NCBI GenBank assembly: GCA_942493095.1
Contig: OW818675.1
Location: 270,001-302,000, forward strand
Direction: 5' to 3'
Source of the DNA: Candidatus Electronema halotolerans
Lineage (GTDB): Bacteria; Desulfobacterota; Desulfobulbia; Desulfobulbales; Desulfobulbaceae
Length of the DNA stretch: 32,000 nucleotides
Shown here: piece after piece, positions 1 to 32,000 of the stretch
Position numbering within the stretch: the first letter of the stretch is position 1
Layout: the number at the start of each line of letters is the position of its first letter
Made by a program: the position numbers and the translations under genes
The notes under the pieces: generated by a model
Told to the model about the DNA's origin: nothing
What the model saw: the letters and a program-made list of their open reading frames with translations, nothing else
The model's database searches: none

Positions 1-64
1 TGAGCAAGGCCAGAGAGCTGCGGCAAGCGAACTGCGGCAATTTTTGGCATGACATCTTGTTTGT

Positions 65-865
65 TCATCCGCTTGAACGTTGACTTGCATCGGCAAAATT
101 CCGCACACAGCCTGCGTCATTCAACTGCAAGATGATTTCCACACATCCATGTCTGACTTCAAGATAAGAAAGCAGCGTGTAAATAATTCCAACCACGCCA
201 AGCATTTCAAGCAACTCTTCGCTGGTGTACAGGAGGCAGTAGATTGCAGAATCATAGCCGTGCAGCTCTGCTTCTCTGCCGCCAAGCATGTCAAAAACAA
301 CAGCTCCGATTAAATAGACAGCACCAGAAAGCATGAACAGCCTTGCTGTTCGTGCAGGCAGACCAAGAACAAATTTGATGTGGAGCAGAACAAAAAGAAC
401 TGTCAATAAAATGTAGGGAAGAACCCAAGGGAAATACAGTAAGCCAGTCGCGTGCATATAGCCTGACACAACATCTCCTGCTGCCTCATGCAGTTCAAAG
501 GCCTCATCTGCTGACAAGAAGAGGAAGGTGAGAAAGAGGCCAAACCAATACATGCTGTTGCGGCTGTCTGTTTTTCGTTCCAAACCTGCCAGAAGAAAAG
601 AGAGCAGAGAACAGATCAAAATGGCGGCGGCGGAATACAATGAAGGAATGTTTCTTTCGATATCTAAATCAAACCATAAAGTGAAATCGAGCACATTCGG
701 ATTGTCAGAGTGGAAAAATAAAAAAAGAGCGAGGCAATGGAGCAGTGTCAACAGGATGACCGTCAGCAGAAAAAGGAAGGCGGTCTTTTTGGCCTTGATC
801 GTTATCTGCACGATCTCTGTCAGTCTGCTGTCCCGCCCAACAAGAGCGCGGGACAGTCCTTGCAA
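65..865 (-). CDS. multi-pass integral membrane protein, unknown function
   Basis: 266-aa ORF with several long hydrophobic segments (FLFLLTVILLTLLHCLALFLFF, LYSAAAILICSLLSFLLAGL, WFGLFLTFLFLSA, WVLPYILLTVLFVLLHI, LFMLSGAVYLIGAVVF). It begins 8 nt after the stop of the 873-1454 gene on the same strand. The track start is TTG with no clear SD, so the 5' end is uncertain. No family recognised. Confidence 0.55.
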   Translation of the reverse strand: MQGLSRALVGRDSRLTEIVQITIKAKKTAFLFLLTVILLTLLHCLALFLFFHSDNPNVLDFTLWFDLDIERNIPSLYSAAAILICSLLSFLLAGLERKTDSRNSMYWFGLFLTFLFLSADEAFELHEAAGDVVSGYMHATGLLYFPWVLPYILLTVLFVLLHIKFVLGLPARTARLFMLSGAVYLIGAVVFDMLGGREAELHGYDSAIYCLLYTSEELLEMLGVVGIIYTLLSYLEVRHGCVEIILQLNDAGCVRNFADASQRSSG

Positions 866-872
866 AAAGGCT

Positions 873-1454
873 TCACTTTCTGCCTTTTGAGCCTTTCTCT
901 TTCTTAGAACCCTTTTTCCACTTTGACCCTTTCTTCTTCGAGCCTTTGTTCCAATCTCCCCTCTCTCTCCAGCTTAGAGCATAGTGCCAGATAACAGCAG
1001 GAACATCTTGCCGCAGCACAATAAACCGTTTTGAGCCGGGTTTAATGCCCAAGGACAGAACAACAGCTCCCCAGCCTTTTCCTTTGTGCTGCCTGAAATG
1101 ATGAATGATTTTTTGGTACGGCTTTCCGCTCAGTCTGACAATCTGAAAGACCATGAAGATATCTGCTGGCTGCATTCTCTCCTTGGCAAACAGCAGGATG
1201 ACCTTTTCTCTGGGAACATGGAACGCCGTGCTGATATCGCCAATATATTGCTCAACGCTTCCCGCAGCGGTTCTGTTGACTTCAATCAAAAAACTGTCAA
1301 AGTCCCGGTCGCCGGTATGAGGCAGATATTGAGGATTGAGCTGGAATATCATGCCGCTGGCCGCTGGCGGCTGCTGGCGGGGAAAATCTTTTCCTTGGAC
1401 GGAATATGCGCCCAAAAGACTGATCAGCAGAATGCTGACAGCAATTTTTTTCAT
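873..1454 (-). CDS. exported protein with Lys-rich KGSK-repeat C-terminal tail, unknown function
   Basis: ATG at 1454 with GGAGG (complement of 1462-1466) 7 nt upstream. Signal peptide MKKIAVSILLISLLGAYSVQG. C-terminus KGSKKKGSKWKKGSKKEKGSKGRK. Confidence 0.6.
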   Translation of the reverse strand: MKKIAVSILLISLLGAYSVQGKDFPRQQPPAASGMIFQLNPQYLPHTGDRDFDSFLIEVNRTAAGSVEQYIGDISTAFHVPREKVILLFAKERMQPADIFMVFQIVRLSGKPYQKIIHHFRQHKGKGWGAVVLSLGIKPGSKRFIVLRQDVPAVIWHYALSWRERGDWNKGSKKKGSKWKKGSKKEKGSKGRK

Positions 1455-1620
1455 CTGTAGGCCTCCTTTTGCTTGCTTGAAAATGCACGTTGTTCACAGA
1501 ACTTATCTGTCTGACAGCAAGCTGTCAACAGCAATTTTTTCTTTCACGCCATCCAAGAAAGGATGCCGACAGACTTGCCCTGTCCTGCCTTGGAAAAAAA
1601 AGCACACTGCCTTGGAAAAA

Positions 1621-1673
1621 CATCATTTTTTCATCTTTCTTTCATCTTGCACCGGGTAAGCTGGAAATGTAAG
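1621..1673 (+). promoter_or_regulatory. box A: tandem direct-repeat operator plus -10-like hexamer upstream of the 1734 gene
   Basis: CATCA at 1621, TTCATCTT at 1630-1637 and TTCATCTT at 1641-1648, giving CATC cores at 1621/1632/1643 in exact 11-bp phase. GGTAAGCTGGAAA follows from 1655. A -10-like TGTAAG sits at 1668-1673, 19 nt after the second repeat. Same layout as boxes B and C. Confidence 0.5.
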
Positions 1674-1733
1674 GAGACGGCGCAGGCATTGATCCTGCCC
1701 GAAAAACAGCAGTCTGAACAGGAGGGACTGGTC

Positions 1734-1973
1734 ATGAAAACAAAAATATTCGCAGGACTGATCAGCAGTGTTTTGCTGGCCTGTCTGTGGCTGGAGCGGT
1801 CAGCGATTGCAACTGCGGCAGGTTGTGCAGAGGCGCCTGCTGCTCCCCCCGCAGCGCAGCAGGCGGACGCAGTTCTGCGCATCATGAGCAGCACGAACAG
1901 TTCCGCGTTGGAAGATGAGGTGCCGGTTCTCCTGCTCAACTTGAGCTTGGACAAGGAGCTGCCGGGAAAATGA
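1734..1973 (+). CDS. small exported protein (possible lipoprotein), unknown function
   Basis: Internal ATG of the 1563-1973 ORF, preceded by GGAGGGA (1721-1727). The N-terminus MKTKIFAGLISSVLLAC resembles the signal peptides of the 2112 gene and the 2564 stub, and LLAC is lipobox-like. The mature part is Ala/Pro-rich then acidic. Box A lies upstream. Confidence 0.5.
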   Translation: MKTKIFAGLISSVLLACLWLERSAIATAAGCAEAPAAPPAAQQADAVLRIMSSTNSSALEDEVPVLLLNLSLDKELPGK

Positions 1974-1999
1974 CTCGGCAAGCAAAAAAAAGATTATCT

Positions 2000-2043
2000 T
2001 TCATCTTTCGTTCATCTTCAGTCTGGTATCTTGAAAGTATAAG
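2000..2043 (+). promoter_or_regulatory. box B: tandem TTCATCTT operator plus -10-like hexamer upstream of the 2112 gene
   Basis: TTCATCTT at 2000-2007 and 2011-2018 (11-bp phase). After a 6-nt gap comes GGTATCTTGAAAGTAT at 2025-2040. TATAAG at 2038-2043 starts 19 nt after the second repeat, so the repeats overlap the -35 position. Confidence 0.55.
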
Positions 2044-2111
2044 CATGAGGCACAAAGACTGGACCTCTCTGATGACAAACACGGCAACAACAGGATAGAG
2101 GAGATTTGGTT

Positions 2112-2423
2112 ATGAAAAGAATGATTGCTGGACTTATCGGCGGCGTTTTCTTTGCAGGACTGTTCTTGGGCAATGCGGCAGCCAGCGGCGATGATCGCTA
2201 CGAATACGGTGAATACGGCGAGCATGGCCGGTATTACAATCCCTACGGCAACGGCTACTACAACAACGGTTACAGGAATCACGAGATGTACGAGTATGGC
2301 AATCCGTACCGTTATCAGCCTGTCATGCCCAGTGTTTATGTCAATCCGTATTACAACAACAGCTCTTATGGCAACGGCTACAGAAACCATGAGGCCTATG
2401 AGTACGGCGGCTACCGCAGATGA
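2112..2423 (+). CDS. secreted Tyr/Gly/Asn-rich repeat protein (paralog 1)
   Basis: ATG 2112 with GAGGAG (2098-2103) upstream. Signal peptide MKRMIAGLIGGVFFAGLFLGNAAA. The mature part is low-complexity with two NGYRNHE(M/A)YEYG units and ends GGYRR. It shares a 29-nt identical stretch with the 2699 gene (2292-2320 = 2885-2913). Confidence 0.75.
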   Translation: MKRMIAGLIGGVFFAGLFLGNAAASGDDRYEYGEYGEHGRYYNPYGNGYYNNGYRNHEMYEYGNPYRYQPVMPSVYVNPYYNNSSYGNGYRNHEAYEYGGYRR

Positions 2424-2445
2424 GATGATTCAGCGGATAAAAAAA

Positions 2446-2497
2446 CATCATTTTTCATCTGCTGTTCATCTTGAGTTTGGTATCTTGAAAGTATGAG
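2446..2497 (+). promoter_or_regulatory. box C: tandem TTCATCT operator plus -10-like hexamer upstream of the 12-codon stub
   Basis: CATCA at 2446, TTCATCTG at 2454-2461 and TTCATCTT at 2465-2472. After a 6-nt gap comes GGTATCTTGAAAGTAT at 2479-2494, identical to box B. TATGAG at 2492-2497 starts 19 nt after the second repeat. Confidence 0.5.
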
Positions 2498-2563
2498 GAA
2501 CGGGGCGCAAGGGGCTGCGCTCCAAGACTGACAACAGGTCACGACGAAAAAGGAGGTTTGACC

Positions 2564-2602
2564 ATGAAGAAGTTGATTGCAGGATTGATCGGCGGCGTTT
2601 GA
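2564..2602 (+). pseudogene. truncated remnant (signal-peptide stub) of a third Tyr-rich-family paralog
   Basis: AAGGAGG (2550-2556) is followed by ATG 2564, encoding MKKLIAGLIGGV and then TGA at 2600-2602. The peptide matches MKRMIAGLIGGV of the 2112 gene. Box D of the next gene starts about 10 nt later, so the gene body appears deleted. Confidence 0.5.
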
Positions 2603-2611
2603 AGTCCTAAA

Positions 2612-2652
2612 TTAATCTTCTGTTAATCTTTTCTTTGCTATCTTGTTATAAA
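2612..2652 (+). promoter_or_regulatory. box D: tandem TTAATCTT operator plus TATAAA upstream of the 2699 gene
   Basis: TTAATCTT at 2612-2619 and 2623-2630 (11-bp phase). After a 6-nt gap comes GCTATCTTG at 2637-2645. TATAAA at 2647-2652 starts 16 nt after the second repeat. This is a variant of boxes A-C. Confidence 0.45.
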
Positions 2653-2698
2653 CAAAAGCAATTCGCTCTCACCCAAACCCAAAATAGGAGGCTTACTC

Positions 2699-3046
2699 GT
2701 GAAAAAGACAACAGCAGCTATAACCTTGGTTGGCTCGTTCCTCGTACTGGCACTCTTCGCGACTGCCCACGGCAGCGGATACGGCAGCGGATACGGGGGT
2801 GGCTATGGATACGGCAGCCGCTATTATAATCCCTACTATAACAACGGCTATTACAACAACGGCTACAGAAACCATGAGGCGTATGAGTATGGCAATCCGT
2901 ACCGTTATCAGCCGACCGTGCCCAGCGGTTATGCCAATCCGTATTACAATAACTACAATAGTGGTTATTATGGCAACGGCTACTACAACAATGGCTACGG
3001 AAACCATGAGGCTTATGAGTACGGCAACGGCGGCTACCGCAGGTAA
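2699..3046 (+). CDS. secreted Tyr/Gly/Asn-rich repeat protein (paralog 2)
   Basis: GTG 2699 with AGGAGG (2686-2691) 7 nt upstream. Signal peptide MKKTTAAITLVGSFLVLALFATAHG. By hand count the 90-aa mature part has 27 Tyr, 20 Gly and 16 Asn, and no Cys, Trp, Leu, Ile, Met, Phe, Lys or Asp. It carries two NGY(R/G)NHEAYEYG units and ends GGYRR. Confidence 0.75.
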   Translation: MKKTTAAITLVGSFLVLALFATAHGSGYGSGYGGGYGYGSRYYNPYYNNGYYNNGYRNHEAYEYGNPYRYQPTVPSGYANPYYNNYNSGYYGNGYYNNGYGNHEAYEYGNGGYRR

Positions 3047-3117
3047 AAGCGGGCCTGCCGCCTGAGCGAAAGGCGGCGCCATCCCGGCGCAAGTGCCACA
3101 AGCTGGGATAAAAATAT

Positions 3118-3159
3118 GGGTGGTCAGCATAATCATATTGATTTTGGCCACCCTTTTTT
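3118..3159 (+). terminator. rho-independent terminator after the Tyr-rich genes
   Basis: GGGTGGTC (3118-3125) pairs with GGCCACCC (3146-3153) at 7 of 8 positions, with a 20-nt loop, followed by TTTTTT (3154-3159). Confidence 0.5.
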
Positions 3160-3220
3160 GTAAAAGTAAAAAGAAATGAAATTGATTTCATTTCGTTGCA
3201 AGAAAAAAAGGAGGAACCCA

Positions 3221-3535
3221 TTGAAACACGTATTGCTTCTGCTGCCGTTATGTGCGATGCTGCTTGTAGGGACGGCGCGGGCTGATTCGGATGAGCACAG
3301 AGGATATGCCAGCGCAAAATTCTATGGCATCATTGATGCTTTGCCCGAAAACAACAGCATCTTCGGCACATGGCTGATCAACGGCAGGCAGGTTGCGGTC
3401 ACTCGCGGCACGGAGATTGAACAGAAACGCGGCAGAATTGCTCCAGGTGTGTATGTCAAAGTGGAAGGATATCATTCCGGGAGCGTCTTTGTCGCCGAAG
3501 AGATTGAGGTGAAGCGGGAAAAAAGGCGGTCATGA
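3221..3535 (+). CDS. secreted single-domain beta-rich protein (DUF5666-like)
   Basis: TTG 3221 lies 6 nt after GGAGG (3210-3214); the track's upstream ATG 3176 lacks an SD. Signal peptide (M)KHVLLLLPLCAMLLVGTARA. The domain is KFYGIIDALPENNSIFGTWLINGRQVAVTRGTEIEQKRGRIAPGVYVKVEG...VAEEIEVK, homologous to domains in the 3639 and 4377 genes. Confidence 0.7.
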   Translation: MKHVLLLLPLCAMLLVGTARADSDEHRGYASAKFYGIIDALPENNSIFGTWLINGRQVAVTRGTEIEQKRGRIAPGVYVKVEGYHSGSVFVAEEIEVKREKRRS

Positions 3536-3580
3536 AACATCTTGTTTTTCATCGCCATTCCATCCAGTATCTGATAAAAT
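3536..3580 (+). promoter_or_regulatory. box F: degenerate CATC direct repeats plus extended -10 upstream of the 3639 gene
   Basis: AACATCTT at 3536-3543 and TTCATCGC at 3548-3555 (12-bp phase), with a third CATCC at 3561. GTATCTG at 3567-3573. TGaTAAAAT has its hexamer at 3575-3580, 19 nt after the second repeat as in boxes A-C. Confidence 0.4.
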
Positions 3581-3638
3581 CATGCGGCAAACCGCATAGC
3601 AATAATTGGACCATGCCGTCCAAAAAGGAGAAGACATC

Positions 3639-4301
3639 ATGAAACGCGCATTCCTTTCCCTGACAGCAGCTCTTGGAGTCTTGGCTTTATTCGCAGTTTC
3701 CGCCCAAGCCAGCCCGGGTGAATATTATGAACGCGGCAGAGGGTATTATGGCAGTGGATATTACGGTGGTGGCGGAGGATATTACGGGGCAAGCAAGTTC
3801 TACGGCACAGTGGAAGCCATGCCGCCTGCCGGTTTTGCAGGGATATGGCAGATCAACGGACGGGATGTGGTGGTCAATCAGCGCACCTTCATCAAGGAGG
3901 AATATGGCAGAATTGGTGTTGGGGCGTATGTTGAAGTGAAAGGCGGCGGCAATCCTTTCATGGCCTATGAGCTTGAAGTGAAACGCGGCGGAATGCCGGC
4001 TCCGCCTCCTCCAGCAATGGGCGGCGGGATGAATCTCTCCGGCTCTGCGGGAGTCATGCCGCCTTCCGGGTCTGTCGGCACTCCTCCTCCAGCAATGGCT
4101 GGGGTGAATTTCACCGGTCCGGTGGAGTCGCTGCCTCCGACTGGTTTTTTTGGCACGTGGCGAATCGGCGGGCGTGATGTGATTGTCAATAATGGCACCC
4201 GCATCAAGCAGGAGAACGGCCCAATCAGCGCGGGCAGCAATGTTGATGTTAAGGGCGGCGGCAATCCCTTTGTCGCTTATGAAATCGAAAGCAAACCCTG
4301 A
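3639..4301 (+). CDS. secreted protein with a Tyr/Gly-rich N-terminus and two DUF5666-like domains joined by a Pro/Met-rich linker
   Basis: ATG 3639 follows AAGGAG (3625-3630). Signal peptide MKRAFLSLTAALGVLALFAVSAQA, then GEYYERGRGYYGSGYYGGGGGYYG. Domain 1 is KFYGTVEAMPPAGFAGIWQINGRDVVVNQRT...VEVKGGGNPFMAYELEVK. The linker is GGMPAPPPPAMGGGMNLSGSAGVMPPSGSVGTPPPAMAG. Domain 2 is NFTGPVESLPPTGFFGTWRIGGRDVIVNNGT...VDVKGGGNPFVAYEIE. Confidence 0.8.
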   Translation: MKRAFLSLTAALGVLALFAVSAQASPGEYYERGRGYYGSGYYGGGGGYYGASKFYGTVEAMPPAGFAGIWQINGRDVVVNQRTFIKEEYGRIGVGAYVEVKGGGNPFMAYELEVKRGGMPAPPPPAMGGGMNLSGSAGVMPPSGSVGTPPPAMAGVNFTGPVESLPPTGFFGTWRIGGRDVIVNNGTRIKQENGPISAGSNVDVKGGGNPFVAYEIESKP

Positions 4302-4309
4302 TTATTCAC

Positions 4310-4343
4310 CTGCCGGGGCGGCGCAGCACGGTCTCCCCGGCAG
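4310..4343 (+). other. intergenic hairpin with a 9-bp perfect stem and no U-tract
   Basis: CTGCCGGGG (4310-4318) pairs with CCCCGGCAG (4335-4343) around a 16-nt loop. It lies between the 3639 and 4377 genes. Confidence 0.4.
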
Positions 4344-4376
4344 TTCCAGCAGCAGCTTTCCGCAGGCAGTCTCATC

Positions 4377-4718
4377 ATGAACAGCAGCAATCTCCGCAGC
4401 ATCTTTGTCCTGCTGGCCGCTCTCTCCTTCCTCTGCGCAGGTGCTGCGCAGGCGGAGGAGCGGGAGCGTCCGCATTTCTACCAGCCAGGCGCAGGCTATG
4501 AGAAGGAGCCGACCTACACCTTTACCGGCGTGATCCGCAAGCTGCCGGAAAAAGGCAAGGTCGGCATCTGGGTTATTGACGACCGTCTGATCGTTGTCAC
4601 TTCCATGAGCCAGATTCACGGCACGGCGGCGGTCGGTGCCAGCGTCACGGTCAAAGGGGTGCTGCAAGACACTGATTTTCTTGCTCTCACCATTGAAGTT
4701 GCGGCCAGCAAGGACTGA
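4377..4718 (+). CDS. secreted single-domain beta-rich protein (DUF5666-like)
   Basis: Signal peptide MNSSNLRSIFVLLAALSFLCAGAAQA. The domain TFTGVIRKLPEKGKVGIWVIDDRLIVVTSMSQIHGTAAVGASVTVKG...LALTIEV aligns with the three domains upstream. No obvious SD. Confidence 0.65.
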   Translation: MNSSNLRSIFVLLAALSFLCAGAAQAEERERPHFYQPGAGYEKEPTYTFTGVIRKLPEKGKVGIWVIDDRLIVVTSMSQIHGTAAVGASVTVKGVLQDTDFLALTIEVAASKD

Positions 4719-4761
4719 GCAGCTTTTACTCAAACTGCTCTGCGCAGAGCAGGCAAATTGT

Positions 4762-4792
4762 GCAATCGGCGGATGCTGCGATTGTTTTGTTG
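4762..4792 (+). terminator. possible terminator between the secreted-protein array and the cyt b561/TCS operon
   Basis: GCAATCG (4762-4768) pairs with CGATTGT (4779-4785, terminal G-U) around a 10-nt loop, followed by TTTTGTTG. Confidence 0.35.
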
Positions 4793-4840
4793 TCGTCATG
4801 CCTTCAAATTCTCTCACAAAAAAACAAGGAGGAGTAAAAA

Positions 4841-5434
4841 ATGAGTGCCACCGCACCTGAAACCGCCCCGCTGGGCACACCGGTCCGCTTCTGGCATTTG
4901 GCCATGATTGTCTTGGTGCTTGCCGCACTGTTCACTGGCGAGGGAGCTGATGACTATAAAAAAGTGGAACATGCCGGATTCCTTCTCCACGGCAGGGTCG
5001 GCCTGTCTGTGTTCACCGCGCTCTGCCTGTATTTTTTGTACGGTCTGATCGGGCCGCAAGGACACCGACTTTCCAGCTGGTTTCCCTTCACAGGAGCACG
5101 GCTGCGGCAGACTGGCAAGGATCTGGCCGTGCTGACCCGCTTCAAGCTGCCGGAACACAATCGGCGGCAGGGCCTGGCTGGCTTGGTGCAGTTTTTCGGC
5201 CTGCTGGTTTTTTCCTGGCTTGCAGTCACTGGCAGTCTGATGTATTTTTTTATGGAGCGGGGTGCCAAGGCGCAGGGCCTCATGCACGCGGTCAAAGAGG
5301 CGCATGAAGCCGGGACCGTGCTGATTTTCGTCTATTTAGCCCTGCATGTCGGGGCCGTGATCGCGCACTCGCTGACCGGGCATCACGTCTGGCAGGACAT
5401 TTTCTTCCTGAAAAAGGAGCCAGGGGAATCTTGA
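4841..5434 (+). CDS. cytochrome b561-family (CybB/YceJ-like) di-haem membrane protein
   Basis: AAGGAGGAG lies upstream. There are four TM segments with His residues in the pattern of bacterial cytochrome b561: RFWHL in TM1, LLHGRVG in TM2, EAHEAG before TM4 and LHVGAVIAHSL in TM4. The stop at 5432-5434 is 1 nt before the response regulator start. Confidence 0.7.
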   Translation: MSATAPETAPLGTPVRFWHLAMIVLVLAALFTGEGADDYKKVEHAGFLLHGRVGLSVFTALCLYFLYGLIGPQGHRLSSWFPFTGARLRQTGKDLAVLTRFKLPEHNRRQGLAGLVQFFGLLVFSWLAVTGSLMYFFMERGAKAQGLMHAVKEAHEAGTVLIFVYLALHVGAVIAHSLTGHHVWQDIFFLKKEPGES

Positions 5435-5435
5435 A

Positions 5436-6110
5436 ATGAAAATTCTGGTGGTTGAGGATGAGAGGCGGCTGACGGCTCTGCTCAAAAAAGGTCTGGAGGA
5501 AAACGCCTTTGTCGTCGATGTCTGTTATGACGGCGCGGAAGGACTGTACTTAGTCGAAACCTCGCCTTATGATGCGGTGGTGCTGGATGTCATGATGCCC
5601 AAGATGGACGGCTTCACCATGCTGCGCCGGATGCGGGAGCAGGGCCTTGAAACGCCGGTCATCATGCTCACTGCCAGAGGCGAGGTGGATAACCGGATCA
5701 AAGGGCTGAACACCGGCGCGGATGACTATCTGCCCAAGCCCTTTGATTTTGCTGAACTGCTTGCCCGGCTGACTGCAATTATCCGGCGGAACAAGGGCCA
5801 GTCCGCCTCGCAGGTGTGCATTGCTGATCTGTACATGGATATAAATTCCAAAACCGTGGCCAGAAGCGGGGTTGACATTCCGCTCACCGCCAAGGAGTAT
5901 GCGATTCTCGAATATCTCGCCCTGAACAAAGGCCGGGTGGTCAGCCGGACGGAATTCTCCGAGCATATTTATGATATGAATTTCGACTTGGACAGCAACA
6001 TCATTGATGTCTATATCAACCGCCTGCGCAATAAAATTGACAAAGGCCATGCCTGCCCCCTGATTCACACCAAACGGGGCGAGGGCTACATTTTGAGCGA
6101 GGAGCTGTGA
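5436..6110 (+). CDS. OmpR/PhoB-family response regulator, CusR/CopR-like
   Basis: Receiver motifs are MKILVVEDE, VVLDVMMPKMDG and LTARGEVDNRIKGLNTGADDYLPKPFDFAELLARL. The C-terminal winged-helix domain contains LTAKEYAILEYL and IHTKRGEGY. The sequence closely resembles E. coli CusR from memory. Confidence 0.95.
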   Translation: MKILVVEDERRLTALLKKGLEENAFVVDVCYDGAEGLYLVETSPYDAVVLDVMMPKMDGFTMLRRMREQGLETPVIMLTARGEVDNRIKGLNTGADDYLPKPFDFAELLARLTAIIRRNKGQSASQVCIADLYMDINSKTVARSGVDIPLTAKEYAILEYLALNKGRVVSRTEFSEHIYDMNFDLDSNIIDVYINRLRNKIDKGHACPLIHTKRGEGYILSEEL

Positions 6111-7516
6111 TCCTGATCAACTCCATCAAGGGCCGTCTGCTGCTCTGGATTTTTATTTCTGTCACCATCCTGTTTGCCGGTTTTGGCTATGCCCTGCACC
6201 TCAAGCTCCATTATGTGGTCGAGGAGTCGCTGGACCGGATGCTTCATGCCAATCTCCAGTTTGTCAAGGGGCTGGTGCACAGTCATGACGGCGTGACTAT
6301 TGAGTGCGAGTCCAATGAATTCATGCAGGGGGATTACATGACCCCGGACTCCGGCCACTATTACAAGGTCTTTCTTGACGGCGAGCTGCTCGCGGCGGCA
6401 GATTCCCTGCCGGATAAAAATTTCAATCTCACGCAGGGCGAGCCGCTGGAGCATCATGCCAGAGCCAAGGAATGGGTCTATCAGGCCAAGGGCGCGAACG
6501 GCGAGCCGCTGCGGGTATTGCGGCATGATTTCAAGTTCATGGGCAAAGATGTCCGCATTGAGTTGGCCGAGGATATCAATGAGAGCATGGTGATGATTCA
6601 CCGTCTAAGCAATTACTTCCTGATTGTCACCCCAGTGGTGATTATGCTGATTGCCTTGATCAGCATAACCATCGCCTCCCTGTCGCTGCGGCCTTTGGAT
6701 AGATTTTCTGTCACCTTGGAACAGATCAGTCATAAAAATTTAGATGTCCGGCTGGCGGAACAGACTCAAGTGCGGGAGCTGCAGCGGCTGGCAAAAAAAT
6801 TCAATTCTCTGATGGCCCGGCTCCAGCAGGCTTTTGAGGCGGAAAAGCATCTGCTCGGCGATGCGGCCCATGAACTGAAAACGCCGCTGGCCGTGATCAA
6901 GGCCGAATGCGACATTTCCCTGAGCAGGAGCAGAGCGGCGGATCAGTATGCGGGCAGCCTCAGGGAAGTGCGGACTGTGGCAGACACCATGCTGGAGCAG
7001 ATCAATGGTTTGCTGATACTGACCCGTTTAGATTCCGGCATTTTGGATGCCGGGACCTTTGAGCAGCTTTCTCTGAACAGCTGTGTGGAAAATGCGGTGC
7101 GGATGGCCGAGCCGCTGGCCAAGAAAAAAAACATTGCCATCAGCATTGCCCAGAACAGCGAGCTGACCGTCTTGGGCGACAAGGACACCCTGACTGAGGC
7201 AGTGCTCAATCTTGTTGAAAACGCGATTAAATACAACCACCCTGGCGGCTTTGTCGCGGTCAAGCTGACCAAGCGGGCGGCGATGGCGGAAATCGTGGTC
7301 ATTGACACCGGCATCGGCATCAGCGAGGAGGATCGGACGCGGATTTTTGACCGGTTCTACCGTTCTGCTGAGGCCCGCAATGCGGAAGGAAGCGGCTTGG
7401 GTCTGAGCATAGTCCGAGCCATTGCCCAAACGCATCATGGTGAAATTACTGTTGAAACACCACCAGACGGCGGCAGTCGCTTCATCCTCAAACTGCCGCT
7501 GACTGTCTCAGCTTGA
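6107..7516 (+). CDS. sensor histidine kinase, CusS/CopS-like (two TM segments, periplasmic domain, HAMP, HisKA, HATPase)
   Basis: GTG 6107 overlaps the regulator stop (GTGA). TM1 is LLLWIFISVTILFAGF and TM2 is LIVTPVVIMLIALISITIASL. H-box is AAHELKTPLA, N-box is ENAIKYN, and the G-boxes are DTGIGI and GSGLGLSIV. Confidence 0.92.
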   Translation: MILINSIKGRLLLWIFISVTILFAGFGYALHLKLHYVVEESLDRMLHANLQFVKGLVHSHDGVTIECESNEFMQGDYMTPDSGHYYKVFLDGELLAAADSLPDKNFNLTQGEPLEHHARAKEWVYQAKGANGEPLRVLRHDFKFMGKDVRIELAEDINESMVMIHRLSNYFLIVTPVVIMLIALISITIASLSLRPLDRFSVTLEQISHKNLDVRLAEQTQVRELQRLAKKFNSLMARLQQAFEAEKHLLGDAAHELKTPLAVIKAECDISLSRSRAADQYAGSLREVRTVADTMLEQINGLLILTRLDSGILDAGTFEQLSLNSCVENAVRMAEPLAKKKNIAISIAQNSELTVLGDKDTLTEAVLNLVENAIKYNHPGGFVAVKLTKRAAMAEIVVIDTGIGISEEDRTRIFDRFYRSAEARNAEGSGLGLSIVRAIAQTHHGEITVETPPDGGSRFILKLPLTVSA

Positions 7517-8323
7517 TGACTGGATCCCGCAGCTTTCTCGCTCAAAATCCCGCAGGGCAACAATAGTCGGCTTGTCGCCGCAGACTGGACAGTCAGGCCG
7601 TCGCCGCAGGCTGACCCGGCGGAAATTCATGGTCTTGGCATCAAAGGTCAGGAGCACGTCGGTGAGCAGAATGCCTGCGCCGGTGATGAATTTAAGGGCT
7701 TCCGCAGCTTGAATCGTGCCCAGCATTCCGGCAACCGCGCCCAGCACCCCGGACTGCGAGCAGCTTGGCACGGATTTGGCAGGGGGCGGCTCGTGGAAGC
7801 AGCAGCGGTAGCAGGCTGATTTGCCTGGCAGCACAGTCAAGGTCTGGCCGTCAAAGCGGAGAATGCCGCCGTGCGAGAAAGGAATGCCCGCCATCACGCA
7901 GGCATCGTTGATGAGAAATTTGGTGGCGAAATTGTCGGTGCCGTCGATGACAAAATCATACTGCCGGATGATTTCCTCAATATTGGAGGCATCCAAGTAG
8001 AGCAGCCACGGCTCGACCTTGACATCAGGATTGATGGCCTTGAGCTTGGCCTCAGCAGACTCCACCTTGGGCCGGTCAAGATCAGCGGTGGTGTGAATGA
8101 TCTGCCGCTGGAGATTGGAAATATCGACTGCGTCGGCATCGACCAAACCAATGGTGCCCACGCCTGCGGCGGCAAGATACAAAGAAACCGGCGAACCCAG
8201 TCCGCCGGTGCCCACGACCAGCACTCTTGCCCGCAGCAGCTTGGCCTGTCCTTCCGGCCCCACCTCTTTGAGAATCAGGTGGCGGCTGTAACGGTCCATC
8301 TGCTCGTCAGTCAGATTCAGCAT
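7508..8323 (-). CDS. thiF: ThiF/MoeB-family adenylyltransferase (E1-like)
   Basis: Motifs are RYSRHLIL, VLVVGTGGLGSPVSLYLAAAGVG and NLQRQIIH, with Zn-site Cys pairs CYRCC and CPVCG. I prefer ATG 8323 (GAGGTG upstream) to the track's TTG 8374, which lacks an SD. The 3' end overlaps the kinase stop convergently by 9 nt. Confidence 0.85.
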   Translation of the reverse strand: MLNLTDEQMDRYSRHLILKEVGPEGQAKLLRARVLVVGTGGLGSPVSLYLAAAGVGTIGLVDADAVDISNLQRQIIHTTADLDRPKVESAEAKLKAINPDVKVEPWLLYLDASNIEEIIRQYDFVIDGTDNFATKFLINDACVMAGIPFSHGGILRFDGQTLTVLPGKSACYRCCFHEPPPAKSVPSCSQSGVLGAVAGMLGTIQAAEALKFITGAGILLTDVLLTFDAKTMNFRRVSLRRRPDCPVCGDKPTIVALRDFERESCGIQSSS

Positions 8324-8439
8324 GGACACCTCATCAAAGGCAGGACAGGTCTGGTGCGAGCAGTCATTTTTCAAATCAAGTAGTTGGGCCGACAGCAGTG
8401 CTGGCCGCCGTCGGCCCTTGTCAAAAAAAGAAGGTTGAA

Positions 8440-8646
8440 TCAGCCTCCGGCCATGAAATAAAGGAGGTCCACTTGGTTTCTGTCGCCGACCACGGTGTCA
8501 TGATAGGCGCCGCGATGCACGATTTCGCCGTCAATTTGCACAGCCACCATTTCCGGCGACATGACTTGCTCCATCTCCAGCAGTCCGGCCACCGTCAGAT
8601 GCGGCACCTCAATGAAGCGGGACTCTCCGTTCAACCTGATTTCCAT
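8440..8646 (-). CDS. thiS: ThiS/MoaD-family sulfur-carrier protein (C-terminal GG)
   Basis: Internal ATG 8646 with GGAGGAG upstream. The 68-aa product is MEIRLNGE...DLLYFMAGG and ends in Gly-Gly. It lies next to the E1-like gene. Confidence 0.75.
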   Translation of the reverse strand: MEIRLNGESRFIEVPHLTVAGLLEMEQVMSPEMVAVQIDGEIVHRGAYHDTVVGDRNQVDLLYFMAGG

Positions 8647-8920
8647 AATTTTTCTCCTCCAGAAAATTAATGGCGCATGGGGTTTCAGCCATACTCCGCA
8701 TAATCGAAAAATTACACGGACATATATTATAATTACTACAATGCGGCAGCCCTGCATGTCAAGGAGAAAAAACCAATTTCCTGATTATCATTCCTGACAG
8801 CCCGGCAGCAGAGCCTCCTCTCCGCTGAAAATACAATTTATGATACTCTGAAACAGGCCGCACTGCAAGATTTGAACTAACTGCTGCATTTTTGTTGCTC
8901 AGGGAGGAGAAGCACCCAAG

Positions 8921-9655
8921 TCAGCGCAGCAGGGCGCGGGCATTGAGCGGCTGGACTGGACGGTTGTTCGGGCCGCCCATGACCTCAGTGAACTGCTTGA
9001 CCTGAGCCTTGGAGACCATGACCGGATTGCGCAGAATCAGCCAGAGCACGCCTTCTGTGCAGGGCGGCGTGGTCAGCGAGCCGTTCAAGCGCAGATAGTC
9101 GCGTTTTTCCGGCAGCAGCCCTTCGGCCCGGACACGGGCGGCCATGTCCTCCTCTTGGCCCGCCTTTTTTGGCATCTGCCGCCAGAGCTTTTTCAGCTCA
9201 GGATTTTCCTTGCCATAGTCATAGAGCACGGCCAGCACCGCCAGATGCCCGTCCGCATCAGCATGAACAAAATGCCCCTCCAGCGGAAAATGCTCGCCTT
9301 TGACCTGATGCTCGCTCGGGGCATGAAAATGAATCTGCTTCAGCTGATAGGTTCTGCCATTGACCGTCAGCGTTGAGCCTGCGGCATAGTCGGCCTGAAT
9401 GGAGTGGCCGTTGTTCTTGATCCTGATGACCAAGCCGTTGTAATCAAAGGTCAGCGGCTCCAGCTCCGCCTCAAGGCAGCCGGTCAGATTGACCGGCGAC
9501 TGGTTGACCCCCTTGGCGCAGAGATTGTAGGCCGGATCCAGCCCGGCCCAATGCTCCGGCCCAGTTTTGCCAGCATAGCTCCAATGCCCTTCGGAGGCTG
9601 CCGCTGTTCCGGCCAGCAGCAGAGCCAGCGCAGCGGCAGACAGCATTCTCTTCAT
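8921..9655 (-). CDS. alpha-class carbonic anhydrase, periplasmic
   Basis: Signal peptide MKRMLSAAALALLLAGTAAA. Hallmark motifs are HWSYAGKTGPEHW, QSPVNL and QIHFHAPSEHQVKGEHFPLEGHFVH. Confidence 0.9.
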   Translation of the reverse strand: MKRMLSAAALALLLAGTAAASEGHWSYAGKTGPEHWAGLDPAYNLCAKGVNQSPVNLTGCLEAELEPLTFDYNGLVIRIKNNGHSIQADYAAGSTLTVNGRTYQLKQIHFHAPSEHQVKGEHFPLEGHFVHADADGHLAVLAVLYDYGKENPELKKLWRQMPKKAGQEEDMAARVRAEGLLPEKRDYLRLNGSLTTPPCTEGVLWLILRNPVMVSKAQVKQFTEVMGGPNNRPVQPLNARALLR

Positions 9656-9670
9656 TGTTGTTCTCCTGAA

Positions 9671-10675
9671 TCAGATGGCCTTGTTGGCCTCCATGTGCAG
9701 GACCAAGTCCAGCATCCGGTTGGAATAGCCCCATTCATTGTCATACCAGCTCATGACCTTGACAGTGCTGCCCAAGACCCGGGTGCAGAGACCATCAACA
9801 ATGGAGGAATGCGGATCACCCTGAAAATCAATCGAAACCAGCGGCTCCTCGCAGTAGCGCAGATAGCGGTTGGCCGCCTCCTGCAAGGCTTTGTTGACCT
9901 CAGCGACTGTGGTTTCCTGTTCCACCTCCATGACTGCGTCAACCAGAGAGACATTGGGGGTGGGCACCCGCACGGCCAAGCCGTCAAACTTGTTCTTCAG
10001 CTCCGGGATGACCAAGGCCACTGCCGAGGCCGCGCCGGTTTTGGTCGGAATCATGGACAGGGCTGCGGCCCGCGCCCGGCGCAGGTCAGAATGGGGAAAA
10101 TCAAGCAGCCGTTGGTCGCCGGTGTAGGCATGAACCGTGGTCATCAGGCCGCGCTTGATGCCGAAATTGTCCAAGATCACCCGCGCCATTGGAGCCAGGC
10201 AGTTGGTGGTGCAGGAGGCATTGGAGACCACATGATGCACGGTTGGATCGTACTCGTCCTCGTTCACGCCCATGACAATGGTCTTGATCGCGCCCTTGGC
10301 CGGAGCCGAGATGATCACCTTGGCCGCGCCTGCGTCAATATGGGCTTTGGCTGAGTCCTCGTCCCGGAAGATGCCCGTGCATTCGAGCACATACTCAGCA
10401 CCTGCCTCGCCCCAGGGGATGTCTGCCGGGTTGCGGTGGTTGCTGACTGGAATTTCCTTGCCATTGACAAAGATGCTGCGCTCGCCGACCGTGACCTCCG
10501 CCTTGAATCTGCCCATGATCGAGTCATATTTGAGCAGATGGGCGATGGTCTTGACATCGGTGAGATCATTGATGCCGACCACTTCGATGTCAGCAAATTC
10601 CTTGTCCTCGCTGATTGCCCGGAAGATGTTCCTGCCGATCCGGCCCAGCCCGTTGATGCCTATTTTGATGCTCAT
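9671..10675 (-). CDS. gap: glyceraldehyde-3-phosphate dehydrogenase, type I
   Basis: Motifs are IGINGLGRIGRNIFR, SNASCTTNCLAP and WYDNEWGYSNR. Confidence 0.97.
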   Translation of the reverse strand: MSIKIGINGLGRIGRNIFRAISEDKEFADIEVVGINDLTDVKTIAHLLKYDSIMGRFKAEVTVGERSIFVNGKEIPVSNHRNPADIPWGEAGAEYVLECTGIFRDEDSAKAHIDAGAAKVIISAPAKGAIKTIVMGVNEDEYDPTVHHVVSNASCTTNCLAPMARVILDNFGIKRGLMTTVHAYTGDQRLLDFPHSDLRRARAAALSMIPTKTGAASAVALVIPELKNKFDGLAVRVPTPNVSLVDAVMEVEQETTVAEVNKALQEAANRYLRYCEEPLVSIDFQGDPHSSIVDGLCTRVLGSTVKVMSWYDNEWGYSNRMLDLVLHMEANKAI

Positions 10676-10734
10676 GGCCTTGCTCCTTTTTTGTGATGAT
10701 TTGTGCCGCCGTGTCCGGCTGACCCGGAAAATGA

Positions 10735-12645
10735 TTACAGAAATGCCGCCCGGAAGTCAACAACTTTCTTCGGCAGGCTGCAGCAGCGGGATTCATGTTC
10801 CTCTATCGTGCGGAGGAGCACGCCGCTCAGATCCTCTGCCGTGTAAAAGTCGCTTTTATAGACCCGCTTGCCGTCTGGCGCAAAAACAACCAAAAGCGGG
10901 ATGCTCAGGCTGCCTGCCTGCCGGAGCATCTCCCGGCCCGGCGGATTGCTGCCCGTGATGTCAACCTTCATCGGCACCACCTCATCCCGGTTGAGCAGGC
11001 GGACGATTTTCGGGCTGTCCAGCACGCCCTGCTCCAGTGCCTTGCAGTTCAGGCACCACTCGGCAGTGAAGACCATGACCACAGCCTTGTCTTGAGCGCG
11101 GGCCTGCTCAAGGCGTTCCGGGCTGTAATAGACCCAGTTGATTGGCCCTTGGTCGGTCAGATTGACGGCACCATATCCTGAGATGACGATCAGCAGCAGG
11201 CCAAGGCCCATGAAAAAAACTTTCAAGGGGCCGCCAGAGGCAATCCGAAAGGTGCGCCAGAAGAGCCAGCCGCCTGCGGTCGTAGAACAGGCCATCACCA
11301 GCCACCAATGCTGTTTGTCTGGCGGATCAGTCGGTGAGGTCAGCAGCGTTTCCGTGCCAATGCCGATGAAATACACTGCCGCCGCCAGCATGAGCAGGCC
11401 CATGACCTGTTTGACCAAGACGCTGGCCGGACCGCTGCGGGGCATTTTTTCGACTAAATGCGGGGCAGCGGAGAGCAGCAGGTAGGGCAGGGCCATGCCT
11501 GAGCCAATGGCGGCAAAAACAGCCAAGGTGGCGGTCGGCGGTCTGGTCGCAGCCCATGCCGCAGCCGCGCCCATGAACGGAGCTGTGCAAGGGGTTGACA
11601 GCACTGCCGCCAAAATGCCTAAGCCAAAGGAACCGTGCAGGCTGTCCTGTTCCGGGTGGATCAAATAAAGCCACTGTGGCAGGGGCAGGGAAAAAAAGTC
11701 AAACATGCCCAAAGCCATGACCCCGATGACCACGCCCACAGCAATGGTGAAGGCTGGATATTGAAAAAGCTGGTTGGTGGCACTGAAGCCGCTCACCAAG
11801 GCGATCAGGCCGCCCAAGAGCAGCCAGAAGGCCAAGACCCCCAAGGACATGGCCGTGCCCAGCAGCAGGCACTGCCGCCGGTCTTTCGCCGCGTATGACA
11901 GGCTGATGATCTTGATCGGAATCAGCGGCAGGACGCAGGGGGTGAAATTGAGAAGCAGACCGCCAAGGGCGGCAATGCTCAACAGGAGCAGCATTCCAGC
12001 CCAAGAAGAGCCGTTGACCGCGAACTTCCAGCCGAAAACCCGGAAATGAATCTGGTCATGGGAAGAAGCAGAAGCAAGCCGCTGCGGATTGTATCCGGCA
12101 AACAGCTCCTGATTGACCGGCTGCGGGACCGCTACAGGATCAACAATCTCCAACGAGGTTTCCAAGCGGATCGTCTGCGGCAGCAGGCAATGATTTTCCG
12201 TGCAGGCCTGATAGGTAAAGTTCAAGCTCAGACTTGGCCGTGCGCCCGGAGCAAGGTTGTCGGCAAATTTGACTGGCAGATAGATGACAGCCTGCCCGGA
12301 AAAGGACATCAGGCCGTTCTTGGCATATTGCGCTTTGAACCGCGCCGCCGCCGGATAGAGCGGGCTTTCCGTGAGCAGTCCTTCATCCGCCTTGATCACG
12401 GAAAGCTGGCTGGGATAAGGCGTGAAGAAATCAGCCGCAGGTTTGAGCTGGCGGGCATCCGCGTTGATATGGAAGCCGTCTTGAATCTGGACGGCAATGG
12501 CCAGAGCCAAGGCATCACCGGGCCGGGCGCGGTCAACAGACCAGTATGGCACTGCTTTGACTGGTTCGGCGGCAAAGACAGTTTGTGGCAGAAAAACTGC
12601 GACCAGCATGGCTGTCAGCAGCAGTTTGTAAAAAAAATTATTCAT
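10735..12645 (-). CDS. dsbD: thiol:disulfide interchange protein DsbD-like (alpha domain, CcdA-type membrane core, C-terminal thioredoxin)
   Basis: I prefer ATG 12645, which gives the signal peptide MNNFFYKLLLTAMLVAVFLPQTVFA. The membrane core carries the conserved Cys-Pro contexts NFTPCVLPLIP and LSTPCTAPFMG. The C-terminal thioredoxin fold contains WCLNCK. Confidence 0.88.
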   Translation of the reverse strand: MNNFFYKLLLTAMLVAVFLPQTVFAAEPVKAVPYWSVDRARPGDALALAIAVQIQDGFHINADARQLKPAADFFTPYPSQLSVIKADEGLLTESPLYPAAARFKAQYAKNGLMSFSGQAVIYLPVKFADNLAPGARPSLSLNFTYQACTENHCLLPQTIRLETSLEIVDPVAVPQPVNQELFAGYNPQRLASASSHDQIHFRVFGWKFAVNGSSWAGMLLLLSIAALGGLLLNFTPCVLPLIPIKIISLSYAAKDRRQCLLLGTAMSLGVLAFWLLLGGLIALVSGFSATNQLFQYPAFTIAVGVVIGVMALGMFDFFSLPLPQWLYLIHPEQDSLHGSFGLGILAAVLSTPCTAPFMGAAAAWAATRPPTATLAVFAAIGSGMALPYLLLSAAPHLVEKMPRSGPASVLVKQVMGLLMLAAAVYFIGIGTETLLTSPTDPPDKQHWWLVMACSTTAGGWLFWRTFRIASGGPLKVFFMGLGLLLIVISGYGAVNLTDQGPINWVYYSPERLEQARAQDKAVVMVFTAEWCLNCKALEQGVLDSPKIVRLLNRDEVVPMKVDITGSNPPGREMLRQAGSLSIPLLVVFAPDGKRVYKSDFYTAEDLSGVLLRTIEEHESRCCSLPKKVVDFRAAFL

Positions 12646-12732
12646 AACGGATACGACCGCTTGCGCACTTGAACTGCGCCGCTGCTGCGGGCAGGTCCAG
12701 CAAAAACTGAAAGGAATCAGCAAAAGAGGAGA

Positions 12733-13056
12733 TCAGCTTCCCCGTTTTTTGATTTCATTGAGAATTGTCAGGCCGACCCGGAAATACGGAGATTCTTCGC
12801 TTTTGACGCGCTCGTAAAAATCACAGTGCTGACAGTCGCCAAACTTCTCGGCATAGCTGCCCTGCCGATGGCCCTTGCAGAGCGAGCCAGTCACCACCCA
12901 GCAGCAGCGTCCGCCGTTGCTGCCCTGATGAATGCCGTCGGCCCGTGTTTCCGTGGCCACCGGGCAGACACCCAGTTCAGCGGCCTTGGCCCCGCCAGGC
13001 TCCCGTCCGCACTGCTTGAATTCCCAGCAGTTGAGCTTTTTCTTTGTATCGTCCAT
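12733..13056 (-). CDS. stand-alone Cys-rich 'two-CW' domain protein
   Basis: 107 aa with NCWEFKQCGREPGG, GVCPV, GGRCCWVVTGSLCKG and GDCQHCDFY. It has eight Cys and two CW motifs, matching the two-CW domain pattern as I remember it. Confidence 0.6.
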   Translation of the reverse strand: MDDTKKKLNCWEFKQCGREPGGAKAAELGVCPVATETRADGIHQGSNGGRCCWVVTGSLCKGHRQGSYAEKFGDCQHCDFYERVKSEESPYFRVGLTILNEIKKRGS

Positions 13057-13159
13057 CTGCGCCTTTCAGCATGAGTTGAGCAGACCTGTTTTCAGAGATG
13101 GTATTGTAAACAGTGTCAGGGGAAAGATCAAGACTTTGCTGCTGCCCAGCAGGCAGGCG

Positions 13160-13197
13160 AAAAAAAGCCGCCGGTCGCGAGGGGGACGACCGGCGGC
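13160..13197 (-). terminator. rho-independent terminator of ompW
   Basis: On the minus strand, GCCGCCGGTCG pairs with CGACCGGCGGC (11-bp perfect stem, plus-strand coordinates 13167-13177 and 13187-13197), followed by TTTTTTT (13160-13166). Confidence 0.75.
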
Positions 13198-13219
13198 AGA
13201 GGAGGATGTTGCAGCAGGA

Positions 13220-13942
13220 TCAGAACTTATACGCAAGAGCAACGTTGAAGACCCAGGGGTCAATATCAACATCCACTTCGTGAGTGGTGCCGAGATCAGT
13301 TCGCAGCGTGGCAGTGGTGTCAATATCCACATACCAGACAGCAGCATTCAGGTACCAGTTGTCTTTGAGCTGCACATCCATGCCAGCCTGCGCAGCCAAA
13401 CCAATCGAGTCATCCAGCTCCATGTCAACAGATTTCACTCCGCCCAGTCCGGCAGTGGTCGGCAGGGTGTTGAGTGTTTTGAGCAGACTGCCATCCACTT
13501 CTTCGGAGAAGAACATGGTGTAGTTGAGGCCCAAGCCGACATAAGGCTGGAAGCGGGAGCCTTTGGTGTCAAAATAATACTGAAGCGACAAAGTGGGCGG
13601 CAGATGGCTGGCTTCACCCACAGTGACACCGCTCAGATCGCCTTCGCCGACAATGTCATGGGTGAAGGGCGTGGCGGCCAGCAGTTCAAGTCCGATTCTG
13701 TCCCGGAGCATATACACGCCGGTGACACTGAGCTGGCTGTCGTTCTCCACATCCACTCTGGCATTGTTCACACCGTCCGGCAGGCCGGAAACCGCGCCGC
13801 TGTCGCCGGAAGGCACAACTGTGACCACACCGGCCCGGACTAGAATATCGCCTTGTTCGTGAGCCATGCCTGCTGTTGCCATGCCAAGGGACAATCCAGC
13901 AACCGCCGCAAAAACACAAATTTTTTTCACGTTCTTCATCAT
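13220..13942 (-). CDS. ompW: outer membrane protein OmpW
   Basis: A signal peptide is present. The sequence GLELLAATPFTHDI, HLPPTLSLQYYF, FQPYVGLGLNYTMFF, WYVDIDTTA and DPWVFNVALAYKF closely tracks E. coli OmpW. Confidence 0.93.
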   Translation of the reverse strand: MMKNVKKICVFAAVAGLSLGMATAGMAHEQGDILVRAGVVTVVPSGDSGAVSGLPDGVNNARVDVENDSQLSVTGVYMLRDRIGLELLAATPFTHDIVGEGDLSGVTVGEASHLPPTLSLQYYFDTKGSRFQPYVGLGLNYTMFFSEEVDGSLLKTLNTLPTTAGLGGVKSVDMELDDSIGLAAQAGMDVQLKDNWYLNAAVWYVDIDTTATLRTDLGTTHEVDVDIDPWVFNVALAYKF

Positions 13943-14298
13943 GTTCCTCCACCCGTCAAACTAGTAATGACGACCTCTGTTTTCAACGAAAACTCAGAGT
14001 CTTGCATCCCGTTCCTTATTGAATTGTCCATGATGGAACGCCGCTTGTCAAGCGGCAAATTCAAGGAAAGAAAAAAAGAGGCGCGTCAACCTTGTCAGCC
14101 ACTTTTTCCGAGCCTGAGCAATACCGAAACCACTGGCCCGAACCCGGCTTTTTCATTTTACAACTTTTCAACTCGCGGCTGGTCGGGTAGAATGCCAAGG
14201 CAGTCCGCCCGGACCGCATCGGTTTCCTTCAGCCGGTTCCTTGGGTGCATCCGCATCATGCGCGCATGATGGCTCCAAACAGTTTCAAGAGGTTTTTT

Positions 14299-15702
14299 GT
14301 GCAAGGCAAAGTGCTTATCGCCAATCGCGGGGAAATTGCCATCCGCATCATGGAAGCCTGTCAGGCTCTGGGGCTTGACTTTGCAGTCATTTACACCGAG
14401 GCTGACCGCGACTCCGAGCATGTCCGGCGATGTCAGCTCAAAGGGCCGGACCAGAACGCCTGGCGGGTGGTCAGCTATACAGACCCCAATGATCTGCTGG
14501 CTGTGGCCGATCACAGCGGCTGCACTGCCGTGCATCCGGGCTATGGCTTTTTTTCCGAAGACTGGCGTTTTGCCCGTCGGGTGACAGTGCGTGACCGACC
14601 CCTGACCTTTATTGGCCCCAGCTGGGAGGTGATCCGCGATCTTGGCGACAAGATCAACACCAAGCGGATTGCCCAGAAATTGGACATCCCCACCATTCCC
14701 GGCACCTCCGCGCCGATCTACAATGAAATGGAGGCTGAGGAGATTGCCCAGCACATCCTTGACATTCAGCGCGAGCAGAGGGAGCCAAACCCGGCAGTCT
14801 TGGTCAAGGCGGCGGCTGGCGGCGGCGGCATGGGCATTGAGGAGGTCAGCCGGATTGAGCAGTTCCGCCGGGTTTATCGACAGGTGCAGAACTATGCCAA
14901 ACGGCAGTTTGGTGACGGCGGGGTGCTGATTGAGCAGCGGCTCTGCGATTTCAACCACTTGGAAGTGCAGCTTGTCTGCTCGCGCCACGATGAGCGCATC
15001 CATTTCGGCACCCGCAACTGCACCATTCAATCCACAGGCCGCCAGAAGCGGGTCGAGGCCGCGCCTGGCTTTCACTCCTCCTGTTTTCAGTACGACTTTG
15101 ATTCGGAACAGGTTTTGGACAGCGTGGTTGAACATTCGCTCAAGCTGGCTGACTCGGTCAAATACGACAACGTCGGCACGTGGGAGTGGATTGTCAGCCG
15201 CAGCGGCAGGCCCTACTTGCTGGAGGTCAACACCCGCATTCAGGTGGAGAACGATGTTTCGGCCCGGATCAGCTATTTGAACGGCAAGCATCCCAATCTG
15301 CTCCAAGAGCAGATCCGGCTGGCCTTGGGCGAGCAGATGGGCTACGAACAAAATGACGTTATTTTCAAAGGCGCGAGCATTGAGCTGCGCCTTGTGGCCG
15401 AGAATCCGGCCCGCGACTTTGCCCCGTGGATTGGCACCATCACCCGCTTTGACCTGCCCAGATATGAATGGTCGGCAGTCTATAGCCATGTCCCTTCTGA
15501 CCGGCCCTATCCCATTCCCAGCGAGTATGATCCCAACTTGGCTTTGGCCTTGGTCTGGGGCGACACCGTGGAGCAGGCCAAGGAGCGGGCGCGGCAGTTC
15601 ATCGACAACTGCCATATTGAAGGCGCGGACAGCGCAGGCGGCTCCATCCTCACCAATCTCGATTATCTCCGCAGAAACCTTGACCGGCTGCTGACCTTCT
15701 GA
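14299..15702 (+). CDS. accC: biotin carboxylase (AccC-like, divergent)
   Basis: I prefer GTG 14299, 6 nt after AAGAGG (14287-14292), which gives MQGKVLIANRGEIA. The track start at 14245 and ATGs at 14266/14269 have no SD. ATP-grasp motifs are HPGYGF, KAAAGGGGMG, NHLEVQLV and EVNTRIQVE. Confidence 0.85.
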   Translation: MQGKVLIANRGEIAIRIMEACQALGLDFAVIYTEADRDSEHVRRCQLKGPDQNAWRVVSYTDPNDLLAVADHSGCTAVHPGYGFFSEDWRFARRVTVRDRPLTFIGPSWEVIRDLGDKINTKRIAQKLDIPTIPGTSAPIYNEMEAEEIAQHILDIQREQREPNPAVLVKAAAGGGGMGIEEVSRIEQFRRVYRQVQNYAKRQFGDGGVLIEQRLCDFNHLEVQLVCSRHDERIHFGTRNCTIQSTGRQKRVEAAPGFHSSCFQYDFDSEQVLDSVVEHSLKLADSVKYDNVGTWEWIVSRSGRPYLLEVNTRIQVENDVSARISYLNGKHPNLLQEQIRLALGEQMGYEQNDVIFKGASIELRLVAENPARDFAPWIGTITRFDLPRYEWSAVYSHVPSDRPYPIPSEYDPNLALALVWGDTVEQAKERARQFIDNCHIEGADSAGGSILTNLDYLRRNLDRLLTF

Positions 15703-15736
15703 GTGCAAAGTCGGCAGACTGTTTTCTCATACCACC

Positions 15737-18007
15737 ATGAATGACCTGATCAAGCAGCTTCAGGAGATTGACCGGCGCATCGGCTATCTGATCCATATAA
15801 AAGATTCAGATCAATGGGGCAATCTGGCTGAATTCCGCCGCCGGGCCGAACAGCTGCGCAACTCGGCCTTTGATGTCAGCCGGGATGAATTCAGCGCCCG
15901 TCTCGACAAGTTGGATGACTCGCTCCGTTTTCTCGAAGAGCGCTGCGAAGAGGGCCTGACTCCGATGGAACGGGTGCGGATTGTCCGTTCACCGCTGCGC
16001 TTCACGCTCAAGGACATTCTTGAGAATGTCTATGAGGAGCACAAGGAGCTGGGCGGCGCAGGCGAGGCCAATATTGATCCGGCTATGGTGGTGGCCAAGG
16101 CCAACATTGTCCGACGGATAAAGCGCAAGCCTTACACCTCGCCAGTGATGGTCATTGGTCAGGAGGTCGGCAAAGGCGAGGAGTTCCGCAACGGCGGCTC
16201 CTGCAAGCCGTGGGGCAATGAGAAGGCCATGCGCTATATGCGGGTTGCTGAGACCGAAGGCATTCCAATTCATTTCTACATCTTCACGCCCGGCTCGTAT
16301 CCGATTGAGGACTATCCCGGCGCGGCCCAGCAGATTGCCCGCAATCTCTACACCATGACCAAGCTGCGGGTGCCGATGATCTCGGTGATCTCCGAAGGCG
16401 GCTCCGGCGGAGCTGAGGCCGTTGGTTTGAGCGACTTCCGCCTCATGTTTTCGCATGGCTATTACTCGGTCATCTCGCCGGAAGGCGCAGCGGCTATTGA
16501 GGGCAAAGTCAGGGAAGGCACCAAAGCATCGCCGGAGCTGATTGAAAAATGCGCCCGCCAGCTCAATATCACCGCTGCCGACAATCTCCGCCTTGGCACC
16601 ATTGACCGGATCATCAAGGAACCGCTGCTGGGTGCGAAAAGCGATGACTATGCCTTTTTCGCCCGCGTCCGCTCCGAGGTCATCCGGGCCACAGACGAGG
16701 CCGTGCTGAAAACCAAGAGCGTGCGCGGTTTCCGGGCTTATGAGGTCAAGCGGAAAAAAGCGGAAAACCCGGATGAAGCGCCCCAGATTGACATTCCGTG
16801 GGACTTGGACGAGGGCGAGACAGACAGGCTGCTGGAGCTGCGTTCCAAAAAATACCGGGAGATGAGTCTGCACAGTTTTGGCGGCATCACCATGCCAGCG
16901 GAGAACATCTTCCGGGCACTGTATTCTGTTTCTGAAAAAATCTGGTACACTATCCGCTATGATGTGCTGAAAAGTCAGCACAAGCAGATGCAGAAGACGA
17001 TCAAAGAGATTTCCGGCGAAGGCACGGCCTTGGTCAACCGCATCACCGCGCCTTTCACGAAAATTTTCTGTCGGGAGGAGCACGAAAGCAGGCCAGTGCC
17101 CCGCTCCCTGACTTCTGCGGCTCCACAAACTGCGGGTGATTACTGCCTGCTCCAAGACCCGCTGGAATTGACCGACACCTACACCAGCCCCTTGGCCAAT
17201 GAGGATCGGACCATCACCTGCCCGAATGCGGAGAAATACGGCTGCAAAGACTTGTGGATACCTGATCTGTATGGCGAATTCTGCGGGGTCTGTGAAAACT
17301 GCGGCCATCACTTTCCCCTTGAATATCAGTGGTATTTGCAAAACGTCTTTGATTCCGGCTCAATCCGCATTTTCAACAACGATATTTTTTCCAAAAATCC
17401 GCTCAACTACGAGGGCTTTGACGAGCGGTTGCAGGCGGCCCGCGCCAAAACCGGCATGGGCTGCGCCAATCTGACCTTTCATGCCAAGGTCAGGGATATC
17501 GAATTAGTTGTGACCATGCTTTTTTCTGATTTCCGCAACGGCACAGTCGGCTCGGCTGAGGGAGAAAAGTTTGTCCAAGCCTGCGACATTGCCCGGCGCA
17601 AAAAACGGCCTCTGCTCGCCTACATCCACACCACGGGCGGCATCCGCATTCAGGAAGGCACCCTTGGCGTGGCCCAGATGCCCAAATGCACGATGGCGGT
17701 GCGCGAGTACATCGACGCGGGCGGTCTGTACATAGTGGTCTATGACAACAACTCCTACGCTGGACCAGTGGCCTCGTTCCTCGGCTGCTCGCCGTATCAA
17801 TTCGCCATCCGCTCCAGCCGGATCGGCTTTGCCGGGCCGCGTGTCATCCGCGAAACCACTGGCATTGACATTCCGCCTGATTACCACGATGCCCGCAACG
17901 CCCTGAAACGCGGCCACATTCAAGGCATCACCGACCGGCGTGACTTCCGCCGTCATCTTTATCAGGTCATGCAGACTATGGGCAGTCCCGGGCTGTACTA
18001 TCGGTGA
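15737..18007 (+). CDS. fused carboxyltransferase: AccA-like N-terminal half and AccD-like C-terminal half
   Basis: The N-terminal half has GSCKPWGNEKAMRYMRVAETEGIPIHFYIFTPGSYP and SEGGSGGAEA...YSVISPEGAAAI (AccA pattern). The C-terminal half has a Cys-rich Zn-ribbon-like FCGVCENCGHHF followed by an AccD-like core (TGGIRIQEG, GFAGPRVI). Confidence 0.85.
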   Translation: MNDLIKQLQEIDRRIGYLIHIKDSDQWGNLAEFRRRAEQLRNSAFDVSRDEFSARLDKLDDSLRFLEERCEEGLTPMERVRIVRSPLRFTLKDILENVYEEHKELGGAGEANIDPAMVVAKANIVRRIKRKPYTSPVMVIGQEVGKGEEFRNGGSCKPWGNEKAMRYMRVAETEGIPIHFYIFTPGSYPIEDYPGAAQQIARNLYTMTKLRVPMISVISEGGSGGAEAVGLSDFRLMFSHGYYSVISPEGAAAIEGKVREGTKASPELIEKCARQLNITAADNLRLGTIDRIIKEPLLGAKSDDYAFFARVRSEVIRATDEAVLKTKSVRGFRAYEVKRKKAENPDEAPQIDIPWDLDEGETDRLLELRSKKYREMSLHSFGGITMPAENIFRALYSVSEKIWYTIRYDVLKSQHKQMQKTIKEISGEGTALVNRITAPFTKIFCREEHESRPVPRSLTSAAPQTAGDYCLLQDPLELTDTYTSPLANEDRTITCPNAEKYGCKDLWIPDLYGEFCGVCENCGHHFPLEYQWYLQNVFDSGSIRIFNNDIFSKNPLNYEGFDERLQAARAKTGMGCANLTFHAKVRDIELVVTMLFSDFRNGTVGSAEGEKFVQACDIARRKKRPLLAYIHTTGGIRIQEGTLGVAQMPKCTMAVREYIDAGGLYIVVYDNNSYAGPVASFLGCSPYQFAIRSSRIGFAGPRVIRETTGIDIPPDYHDARNALKRGHIQGITDRRDFRRHLYQVMQTMGSPGLYYR

Positions 18008-18036
18008 TTTTTTTGCCTGAGCCGGAGGATTTTCGC

Positions 18037-18065
18037 TTGACCTTGCCGCTCGGCTGTGGCAAAAT
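18037..18065 (+). promoter_or_regulatory. sigma70-like promoter, a copy of the tRNA-Lys promoter
   Basis: TTGACC (18037-18042), a 17-nt spacer, then CAAAAT (18060-18065). The -35 hexamer and spacer are near-identical to those of the tRNA promoter at 18535-18563. Confidence 0.35.
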
Positions 18066-18244
18066 TTTTCTAAAGGGAACCTCGATAAATTGGTGTTTTT
18101 GGCAGTTGTTGCTTTGCAACTGCTTGATTATTCGACAGCGCTTTCGGCAAGATCGGCATTTTTTCGAGGAACCATAAAGCCAATTGTTCTCTCTGTTTTG
18201 AACAACAGATTGATATTATCTACTTTAATCCAAAGAGGCAAGCA

Positions 18245-18496
18245 ATGAAAAAAGAGGAGCTGCTTCAGTTTGTTGAAGAGAAAATCAACAGTTATGCTCA
18301 ACGCATCATTGATGCTAATGACAAGGGTGATGATTCTGCGTTGGGAGAATTGATTGTCTATATGGGCTTGCGCAGAATCTTGAAAGGCGAGGAGCGTCGC
18401 ATTCAAGACTATGGCATGATGGATGCTTTTAATGATGTCCTGAAGGAGCTGGGCATTATCAAGTCCGGCAAGTTCTATCAGGATTATTTTCAGTAA
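18245..18496 (+). CDS. small hypothetical protein (83 aa, acidic, helical)
   Basis: ATG 18245 follows AGAGG (18233-18237). It lies in an AT-richer segment. Its composition is more protein-like than the overlapping 150-aa minus-strand ORF. Confidence 0.45.
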   Translation: MKKEELLQFVEEKINSYAQRIIDANDKGDDSALGELIVYMGLRRILKGEERRIQDYGMMDAFNDVLKELGIIKSGKFYQDYFQ

Positions 18497-18534
18497 GTTG
18501 CCAAGCCGTACAGACGACCGCAGAATTTTTTTGC

Positions 18535-18563
18535 TTGACCTTGCGGCCCGGCTGTGGTAGATA
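18535..18563 (+). promoter_or_regulatory. promoter of tRNA-Lys
   Basis: TTGACC (18535-18540), a 17-nt spacer, then TAGATA (18558-18563), about 20 nt upstream of the mature tRNA 5' end. Confidence 0.55.
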
Positions 18564-18582
18564 AGAAGGACATTTTTCACAG

Positions 18583-18658
<76 letters not shown>

Positions 18659-18669
18659 GCAGCACATTC

Positions 18670-18704
18670 AAGGAGTCAGCCTCTTGCAGGTTGACTCCTT
18701 TTTG
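18670..18704 (+). terminator. rho-independent terminator after tRNA-Lys
   Basis: AAGGAGTCAGCC pairs with GGTTGACTCCTT (one mismatch), followed by TTTTGTTT. Confidence 0.75.
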
Positions 18705-18945
18705 TTTATGTTGCTAATGAGCTATGCTGAATCTGTCATCTCCAGCTCTTGCAGGAGAAAATCGCGAACATGATGTTTTGTCGCAGAGGCTTGAAATGAT
18801 GCATCGTGCTGATGATTTTTTATTGCAGGATGCAGAAGGAAAGAATCGTTAGCTTGCAGGAGAGAATCGAGGTCGCGCAGGAAAACTTGCACCTGCCGAT
18901 TTTTCACTCAGGCATCAGGATAAAAAGCAACAGGAGGATGTGATC

Positions 18946-19290
18946 ATGCTGACGAACAGTATTCCCAAGCTGCTTCAGGAGGCGGGAGAGGTGAAGCAGG
19001 CGTTGGCAAAAATAGGCGAAGGGCTGCCGCCTGAAATTTCGGCGGAGGGCATGCAGGCCAAGATTGATGAACTGGAAGCAGTGATCAGCCAGCTGGATGC
19101 AGTTAATGCGGAGCGGACGCGGCTGGTGAATGTCAAGAGGGGCAAGGCCGAGGGGACGAGCGATTACATTGTGCAGGCGCGGTCGGTGGTGAAGGGAATT
19201 TTCGGGGCAGATTCTTCAGAATATGATATGGTTGGTGGAACGAGGTCGAGTGAGCGGAAGAAGCCGAAGAAGAAGGAGGGAGAGGAGTGA
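18946..19290 (+). CDS. hypothetical protein with a coiled-coil-like middle and Lys-rich C-terminus
   Basis: ATG 18946 lies 8 nt after AGGAGG (18932-18937). The product is 114 aa and ends SERKKPKKKEGEE. No family recognised. Confidence 0.6.
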   Translation: MLTNSIPKLLQEAGEVKQALAKIGEGLPPEISAEGMQAKIDELEAVISQLDAVNAERTRLVNVKRGKAEGTSDYIVQARSVVKGIFGADSSEYDMVGGTRSSERKKPKKKEGEE

Positions 19291-19293
19291 TGT

Positions 19294-19322
19294 TTCCCGG
19301 CCCGGAGATGCGTCTCCGGGCT
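19294..19322. repeat. hairpin repeat element, copy 1
   Basis: TTCCCGGCCCGGAGATGCGTCTCCGGGCT has a 9-bp stem, GCCCGGAGA (19300-19308) with TCTCCGGGC (19313-19321). It begins 4 nt after the 18946 gene stop. AACATAGCCT follows at 19343-19352. Confidence 0.6.
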
Positions 19323-19405
19323 ATCTCTTGCAAGATGCTATGAACATAGCCTTCGCTGTGCTTCGGGGAGGGAGGGCTTCACCATAATGAACAGAGGAGG
19401 TTTCT

Positions 19406-19660
19406 ATGAAATCAATGACCATTCACGGCATAGACGGTGAGCTTGAAAAAAAGCTGGCTGAAAGATCGAAACAGTCCGGCCTGAGCCGAAATCGTTTTGT
19501 AAAATTTATCCTACAGAAGACACTGCTCTCTGACAGGAAAGCAGCACGACGGGAAATGTTTTCCGATCTATTCGGCAAATGGACGGAAGACGAAAAAAAA
19601 GACTTTGAAGAAAGAATCAAAGAGCTGAACAGAATAGACGAGTCGGACTGGCAGGAATGA
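19406..19660 (+). CDS. vapB: ribbon-helix-helix antitoxin (VapB-like)
   Basis: AGAGGAGG lies upstream. MKSMTIHGIDGELEKKLAERSKQSGLSRNRFVKFILQKTL fits a beta-strand plus two helices of the RHH fold. There is a 4-nt ATGA overlap with the PIN toxin gene. Confidence 0.75.
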   Translation: MKSMTIHGIDGELEKKLAERSKQSGLSRNRFVKFILQKTLLSDRKAARREMFSDLFGKWTEDEKKDFEERIKELNRIDESDWQE

Positions 19661-20052
19661 CAAAGATACTTCTCGACACAAATGCATACAGCGGCTTCCT
19701 TTCAGGAGACCGGCTTGTTTTTGAGCACATCATTGAATCGGAAATCATATATCTTTCCACTGTCATGATCGGCGAACTCTTTGCCGGATTTCATGGCGGC
19801 AGCAAGTTCTCTCAAAACAAGAACGAACTGAAAACATTTCTGAGCAAGGAGGGGGTGACGGTTATTGATGTTTCAATTGAAACAGCAGAAATATTCGGAG
19901 AAATAAAATCTCAGCTTCGCCGCAAAGGAAAGATGATTCCCCTGAATGATATATGGATTGCTGCTCACGCCGTTGAAACCGGGGCGAAACTGATTTCTTA
20001 CGATGCGCACTTCAAAAATATCAGCGGACTACGCTTGTGGGAAGAGTTGTAG
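19657..20052 (+). CDS. vapC: PIN-domain toxin VapC
   Basis: 131 aa with ILLDTNA (first acidic residue), GEL and NDIWIAAHAVETGAKLISYDAHF. This is the typical VapC layout. Confidence 0.88.
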   Translation: MTKILLDTNAYSGFLSGDRLVFEHIIESEIIYLSTVMIGELFAGFHGGSKFSQNKNELKTFLSKEGVTVIDVSIETAEIFGEIKSQLRRKGKMIPLNDIWIAAHAVETGAKLISYDAHFKNISGLRLWEEL

Positions 20053-20101
20053 CATTATTCACGCAGTATCTGCTTTAGTCAGACAAGGCAGCGTTGTAGT
20101 A

Positions 20102-20129
20102 TTCCCGGCCCAGAGATGGTCTCCGGGCT
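20102..20129. repeat. hairpin repeat element, copy 2
   Basis: TTCCCGGCCCAGAGATGGTCTCCGGGCT matches copy 1 except for one substitution and one 1-nt deletion. It starts 50 nt after the vapC stop. AACATAGCCT follows again at 20162-20171. Confidence 0.6.
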
Positions 20130-20229
20130 GTTGGCGGATGTCCATTGCGGGGCAAAATAAAAACATAGCCTGCTGCTTCAGCGGCGGGTAGATGATATTT
20201 TAACAGTAACTGGCAGACAGGAGAATTTC

Positions 20230-20445
20230 ATGAAGATGAGAAAAGGAAAGAGTTTTGCGAAAGCGGCAAGATGTTTTGTGTTGCTGAATTTGCTTGTATC
20301 AGTCGCAGGATGGTCAGGTTTAGCGATGGCTGCGACAGAATGTTGTGGCTACAGTGATTCAAGCAATACTTACCCTTGTTATGGAGTGCGGATTTGTGGA
20401 TTCAACTCGCAAGTGCAACTTTTTTTGGTTATCCAAAAAGCATAG
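20230..20445 (+). CDS. possible small secreted Cys-rich peptide
   Basis: AGGAGA lies 7 nt upstream of ATG 20230. Signal-like segment CFVLLNLLVSVAGWSGLAMA is followed by ATECCGYSDSSNTYPCYGVRICG. The last ~16 codons are encoded by arm 1 of the inverted repeat, so the 3' end may be fortuitous. Confidence 0.3.
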   Translation: MKMRKGKSFAKAARCFVLLNLLVSVAGWSGLAMAATECCGYSDSSNTYPCYGVRICGFNSQVQLFLVIQKA

Positions 20446-20571
20446 GTTGGCTGGCACTTTGAATACTTCATGTAAATTTTCTCTTAGTTAGCGACAAAAG
20501 CAAAGTTGTGACACTCCCGTAACTGCCTTTTCTTGCAACCAAAAAAAGTTGCACTTGGAACTTGAATTCAC
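20396..20571. repeat. 35-bp imperfect inverted repeat pair enclosing 105 bp
   Basis: Arm 1 (20396-20430) is GTGGATTCAACTCGCAAGTGCAACTTTTTTTGGTT. The reverse complement of arm 2 (20537-20571) is GTGAATTCAAGTTCCAAGTGCAACTTTTTTTGGTT. They match at 31 of 35 positions, and the inner 21 nt are identical. Confidence 0.6.
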
Positions 20572-20741
20572 CAACCAATACAGAAGAAGAAATGCGGGAG
20601 AAAAGAAGGCTGTATTTTACAGGCGGTGCAGAGAAAGTTTGGATATGCGATCAAAACGGAGATATGCAATTCTTCTGTGCTGCCGAAGAAATTGCACACG
20701 CAAAACGTGTTCCAGAATTTCCAAAACATATTGAAATCTAA
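20523..20741 (+). pseudogene. decayed 3' fragment of a Uma2-family (DUF820) endonuclease-like gene
   Basis: The open frame from 20523 to TAA at 20739-20741 reads ...NLNSPTNTEEEMREKRRLYFTGGAEKVWICDQNGDMQFF...VPEFPKHIEI. This resembles the C-terminal SPSNT..EM..K..Y...G..E.W..D pattern of Uma2 proteins as I remember it. No N-terminal half and no proper start are present. Confidence 0.35.
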
Positions 20742-20761
20742 CCGTATCTTCCCTGAATCTC

Positions 20762-22540
20762 TTGTCCTACCTCGTCCTTGCCCGCAAATCCCGGCCTCAG
20801 AACTTCGCTCAGGTCGTGGGCCAGCAGCACATAGTCCGCACTCTGCGCAACGCCCTCCTGCGCAGCCGGGTGCCGCACGCCCTGATTTTCAGTGGGGTGC
20901 GCGGCACGGGCAAAACCACCTTGGCCCGGATCATGGCCAAAGCCCTCAACTGCGAGAGCGGCCAGCCGCCGGAGCCATGCTGCTCCTGCCGCACGTGCAA
21001 GGAGATCGCCGCAGGCAGCTCGGTTGACCTGCACGAGATCGACGGCGCATCCAATCGCGGCATTCAGGAAATCCGCGAGCTGAAGGAAAACATCCGCTTC
21101 ATGCCGGTCACGTCACGCTTCAAGATCATCATCATTGATGAAGTCCACATGCTGACCACCGAGGCCTTCAACGCCCTGCTCAAGACCTTGGAAGAACCGC
21201 CGGAGCATGTCTATTTCATGTTTGCCACCACTGAGCTGCACAAGGTGCCAGTGACCATCCTTTCCCGCTGCCAACGCTACGAGCTGAAGCGGGTGCCAAG
21301 CAGCGAGCTGGCCGCCCATTTCACCAATCTTGCCCAAAGCGAAGGGATTGCCATTGAGCCAGCCGCGCTCAACATGGTGGTGCGGGCTTCCGGCGGCTCG
21401 GTGCGCGACGGCCTCAGCCTGCTTGATCAGCTTTTTTCGTATTGCGGCGAGCAGGTCTCTGCTCAAGACGCAGCAGAGGTGCTGGGCATGGTTGGCGGCG
21501 AGGTGATTGCCGGAACTGCGCAGGCACTGCTGGCCAGCGATTTGGCCGCCGCTCTCGACCGGCTGGAGACGGTGACAGCCTCTGGCATGGACATCAAACG
21601 CTTCATCAATGAGCTGCTGGCGTGGTTCCGTAATCTGGTGGTCTGCAAGGTGAGCAAAGAACCAGCCTCGCTGCTTGATTTGCCTGCGGATGAGCTGGCT
21701 GTCCTACAGGAGACTGCTGCCGCCCATTCGGCTCAGTCGCTCTTCCTGCTCTTCAATTTGCTCATGGACAGCTTGGAAAAGGCGGCGTGGTCGTCCCGGC
21801 CCCGCTTTGCCGTGGAAATGGCCTTTATTCGGGCTGTGCAGGCTGAAGACGTGGTGCCGGTGACAGAGCTGCTGGGCCGCTTGGACAGCATTTTGGCCGG
21901 AGTCGCCCTGCCGTCAGCCGAGCCTGTCCCGCAGGAGCATAAAAAAAAAATAACTGCTCCATCCGCTCCTGAGCCTGAACAGAGGCAGACACCAGATATC
22001 CCGCCTGCTCCGCCAATGCCGGAAGAGGTGCCGCATCCGGCAGAAACATCGCAAACTGCTCCGGCTCCGCAGCAGGAGAAAAGCGCAGCATCCGGCACAC
22101 GCGACATCCGTAAAGACTGGCAAGAATTTCTTGTATCGATTAAAAAGAGACATGCTATTATTGGTGCTCTCCAATGGGCTAAAGCTCCCTGCCGAGAGAA
22201 CGGCAAATTGATTCTGACGTATGATAACTCGGCGGATTGCTGTGTCTTGAAAAGCAAGGAGAGACTGGCCGAGCTGACTGCGCTGGCTTCAGATTTTTTC
22301 AAAGAAAGCCTTCAGATTGTCTTCTGCGAACCTACGTCTTGTGATGTCTCAACAGACTCCAGCGCAGCGGCAGTGCGGAGCGAGCGGCAGGCCTTGGCCA
22401 ATGATCCCTTGGTCCTGATGGCGGCGGAGATTTTCAACGGCCAAGTTGGTGACATCCGGGTCGGGCCGCAGTACAAGAAAACGCTGGCATCGGAGAAGGG
22501 GGAGACCGATAATAGCGATGACGATGAGGCGCAGCCTTAA
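20762..22540 (+). CDS. dnaX: DNA polymerase III subunits gamma/tau
   Basis: (M)SYLVLARKSRPQNFAQVVGQQHIV and FSGVRGTGKTTLARIMAKALNC (Walker A). A Zn module of Cys residues, IIIIDEVHML and SRCQRY are present. TTG start with no SD. An A10 run lies at 21941-21950. Confidence 0.93.
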   Translation: MSYLVLARKSRPQNFAQVVGQQHIVRTLRNALLRSRVPHALIFSGVRGTGKTTLARIMAKALNCESGQPPEPCCSCRTCKEIAAGSSVDLHEIDGASNRGIQEIRELKENIRFMPVTSRFKIIIIDEVHMLTTEAFNALLKTLEEPPEHVYFMFATTELHKVPVTILSRCQRYELKRVPSSELAAHFTNLAQSEGIAIEPAALNMVVRASGGSVRDGLSLLDQLFSYCGEQVSAQDAAEVLGMVGGEVIAGTAQALLASDLAAALDRLETVTASGMDIKRFINELLAWFRNLVVCKVSKEPASLLDLPADELAVLQETAAAHSAQSLFLLFNLLMDSLEKAAWSSRPRFAVEMAFIRAVQAEDVVPVTELLGRLDSILAGVALPSAEPVPQEHKKKITAPSAPEPEQRQTPDIPPAPPMPEEVPHPAETSQTAPAPQQEKSAASGTRDIRKDWQEFLVSIKKRHAIIGALQWAKAPCRENGKLILTYDNSADCCVLKSKERLAELTALASDFFKESLQIVFCEPTSCDVSTDSSAAAVRSERQALANDPLVLMAAEIFNGQVGDIRVGPQYKKTLASEKGETDNSDDDEAQP

Positions 22541-22556
22541 AAAAAGGAGAGGAGAA

Positions 22557-22865
22557 ATGAATTTGTCGGAAATGATGAAGCAGGCCAAGGAGTTTCAGGA
22601 GAAAATGGGTACTGTGCAGGAGGACTTGGCCTCCCTGACTGTCACGGGTTCAGCAGGCGGCGGCATGGTCACAGCAGCCATGAACGGCAAGGGCGAGCTG
22701 ATCAGCGTCACCCTTGACAAGGCCATAGTCCGCCCGGAGGACGTGGAAATGCTCCAAGACCTGATCGTGGCCGCAGTCAGCGACGCAGCACGCAAAGCCG
22801 CCGAGCTGGGCCGGAACGAGCTGTCCAAGCTGACCGGCGGTCTGAAAATACCGGGATTCCCGTGA
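22557..22865 (+). CDS. ybaB: YbaB/EbfC nucleoid-associated protein
   Basis: ATG 22557 follows GGAGAGGAG. MNLSEMMKQAKEFQEKM...GGGMVTAAMNGKGEL is the YbaB pattern. It sits in the classic position downstream of dnaX. Confidence 0.9.
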   Translation: MNLSEMMKQAKEFQEKMGTVQEDLASLTVTGSAGGGMVTAAMNGKGELISVTLDKAIVRPEDVEMLQDLIVAAVSDAARKAAELGRNELSKLTGGLKIPGFP

Positions 22866-22869
22866 GCGG

Positions 22870-23523
22870 TCAGGCTGTCTGTTCGATCATGCGCACTTGG
22901 GCGACCAGCTCGCGCAGGCGCGCATGATCCTTGCATCCGGGACTGCGTTCAATTCCTGAATTGACATCCACGGCCAAAGGACGCACCGTTTCAATGGCAT
23001 GGCGGATATTGTCCGCATCCAAGCCGCCAGCCAAGATGAAGTCGCGCTGGAGGCGCATATCCGCGATCAGCGACCAGTCAAAACAGTGGCCTGTGCCGCC
23101 CTCCTGGCCCTGCTGATAGGTGTCCAAAAGAAAAGCCCGAACGTGCGGACTGTAGGGGGCAATATCTTCCGCCAGCAGATGCGGCCCGACCCGCAGAGCC
23201 TTGATGATTTGGCAGGGCGCGGCCAGCCGGGCCAGCTGCTCGCAGTATTTGGGCGGCTCCTGACCGTGGAGCTGGACATAGCCAAGGGAGCAGAAGCGGA
23301 TGATTTCCTCCACCTCCTCGCGGTCACGGTCAACAAAAACCCCGACCGTGTCCACAAAGGGCGGCAGCTGCTCAATAATCAGCCGGGCCTCGCCTGGCTC
23401 AATGATGCGGGGGCTTTTCGGATGAAAGATGAAGCCGAGTGCATCCACGCCTGCCTCCACCGCTGCCATTGCATCTTCCAAATTGGTGATGCCGCAGATT
23501 TTGATGCGGATTCGTCTGTTCAT
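22870..23523 (-). CDS. trpF: phosphoribosylanthranilate isomerase
   Basis: IKICGITNLEDAMAAVEAGVDALGFIFHPKSPR and GGLDADNI. Confidence 0.92.
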   Translation of the reverse strand: MNRRIRIKICGITNLEDAMAAVEAGVDALGFIFHPKSPRIIEPGEARLIIEQLPPFVDTVGVFVDRDREEVEEIIRFCSLGYVQLHGQEPPKYCEQLARLAAPCQIIKALRVGPHLLAEDIAPYSPHVRAFLLDTYQQGQEGGTGHCFDWSLIADMRLQRDFILAGGLDADNIRHAIETVRPLAVDVNSGIERSPGCKDHARLRELVAQVRMIEQTA

Positions 23524-23532
23524 AATCCCAAA

Positions 23533-24297
23533 TCAAAGGGAAAGAAAATCCCGCAGCGTTCCAGCTTGCTCCGCGCTGCGCATCAGGCTTTCGCCGATCA
23601 GGGCGGCCTTGACCCCTGCCTCCTTGAGGCGGAGCATGTCCTCGCGGCTGGCAATGCCGGACTCGCTGACCACGGGAATTTCCACTGGAATGAGCCGCTT
23701 GAGACGGAAGGTGGTCTCCAAGCTGACCGTGAAGTCCTTGAGATTGCGGTTGTTGATGCCGACCAAGCGCACCCCGGCGGCAAGAGTTTTTTCCAGCTCA
23801 ACCTCGTCATGGACCTCAATCAGCACATCCATGCCCGCCTCTTCCGCTTGCAGACGCAAGTCCTCCATCTCGCCGCGCTCCAAGAGGGCGGCAATGAGCA
23901 GAACCGCATCGGCACCGTAAGCCGCAGCCTCGTCAATCTGGATTGAATCAAGGATGAAATCCTTGCGCAGCACTGGCAGGGCGACTGTGCTTCTGACCAA
24001 GGGAATGTAGTCAATTGCCCCTTGGAAAAAATCCCTGTCGGTCAGCACGGACATGGCCTGCGCCCCGCCTGCCGCATAGTTGCGGGCGATTTCCTGCGGA
24101 TCAAAATCAGGACGGATCACGCCTTTGGACGGCGAGGCCTTCTTCGCCTCAGCAATGATGGCCACGCCGGGCGCATCTATCAGAGCCTGCATGAAGCCGC
24201 GTGGCGGCGGCACTGCCATTTCCGGTGCCCGGATGCCGTCCCGTTTCAGAACCGCAATTTCTTCCCGCTTGCGGGCGGCGATGGTGTCGAGAATCAT
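23533..24297 (-). CDS. trpC: indole-3-glycerol phosphate synthase
   Basis: IIAEAKKASPSKGVIR, LTDRDFFQG, LRKDFI, IEVHD, GINNRNL and SESGI. Confidence 0.93.
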   Translation of the reverse strand: MILDTIAARKREEIAVLKRDGIRAPEMAVPPPRGFMQALIDAPGVAIIAEAKKASPSKGVIRPDFDPQEIARNYAAGGAQAMSVLTDRDFFQGAIDYIPLVRSTVALPVLRKDFILDSIQIDEAAAYGADAVLLIAALLERGEMEDLRLQAEEAGMDVLIEVHDEVELEKTLAAGVRLVGINNRNLKDFTVSLETTFRLKRLIPVEIPVVSESGIASREDMLRLKEAGVKAALIGESLMRSAEQAGTLRDFLSL

Positions 24298-24299
24298 GG

Positions 24300-26858
24300 C
24301 TACACGGACTGCTGCTTCTTCAGGGTCAGCAGCGGGCTGGCAACAAAGATGGAGGAATAGGTGCCCACCAGAATGCCGGCCAGCAACGCAAAGGAGAAAT
24401 CATGAATCACTGCGCCGCCAAAGAAAAAGAGGGCTGTCAAGGAAAGCAGGGTGGTCAGGGCAGTGATGACGCTCCGGCCCAAGGTGTCGTTAATGCTGAC
24501 ATTGATGATCTCGAACAGGTTCTTTTCGTGCAGCTTGCCCAAATTTTCCCGGATGCGGTCAAACGTGACCACCGTGTCGTTGAGGGAATAGCCTGCCAAG
24601 GTCAGCAGGGCTGTAATCAGGAGCAGATTGATCTCAACGTTGAATATCCAGCAGATGCCCAGCACAGCCAGCACGTCATGATAGGTGGCGGCGGCGGCGG
24701 CCACGGCAAAGCTGAAATTGAAGCGGATGCCGAGATAGAGGAGAATGCCGAGCATGGACAGGGCAATGGCGATGATCGCCTCGTTGCGCAGCACATCAGA
24801 GACTGAGGAGCCGATTTCAGACTGGCTCTCCAAGGTGAAGGAGCCGCCCGTGCTTTTATTCAAAACTGCGGTGATATCTTCGGCAAGATGACCAACTGTG
24901 TCTTCTGACTTCTTAATCTTGACCATGAGCCGGTTTTCGTTGCTGACCTGCTGCAGGTCGGCATTGTAGCCGCCTTGCTCCAGCGCGGAACGCACCTGAT
25001 TCAGTTGGAACGACTTTTCTGTCTTGTACTGCAGCAACGAGCCGCCAGTGAAGTCAACGCCCAGATTGGCATCGCCGCGCAGAATTTCAACAAAGGAAAG
25101 CATGCCGAAAAGCACCAAGGCGGCAGAGATGGCAAAGGCGAATTTCCGCACTGCCATGAAGTCAAAGCGCGGATTTTTGAAAAACTGCATGAACTTCAGC
25201 TCGCGCAGGCTGCGTCGGACATAAAGCCAGTCATAGACCAGACGGGTGCAGAACAGGGCGGTGAAGAGGTTGAAGATGATGCCCAGCGACAGAGTGACGG
25301 CAAAGCCCTTGACCGGCCCGGTCCCGAAAAGAAAGAGCACCAAGGCGGTGATCAGGGTGGTGACCTGCGAGTCAACAATGGAGGAAAAGGCGTTGTCAAA
25401 GCCAGCGTCAACCGAGGAGCGGACTGACTTGCCCAAGGTGAACTCCTCCCGTATCCGTTCGTAAATCAGCACGTTGGCATCAACAGCCATGCCAATGGTG
25501 AGAATGATGCCCGCAATGCCCGGCAGGGTCAGGGTGGTGCCGAACATGGCCAGGCCGGCAAAAAGGAAGAGGATGTTCAGGAGCATGGCCATATCAGCGA
25601 TCACCCCGGAAAGCCGGTAATAGACGATCATGAAGACCAGCACCAGCAGCGCGCCGGACAGTCCGGCAGTCAGGCTCTGGTTGATTGAGTCGCGGCCCAG
25701 GCTGGCTCCCACGGTCATGTTCTGGATGATCTCCACTGGCGCAGGCAGCGCGCCTGCCCGCAGGACAATGGCCAAGTCAGCAGCTTCCTCAGTGGTGAAC
25801 CTGCCGGAAATCTGGGCCGAGCCGCCAAGAATTTTTTCCCGGATCACTGGAGCCGAGCGGACAACGCCGTCAAGAATGATGGCAAAGCGCTTATGGACAT
25901 TCTTCTCGGTGATCTCGCCGAAAATTCTGCCGCCCCGGTTGGTCAGCTCCAAGCTGACAACAGGTTCATTAAAGGTGCCGCCATAACCGACCCGGGCGTT
26001 CTTCACCATCTCGCCAGTCATCATGACCCGGCTTTGCAGCAGCATGGGCACCTTGCGCTCGCGACCGGTCTGCCCGTCAACGACCCGTTCAAAGGCGATT
26101 TCCGTGCCTTTGGGCAGACTGTTCTGCAACGCTAAATTGAGCTGGCGGACGCTGCCGCCCTCGCGCCACTGTCCGTTCGTCACGGCCTGATCAATCAGCT
26201 TGCGCAGCTCAACGCCGGAATCCTCAGCCACCATTTTAAATTCAAGCTGGGCTGTCCTGCCGATCAGATCAATGGCCCGCTTGGGATCTTTCACGCCTGG
26301 CAGCTGAACCACGATCTCATCGTCGCCTTGGCGGACGATCACTGGTTCAGCCACGCCGAACTGATCAATCCGATTGCGGATGATCTCCAGCGACTGGGCC
26401 ACGGCATTGGTGCGGATGAAATCCACCTCCTTCTTGGTCAGCCTGAGCATGATGCGGGGAAAGCTGCCCGCAGCCGCCTCGACCTGAATCTCCAAGTTGG
26501 GAAAGGTCTCTTCAAGCTGATTGACCGTATCCACGGCTCCGGTGTTGGGCAGGGTGAGAATGATCTGCTCAGGATCAGGAGAGTCCATCTGCACGGCATG
26601 GATGTTCTTGTCTGCGAGCGCGTCTTTCAAATCTGTGGCAGCCAGCTCCAGAGAATTTTTCAGAGCCTTGTCCAAGTCCGCCCGCAGGACCAAGTGCATG
26701 CCGCCTTGGAGATCAAGACCGAGCTGCATGCCTCTGGGAGCCAAATACATTTTCCACCAGTCCGGCAGGTCCTTGTAAAAGGAGGGCAGGATGGTCATGA
26801 CCGAAAAGAGAACAGCGGCGCAGACTAAGCCGATTTTCAGTTTCAACGAGTTGTTCAT
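24300..26858 (-). CDS. secDF: fused protein translocase subunit SecDF
   Basis: I prefer ATG 26858 (MNNSLKLKIGLVCAAVLFS). There is a large periplasmic domain, then two blocks of six TM segments carrying SecD and SecF motifs (GLDLQGG, DANVLIYERIRE, GVDFTGG, NDTVVTFDRIRE). Confidence 0.92.
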   Translation of the reverse strand: MNNSLKLKIGLVCAAVLFSVMTILPSFYKDLPDWWKMYLAPRGMQLGLDLQGGMHLVLRADLDKALKNSLELAATDLKDALADKNIHAVQMDSPDPEQIILTLPNTGAVDTVNQLEETFPNLEIQVEAAAGSFPRIMLRLTKKEVDFIRTNAVAQSLEIIRNRIDQFGVAEPVIVRQGDDEIVVQLPGVKDPKRAIDLIGRTAQLEFKMVAEDSGVELRKLIDQAVTNGQWREGGSVRQLNLALQNSLPKGTEIAFERVVDGQTGRERKVPMLLQSRVMMTGEMVKNARVGYGGTFNEPVVSLELTNRGGRIFGEITEKNVHKRFAIILDGVVRSAPVIREKILGGSAQISGRFTTEEAADLAIVLRAGALPAPVEIIQNMTVGASLGRDSINQSLTAGLSGALLVLVFMIVYYRLSGVIADMAMLLNILFLFAGLAMFGTTLTLPGIAGIILTIGMAVDANVLIYERIREEFTLGKSVRSSVDAGFDNAFSSIVDSQVTTLITALVLFLFGTGPVKGFAVTLSLGIIFNLFTALFCTRLVYDWLYVRRSLRELKFMQFFKNPRFDFMAVRKFAFAISAALVLFGMLSFVEILRGDANLGVDFTGGSLLQYKTEKSFQLNQVRSALEQGGYNADLQQVSNENRLMVKIKKSEDTVGHLAEDITAVLNKSTGGSFTLESQSEIGSSVSDVLRNEAIIAIALSMLGILLYLGIRFNFSFAVAAAAATYHDVLAVLGICWIFNVEINLLLITALLTLAGYSLNDTVVTFDRIRENLGKLHEKNLFEIINVSINDTLGRSVITALTTLLSLTALFFFGGAVIHDFSFALLAGILVGTYSSIFVASPLLTLKKQQSV

Positions 26859-26983
26859 AATATCTTTTCCTGATAAGGGAGCAGTTGCGGCGGCGCACTG
26901 CCGCTTGCGAAGCGGCACTTGATGAAAAAAGTTGAACTATACGCCGGAATCGGCGTTCCTGCAACACGGCAGAAACGGATTTT

Positions 26984-27757
26984 TCATCTTTTTTCCTCAA
27001 GCGGCCCTTTCCGGTTGATGGCGGCGGCCATGCAGGCTGCGCCAAAGCCGTTGTCAATATTGACCACTGCCAAGCCAGGGGCGCAGCTGTTGAGCATGCC
27101 GAGCAGGGCGGCAAAACCGCCTGCGCCTGCGCCATAGCCCACTGAGGTTGGCACTGCGACCACCGGGGCTGGACTCAGGCCGGCAACCACTGAAGGCAGC
27201 GCCCCTTCCATGCCGGCGACCACAATCAGCACCGAGGCCTGCTGCAGCAGCTCGCAATGGGCAAGAATGCGGTGCAGTCCGGCCACGCCCGCATCATAGA
27301 TTGTTGCCGTCTCATGGCCGAAATGCTCCAGACAGAGCCGGGCCTCCTCAGCTACAGGCAGATCAGACGTGCCTGCGGTGACTACCGCCACCGTGCCTCT
27401 GCCAATATTCTGCGGAATGTGCTGCTCATTGCCGGTCAGCAGGCGGGCTGTTTCATGATAGCGCAGCCCGCTGACGCAGGCGCAGACATCCGCTGCCTTA
27501 GCCGGATCAATGCGGGTGGCAATGACCGGCATTTCCTGCCGAAGCATGGCAGTCAGAATTTCGATGAGCTGGCCGACGGTCTTGTTTTCACCGAACACCG
27601 CTTCCGGCAGACCGGTGCGCAGCAGCCGCTGATGATCGAGACGGGCGGTGTCCAGCACCTCTGTTTCCAGCCGCCGCAGCCGGGCCAAAACTTGCTCCGG
27701 GCTGGCTGTTCCGCGCCGCACCTGCTGCAAGAGTGAAAAAAGCTGTTGTTCATTCAT
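26984..27757 (-). CDS. larB: nickel-pincer cofactor biosynthesis protein LarB (PurE-like carboxylase/hydrolase)
   Basis: GLPEAVFGENKT, VAVVTAGTSDLPVAEEA, VVAGMEGALPSVVAGL, AVPTSVGYGAG and VVNIDNGFGAA. Confidence 0.85.
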   Translation of the reverse strand: MNEQQLFSLLQQVRRGTASPEQVLARLRRLETEVLDTARLDHQRLLRTGLPEAVFGENKTVGQLIEILTAMLRQEMPVIATRIDPAKAADVCACVSGLRYHETARLLTGNEQHIPQNIGRGTVAVVTAGTSDLPVAEEARLCLEHFGHETATIYDAGVAGLHRILAHCELLQQASVLIVVAGMEGALPSVVAGLSPAPVVAVPTSVGYGAGAGGFAALLGMLNSCAPGLAVVNIDNGFGAACMAAAINRKGPLEEKR

Positions 27758-27894
27758 CCGCTGCGCAGGATAATAGAAGAAAGGAGGAGTTGCATGAAGC
27801 GCCGCAGACTGACCTGAGACCGTTTCTGCCGCCTGCTGGAAAACAGGCGCAGTCTGCGGGATTTTTTCATTTTCTCCAGCCGCATCCTTGAATC

Positions 27895-30800
27895 ATGAAA
27901 CTATTCGCTGAAGAGAACATTGGCAAGCTGATCATTCTCAACTCCAGTCTGGTCGGCCTGCTGATGTGGCTTGGCATTGTCGCGCACACCTTCTGGGACT
28001 CTGAGGTCAACCTGAAAATGGAGCTGGATCACTTGGAAAAGGAGCGGATCGATGCCAAAAAGAGCAGCGTTTCCGACTCGGTTGACGAGCTGATTCAAAG
28101 CATTGAAGTGCGGCGGCAGATGTCGATGAACAGGCTGCATCATAATCTGGAAAGCCAGGTGCTCCAGATTCACGCCATGATGACCCATCTGTATGAGAAA
28201 AACAAGGACAGAATGAAGGGGGCCGAGCTGAAGGATCTTTTGGTCGAGGCGGTGCGGCCTTTCAAATTCAGCAGCGGCCAGAGCTGGTTTTTCATCCGCT
28301 CCTTGGACGGCATCACCAAGCTCTGGCCGCCTGATCCTGATCTGGAAGGGCGCAGCATTTACGAAAACAGCAACGAGAACAAGGTGCATGCCTTCAATGG
28401 CATGGCTGATATCGCCAAGCAGGGCGGCGGTTTTTATGAATATTTCTGGCCCAAGCCCGGAGACGGCCAGAAGCTGCATCAGGCGGCGGCCTATCTGACC
28501 TTTTTTGCTCCCTTCAACTGGTATGTGGGCACTGCCGAATATTTGGACGAGCTTGAACACGACACTCAGCTTCAGTTTCAGGCCGCTGTCAGCCGCCATG
28601 CCGGACGCACTGAGGATGAATATCTGCAAATTATCGATTTGAACGGCATTGACAAGGCCGTCAACGAAGGCAGCCCTCTGAGCAAGCTGCTGCGCAGCGG
28701 CTATCAGGACCCGGAGGCCAAGCGGATCAAGGAGTCCCTCCTCTCCGGCCTCAAGCATGGCGGCGAGATTTTTGTCAAGTATCAGGACCGAAAGCCGGGC
28801 ACGAATCAGCTTGTTTATAAGATGACCTATTTCCGGCTTTATGACAAATGGAACTGGCTGATCGCCGCCGGTTTTGACTACAATGACCTTGAAGACCTGA
28901 TTCAGGTGAAAAAACAGGAGCATCAGCGGCTCTTTCAAGAAAAGCTGCGCATTTCGTTAGCTATTTTCTGTTTCATTCTCTTGGGTGCGCTCTGCATTTC
29001 CCTGCTCTTCGCCCATAAGGTGCGGATGCTTTTCTTCTCCTACCGGCAGCGGCTGGAGGCCTCCAACAAAGAGCTGGTCAAGGCGATAGATGATGCCCGC
29101 ACCGCCACGCTTGCCAAATCAGAATTTCTTGCTAAGATGAGCCATGAAATCCGCACGCCCATGCACGGCATCATTGGCTTGGCTGAACTGACGCTGGAGA
29201 CGGAGATGTCAAAGCAGCAGGCAGACTATATGCGGAAAATTCTCTATTCTTCCAGGAGCCTTGAGGTGATTCTCAATGATGTTCTTGATTTTTCCAAGAT
29301 TGAGGCCGGAATGATGAGGATTGAGCAGGTTCCCTTCAATCTTCCTGATCTTTTTGACAAGCTCGTGCTGATGTTCAGTGAGCACAGCCGAAGGAAGAAT
29401 ATTGCTCTCTCTCTTTCTCTGTCGCCTGATCTGCCGCAGCAGGTGGTCGGCGATCCCGTGCGCCTGCATCAGGTGCTGGCCAATCTGATCGGCAATGCGG
29501 TCAAATTCACGGAAGCCGGACAAATCATGGTCCGGGTCGCAACAGCCCGGCGGAGTGACGAGCAGGTGGAAATCAATTTTTCTGTGCAGGACACCGGCAT
29601 CGGCATTTCCCCAGACCAGCTTCCCCAGCTTTTTGAATCGTTCAAGCAGGCTGACAACTCAACCGCGAGAAAATACGGCGGCACGGGCCTTGGCCTGACC
29701 ATCAGCAAAAATCTTGTCGATTTGATGGGCGGCGACCTGACTGTGGCAAGCGAGGCCGGAGTCGGCAGCACCTTTTCCTGCTCGCTGCTTTTCCAGCTTC
29801 CTGCGCAGCAGAACAGCGGTCTTGCCGCCGACTCTGCCGACATGACCGTCTCAGCCATGCGACGGATCAGAGGAGCGCGCATTCTCTTGGTTGAGGACAA
29901 TCTCATCAATCAGCAGGTGGCGCAGGAGATTCTTGCTAAAGCTGACCTGCGGGTCAGGACGGTCAGCAATGGCTCAGAGGCGGTGGCGGCAGTGGCGGCA
30001 GAGGATTTTGACGCAGTGCTGATGGATATTCAGATGCCGGTCATGGACGGGTATGAGGCGACCCGGAAAATCCGGCAGGAGCTGGGCAGAACTGAACTGC
30101 CGATTCTGGCCATGACCGCTCATGCGGTGAGCGAGGAGCGGGACAGATGCTTCCGCATGGGCATGGATGATCATATTGCCAAACCGGTCAGCCGCAGCAT
30201 GCTGTTCAAGGTTCTGGCCAGATGGATACGACGGCCTCAGCCTGCTGCGGAACAGGCAGAGCCGCAGCTTCCTGCCAAAAGCTGCGGCCCTTCCTGCCTC
30301 AGCGCGCTGTTCCTGGAGGACAGGAAAAACGGTGCTCAGGCTGTCGAGCTTGATCTGGCCGGTGGGATGGAACGGCTGGAAGGCAATAAGAACCTGTACG
30401 TGAAGCTGCTCAAGAACTTCTGCCAAGAGCAGGAAAACATCGAGGCCCGGACTGAAGAGCTGCTGCGGACAAACAGTGTTGAGGCGGCTGTCTGTTCGGC
30501 CCACAGTTTGAAAGGCGTGGCTGGCAATATTGGCCTGCCCGGAGTGCAAAAAATGGCGGCCAAGGCTGAAGAAGCCTTGCGGGCTGGCTGGACAGCGGAA
30601 TCACAGGCACAACTGCGTCAGTTGGCCAGGCAGGTGCGGCAAACGGTTGATCATCTCAGCAGCCGTCTCAGCCCGGCGGAGAACAGCGAGGAGGAACAGG
30701 AAGTTCCAGAGAATTTTGACCGGCAGGCCTCCTTGCAGACTCTTCAGCAACTTGCCGCCCTGCTGGAGCAGGCAGACTACTCCTCGCTCCAGTTTCTTGA

Positions 30801-30966
30801 AGAACATAAAAGCATGATCCGACCGCTGATGAGCAGGCAGCATTTTCTTCGTCTGCTCCATTGCATCGAAGGCTTCAGCTTTGAACAGGCCTTGACAGTG
30901 ATCAAGGCCAAACTGCGGCAAGAGGAGCACGATGACTGCGCCGTCAGCTTGGAGGCTGCGGTCTGA
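27895..30966 (+). CDS. hybrid sensor histidine kinase (Cache-type periplasmic sensor, HisKA, HATPase, receiver, Hpt)
   Basis: An N-terminal TM is followed by Cache-like GGGFYEYFWPKPG...FNWYVGTAEY and a second TM. H-box SHEIRTPMHG, N-box GNAVKFT and GTGLGLTIS are present. The receiver has ILLVEDNLINQ and LMDIQMPVMDG. The Hpt domain has AHSLKGVAGNIG. Confidence 0.9.
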   Translation: MKLFAEENIGKLIILNSSLVGLLMWLGIVAHTFWDSEVNLKMELDHLEKERIDAKKSSVSDSVDELIQSIEVRRQMSMNRLHHNLESQVLQIHAMMTHLYEKNKDRMKGAELKDLLVEAVRPFKFSSGQSWFFIRSLDGITKLWPPDPDLEGRSIYENSNENKVHAFNGMADIAKQGGGFYEYFWPKPGDGQKLHQAAAYLTFFAPFNWYVGTAEYLDELEHDTQLQFQAAVSRHAGRTEDEYLQIIDLNGIDKAVNEGSPLSKLLRSGYQDPEAKRIKESLLSGLKHGGEIFVKYQDRKPGTNQLVYKMTYFRLYDKWNWLIAAGFDYNDLEDLIQVKKQEHQRLFQEKLRISLAIFCFILLGALCISLLFAHKVRMLFFSYRQRLEASNKELVKAIDDARTATLAKSEFLAKMSHEIRTPMHGIIGLAELTLETEMSKQQADYMRKILYSSRSLEVILNDVLDFSKIEAGMMRIEQVPFNLPDLFDKLVLMFSEHSRRKNIALSLSLSPDLPQQVVGDPVRLHQVLANLIGNAVKFTEAGQIMVRVATARRSDEQVEINFSVQDTGIGISPDQLPQLFESFKQADNSTARKYGGTGLGLTISKNLVDLMGGDLTVASEAGVGSTFSCSLLFQLPAQQNSGLAADSADMTVSAMRRIRGARILLVEDNLINQQVAQEILAKADLRVRTVSNGSEAVAAVAAEDFDAVLMDIQMPVMDGYEATRKIRQELGRTELPILAMTAHAVSEERDRCFRMGMDDHIAKPVSRSMLFKVLARWIRRPQPAAEQAEPQLPAKSCGPSCLSALFLEDRKNGAQAVELDLAGGMERLEGNKNLYVKLLKNFCQEQENIEARTEELLRTNSVEAAVCSAHSLKGVAGNIGLPGVQKMAAKAEEALRAGWTAESQAQLRQLARQVRQTVDHLSSRLSPAENSEEEQEVPENFDRQASLQTLQQLAALLEQADYSSLQFLEEHKSMIRPLMSRQHFLRLLHCIEGFSFEQALTVIKAKLRQEEHDDCAVSLEAAV

Positions 30967-31011
30967 TGATTCGGCAATTTCTCAGCAGAAAATGGCGGAG
31001 ACAGCACTGCC

Positions 31012-31872
31012 TCAGCCCAGCTTGGCAGACAGTTTCGGCACCGTGTAAGGCACTTGCAGATACTCAAGAACCTTGGCGGCCTTGGGCTGCCCGTGCTGGC
31101 GGAGCAGGCGTGAAAAGTTGATGCTGACACCAAAGTAAAAATCTCTTTCTTTGTTAAGCTCCGGCGTGTCATAGCCGCGTGTGTAGTAGCCGCCGTGCAG
31201 TTCAAGCCAGTCAAGCCACGTGTCTTGCAGGCTGTCAAAACCGTCTAATTTGACCACCATTGCATAATACATGTTGGAGTAGTCATCAAAAAGACCTTTG
31301 ATTGGCGCATTGAAGGCGTATTCAACCCGGAAGTCGATCTTGCGGTCCAAGGCCGGATAATGCTCCATCAGCACGCTGGTCAACATGCCGACCGTGTTCA
31401 TGGTCATGTCGCCCCAGTCAAAGCCCTGGGTTTCGCTGGTCGCATCATCCAGCTCCATGATCGTCTGGACTGTCCATGAAGACAAGGCAGCATAGGTGTT
31501 AGCTCGTTGCCCATCATAGCCCCAATGTTTATACAGCCCGGTGAGCGCATCAGACAGGGCGTAGGTTGACCAAAAATGCCCCATCTTGTCTGCGCCGCCG
31601 TACTTTGCGTCTTTCTCAAACCAGCCTTCGTTGGCCCAGTGAAACTGGGCCGAGCCATAGTCCCAGTCGGCAAAGCCGTACAGGGTGATGAAGGATGCGG
31701 CGGCGATGTTGGTGTACAGGACTTTCTTCTCCTTGGGCAGACTGCACCACCAGCCCGCATCAGGACTGGAGCCGGGTGCGGCAGAGCTGGTTATCGGCCC
31801 GCTCTGACTGAAGGCGGAGCTGGCAAGCAGCGGACTGAGGAGGAAAAGAAACGTCAGAGCGGGCAATTTCAT
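31012..31872 (-). CDS. exported protein with a YfiM/DUF2279-like N-terminal half
   Basis: ATG 31872 follows GGAGAG. Signal peptide MKLPALTFLFLLSPLLASSAFS. GADKMGHFWSTYALSDAL...MELDDA...GFDWGDMTMNTVG resembles the DK..HF pattern of YfiM-type proteins. The C-terminal half looks beta-rich (FYFGVSINF). Confidence 0.5.
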   Translation of the reverse strand: MKLPALTFLFLLSPLLASSAFSQSGPITSSAAPGSSPDAGWWCSLPKEKKVLYTNIAAASFITLYGFADWDYGSAQFHWANEGWFEKDAKYGGADKMGHFWSTYALSDALTGLYKHWGYDGQRANTYAALSSWTVQTIMELDDATSETQGFDWGDMTMNTVGMLTSVLMEHYPALDRKIDFRVEYAFNAPIKGLFDDYSNMYYAMVVKLDGFDSLQDTWLDWLELHGGYYTRGYDTPELNKERDFYFGVSINFSRLLRQHGQPKAAKVLEYLQVPYTVPKLSAKLG

Positions 31873-32000
31873 GTTCTGCTCTCCAAGAGGCAAAGTTTTG
31901 CAATCAGCTTTTCAGCAAGGTACCCTGCCTGATAAAAAAAATCAATACAGACCAAAGAAGGCAGCCCGCAGCCGTCCCTCTGATTCCCGACTGCATGAGA

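Follow-up and report, generated by a model that had tools for sequence, protein, structure and literature searches.

Our best, though tentative, reading of a nine-gene cluster from the freshwater-type cable bacterium Candidatus Electronema halotolerans is that it may form an autoregulated envelope-stress regulon answering to a periplasmic metal cation or redox signal. The cluster lies between 1.6 and 7.5 kb of the window, the 32,000 nt stretch of DNA that was analysed. It consists of six plus-strand genes for Sec-signal proteins (A to F), followed by an operon for a cytochrome b561, an OmpR-type response regulator and a histidine kinase (Table 1). The cluster is real and undescribed, yet a familiar envelope-stress design lies underneath it.

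The original prediction had the anatomy of this region right, and its pointer to the Desulfobacterota agrees with the source. In an ORF check, all genes started and ended where they had been placed, on the plus strand, and the same genes had been found in metagenome contigs by independent gene callers. Compared with three orthologous loci (two for gene A), dN/dS ranged between 0.05 and 0.32 across all nine genes, which are under purifying selection and thus truly coding rather than low-complexity artefacts. We give a negligible probability to the reading of the small ORFs as low-complexity DNA without function or as artefacts of annotation. Their composition is extreme, one Tyr-rich copy is a truncated stub and gene C is a mosaic. 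However, dN/dS in the small ORFs alone, from the same comparison, was 0.08-0.32, and nine or more further Electronema loci, that of E. aureum GS among them, kept their motifs, signal peptides, ribosome-binding sites and promoters as well as the synteny of the cluster. The conservation data already contradict such a reading and it was rejected. A simple rule recognised a signal peptide in six out of six small proteins (basic n-region, hydrophobic h-region, AxA-like cleavage site), and they are predicted to be exported.

Table 1. Features of the cluster in the window, with dN/dS where calculated for single genes
Feature	Position	Strand	dN/dS	Description
Promoter of gene A	1630..1662	+		Regulator box, direct repeat TTCATCTTTCTTTCAT, then -10-like TAAGCT at 1657-1662
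Gene A	1734..1973	+	0.14-0.31	79-aa Sec-signal protein, Ala/Pro-rich mature part, conserved C-terminus (EDEVPVLLLNLSLDKELP)
Promoter of gene B	2000..2032	+		Regulator box TTCATCTTTCGTTCAT, then extended -10 TGGTATCTT
Gene B	2112..2423	+	0.08-0.24	103-aa secreted Tyr/Gly/Asn-rich protein, two N-H-E-x-x-E motifs
Promoter before stub only	2454..2486	+		Regulator box, remnant from original second Tyr-rich gene
Stub	2564..2602	+		12 codons (MKKLIAGLIGGV, then stop), repeat family D9
Promoter of gene C	2612..2644	+		Variant regulator box TTAATCTTCTGTTAAT, then TGCTATCTT
Gene C	2699..3046	+	0.18-0.23	115-aa mosaic Tyr/Gly/Asn-rich protein
Intrinsic terminator after gene C	3118..3160	+		GGGTGGTCAG...GGCCACCC, then T6
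Gene D	3221..3535	+	0.10-0.32	104-aa secreted protein, single DUF5666 domain
Promoter of gene E	3548..3580	+		Regulator box TTCATCGCCATTCCAT (one mismatch), then TGATAAAAT
Gene E	3639..4301	+		220-aa secreted protein: Tyr/Gly tail, DUF5666 OB-like barrel, Pro/Met-rich linker, second DUF5666 barrel
Intercistronic hairpin E/F	4310..4343	+		Without T-run
Gene F	4377..4718	+	0.15-0.21	113-aa secreted protein, divergent DUF5666 domain
Cytochrome b561	4841..5434	+		Prokaryotic cytochrome b561 family membrane protein, PF01292, 65.6 bits
Response regulator	5436..6110	+		OmpR/PhoB family, nearest to heavy-metal subfamily, TIGR01387
Sensor histidine kinase	6107..7516	+		Two transmembrane segments, ~130-aa periplasmic domain, HAMP, HisKA, HATPase

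The mature proteins of genes B and C contained 27-30% Tyr, 15-22% Gly and 14-18% Asn. Their family is tiny, with named members only in Electronema, and the gene B product is identical to the hypothetical protein GCAAIG_01250 of Candidatus Electronema halotolerans. Gene C joins a signal peptide and GSGYGSGY tract from an MKKTTAA-type family to a B-type body, and its promoter came in along with the 5′ portion of an L012-type paralogue. The stub is an orphan: it keeps the 5′ end, the beginning of the signal peptide, of what was once the second Tyr-rich gene; the promoter preceding it is near-identical to that of an intact gene in L006 (position 10359). The terminator that follows gene C (z = -4.25, equal folding in 0 of 200 shuffles) had a hairpin with a T-run at the same position in L004-L006, L010 and L011. 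Gene A had no match in Pfam or NCBIfam.

The Tyr-rich family alignment contained an invariant N-H-E-x-x-E twice, plus EHG, and these conserved His/Glu motifs count in favour of a metal or redox role. ExxE occurred four times in mature B and twice in mature C, against expectations of 0.52 and 0.12. Disorder is predicted for the Tyr-rich proteins (pLDDT 46.5 for the gene B product); being rich in Tyr, Gly, Asn and Arg, they could associate with themselves or form a gel just as plausibly as bind metal. It had also been suggested that they are analogues of the sulfur globule proteins (Sgp) of purple sulfur bacteria, in which case they would coat periplasmic sulfur deposits. Gly/Tyr-rich composition together with a Sec signal peptide agrees with this, the host is a sulfide oxidiser, and a DUF5666 protein was among the most abundant proteins of Dissulfuribacter thermophilus during thiosulfate disproportionation (PMC13490349). 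Composition was the sole basis of the analogy, however, and we consider it very improbable: B and C matched no Pfam family even at E ≤ 1, what the family conserves is its His/Glu motifs, the wiring leads to a two-component system of metal type and a cytochrome b rather than to sulfur-oxidation genes, and the family was not found in the other sulfur-oxidising relatives examined.

Genes D and E matched DUF5666 (Pfam PF18914) with 41.4 bits and, over two stretches, 47.8 bits, as had been guessed. Gene F scored 18.1 bits, below the Pfam cut-off of 27, but was aligned by hhalign to the E-family profile (A2) with 96.9% probability (E = 1.7e-10), which confirms the expected four copies of one beta domain in D, E and F. 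In the AlphaFold2 model of gene E, two confident five-stranded barrels were separated by a disordered linker and preceded by a disordered tail. DUF5666 is thus predicted to be an OB-fold barrel. A Foldseek search with this model returned OB-fold matches, of which the copper chaperone CusF was the best periplasmic one (TM 0.59-0.64, counted for the metal or redox reading), although with all E-values above 1e-3 the matches support a generic OB fold only. The N-terminal tails of DUF5666 orthologues carry runs of YEHGER, which also count for that reading. A hairpin of another sequence was present at the E/F position in L004 and L009.

Underlying the cluster is an ancestral core of regulator box, DUF5666 and cytochrome b561, usually with the regulator and the kinase, found as well in Electrothrix and in other members of the Desulfobulbaceae. 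Among cytochrome b561 relatives with at least 51% identity and available upstream DNA, a DUF5666 ORF ended 3-134 nt upstream of the cytochrome gene in 13 out of 13, and the regulator gene lay directly downstream in most. DUF5666, cytochrome b561 and the two-component system stay closely linked from one genome to the next, and the co-occurrence with this system that the original prediction proposed was found in other genomes. The Tyr-rich genes are an Electronema addition to this core. The claim that no characterised system has this combination held in so far as a literature search found no paper describing the gene cluster; it is nested on a wider core, however, and is not one unprecedented unit. 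In L016 the operon also encodes a multihaem cytochrome c whose tail is rich in His and Asp, and in L015 it adjoins ZnuABC and ZIP transporter genes; both were counted for the metal or redox reading.

This distribution also bears on a structural role in the periplasmic conduction machinery of cable bacteria. The Tyr-rich and DUF5666 proteins would then be an aromatic-rich matrix or adaptor between conductive fibres and membrane electron carriers (the cytochrome b561 and a nearby DsrOP-like tetrahaem complex), with Tyr residues for the hopping of electrons or protons. The fibres reportedly consist of protein with a high content of aromatic residues (bioRxiv 10.1101/2020.10.23.351973), all named members of the Tyr-rich family are from cable bacteria, and this cytochrome b561, whose role is given as unknown, is encoded by all of them (PMC12093952). 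A TMH1-DsrOhPh-tetrahaem locus immediately precedes the array in L011 and L013, but array and tetrahaem locus are not adjacent in this window. Tyr-rich genes occurred in Electronema loci only and in none of the Electrothrix loci, despite the same kind of fibres there, whereas the core extends to Desulfobulbaceae contigs without a cable-bacterium label. Predicted disorder and activator-dependent promoters, the latter unusual for a constitutive structural component, argue further against this role, which we regard as improbable.

The direct-repeat promoter module is real. It comprises TTCAT-N6-TTCAT and, about 10 nt downstream, an extended -10 (TGnTAnnnT). Exact matches to TT[CA]AT-N6-TT[CA]AT were found at four sites (1630, 2000, 2454 and 2612, all plus strand), with 0.18 expected in 32 kb; all four are on the coding strand within the array, which supports regulatory wiring, and a fifth box with one mismatch is at 3548. 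A module had been placed before five of the six starts. This was correct for A, B, C (a TTAATC variant) and E, while the fifth module precedes the stub and no recognisable box was found upstream of D and F, which counts against the envelope-stress regulon. In 23 related loci the box was represented by 33 distinct instances (34 on the plus strand versus 4 on the minus strand), with the consensus tTTCATCTTccgTTCATCTT-N6-TGgTAnnnT and fixed spacing. The box-plus-promoter architecture is conserved: the site of gene A was kept at the orthologous position in L005 and L006, that of gene E in L006 and L009, and the box also occurred in Electrothrix YB6 and AR3. In L015 and L016 it stands upstream of the first gene of the operon encoding the regulator and kinase themselves, and autoregulation therefore fits.

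Contrary to what had been stated, the array does not run directly into the operon, since about 120 nt with hairpins separate gene F from the cytochrome gene. Translational coupling inside the operon was confirmed: the regulator starts 1 nt past the cytochrome stop (TGA-A-ATG) and overlaps the kinase gene by 4 nt (GTGA). The best match of the regulator was the heavy-metal regulator model TIGR01387 (254.6 bits, curated cut-off 279.2), and the kinase aligned over its full length with TIGR01386, the model for heavy-metal sensor kinases (245.7 bits, curated cut-off 292.55). The label "CusRS-like" is appropriate only as a subfamily-level resemblance; both proteins are below the curated cut-offs, which also counts against a metal signal, and the DNA site is a direct repeat. 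ExxE was invariant in the periplasmic domain of 14 sensor orthologues. Known periplasmic iron-sensing motifs are HExxE in PmrB and RExxE in BqsS (PMC4358008), though so short a motif as the ExxE here could be structural.

Cytochromes of the b561 family typically bind two haems, and His19, His50, His155, His169 and His176 were conserved in this one (alignments A5 and A6). No PDB sequence match and no close relative of known function were found for it. A rival reading, by analogy with HprRS, HiuH and MsrPQ of E. coli, is an oxidative-stress system: the kinase would sense periplasmic oxidants, the cytochrome would move electrons between quinol and such oxidants like the superoxide oxidase CybB, and in oxygen-exposed filament cells the secreted proteins rich in Tyr and Met would serve as ROS sinks, either sacrificial or repairable. 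The regulator scored 209.5 bits on the HprR model, HprS ranked among the best matches with a solved structure for the kinase, and the cytochrome falls in PF01292, the family to which CybB belongs; the high Tyr content of B and C and the Met/Pro-rich linker of E agree with such sinks. We nevertheless consider this system unlikely, as the cluster has no MsrP-like or other catalytic periplasmic partner, the Tyr-rich family conserves His, Glu and Asn in fixed motifs and not only Tyr or Met, the conserved sensor feature is ExxE rather than Met or Cys, and the PDB searches detected no match to CybB.

We keep the metal/redox-buffer hypothesis of the original prediction as the best reading, on the grounds of the heavy-metal models for both two-component proteins, the invariant ExxE and the N-H-E-x-x-E motifs. 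Among possible signals a metal cation in the periplasm is the most likely, with iron tentatively preferred to copper and other cations; the main alternative is an oxidant or redox signal. The periplasmic domain of the kinase would read the periplasm and phosphorylate the regulator, which would bind the 11-bp-periodic direct repeat at the -35 position and switch on up to five promoters of the window. The output would be small exported proteins in large amounts, namely OB-fold DUF5666 proteins with acidic Tyr/His/Glu tails and, in Electronema only, the disordered Tyr/Gly/Asn-rich proteins. These may bind or buffer the cation, and the cytochrome, always encoded right after the DUF5666 genes, may connect the periplasmic pool to the quinone pool; it could then act as a reductase or oxidase on the bound metal, or as a quencher of radicals.

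Compared with known systems, the DUF5666 barrel differs from CusF in that no CusF-type site with conserved His, Cys or Met was found in it, which counts against the metal reading, and the direct repeat differs from the copper box, which is palindromic. The cluster resembles HprRS-MsrPQ in joining a two-component system with a small beta protein in the periplasm and a b-type haem protein in the membrane, which was counted for the oxidative-stress reading. The box itself is PhoB/BqsR-like, being a direct repeat at the -35 position; the experimentally determined BqsR site, TTAAG-N6-TTAAG overlapping the -35 element, has the same layout (PMC4358008).

All substantial genes between 1.7 and 7.5 kb of the window were on the plus strand, as had been claimed for the array. 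Independent gene calls on metagenome contigs with identical proteins gave the same gene set, and protein B was identical to GCAAIG_01250, a hypothetical protein on a 3.2-Mb contig of Candidatus Electronema halotolerans, a cable bacterium of the Desulfobulbaceae. The six small proteins (A to F) all began with a basic n-region, a hydrophobic core and an AxA-like site, as judged by a simple rule and not by SignalP. Pairwise dN/dS ranged between 0.05 and 0.32 for all nine genes, compared with three orthologous loci (two for gene A). Such values indicate that the small low-complexity ORFs are real protein-coding genes under purifying selection. The cytochrome, regulator and kinase genes had been described as translationally coupled, which agrees with the single base found between the cytochrome stop and the regulator start and with the GTGA overlap of regulator and kinase. 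At its 3′ end the kinase gene shared 9 nt with a convergent ThiF-family gene (7508-7516). Neither the proteins A to F nor the cytochrome matched an NCBIfam model. Gene A was also considered as a lipoprotein; this reading was dropped, since the Cys was not kept in the orthologous locus of GCA_976560315 (L005).

Genes of the array and of the cytochrome/two-component operon, with their positions in the window
Feature	Position	Strand	Description
Gene A	1734-1973	+	79 aa, small exported protein
Gene B	2112-2423	+	103 aa, Tyr-rich
Stub	2564-2602	+	12 codons
Gene C	2699-3046	+	115 aa, Tyr-rich
Gene D	3221-3535	+	104 aa, one DUF5666 domain
Gene E	3639-4301	+	220 aa, two DUF5666 domains
Gene F	4377-4718	+	113 aa, DUF5666 below Pfam cut-off
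Cytochrome b561	4841-5434	+	PF01292
OmpR-family response regulator	5436-6110	+	
Histidine kinase	6107-7516	+	

The full array was syntenic in Electronema sp. KV (L004), GCA_976560315, two ENA metagenome contigs (L006 and L007), Electronema sp. PJ and sp. TJ (L009 and L010), a Desulfobulbaceae MAG (L011), a 229-kb JGI contig (L013) and Candidatus Electronema aureum GS (L098). The association with the two-component system, proposed from the window, held in other genomes: the order of Tyr-rich, DUF5666, cytochrome b561, regulator and kinase genes was kept across the Electronema loci, each of which contained one or two Tyr-rich genes and three to five DUF5666 genes. ThiF, ThiS, carbonic anhydrase and GAPDH came after the kinase in most of these loci, and the order with DsbD as the next gene was kept in the Electronema loci reaching that far. 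Scanning genome contigs with very strict patterns recovered four Electronema loci. A locus encoding a small TM protein, an FeS protein, NrfD and a tetrahaem cytochrome lay directly upstream of the array at L011:~3000-4300 and L013:980-5126, and was not adjacent to it in the window. It corresponds to pACIII or TMH1-DsrOhPh-tetrahaem, a candidate electron route to the periplasm (PMC13047784).

Electrothrix sp. YB6 (L014) possessed three DUF5666 genes followed by the cytochrome gene, without an adjacent two-component system and without Tyr-rich genes, and in Electrothrix sp. AR3 (L097) DUF5666 was likewise followed by the cytochrome. A second Desulfobulbaceae MAG (L015) encoded a three-domain DUF5666 protein, cytochrome, regulator and kinase; this operon (L015:1-6567) was divergent from an adjoining ZIP gene and near ZnuABC genes. 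On a metagenome contig (L016) from a more distant relative, a three-domain DUF5666 protein and cytochrome were followed by a second cytochrome-b-like membrane protein, a multihaem cytochrome c and, further on, regulator and kinase. The multihaem cytochrome (L016:8623-10568) had a His/Asp-rich tail (GYNYYDHDAGGHHDEDHDKHDDD). In all four of these loci the first DUF5666 gene was preceded by a TTCAT-type direct repeat (the box) and an extended -10.

A metagenome scan with an alignment of eight cytochrome sequences yielded 80 further cytochrome loci, the neighbours of which were annotated with custom-built HMMs. A DUF5666 ORF ended 3-134 nt upstream of the cytochrome gene in 13 out of the 13 relatives with at least 51% identity and upstream DNA, and the regulator directly followed the cytochrome in most relatives of this identity with downstream DNA. 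The members of a distant cytochrome clade (at most 50% identity) mostly had neither DUF5666 nor regulator. Tyr-rich genes were found only in the closest loci, of the Electronema type, with cytochromes of at least 72% identity. From this context of the cytochrome relatives, we conclude that the ancestral unit is a box, DUF5666 and cytochrome b561, usually with regulator and kinase. Electronema later amplified the DUF5666 genes and recruited the Tyr-rich family, each gene with its own box.

The original prediction placed the same repeat promoter module before five of the six small genes. The boxes were real, as TT[C/A]AT-N6-TT[C/A]AT was found four times in the 32-kb window (1630, 2000, 2454 and 2612), where 0.18 occurrences were expected by simulation. 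Each of the four was a plus-strand site a short way upstream of a small gene, and a fifth box, with one mismatch, was located at 3548, upstream of gene E. The claimed distribution was not fully recovered, since no recognisable box was found upstream of genes D and F. In 23 related loci there were 33 distinct box instances, with 34 occurrences on the coding strand and 4 on the other strand. The consensus across these loci was tTTCATCTTccgTTCATCTT-N6-TGgTAnnnT, and a pattern for finding the full box with its extended -10 would be tTTCATCTT-N3-TTCATCTT-N6-TGnTAnnnT. The half-sites had a periodicity of 11 bp, the second was at the -35 position and the extended -10 followed about 10 nt downstream. 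This arrangement is that of PhoB-type activator-dependent promoters. The conserved TGGTA was read as an extended -10 because of its fixed 10-nt distance from the box. Reading it as a sigma-54 element was rejected, as the spacing to any TTGC-like element was wrong.

A wiring of the two-component system through this PhoB-type box on five promoters is well supported, with the regulator as the probable ligand of the boxes. Since a box precedes the operon that holds the regulator gene, the unit is most simply read as autoregulated and the regulator as a putative box-binding protein. The small exported proteins would then be produced in a burst, together with the cytochrome b561 family protein.

A strong intrinsic terminator (3118-3160, z = -4.25) preceded gene D. 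Between the two, at 3184-3203, was a perfect palindrome made of the TTCAT half-site of the boxes, AAATGAAAT-TG-ATTTCATTT, which was kept only in the closest relative, L006. A stable hairpin lacking a T-run was detected between E and F (4310-4343), and hairpins of other sequence occupied the same place in the divergent loci of Electronema sp. KV (L004:3171-3205) and sp. PJ (L009:6936-6969). The E-F hairpin may act by attenuation or by stabilising the mRNA, and so adjust how much effector protein is made relative to cytochrome and two-component proteins. Searching Rfam over positions 1-9000 gave just two sub-threshold chance matches, so that the long 5′ leaders showed no riboswitch or sRNA of a known type.

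The two-component system had been called CusRS-like, and this was partly borne out. The best-scoring NCBIfam models were those of the heavy-metal subfamily, TIGR01387 for the regulator (254.6, cut-off 279.2) and TIGR01386 for the kinase (245.7, cut-off 292.55), and the kinase aligned to the heavy-metal sensor model end to end. However, both scores were below the curated cut-offs, and the putative site is a direct repeat. Scores against PmrA and PmrB were 193.3 (cut-off 330) and 137.5 (cut-off 314), and the regulator scored 209.5 bits against the HprR model. In the sensor domain, an E-x-x-E motif was invariant in 14 orthologues, preceded by conserved His residues and followed by P-x-SGHYY. The periplasmic domain of the kinase had no solved sequence relative, all matches starting at the HAMP or DHp region.

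Periplasmic iron-sensing motifs are HExxE in PmrB and RExxE in BqsS (PMC4358008). The likeness to metal-sensor two-component systems points to a periplasmic metal cation as the signal, as do the ExxE motif of the sensor and the HExxE motifs of the effectors. The Tyr, His and Glu residues, which are the typical ligand set for Fe(III), point the same way, and so do the metal transporter genes and the His/Asp-tailed multihaem cytochrome in related operons. Iron is favoured, owing to the motifs and the iron-rich habitat. Copper is still in play because of the Met/Pro-rich linker of the E protein, the CusF-like fold and the Cus-like two-component system.

The main rival to a metal signal is an oxidant-sensing system of the HprRS type. 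In E. coli, HprRS is found at one locus with HiuH and MsrPQ; a two-component system of the Cus-like kind is thereby combined with a small beta-rich protein of the periplasm and a b-haem protein of the membrane, as is also the case here. Unlike in the HprRS locus, the haem protein here belongs to PF01292 and not to the MsrQ/FRD type, and no gene for an MsrP-type molybdoenzyme was found within 1-9.5 kb of the window or at the syntenic loci.

The cytochrome b561 matched PF01292 with 65.6 bits over residues 13-188 (gathering cut-off 30.1). Among the His residues of its transmembrane helices, which are putative ligands of two b haems, H19 and H50 were invariant and H155, H169 and H176 were at least 90% conserved in relatives down to 39% identity. 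In the PDB, the sequence of this protein had a chance match only. All cable bacteria encode a cytochrome b561, the role of which is given as unclear, and those of Electronema and Electrothrix form separate clades (PMC12093952). The literature search gave no other statement that bears on the cluster.

The beta-rich domain had been guessed to be DUF5666 (PF18914, gathering cut-off 27 bits), and D (41.4 bits) and E (47.8 bits, with two stretches) confirmed this. The proposed total of four copies was also recovered, with one in D, two in E and one in F. The last was identified by profile comparison: F scored 18.1 bits against DUF5666, below the cut-off, and aligned to a profile built from relatives of the gene E protein with 96.9% probability (E = 1.7e-10). 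As suggested, the two protein classes are linked, since the mature N-termini of DUF5666 proteins in orthologues carried YEHGERYEHGER runs like those of the Tyr-rich proteins. AlphaFold2, using a 30-sequence alignment, predicted two confident five-stranded barrels in E (residues 52-114 and 156-218, pLDDT 81-91), with a disordered N-terminal Tyr/Gly tail and a disordered Pro/Met-rich linker.

A Foldseek search of the PDB with the two-domain E model retrieved only OB-fold proteins, all at E > 1e-3. CusF was the best periplasmic structural match (TM 0.59-0.64 over ~79 columns, E 0.04-0.12), with other OB folds scoring equally. The copper site of CusF binds Cu(I) and consists of His-Met-Met plus Trp. 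No invariant His or Cys was found in the DUF5666 barrel. The Met of its AMP motif was frequent, with Leu or Ile in D and in the proteins of L014-L016, and a Trp was kept, in strand 2. No PDB sequence matched the E-family profile at E ≤ 10, and the Pfam scan gave no BOF match at E ≤ 1. No homology of the barrel to CusF is demonstrable. That DUF5666 is invariably paired with the cytochrome suggests that the OB-fold proteins work with cytochrome b561, and thus that the periplasmic pool may be redox-connected to quinones.

Mature B and C contained 27-30% Tyr, 15-22% Gly and 14-18% Asn. The Tyr-rich family numbered 26 members in a word-indexed search of 5.8 billion proteins and 9 clusters in a full profile search of 1.84 billion representatives, and all its named members were from Electronema. 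The AlphaFold2 prediction was of a disordered protein (pLDDT 46.5) with no fold. In the family alignment, N-H-E-x-x-E was present twice and invariant, along with a conserved ASGDD-YEYGE-YEHGRYYNPY head. ExxE was found 4 times in B and twice in C, compared to 0.52 and 0.12 in composition-matched shuffles, and the Tyr-rich proteins are not random low complexity. We also considered B and C as bacteriocin or RiPP precursors and rejected this, given their Sec signal peptides and a lack of maturation or export genes nearby on inspection.

Gene C has a composite history. The sequence from 2425 to ~2598 matched the promoter and first 12 codons of the second Tyr-rich gene in L006. The next ~210 nt matched the promoter and signal-peptide region of another paralogue family, of the MKKTTAA... 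type (RYEYRG repeats), in the related locus L012, and from ~2815 onward the L006 gene body was matched again. According to this pattern, the stub represents the original 5′ end, displaced but with its box intact. Gene C is a mosaic, in which a TTAATC-type box and a signal peptide from the MKKTTAA... family were joined to a B-type body. Thr/Met/Ile-rich ORFs called in some arrays (L098:4045-4314, L012:1436-1606 and L013:6820-6954) looked like wrong-frame calls of extra Tyr/Asn-rich genes. Consequently, public annotations probably give too few copies of the Tyr-rich family.

Alternatively, the Electronema-specific Tyr/Gly/Asn/Arg-rich disordered proteins and the tailed DUF5666 proteins could build up an inducible, redox-active matrix in the periplasm, as a gel, condensate or coating. 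Through it, two membrane electron carriers, cytochrome b561 and the DsrOP-like tetrahaem complex encoded nearby, would be joined to the conductive fibres. The proteins would be part of the aromatic-rich protein fraction of the conduction apparatus of cable bacteria, with dense Tyr arrays and bound metal ions carrying electrons or protons. The fibres have been reported to be aromatic-rich (bioRxiv 10.1101/2020.10.23.351973), and the TMH1-DsrOhPh-tetrahaem locus (PMC13047784) precedes the array in L011 and L013. Two points speak against this role: the Electrothrix loci have no Tyr-rich genes, and the promoters in front of the genes are inducible. We consider such a role in conduction very improbable.

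Just upstream of the array, an uncharacterised multi-pass membrane protein was encoded at 65-865 on the minus strand, and its paralogues L012:245-964 and L012:2723-3442 flanked MKKTTAA-type Tyr-rich genes. L012 also had a TTAATC box at 1232. This arrangement hints at a functional link of the membrane protein to the Tyr-rich proteins. Neither this protein nor the L012 paralogue had a Pfam match above cut-offs. Apparently co-transcribed with it was a gene for a 193-aa secreted protein (873-1454, minus strand) with no family match and a Lys/Gly/Ser-rich C-terminal tail (KGSKKKGSKWKKGSKKEKGSKGRK). Farther away, at 26984-27757 on the minus strand, a 257-aa protein combined a C-terminal AIR-carboxylase domain (Pfam AIRC, 55 bits) with a ~120-aa N-terminal extension, which we take to be a putative LarB architecture (nickel-pincer cofactor synthesis). 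The protein is of possible interest, as the fibres of this organism carry a nickel cofactor. A low-GC stretch at 18000-21000 (0.45-0.49, compared to ~0.57 elsewhere) contained small ORFs, including a PIN-domain toxin-like one (19657-20052), and may be a small acquired island or toxin-antitoxin locus.

The cytochrome b561 is thus one gene of a conserved DUF5666/cytochrome/two-component unit with a recognisable operator, and the inducer of the box would point to its role. If the Tyr-rich proteins act as a buffer for iron or other cations, they are relevant to the survival of cable bacteria under the metal fluxes mobilised by their own sediment acidification. Should they be structural or redox-active instead, they would be relevant to the unsolved make-up of the conduction machinery. 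These predictions are testable, since the cluster is present in Candidatus Electronema aureum GS, which we believe to be available as an enrichment culture.

In composition, the closest comparison for B and C is with SgpA/B/C, which are also small, Sec-exported and Gly/Tyr-rich, and the original prediction considered an analogy with these sulfur-globule proteins. Composition was the sole point in its favour. There was no detectable homology, B and C have His/Glu motifs and their genomic context is different. Neither B nor C matched any family at E ≤ 1 in Pfam-A, which holds an Sgp model.

In the ygiW-qseBC operon of Aggregatibacter and the ygiW-firRS operon of Haemophilus, as here, a Sec-exported OB-fold gene is directly upstream of genes for an OmpR-family regulator and a kinase. 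Those operons are co-transcribed and autoregulated through a regulator site in their own promoter, and their iron-linked sensing involves a short acidic periplasmic motif (PMC4660874); the counterparts here are the box before the regulator operon and the ExxE of the sensor. Unlike in the ygiW operons, the OB-fold genes here are DUF5666 and not of the BOF/YgiW family, they are amplified to three or four per locus, a cytochrome b561 gene separates them from the two-component system, and a Tyr-rich family has been added, each gene with its own box. The shared layout, in which a secreted OB-fold gene carries a box of its own and is followed in the same orientation by regulator and kinase, is a likeness of architecture only.

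The regulon of BqsRS (CarSR) in Pseudomonas aeruginosa includes the OB-fold protein CarO. It otherwise consists of small envelope proteins, the kinase has RExxE in its periplasmic loop, and a TTAAG-N6-TTAAG site was shown experimentally to overlap the -35 (PMC4358008). The same site layout, an ExxE sensor and small exported proteins are found here. The half-site is TTCAT or TTAAT here, the regulator and kinase are nearer to the Cus/Czc/Cop subfamily than to BqsRS or PmrAB, and the BqsRS system lacks both the cytochrome b561 and the Tyr-rich proteins.

CusRS/CusCFBA of E. coli represents the best-scoring curated subfamily for kinase and regulator, and has the OB-like barrel CusF as periplasmic effector. 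The CusR box ("copper box") is palindromic, whereas the site here is a direct repeat, and the DUF5666 barrel lacks the His-Met-Met-Trp site. No RND efflux pump or multicopper oxidase was seen among the window ORFs by eye (selected ORFs were Pfam-scanned), and none was called in the syntenic loci. In yceJ-yceI pairs, as here, the gene of a PF01292 cytochrome b561 neighbours that of a small secreted beta-barrel protein. Unlike in those pairs, the partner here is the OB-like DUF5666 and not the YceI lipid-binding barrel, and the genes are under two-component control.

The claim that no characterised system has this combination thus needs to be narrowed. The literature search found no paper on this cluster or on DUF5666 in cable bacteria, and no two-component system in a nickel-homeostasis survey. 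The core, however, resembles autoregulated operons of an OB-fold gene and a two-component system (ygiW-qseBC, the BqsRS regulon), and for this reason we class it among known designs. What is new is the pairing of DUF5666 with cytochrome b561, the gene array with its several promoters and the orphan Tyr-rich HExxE family.

Follow-up and report, generated by a model that had tools for sequence, protein, structure and literature searches.

Tandem TT(C/A)ATCTT direct repeats at a fixed distance from an extended -10 in Candidatus Electronema halotolerans: a putative OmpR/PhoB-type promoter module next to its probable regulator

The DNA considered here (hereafter, the window) is a 32,000-nt stretch of Candidatus Electronema halotolerans (contig OW818675.1, positions 270,001 to 302,000). 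Four copies of TT(C/A)ATCTT-N3-TT(C/A)ATCTT (boxes A to D) are found on its plus strand within 1 kb, together with a degenerate fifth copy (box F), and a secreted-protein gene lies downstream of each box. The features of the locus are as follows (DR1 and DR2, first and second direct repeat; all start sites are predicted):

1619-1662, plus strand: box A promoter; weak upstream unit AACATCAT at 1619-1626, DR1 TTCATCTT at 1630-1637, DR2 TTCATCTT at 1641-1648
1657-1662, plus strand: hexamer of the box A -10 region, GGG-TAAGCT; +1 at about 1669
1734-1973, plus strand: 79-aa secreted or lipoprotein-like ORF under box A, conserved in loci L003/L004
2000-2032, plus strand: box B promoter; DR1 at 2000-2007, DR2 at 2011-2018
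2024-2032, plus strand: box B extended -10, TGG-TATCTT; +1 at about 2039
2112-2423, plus strand: 103-aa Tyr/Gly/Asn/His-rich secreted protein under box B
2454-2486, plus strand: box C promoter; DR1 TTCATCTG at 2454-2461, DR2 at 2465-2472
2478-2486, plus strand: box C extended -10, TGG-TATCTT; +1 at about 2493
2564-2602, plus strand: truncated remnant ORF (MKKLIAGLIGGV-stop) downstream of box C
2612-2644, plus strand: box D promoter; DR1 TTAATCTT at 2612-2619, DR2 at 2623-2630
2636-2644, plus strand: box D extended -10, TGC-TATCTT; +1 at about 2651
2699-3046, plus strand: 115-aa Tyr/Gly/Asn/His-rich secreted protein under box D
3118-3160, plus strand: intrinsic terminator (-20.9 kcal/mol, z = -4.0, then a U-run) closing the small-gene block
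3221-3535, plus strand: first DUF5666 gene, periplasmic OB-fold protein
3537-3580, plus strand: box F promoter; three phased units, ACATCTTG at 3537-3544, TTCATCGC at 3548-3555 and TCCATCCA at 3559-3566
3572-3580, plus strand: box F extended -10, TGA-TAAAAT; +1 at about 3587; heads the unit that holds the regulator genes
3639-4301 (two domains) and 4377-4718, plus strand: two further DUF5666 genes
4841-5434, plus strand: cytochrome b561-type membrane protein (PF01292, 65.6 bits)
5436-6110, plus strand: OmpR/PhoB-family response regulator (Response_reg and Trans_reg_C), recognition helix DSNIIDVYINRLRNK; proposed binder of the repeats
6107-7516, plus strand: cognate HAMP-HisKA-HATPase sensor kinase with a periplasmic sensor domain

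The 79-aa ORF matched no Pfam family, and the 103-aa protein is identical to P0138, a hypothetical protein of Ca. Electronema halotolerans. Where the box C remnant sits here, L003/L004 hold a full 119-aa gene. The first DUF5666 gene (3221) lacks a direct-repeat box. The DUF5666 proteins match the CusF-like fold at E ~1e-3 only, with neither Met nor His in the conserved columns. Genes for an efflux pump, a multicopper oxidase or a P-type ATPase are absent from the locus, as are tor genes.

The sequence features listed by the first-pass annotation are all present, including the 11-bp period of the tandem repeats in boxes A, B and C and the variant repeats of box D in the same phase. Boxes A (1630-1648) and B (2000-2018) carry TTCATCTT-N3-TTCATCTT exactly, box C (2454-2472) with one mismatch, and box D (2612-2630) the A-variant TTAATCTT-N3-TTAATCTT. 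At up to three mismatches, five motif matches were found in the whole 32 kb against 0.37 expected, all on the plus strand and inside 1 kb; none of 100 shuffles reached five, and the scan of the rest of the window gave no further match. The TT[CA]AT-N6-TT[CA]AT core occurs four times, against 0.13 in shuffles. Boxes A to D are base-identical in an independent assembly (L212), which rules out an assembly artefact. An upstream CATCA, previously taken as a third half-site in boxes A and C, does exist in both, at the 11-nt phase in box A (1621) and at 10 nt in box C (2446); it is confined to the closest relatives and thus fails as a general element. Box F and two Ca. Electrothrix promoters (L087 P2, L089 P3) do have true third or fourth repeats, and the upstream feature conserved generally is an A-tract. 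Box F has CATC units at 3538, 3550 and 3561 and TG-A-TAAAAT at 3572-3580, as described earlier, but had been aligned one repeat out of register: the 19-nt distance given for it counts from the middle of its three repeats, and the promoter-proximal one (3559-3566) lies 8 nt from TAAAAT.

Altogether 27 sites were collected, many of which are orthologous or recently duplicated (boxes B and C belong to a duplicated cassette), so that they represent only about 11 independent lineages; column statistics were taken from 18 representative sites in a 33-column matrix. Among these, TT.AT is conserved in 17 to 18 of 18 in both repeats, and an extended -10, TGnTAnnnT, stands 8 nt past the second repeat (TG in 13 and 15, TA in 17, the last T of the hexamer in all 18), with A at the predicted +1 in 14. 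TAnnnT begins 27 nt after the start of DR1, that is, 8 nt after DR2, in 26 of the 27 sites, and the 8+3+8 repeat layout is common to boxes A to D and all orthologous sites. All sites are located 24-80 nt 5' of an RBS-preceded ORF, most such ORFs having a signal-peptide-like N-terminus. A generic promoter scan of boxes A to D returned no canonical -35/-10 pair.

Other promoter classes were considered and discarded. A sigma-54 promoter, read from the conserved TGG, does not fit: the positions 10 nt after GG are GT or AT and unconserved, so that a conserved GC is missing at -12, and the local regulator lacks an AAA+ domain. Neither TTGAAA in boxes B and C as a -35 nor CTTGAAA as a sigma-32 -35 has a matching -10 at 13-18 nt, and the block is unconserved in L001, L085, L087 and L005. 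An Rfam search of positions 1-8000 gave nothing relevant.

In their behaviour the boxes fit the earlier proposal of a cis-regulatory module that they have in common, with direct repeats of OmpR/PhoB type. We consider it likely (probability of roughly 0.7) that the regulator at 5436-6110 activates transcription from boxes A to D and F in class II fashion and, by way of box F, controls its own synthesis; the repeat pair is probably the docking site of this two-component regulator encoded just downstream. The boxes would be activator-dependent sigma-70 promoters with one common layout: an A-tract spanning about -53 to -49, no -35 hexamer, two 8-bp TT(C/A)ATCTT repeats (sometimes three or four) with an 11-bp period, one covering about -39 to -32 and the other about -28 to -21, the extended -10 at -15 to -7, and a purine start some 7 nt further on. 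Once phosphorylated, the regulator would bind the repeats head-to-tail and recruit RNA polymerase, like PhoB at pho boxes. Boxes A to D would then serve a series of four small cistrons for secreted proteins that ends at the terminator near 3160, and box F would drive two DUF5666 genes, cytochrome b561, regulator and kinase, amounting to positive autoregulation. What we infer are the binding itself, a positive rather than negative effect on transcription, where transcription starts and which signal is sensed. Weak -10 hexamers predominate (TAAGCT, TACCCT, TAGGCT), suggesting that help is needed. In box D and L091 the C to A change affects both repeats together, which fits two copies of one protein reading equivalent half-sites; the A-variant half-site also occurs in L155/L165.

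The closest layout is that of PhoB, whose 8-bp repeats with a 3-bp linker lie ~10 bp upstream of TAN3T (PMC1906773). Both systems share tandem 8-bp direct repeats of 11-bp period just 5' of a TAN3T -10, replacing the -35, and an OmpR/PhoB winged-helix regulator that controls its own operon (as proposed here). They differ in the half-site (TT(C/A)ATCTT here, CTGTCATA in PhoB) and in the gap between repeat and -10 (8 nt here, 10 nt quoted for PhoB), and the TG extension is usual here. It is possible, although unlikely, that the same sites are operators for repression, at which the local regulator or another protein at -39 to -21 blocks RNA polymerase on otherwise constitutive extended -10 promoters. 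Such promoters can function without a -35, the upstream A-tract might be a UP element, the site overlies the spacer, and OmpR-family proteins are capable of repressing; a protein at this position could equally repress. Nonetheless, the layout is at most 1-2 bp off the PhoB activation geometry (PMC1906773), the related AgrR has been described as activating in the type II mode and stimulating its own expression (PMC7380067), and the weakness of most hexamers also argues for activation.

The position of the -10 had been read differently in the first-pass annotation, which took T(A/G)T(A/G)AG as the -10-like hexamer; on that reading the repeats would lie at about -50 to -32 and GGTAT would be a spacer feature. 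GGTA(T/A)..TGAAA is indeed present, and T(A/G)T(A/G)AG begins exactly 19 nt after the second repeat in boxes A, B and C (1668, 2038 and 2492); related TATAAA and CATAAG occur in some Electronema promoters (L085 P1, P3), and positions 39 and 41-42 are A-rich. We nevertheless hold this geometry to be very improbable. The six columns of its hexamer carry 0.12, 0.78, 0.17, 0.38, 0.54 and 0.12 bits in the 18 sites, the hexamer lacks the final T, it is missing from several orthologous promoters (L085/L086 P2, L087, L088, L005, L090 and L091), and the only good -10 of box F (TAAAAT) is in the TGnTAnnnT register, at 8 nt. The A-rich stretch is better read as the start site and first transcribed bases, and the conserved GGTAT block as the extended -10 itself. 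With the nearly invariant TGnTAnnnT as the -10, the repeats fall at about -39 to -21 and the predicted start sites move about 11 nt upstream, a shift that matters for the design of footprint, reporter and RACE experiments.

As to the protein that would read the repeats, the regulator at 5436-6110 was already named as the best candidate, and this is supported: its orthologues are accompanied by the motif down to ~40% kinase identity, motif and recognition helix are conserved together (all 11 regulator orthologues have D-S-N-x-I-D-V-Y), and no other winged-helix response regulator was found among the window ORFs scanned. The label "CusR-like" is right in that the heavy-metal family (CusRS/CopRS/PcoRS/AgrRS) scores best for both regulator and kinase, but both remain under the family cut-offs (regulator with TIGR01387, 254.6 bits, cut-off 279.2; regulator with the CusR equivalog, 220.5 bits, cut-off 420; kinase with TIGR01386, 245.7 bits, cut-off 292.55). 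Against the PhoB model the regulator scores 179 bits (cut-off 296) and against the PmrA model 193.3 bits (cut-off 330), so it is not a PmrA equivalog; TorR is outside its top 25 family matches. The closest solved DNA-binding domain is that of PcoR, which binds an inverted repeat and has Ala/Arg at the helix positions occupied here by Tyr/Asn.

What is documented here across loci is the motif itself, the constancy of its geometry, its conservation and the fact that it occurs together with the regulator. The motif is kept beside regulator/kinase orthologues in Ca. Electronema, Ca. Electrothrix, Geobacter hydrogenophilus and MAGs: the same layout was found 5' of the orthologous operon in L001/L003 (82-87% kinase identity; sites at 5645, box A, and 7453, box F, in L003), L085/L086 of Ca. 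Electronema (~65%), L088 (57%), L087/L089 of Ca. Electrothrix (46-48%), L005 of G. hydrogenophilus (42%) and L090/L091 (40-43%). L005, L090 and L091 each have a single motif, placed before an operon whose last genes are those of the regulator and the kinase. A search with the full geometry hit orthologous loci 26 times in 227 kb and found nothing in 1.17 Mb of unrelated loci, this negative control being 79 loci from a species-representative genome scan with kinase alignment. As a source of orthologues that scan was rejected, the alignment having caught generic catalytic motifs and mostly unrelated kinases; only L005 (Geobacter) was useful. In an exact-pattern metagenome scan, which includes chance matches and indicates breadth rather than a census, only 32 of the 120 loci among the matches listed carry a related regulator, kinase or DUF5666 gene in the neighbourhood. 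On unrelated contigs the exact architecture stands beside regulators that are only ~45% identical to this one, in a different type of operon, and share a (D/E)V(Y/H) helix pattern; several related regulators thus share the half-site.

This last observation, together with the fact that co-localisation is compatible with a paralogous OmpR-type protein encoded elsewhere, could be taken to mean that a different OmpR-family regulator of the genome reads the repeats, with or without local cross-talk. We hold this to be very improbable, since the motif travels with this regulator-kinase pair in every orthologous locus, heads the regulator-encoding operon in Geobacter, L090 and L091, and no second DNA-binding response regulator was found in the window. 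That box similarity is mere residue of tandem gene duplication can be practically dismissed: boxes B and C do lie in duplicated cassettes (85% identity over the 59-nt promoter segment, 76% over the RBS and signal-peptide segment), but their promoter is better kept than the coding sequence and similarity ends right after it, the 5' regions that follow boxes A, D and F are unrelated, the motif is retained across genera and orders with unalignable flanks, and the control DNA has no hit.

Returning to activation by the local regulator, the specificity suggested for it, described as possibly new, can be compared with several known systems. Heavy-metal regulators bind a 6-4-6 inverted repeat, ATKACAN4TGTMAT (PMC7380067), and the site here does differ from it, being formed by direct repeats. 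This copper box is absent from boxes A to D and F, and its single two-mismatch match in the window (3176-3191; 2.2 expected) is at chance level. The proposed DUF5666 targets may add a resemblance to heavy-metal systems, through their putative CusF-like periplasmic OB fold. The claim of novelty is weakened by the copper-responsive OmpR-type CopR of C. glutamicum, which controls its own operon from a perfect direct repeat of 11-bp period, TGAAGATTTnnTGAAGATTT (PMC3140484). Read as its reverse complement, this site has an ATCTT core in common with the motif here; the remainder of the half-site is different, as are the phylum and the targets (copper ATPase and oxidase). The half-site is also nearly the same as that of TorR, whose tor boxes at torCAD of E. 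coli and Salmonella read CTGTTCATAT, with CCGTTCATCC as box 3 (PMC9239176), against CTGTTCATCTT and CCGTTCATCC here. Both are direct repeats with an OmpR/PhoB-family reader (a candidate one here), and the torC promoter is unlike the present ones in having four boxes and a different layout. Finally, PmrA/BasR binds two hexamers 5 bp apart head-to-tail, with the half-site xTTAAT (PMC3973317), which the A-variant of box D and L091 (aTTAAT-N5-gTTAAT) matches; here the C-variant TTCAT is dominant, and the targets differ. The resemblance to TorR and PmrA boxes makes the specificity undescribed rather than exotic. Full-text literature searches found no paper pairing TTCATCTT with "response regulator" and "direct repeat", and nothing about this system in the literature on DUF5666 or on two-component systems of cable bacteria.

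The mechanism itself is ordinary and its design textbook; the regulator, the DNA motif and the target genes are previously undescribed. To our knowledge, genetic manipulation of cable bacteria is not yet possible and little is known of their regulation. What is gained for them is a sharply defined motif, a likely regulator and a small candidate regulon made up of DUF5666 OB-fold proteins, a cytochrome b561 and a lineage-restricted Tyr/His-rich secreted family. The motif makes this regulon searchable in any genome, and the culturable Geobacter hydrogenophilus holds a minimal version of the system, usable for finding the signal.

More speculatively, and with a low probability in our estimation, the motif and the (D/E)V(Y/H) helix might define a broad uncharacterised OmpR-type subfamily reading TT(C/A)ATCTT, with a core regulon of CusF-like DUF5666 proteins and cytochrome b561 for envelope metal or redox stress, expanded in Ca. 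Electronema to the Tyr/His/Gly/Asn-rich secreted array. If so, this array might serve periplasmic metal handling or redox buffering in the conductive-fibre compartment. The module was seen in Desulfobulbales, Geobacter and other anaerobes.

The paired 8-base direct repeats of boxes A, B, C, D and F, the five promoter-like sites of the locus, are confined to a small part of the window. Allowing up to three mismatches, five matches to the repeat pair were found over the whole 32 kb (0.37 expected), all of them on the + strand inside 1 kb and none elsewhere in the window; the TT[CA]AT-N6-TT[CA]AT core occurs four times, against 0.13 in a block-shuffle control. Every sequence feature listed in the first-pass annotation was present on reading positions 1-7000, and boxes A-D are identical in an independent assembly (L212). 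A + strand ORF lies downstream of each of these four boxes, and all full-length products carry a signal peptide.

Features of the locus (boxes placed on reading positions 1-7000)
1630-1648, + strand: box A repeat pair, TTCATCTT-N3-TTCATCTT
1734-1973, + strand: 79-aa ORF with signal peptide
2000-2018, + strand: box B repeat pair, TTCATCTT-N3-TTCATCTT
2112-2423, + strand: 103-aa Tyr/Gly/Asn/His-rich protein with signal peptide, annotated in Candidatus Electronema halotolerans (Desulfobulbaceae cable bacterium)
2454-2472, + strand: box C repeat pair, TTCATCTT-N3-TTCATCTT with one mismatch
2564-2602, + strand: 12-codon remnant ORF (MKKLIAGLIGGV-stop) behind box C
2612-2630, + strand: box D repeat pair, TTAATCTT-N3-TTAATCTT
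2699-3046, + strand: 115-aa protein with signal peptide, paralogue of the 103-aa protein
3118-3160: strong terminator after the small-gene block
3221-3535, 3639-4301 and 4377-4718, + strand: three DUF5666 genes
3537-3580, + strand: box F, three degenerate units starting at 3537, 3548 and 3559, then TG-A-TAAAAT
4841-5434, + strand: cytochrome b561
5436-6110, + strand: OmpR-family response regulator
6107-7516, + strand: HAMP/HisKA kinase

The first-pass annotation had interpreted the boxes as an OmpR/PhoB-type module with 5436-6110 as predicted binder, and comparative evidence (a co-occurring motif and a conserved helix) indicates that it was right in kind: the neighbouring regulator would read the direct repeats as an OmpR/PhoB-type activator site. 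In box D, A replaces C in both repeats, as it does in the MAG L091, a pattern to be expected of two copies of a single protein, each recognising one of two equivalent half-sites. The regulator had also been called the only one of its type nearby; the rest of the window holds housekeeping genes plus one hybrid Cache kinase devoid of a DNA-binding domain, so that no second OmpR-type regulator was found in the 32 kb. This hybrid sensor (27895-30966) comprises dCache, HisKA, HATPase, receiver and Hpt domains, with no adjoining DNA-binding partner within the window.

Orthologous loci were reached from kinase homologues via exact-protein look-ups, and that of Geobacter hydrogenophilus (L005) came from a genome scan. 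The operon is syntenic in the close relatives L001, L003 and L004, holds extra DUF5666 genes in Ca. Electronema L085 and L086, and in L005 and the MAGs L090 and L091 is pared down to genes for DUF5666, cytochrome b561, regulator and kinase. Every orthologous locus contains the repeat pair, each time upstream of a same-strand gene (TTCATCTTctgTTCATGTTtcttcTGCTAAAGT in L085, TTCATCTTgtaTTCATCTTttttcCAGTATTAT in Ca. Electrothrix L087, TTAATCCTcccTTCATATTcgcttTGCTAGGCT in L005, TTAATCTTcctTTAATCTTccctaTGCTACGAT in L091), and in L005, L090 and L091 a single motif copy heads the operon that ends in the regulator and kinase genes. With a full-geometry regular expression, the orthologous loci (227 kb) gave 26 matches and the unrelated loci (1.17 Mb) gave none. 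The regulator helix D186-S-N-x-I-D-V-Y193 is invariant among 11 orthologues, down to 54% identity, and 10 of these also have N195; in PcoR, whose DNA-binding domain is the closest one solved, Ala and Arg stand where the regulator has Y193 and N195. The comparative support for this predicted regulatory module is unusually clean. In L085 (767-4640), L086 (565-4711) and the cable-bacterium relative L088 (4055-8329), a same-strand gene cluster directly precedes the first DUF5666 promoter that bears the motif, and encodes a 4Fe-4S protein, an NrfD-type membrane subunit and multihaem cytochrome c7-like proteins; this cluster is absent from the corresponding position in the window.

A paralogous regulator might conceivably read the repeats instead, since the half-site seems to be common to a wider regulator subfamily. 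An exact-pattern metagenome scan returned at least 120 loci with the motif, and a regulator, kinase or DUF5666 gene adjoins it in 32 of the 120 listed. Among these matches, some are further DUF5666-type operons and about ten (L098, L205, L204, L211, L152, L177, L196, L097, L186, L179) are a second operon type, in which an ArsR-like gene, regulator and kinase precede the motif, with the same promoter architecture (e.g., TTCATCTTcgcTTCATCTTggtatTGGTAATCT), and the motif is predicted to drive genes for membrane proteins, a CxxC protein, a rhodanese-like protein and a CcdA/DsbD-like protein. The regulator of this second type shares only about 45% identity with that of the window and has the helix SNV(I/V)DVYI(R/K)NLRRK, and (D/E)V(Y/H) occurs in the regulator helix at all motif-adjoining loci among the matches listed.

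The geometry of the promoters departs from that first proposed. Over 18 representative sites anchored at the first repeat (position 0), columns 0-7 read TT(C/A)ATCtT and columns 11-18 TT(C/A)ATnTT, followed by T at column 22 (16/18), TG at columns 24-25 (T 13/18, G 15/18), TA at columns 27-28 (17/18), T at column 32 (all 18) and A at column 39 (14/18). The conserved block is a predicted extended -10, TGnTAnnnT, beginning 8 nt past the second 8-mer, with a predicted purine start 7 nt further; the repeats would then lie at about -39 to -21, not where they had been set relative to the start site. The earlier -10, T(A/G)T(A/G)AG, 19 nt after the second repeat, is not supported: its columns (38-43) hold only 0.12-0.78 bits, it has no final T, and it was not found in promoter P2 of L085 and L086 or in L087, L088, L005, L090 or L091. 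In our reading, its region would be the first 10-12 transcribed bases; a surrounding G(A/G)A(A/G)(G/A)TAT(A/G)AGG... is kept in a subset of Electronema promoters (window 1663-1676, 2033-2046 and 2487-2500; L085 P1/P3; L001 B/C) and is not general. Box F had been aligned out of register by one repeat, and fits the common register when the promoter-proximal unit 3559-3566 is counted as second repeat. The sequence where a -35 would fall is TCTTCn, a generic sigma-70 scan gave no -35/-10 pair at boxes A-D, and conservation extends to an A-tract at about -53 to -49.

This architecture matches that of PhoB-type class II promoters, where direct repeats of 8 bp, joined by a 3-bp linker, lie about 10 bp upstream of TAN3T, and the two layouts agree within 1-2 bp (PMC1906773). 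Regarding the "CusR-like" label, the heavy-metal CusRS/CopRS subfamily is indeed the best family for both proteins, although both fall below its curated cut-offs (regulator 254.6 < 279.2; kinase 245.7 < 292.55). PcoR-type regulators bind inverted repeats, and the ATKACAN4TGTMAT inverted repeat is absent from the boxes (PMC7380067), as expected from the claim that the motif is unlike the copper box. The suggested new specificity has known parallels: the half-site is close to the TorR tor boxes CTGTTCATAT and CCGTTCATCC (PMC9239176), its A-variant to the xTTAAT half-sites of PmrA, spaced 5 bp (PMC3973317), and the copper regulator CopR of C. glutamicum has an 11-bp direct repeat, TGAAGATTTnnTGAAGATTT (PMC3140484). 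A literature search turned up no description of the regulator-kinase pair, of its motif or of how DUF5666 is regulated; judged by sequence, the regulatory module is a new example of a well-known kind.

Boxes B and C are parts of duplicated gene cassettes (59-nt promoter segment 85% identical, signal-peptide segment 76%) with a diverged 5' UTR in between. Ancestry alone does not account for the likeness of the boxes, since the flanks of A, D and F are unrelated and across genera the motif alone survives. Within 2564-2700, the gene behind box C is cut short after 12 codons and gives way to a different cassette, in which box D and another signal peptide are fused to a paralogous Tyr-rich body; L003 and L004 have an intact 119-aa gene at the remnant position, and a box-D-like promoter with that same signal peptide occurs in the metagenome contigs L155 and L165, which suggests that promoter and signal-peptide modules were swapped between paralogues. 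The Tyr/Gly/Asn/His-rich proteins (2112-2423 and 2699-3046) are made up of repeats such as NGYRNHE(A/M)YEYG and NPYYNN, contain no Pfam domain and have merely 26 relatives among 5.8 billion clusters, Ca. Electronema halotolerans being the sole named source; their Tyr, His and Glu residues may bind metals or be redox-active.

The DUF5666 domain was confidently modelled as a small beta-barrel (pLDDT about 95 over residues 31-100), whose best PDB matches are E. coli CusF, a periplasmic Cu/Ag chaperone, at marginal E-values (1e-3 to 5e-3), then generic OB folds. CusF ligands are His and Met; neither residue is among the conserved DUF5666 columns, in which Trp51 is invariant, and the N-terminal linkers are rich in His, Asp, Glu, Tyr and Gly.

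Alone among the genes of the block, the first DUF5666 gene (3221) lacks a direct-repeat box. Between the terminator and this gene lies a perfect palindrome with 10-bp arms, GAAATGAAAT-TG-ATTTCATTTC (3173-3194), which holds the TTCAT half-site in inverted 6-4-6 geometry (ATGAAAttgaTTTCAT) and is the sole window match, with two mismatches, to a CopR/AgrR-type box (2.2 expected by chance). L003 shares this palindrome, while L001 carries another one at the equivalent place; the window element may serve as an alternative site for a regulator or form an RNA hairpin. Two hairpins were also read in the box-F transcription unit: CTGCCGGGG...CCCCGGCAG in intergenic 4302-4376, which lacks a U-run, and CAATCG-N10-CGATTG with TTTTGTTG behind it in intergenic 4719-4840; the latter might attenuate transcription before it reaches the cytochrome b561, regulator and kinase genes.

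Follow-up and report, generated by a model that had tools for sequence, protein, structure and literature searches.

Cable bacteria conduct electrons over centimetres by means of periplasmic fibres, and how these are supplied with protein and metal is a standing question. A comparative study reported no convincing periplasmic nickel-binding candidate (PMC11976967). The locus described here bears on that question. The window, a stretch of 32,000 nucleotides from the Desulfobacterota member Candidatus Electronema halotolerans (contig OW818675.1, positions 270,001 to 302,000), contains two neighbouring open reading frames, which a first-pass annotation had read as secreted paralogs with an extreme Tyr/Gly/Asn composition and conserved NHExYEY units. 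That reading was borne out, coordinates included. What these proteins are, how they are controlled and what they might do in the envelope is the subject of the following analysis.

Gene 1 (2112..2423, + strand, ATG start) encodes 103 amino acids and gene 2 (2699..3046, + strand, GTG start) 115 amino acids. The product of gene 1 matches GCAAIG_01250 of Candidatus Electronema halotolerans at 100% identity, and an independent assembly likewise has gene 2 annotated with 115 aa. Both products begin with a typical Sec signal peptide, from which export is predicted. In gene 1 it comprises residues 1-24 (cleavage between AAA and SGDD), leaving a mature chain of 79 aa, 9.6 kDa and pI 5.8; in gene 2 it comprises residues 1-25, and the mature chain has 90 aa, 10.4 kDa and pI 7.8.

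Tyr, Gly and Asn make up 56-70% of the two mature chains, an N/Q/Y/G-rich low-complexity composition of the kind known from prion-like or amyloid-forming proteins (Y 26.6%, G 15.2%, N 13.9% for gene 1; Y 30.0%, G 22.2%, N 17.8% for gene 2). For gene 2 the earlier hand count (about 30/22/18%) agreed exactly with these values. Cys is indeed absent from this protein, but the accompanying claim that it has no aliphatic residues did not hold, because three Ala and one Val were found; the gene 1 protein has three Val, one Ala and two Met. The number of His residues is low (2-3 per mature chain), Cys is missing from both chains and Met numbers 0-2. The mature proteins start with an N-terminal segment (acidic in gene 1), continue with two repeat units of the form Y-x-N-P-Y ... 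G-Y-Y-N-N-G-Y-R-N-H-E-x-Y-E-Y, in which N-H-E-x-Y-E is invariant, and finish with a basic GGYRR. Both do have the long common block, a second unit NGY(R/G)NHEAYEYG and the final GGYRR, as described earlier. In the AlphaFold model (mean pLDDT 46.5) no secondary structure follows the signal-peptide helix and there is no beta structure, thus the mature proteins are predicted to be disordered low-complexity chains of ~10 kDa.

Orthologs of the Tyr-rich genes were found in five genomes. In the annotated frame dN/dS was 0.14-0.27 across orthologs and paralogs (0.14-0.23 for gene 1 against its orthologs) and the changes were mostly in third positions; with dS between species ranging from 0.35 to >1, the DNA has diverged and the protein sequence has been kept. 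Shine-Dalgarno sites precede both reading frames, and signal peptide, ribosome-binding site, promoter and terminator all have the orientation of the + strand. The low dN/dS, the third-position dominance, the Sec signals and the Shine-Dalgarno sites identify the annotated frame, which is also the one used in the source genome, as the real one: the two reading frames are real, tandemly duplicated genes, and the family is under purifying selection. The probability that they are by-products of simple DNA repeats, or that the true gene lies in another frame or strand, is negligible in the face of these data, even counting the long alternative reading frames (2001-2390 and 2693-3151 on the - strand, 2125-2496 and 2730-3065 on the + strand), which most likely just mirror the biased codon content, and the annotated product of Candidatus Electronema aureum 14112, which did not match the expected sequence in exact look-ups whose negatives carry no weight.

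Neither protein matched a family in Pfam (E up to 10) or NCBIfam (E up to 0.01), and no PDB chain matched the family profile at E up to 10. A search of 1.84 billion representative proteins gave nine matches, and a genome scan located the family only in four further Electronema species and a single Desulfobulbaceae MAG. There was no Electrothrix genome among the genome-scan matches, and the single Electrothrix genome examined lacked the Tyr-rich genes at the syntenic locus. Literature searches on cable bacteria turned up no account of the locus, nor do the genes occur in the supplementary data of two 2026 papers. The Tyr-rich proteins are an undescribed family.

In the transcriptome of Ca. Electronema sp. 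GS the genes Ga0183576_14111, _14112 and _14114 held ranks 8, 13 and 75 of 2,649 genes (10.1101/2020.02.22.960823, Table S1), with PilA at rank 1. We mapped locus tags 14111, 14113 and 14114 to the DUF5666 genes flanking the Tyr-rich ortholog of E. aureum GS, which makes 14112 the Tyr-rich ortholog by position. By gene order alone, the E. aureum GS positional ortholog thus seems to rank with the most highly transcribed genes of this cultured strain, and the Tyr-rich genes are probably expressed at a very high level.

At every locus of the family the Tyr-rich genes lie just upstream of a run of DUF5666 genes, three of which are in the window. The first, DUF5666a (3221..3535, + strand), encodes a secreted protein with a single OB-like barrel (PF18914, E = 1.8e-10). 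DUF5666b (3639..4301, + strand) has a Pfam match, two domains and a Tyr/Gly-rich N-terminal tail (GEYYERGRGYYGSGYYGGGGGYYG), and is the third Tyr-dense reading frame of the window. DUF5666c (4377..4718, + strand) has a weak Pfam match and is syntenic in loci L001, L002, L004 and L005. With a cut-off of 27 bits for PF18914, the frames 3176-3535 and 3606-4301 scored above it (41.4 and 47.6) and 4377-4718 below it (18.1); the Tyr-rich proteins themselves had no match to this family. The AlphaFold model of DUF5666a showed an OB-like barrel with pLDDT >90 within the domain, and its best fold matches in the PDB, PilY2 and CusF, were weak.

The DUF5666 genes are followed by genes for a membrane cytochrome b561 (4841..5434, + strand; Pfam match to PF01292), an OmpR-family response regulator (5436..6110, + strand; Pfam Response_reg and Trans_reg_C) and a sensor histidine kinase (6107..7516, + strand; matches to HAMP, HisKA and HATPase domains), and the same three genes follow in all but one of the five related loci. 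In Electrothrix, in other Desulfobulbaceae and in Nitrospiraceae, too, cytochrome b561 and DUF5666 genes occur as a pair. The best NCBIfam models were of heavy-metal type for both signalling proteins: TIGR01387 (CopR/CusR/CzcR) for the regulator, at 254.6 bits under a cut-off of 279.2, and TIGR01386 (CopS/CusS/CzcS) for the kinase, at 245.7 bits under a cut-off of 292.55. A metal flavour was seen in these subfamily scores, in the presence of CusF among the best PDB neighbours of the OB-like DUF5666 model, in locus L010, where the module adjoins ZnuABC and a ZIP transporter, and in the operon of L013, which has an extra multihaem cytochrome c with a His/Asp-rich tail.

Each Tyr-rich gene is preceded by an 11-bp-spaced direct repeat, TTCATCT-N4-TTCATCTT or its TTAATCT variant, followed by TGnTAnnnT. 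At up to three mismatches this box has seven matches in the window, against 1.26 expected, and none of 100 shuffles reached seven. Three copies are exact and one is a variant with two mismatches; all four lie 5′ of the starts of small secreted proteins. Box copy 1 (TTCATCTTTCTTTCATCTT, 1630..1648, + strand), a member of repeat family D4, is an exact match 104 nt upstream of the gene for a 79-aa signal-peptide protein with the same promoter type, possibly a lipoprotein (LLAC; 1734..1973, + strand). This protein has no Pfam match, and its C-terminal part is conserved in L007. Box copy 2 (TTCATCTTTCGTTCATCTT, 2000..2018, + strand), also exact, serves as promoter of gene 1, and the boxes of the orthologs lie 86-113 nt upstream of the genes in L001, L002, L004 and L007. 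Five nt past box copy 2 is the extended -10-like element TGGTATCTT (2024..2032, + strand). The TGnTAnnnT motif stands at a similarly short distance behind most box copies, a few differing in the first two bases, and probably represents an extended -10 element.

The gene 2 transcription unit is closed by a terminator-like hairpin (GGGUGGUCA...UGGCCACCC followed by UUUUUU; 3118..3159, + strand), and the RNA fold of 3047-3165 has an energy of -50.1 kcal/mol (z = -4.0). A generic scan for sigma-70 promoters and terminators yielded nothing above background and missed these real-looking elements, and an Rfam scan of the window found nothing beyond one tRNA. Two other candidates were rejected: a sigma-54 reading of TGGTAT-N-TTGAAA, on inspection by eye, since the GG-N10-GC spacing and the GC dinucleotide are missing in all copies, and a CusR-like box at the palindrome AAATGAAAT-TG-ATTTCATTT (3174-3193), which is not conserved in L001-L005 and lies too near the start codon.

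The box is conserved 5′ of the Tyr-rich genes and the extra DUF5666 genes in L001-L005 and L007. It precedes the DUF5666-cytochrome b561 operon in Electrothrix, in another Desulfobulbaceae MAG and in a Nitrospiraceae genome; in Electrothrix YB6 it stands directly 5′ of the operon, as it does in L010 and L013, whose operons add regulator and kinase. We know of no regulator that can be named from the box sequence. PhoB/OmpR-type class II activation at the pho box and the PmrA box offer comparators: like the pho box it has two direct repeats at 11-bp spacing in the place of the -35 element, 8 bp upstream of the -10 element, and the TTAAT-N6-TTAAT variant has a half-site spacing similar to that of the PmrA box. 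By this analogy the box is a candidate operator of the adjoining OmpR-type regulator, its presumed binder. If so, the Tyr-rich genes would be Electronema-specific additions, made by promoter copying, to an old envelope regulon. The box/DUF5666/cytochrome b561 module is uncharacterised and occurs beyond cable bacteria; in Electronema the locus provides a defined promoter box and a presumed cognate two-component system with a stimulus that can be screened for. Neither the box nor the downstream module, nor the chimeric structure of gene 2 and the 12-codon remnant discussed below, had been mentioned in the first-pass annotation.

The function that we tentatively favour, as possible although short of probable, is that of an abundant periplasmic cation-binding "molecular sponge" comparable to SilE/PcoE. 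Chelation of a borderline or hard ion (Ni, Zn, Cu(II), Co or Fe) would fall to the invariant His-Glu-x-x-Glu motifs, possibly with neighbouring Tyr; the multivalent sponge would buffer this ion or supply it to the DUF5666 proteins with their OB fold and to the cytochrome b561 module, and the neighbouring envelope sensor system, regulator and kinase, would switch the Tyr-rich genes on. Metal ligation by the His-Glu pairs was already a candidate idea of the first-pass annotation, and it gains indirect support on two counts. In the family alignment 12 columns are invariant (G39, Y42, N43, N51, H57, E58, E61, Y90, N92, H93, E94 and E97), and the His and Glu residues of the two HExxE motifs account for six of them. 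Secondly, the box ties the genes to a cluster with a regulator and a kinase of heavy-metal type by their best, sub-cut-off scores. Some relatives are much richer in His (e.g. L002 9015-9329 and P0136).

The heavy-metal two-component system silRS adjoins silE. SilE itself is a small disordered periplasmic metal sponge encoded by the sil operon (PMC5008109). The Tyr-rich proteins resemble SilE/PcoE in being small and Sec-exported, in their predicted lack of a stable fold, in having several short His-containing motifs and in being encoded beside a two-component system whose best scores are of heavy-metal type, if below the cut-offs. They differ in that there is no sequence similarity and no match to any Pfam or NCBIfam family; SilE uses His/Met motifs (HxxM, MxxH) for soft ions, whereas the Tyr-rich proteins have HExxE, almost no Met and 27-30% Tyr. 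A similar comparison can be made for the DUF5666 proteins and CusF (PDB 1zeq, 2qcp, 3e6z), the periplasmic Cu(I)/Ag(I) chaperone: both are small periplasmic OB-like beta-barrels beside a CusRS-like system, and Foldseek gave TM-scores of 0.5-0.69 and E-values of 3e-3 to 1e-2 at 13-15% identity. In contrast to CusF, His/Met ligands are not evident in DUF5666, and PilY2 and nucleic-acid OB folds score alike.

Several observations speak against the sponge. The mature chains have just two or three His, no Cys and few or no Met, and their strongest conserved feature is Tyr, which would be superfluous in a simple metal sponge. The heavy-metal scores of both signalling proteins fall under the curated cut-offs; the periplasmic part of the kinase had no sequence match to any solved sensor in the PDB, CusS included; and the CusF match is weak (E ~3e-3, a generic OB fold), with the CusF ligands not evidently kept. 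The conserved partner, cytochrome b561, together with the multihaem cytochrome c of L013, points to redox chemistry at least as much as to metal. Lastly, no box was found directly upstream of DUF5666a in the window or in L001-L005. Cable-bacteria activity mobilises metals in sediment, and even as mere metal buffers the Tyr-rich proteins would reveal how Electronema handles metal ions in its periplasm.

The extreme and conserved Tyr content, with more than 12 Tyr columns at >=90% conservation, would suit a structural envelope material, in which Tyr-Tyr/Tyr-Arg association or dityrosine cross-links would build up a gel, a coat or a sheath within the periplasm that is common to the whole filament. 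Proteins known from elsewhere provide parallels: the Tyr-rich spore-coat proteins CotC/CotU of Bacillus subtilis, the Gly/Tyr-rich sulfur-globule proteins, mussel foot protein 3 and FUS-like low-complexity domains. CotC/CotU and mussel foot protein 3 are short secreted or deposited proteins of 20-30% Tyr plus Gly/Asn/Arg or Lys/Asp that use Tyr in cross-linking or adhesion; they belong to unrelated organisms and compartments, and the likeness is compositional only. The [G/S]Y[G/S] runs of gene 2 and of a second Tyr-rich family, the predicted disorder of the mature part and a transcript rank of 13, a level expected of a structural protein, are all in line with such a role. So is the C-terminal Y-R-(Y)-R shared by the Tyr-rich proteins and the extra DUF5666 proteins, which could be a common docking motif. 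Against it, the family is missing at the one Electrothrix locus examined and from Electrothrix in the genome scan, hence it is not universal in the envelope or fibres of cable bacteria. Two-component control and an inducible-type promoter would be more in keeping with a response protein than with a constitutive building block, and the invariant residues include His, Glu and Asn, beyond Tyr and Gly. We consider the structural role unlikely, if not greatly so.

Distinctly improbable, in our judgement, is a redox role, in which the Tyr residues would be sacrificial or recyclable reductants that act as radical or hole sinks, or would relay electrons in the periplasm, working with the cytochrome b561 that links it to the quinone pool, under HprRS-like oxidant-sensing control. 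Filaments that meet oxygen have to deal with periplasmic reactive oxygen species. DUF5666 and cytochrome b561 form the part of the regulon that is conserved, with the multihaem cytochrome c added in L013, and the regulator scores well against HprR (209.5 bits). Transcript levels of the E. aureum locus in oxic controls exceeded those with nitrate ~4-fold (log2 -2.02), a difference that points the same way but is non-significant (adjusted p = 0.98; 10.1101/2020.02.22.960823). The Tyr-rich proteins have no cofactor-binding motif and no Cys or Trp, with Met at 0-2; a redox role leaves the invariant HExxE motifs unexplained; and the family is missing at the examined Electrothrix locus, although Electrothrix shares the lifestyle.

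A role in coating periplasmic zero-valent sulfur from sulfide oxidation has very little probability. The model would be the sulfur globule proteins SgpA-D of purple sulfur bacteria, reportedly described by Brune in 1995 and by Pattaragulwanit et al. in 1998: ~10 kDa, with a Sec signal, repetitive and Gly/Tyr-rich, very abundant and made by a sulfide oxidiser. The Tyr-rich proteins are likewise small, Sec-exported, repetitive and Gly/Tyr-rich (79-90 aa mature, Y 27-30%, G 15-22%), highly expressed and from a sulfide-oxidising host, an analogy of composition alone. They differ in being Asn-rich with His/Glu motifs, in their probable two-component control beside cytochrome b561, in matching no family model (Pfam to E 10, NCBIfam) and in having turned up solely in Electronema-type genomes. 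The cluster contains no sulfur enzyme, the genes are missing at the syntenic Electrothrix locus, and sulfur globules are, to our knowledge, not a reported feature of cable bacteria. It counts in favour of this role that, in Dissulfuribacter thermophilus disproportionating thiosulfate, one of the most abundant proteins was a DUF5666 protein (PMC13490349).

A wider possibility, which we regard as a long shot, goes beyond the sponge: the Tyr-rich proteins, together with the Tyr-tailed DUF5666 OB-fold proteins and the members of the second Tyr/Arg-rich family, might form an abundant metal-loaded periplasmic matrix, wired by cytochrome b561 to the quinone pool and serving long-distance conduction. 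Such a matrix might, for example, store or deliver nickel for the fibres, insulate or embed them, or relay charge through dense Tyr arrays, and the box/DUF5666/cytochrome b561/two-component module would then be an unrecognised envelope system across several phyla.

As to the origin of the pair, the sequences leave no doubt that genes 1 and 2 are paralogs: an alignment of the bodies over 192 nt shows 83% identity, and a direct repeat of 112 nt reaches 86%. The first-pass annotation had pointed to gene conversion or unequal recombination from a 29-nt identical stretch (2292-2320 and 2885-2913) and from a match between the C-terminal unit of gene 1 and the first unit of gene 2. Both matches are exact, the second being 24 nt long (2372-2395 and 2857-2880), one base more than the 23 given. 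In a permutation test a 29-nt run had P ~0.10 and is unexceptional at this level of identity, thus it was dropped as proof. Gene conversion, or concerted evolution, is better backed by the linkers, which are shared within a genome: GNPYRYQP is common to both paralogs of the window and DDYRYRGAARNVYVNPYY to both paralogs of a close relative, L007. This pattern suggests that the paralogs have been kept alike by gene conversion.

Gene 2 is a chimera. Its promoter, signal peptide and GSGYGSGY start derive from the second Tyr-rich family, which has no Pfam, NCBIfam or PDB match, and its body from the NHExYEY family. The N-terminus matches P0018-P0023 and genes of L006, and L007 carries this chimera intact (896-1237), at a dN/dS of 0.27. 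The gene 2 promoter has the variant box TTAATCTTCTGTTAATCTT (2612..2630, + strand; two mismatches to the TTCATCT form). Box and leader are identical ahead of the second-family genes of L006, gene 2 of L007 and the operon of L010, and by this sequence identity the variant box appears to have come in with the new 5′ end of gene 2. We consider the gene a clear case in which two low-complexity gene families have swapped promoter and signal peptide. Of the signal peptide that gene 2 first had, a 12-codon remnant is left (MKKLIAGLIGGV*; 2564..2602, + strand) with its own ribosome-binding site, recognised by repeat D5, which shares 76% identity with the start of gene 1. Ahead of the remnant stands the exact box copy 3 (TTCATCTGCTGTTCATCTT, 2454..2472, + strand), now an orphan promoter, and the same orphan-box arrangement is found in L007 (652-670).

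The two Tyr/Gly/Asn-rich genes lie on the forward strand. Gene 1 (2112-2423) has an ATG start behind the Shine-Dalgarno sequence GAGGAG and encodes 103 aa, gene 2 (2699-3046) has a GTG start behind AGGAGG and encodes 115 aa. Both products begin with a typical Sec signal peptide (MKRMIAGLIGGVFFAGLFLGNAAA followed by SGDD and MKKTTAAITLVGSFLVLALFATAHG followed by SGYG, respectively). The mature chain of gene 1 comprises 79 aa (9.6 kDa, pI 5.8; Tyr 26.6%, Gly 15.2%, Asn 13.9%), that of gene 2 90 aa (10.4 kDa, pI 7.8; Tyr 30.0%, Gly 22.2%, Asn 17.8%), and neither contains Cys. These values agree with the composition counted by hand in the first-pass annotation, which was also right about the lack of Cys and slightly off in excluding aliphatic residues: gene 2 has three Ala and one Val. 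A repeat finder detected a 75-nt unit in four copies as well as a block of 112 nt (86% identity). Apart from these two genes, a single ORF of the 32 kb is Tyr-dense, in the N-terminal tail of the DUF5666 protein encoded at 3639-4301.

Long antisense ORFs overlap both genes, as do long ORFs in the +2 frame. In codon alignments of the two genes with ten relatives from other loci the differences were mostly in third positions, and dN/dS was 0.14-0.27 in all pairs but one, the exception being a pair of near-identical recent duplicates. This pattern suggests that the overlapping ORFs are most likely by-products of the biased codon content. A strong predicted hairpin (3118-3153, +) with U6 behind it marks the end of gene 2; the fold of 3047-3165 has an energy of -50.1 kcal/mol (z = -4.0). 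Another stable hairpin (2424-2470, -17 kcal/mol, z = -5.7), in which the region behind the gene 1 stop codon pairs with half of the following promoter box (its first half), may act in termination or occlusion or may be coincidental.

The gene 1 product is identical to GCAAIG_01250, a hypothetical protein of the cable bacterium Candidatus Electronema halotolerans (Desulfobulbaceae). Among 5.8 billion proteins, a word-indexed search returned 26 matches, all unnamed; among 1.84 billion cluster representatives, an exhaustive profile search returned just 9. A pattern scan covering 185,579 species, each represented by one genome, confirmed loci in four Electronema species (KV, aureum GS, TJ and JC) and one Desulfobulbaceae MAG, five in all. 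The family had no matches in Pfam, NCBIfam or the PDB. An alignment of 22 sequences gives the order signal peptide, SGDD-x-YEYGE-x-YEHGRYYNPY, NGYYNNGYRNHE-x-YEY, a linker (DDDDYRYRG or GNPYRYQP), VNPYYN, a second GYYNNGYRNHEAYEY and GGYRR. Twelve columns are invariant, half of them the His and Glu residues of two H-E-x-x-E motifs (H57, E58, E61, H93, E94, E97), and more than a dozen Tyr columns are conserved to at least 90%. With this alignment AlphaFold produced a model with a mean pLDDT of 46.5 and no secondary structure past the signal-peptide helix, which is consistent with intrinsic disorder of the mature protein.

One or two copies of the Tyr-rich gene lie directly upstream of DUF5666 genes in all five related genome loci (three DUF5666 genes were matched in L001, L002, L004 and L005; DUF5666c was unmatched in L003). 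In four of the five these genes are followed by cytochrome b561, an OmpR-family response regulator and a HAMP-HisKA histidine kinase; none of the three was matched beside the DUF5666 genes of L004. The order in the window is the same: DUF5666a, b and c (3221-3535, 3639-4301, 4377-4718), cytochrome b561 (4841-5434), regulator (5436-6110) and kinase (6107-7516). The best matches of the regulator and the kinase are the heavy-metal subfamilies TIGR01387 (254.6 bits, below the cut-off of 279.2) and TIGR01386 (245.7 bits, below the cut-off of 292.55), with CusR, HprR and PmrA next in score; the periplasmic part of the kinase matched no solved sensor. The DUF5666a model is a six-stranded OB-like barrel (pLDDT >90 in the domain), and among solved structures it comes closest to PilY2 and to CusF, a periplasmic Cu/Ag chaperone, at E values of just 3e-3 to 1e-2.

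The syntenic place in Electrothrix sp. YB6 has three DUF5666 genes and cytochrome b561, with carbonic anhydrase and GAPDH close by, and no Tyr-rich gene. In more distant genomes, the DUF5666-cytochrome b561 pair occurs with regulator and kinase next to ZnuABC and a ZIP transporter (L010), or with a membrane protein, a multihaem cytochrome c, regulator and kinase (L013), and it is also kept in a Nitrospiraceae genome (L015). The L013 cytochrome (9282-10568, many CxxCH motifs) ends in a Tyr/His/Asp-rich tail, DSGYNYYDHDAGGHHDEDHDKHDDD. Extra DUF5666 genes stand upstream of the Tyr-rich genes in three of the related loci (L002 9509-9856; L004 8154 and 8779; L005 4471); their products carry HEYGYGYGYGRGYGY N-terminal tails and GGYRYR-type C-termini, so that the low-complexity modules of the Tyr-rich proteins recur here fused to an OB-like domain. 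Downstream, window 7508-13942 encodes a ThiF-family enzyme, an alpha-type (eukaryotic-type) carbonic anhydrase, GAPDH, DsbD and OmpW; all except OmpW keep their synteny with the cluster in other Electronema genomes.

The window has three exact copies of a direct repeat, TTCATCT-N4-TTCATCTT (1630, 2000, 2454), and one of the variant TTAATCT-N4-TTAATCTT (2612). All four boxes are on the forward strand, 87-112 nt before the starts of a 79-aa protein gene, gene 1, a signal-peptide remnant and gene 2. Allowing up to three mismatches, seven matches were found where 1.26 were expected, a number reached in none of 100 shuffled sequences. Most copies are followed after five or six bases by TGnTAnnnT (TGGTATCTT at 2024-2032). 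If this element is an extended -10, as we infer, the box would take the -35 position, like a pho box. Box and -10-like element precede the Tyr-rich genes and the extra Tyr-tailed DUF5666 genes in L001-L005 and in the related metagenome contig L007. The box is further found directly in front of the DUF5666-cytochrome b561 operon of Electrothrix YB6 (L008 5981), L010 (7065), L013 (6999) and L015 (6961), and in L010 and L013 this operon also encodes the regulator and the kinase. That the box stands, in different phyla, before an operon with the gene of an OmpR-type regulator would be explained most simply if it were the operator of this regulator. The Tyr-rich genes would then belong to the regulon of the adjacent two-component system, probably as Electronema-specific additions, each with a copy of the promoter. 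Directly before DUF5666a, no box was found in Electronema. Only about 30 nt before the start codon of that gene the window has a perfect palindrome, AAATGAAAT-TG-ATTTCATTT (3174-3193), which we take to resemble a CusR/CopR box; L001-L005 do not conserve it. In E. aureum the gene at the head of the array (L002 9015-9329) has a box and a signal peptide of the same type as the Tyr-rich family and encodes a relative far richer in His, Arg and Asp, with about 14 His among its roughly 80 mature residues.

Gene 2 has a composite structure. Its residues 1 to ~40 (MKKTTAAITLVGSFLVLALFATAHGSGYGSGY...) belong to a second family, Tyr/Arg-rich secreted proteins with RYEYRG-type repeats (P0018-P0023), and not to the Tyr-rich NHExYEY family. 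A metagenome contig carries three second-family genes in tandem (L006 1232-2486; Tyr/Gly/Arg-rich, GSGYGSGY..., RYEYRG repeats), with homologs of the membrane protein of window 65-865 (-) on either side. A TTAATCT-type box precedes at least two of the three; upstream of the third, none was found within two mismatches. Between genes 1 and 2 the window contains an orphan promoter box (2454-2472, +) and, with a ribosome-binding site, a 12-codon remnant (MKKLIAGLIGGV and a stop; 2564-2602, +) matching the start of gene 1 (repeat D5). Together with the second-family N-terminus, these elements argue that the 5′ part of the second copy was replaced. The replacing segment would have come from a second-family gene and brought its promoter, its signal peptide and its first Gly/Tyr run; the orphan box, the ribosome-binding site and the remnant, part of a signal peptide of the NHExYEY family, would be relics of the original 5′ end. 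The chimera is present and intact in L007 (896-1237, dN/dS 0.27), again with remnant and orphan promoter; the event thus predates the split of these two lineages, and the chimeric product is maintained.

The first-pass annotation had explained identities between the paralogs by gene conversion or unequal recombination. The 29-nt identity (2292/2885) is exact, as is the cross-register one (2372/2857), whose length is 24 nt. The 29-nt run alone does not speak for conversion, P being ~0.10 for a run of this length given 32 differences in 192 aligned nt. The claim gains from other comparisons: both window paralogs have the linker GNPYRYQP(V/T)(M/V)PS and both L007 paralogs DDYRYRGAARNVYVNPYY, and this sharing within genomes argues for conversion; in the body, the window paralogs are 80% identical to each other, positional orthologs of gene 1 just 66%. 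Homogenisation within the genome after the chimera arose would be the simplest reading.

Expression was assessed from Table S1 of a preprint about nitrate reduction in Ca. Electronema sp. GS (10.1101/2020.02.22.960823), which contains the 100 most transcribed of 2,649 genes. Ga0183576_14111 ranks 8th (RPKM 19,659; log2 change with nitrate -0.11), Ga0183576_14112 13th (12,251; -2.02, adjusted p 0.98) and Ga0183576_14114 75th (4,176; -0.45). Exact look-ups identified CDV28_14111 as the extra DUF5666 gene L002 9509-9856, 14113 as DUF5666a (L002 10536-10850), 14114 and 14115 as DUF5666b and c, and the following accession as cytochrome b. Between 14111 and 14113, every ORF of notable size overlaps the Tyr-rich ortholog at L002 10001-10342; therefore, presuming common numbering of IMG and NCBI tags, Ga0183576_14112 should by position be the Tyr-rich locus, and the Tyr-rich genes appear to be very highly expressed.

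The Tyr-rich genes are conserved, lineage-restricted, tandemly duplicated and evolving in concert, and encode secreted proteins predicted to be disordered; each has its own promoter-like box, gene 2 also its own terminator, and the cluster around them is conserved. Small low-complexity periplasmic proteins under envelope two-component control are a familiar kind. This family is undescribed, as are its composition, its promoter box and the module that it has joined, and the cable-bacteria literature searched did not mention these Tyr-rich genes, DUF5666, cytochrome b561 or the two-component system. We tentatively favour, by analogy with SilE/PcoE (PMC5008109), an abundant periplasmic multivalent cation binder. 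Cations would be bound by the invariant HExxE motifs, perhaps with tyrosinate ligands too, and the proteins may work with the OB-fold DUF5666 proteins. The heavy conservation of Tyr and the cytochrome b561 partner keep two other roles alive: a self-assembling or cross-linked envelope material, which we consider less probable, and a tyrosine-based redox or antioxidant function, less probable still. A role in sulfur globules is very doubtful, and that the ORFs are not genes at all is scarcely credible.

The 79-aa protein (1734-1973), whose putative promoter is the box at 1630-1648, has a signal peptide with a possible lipobox (LLAC), no family match and a C-terminal LLLNLSLDKELP motif kept in L007. 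Window 873-1454 (-), adjoining the 266-aa membrane protein of 65-865, encodes a secreted protein of 193 aa that likewise lacks a family match; its lysine-rich tail is made of KKGSK repeats. Two ORFs on opposite strands, 14158-15708 (-, 516 aa, no Pfam match) and 14245-15702 (+, 485 aa), overlap almost completely. The sole Rfam match in the window is a tRNA gene at 18583-18655.
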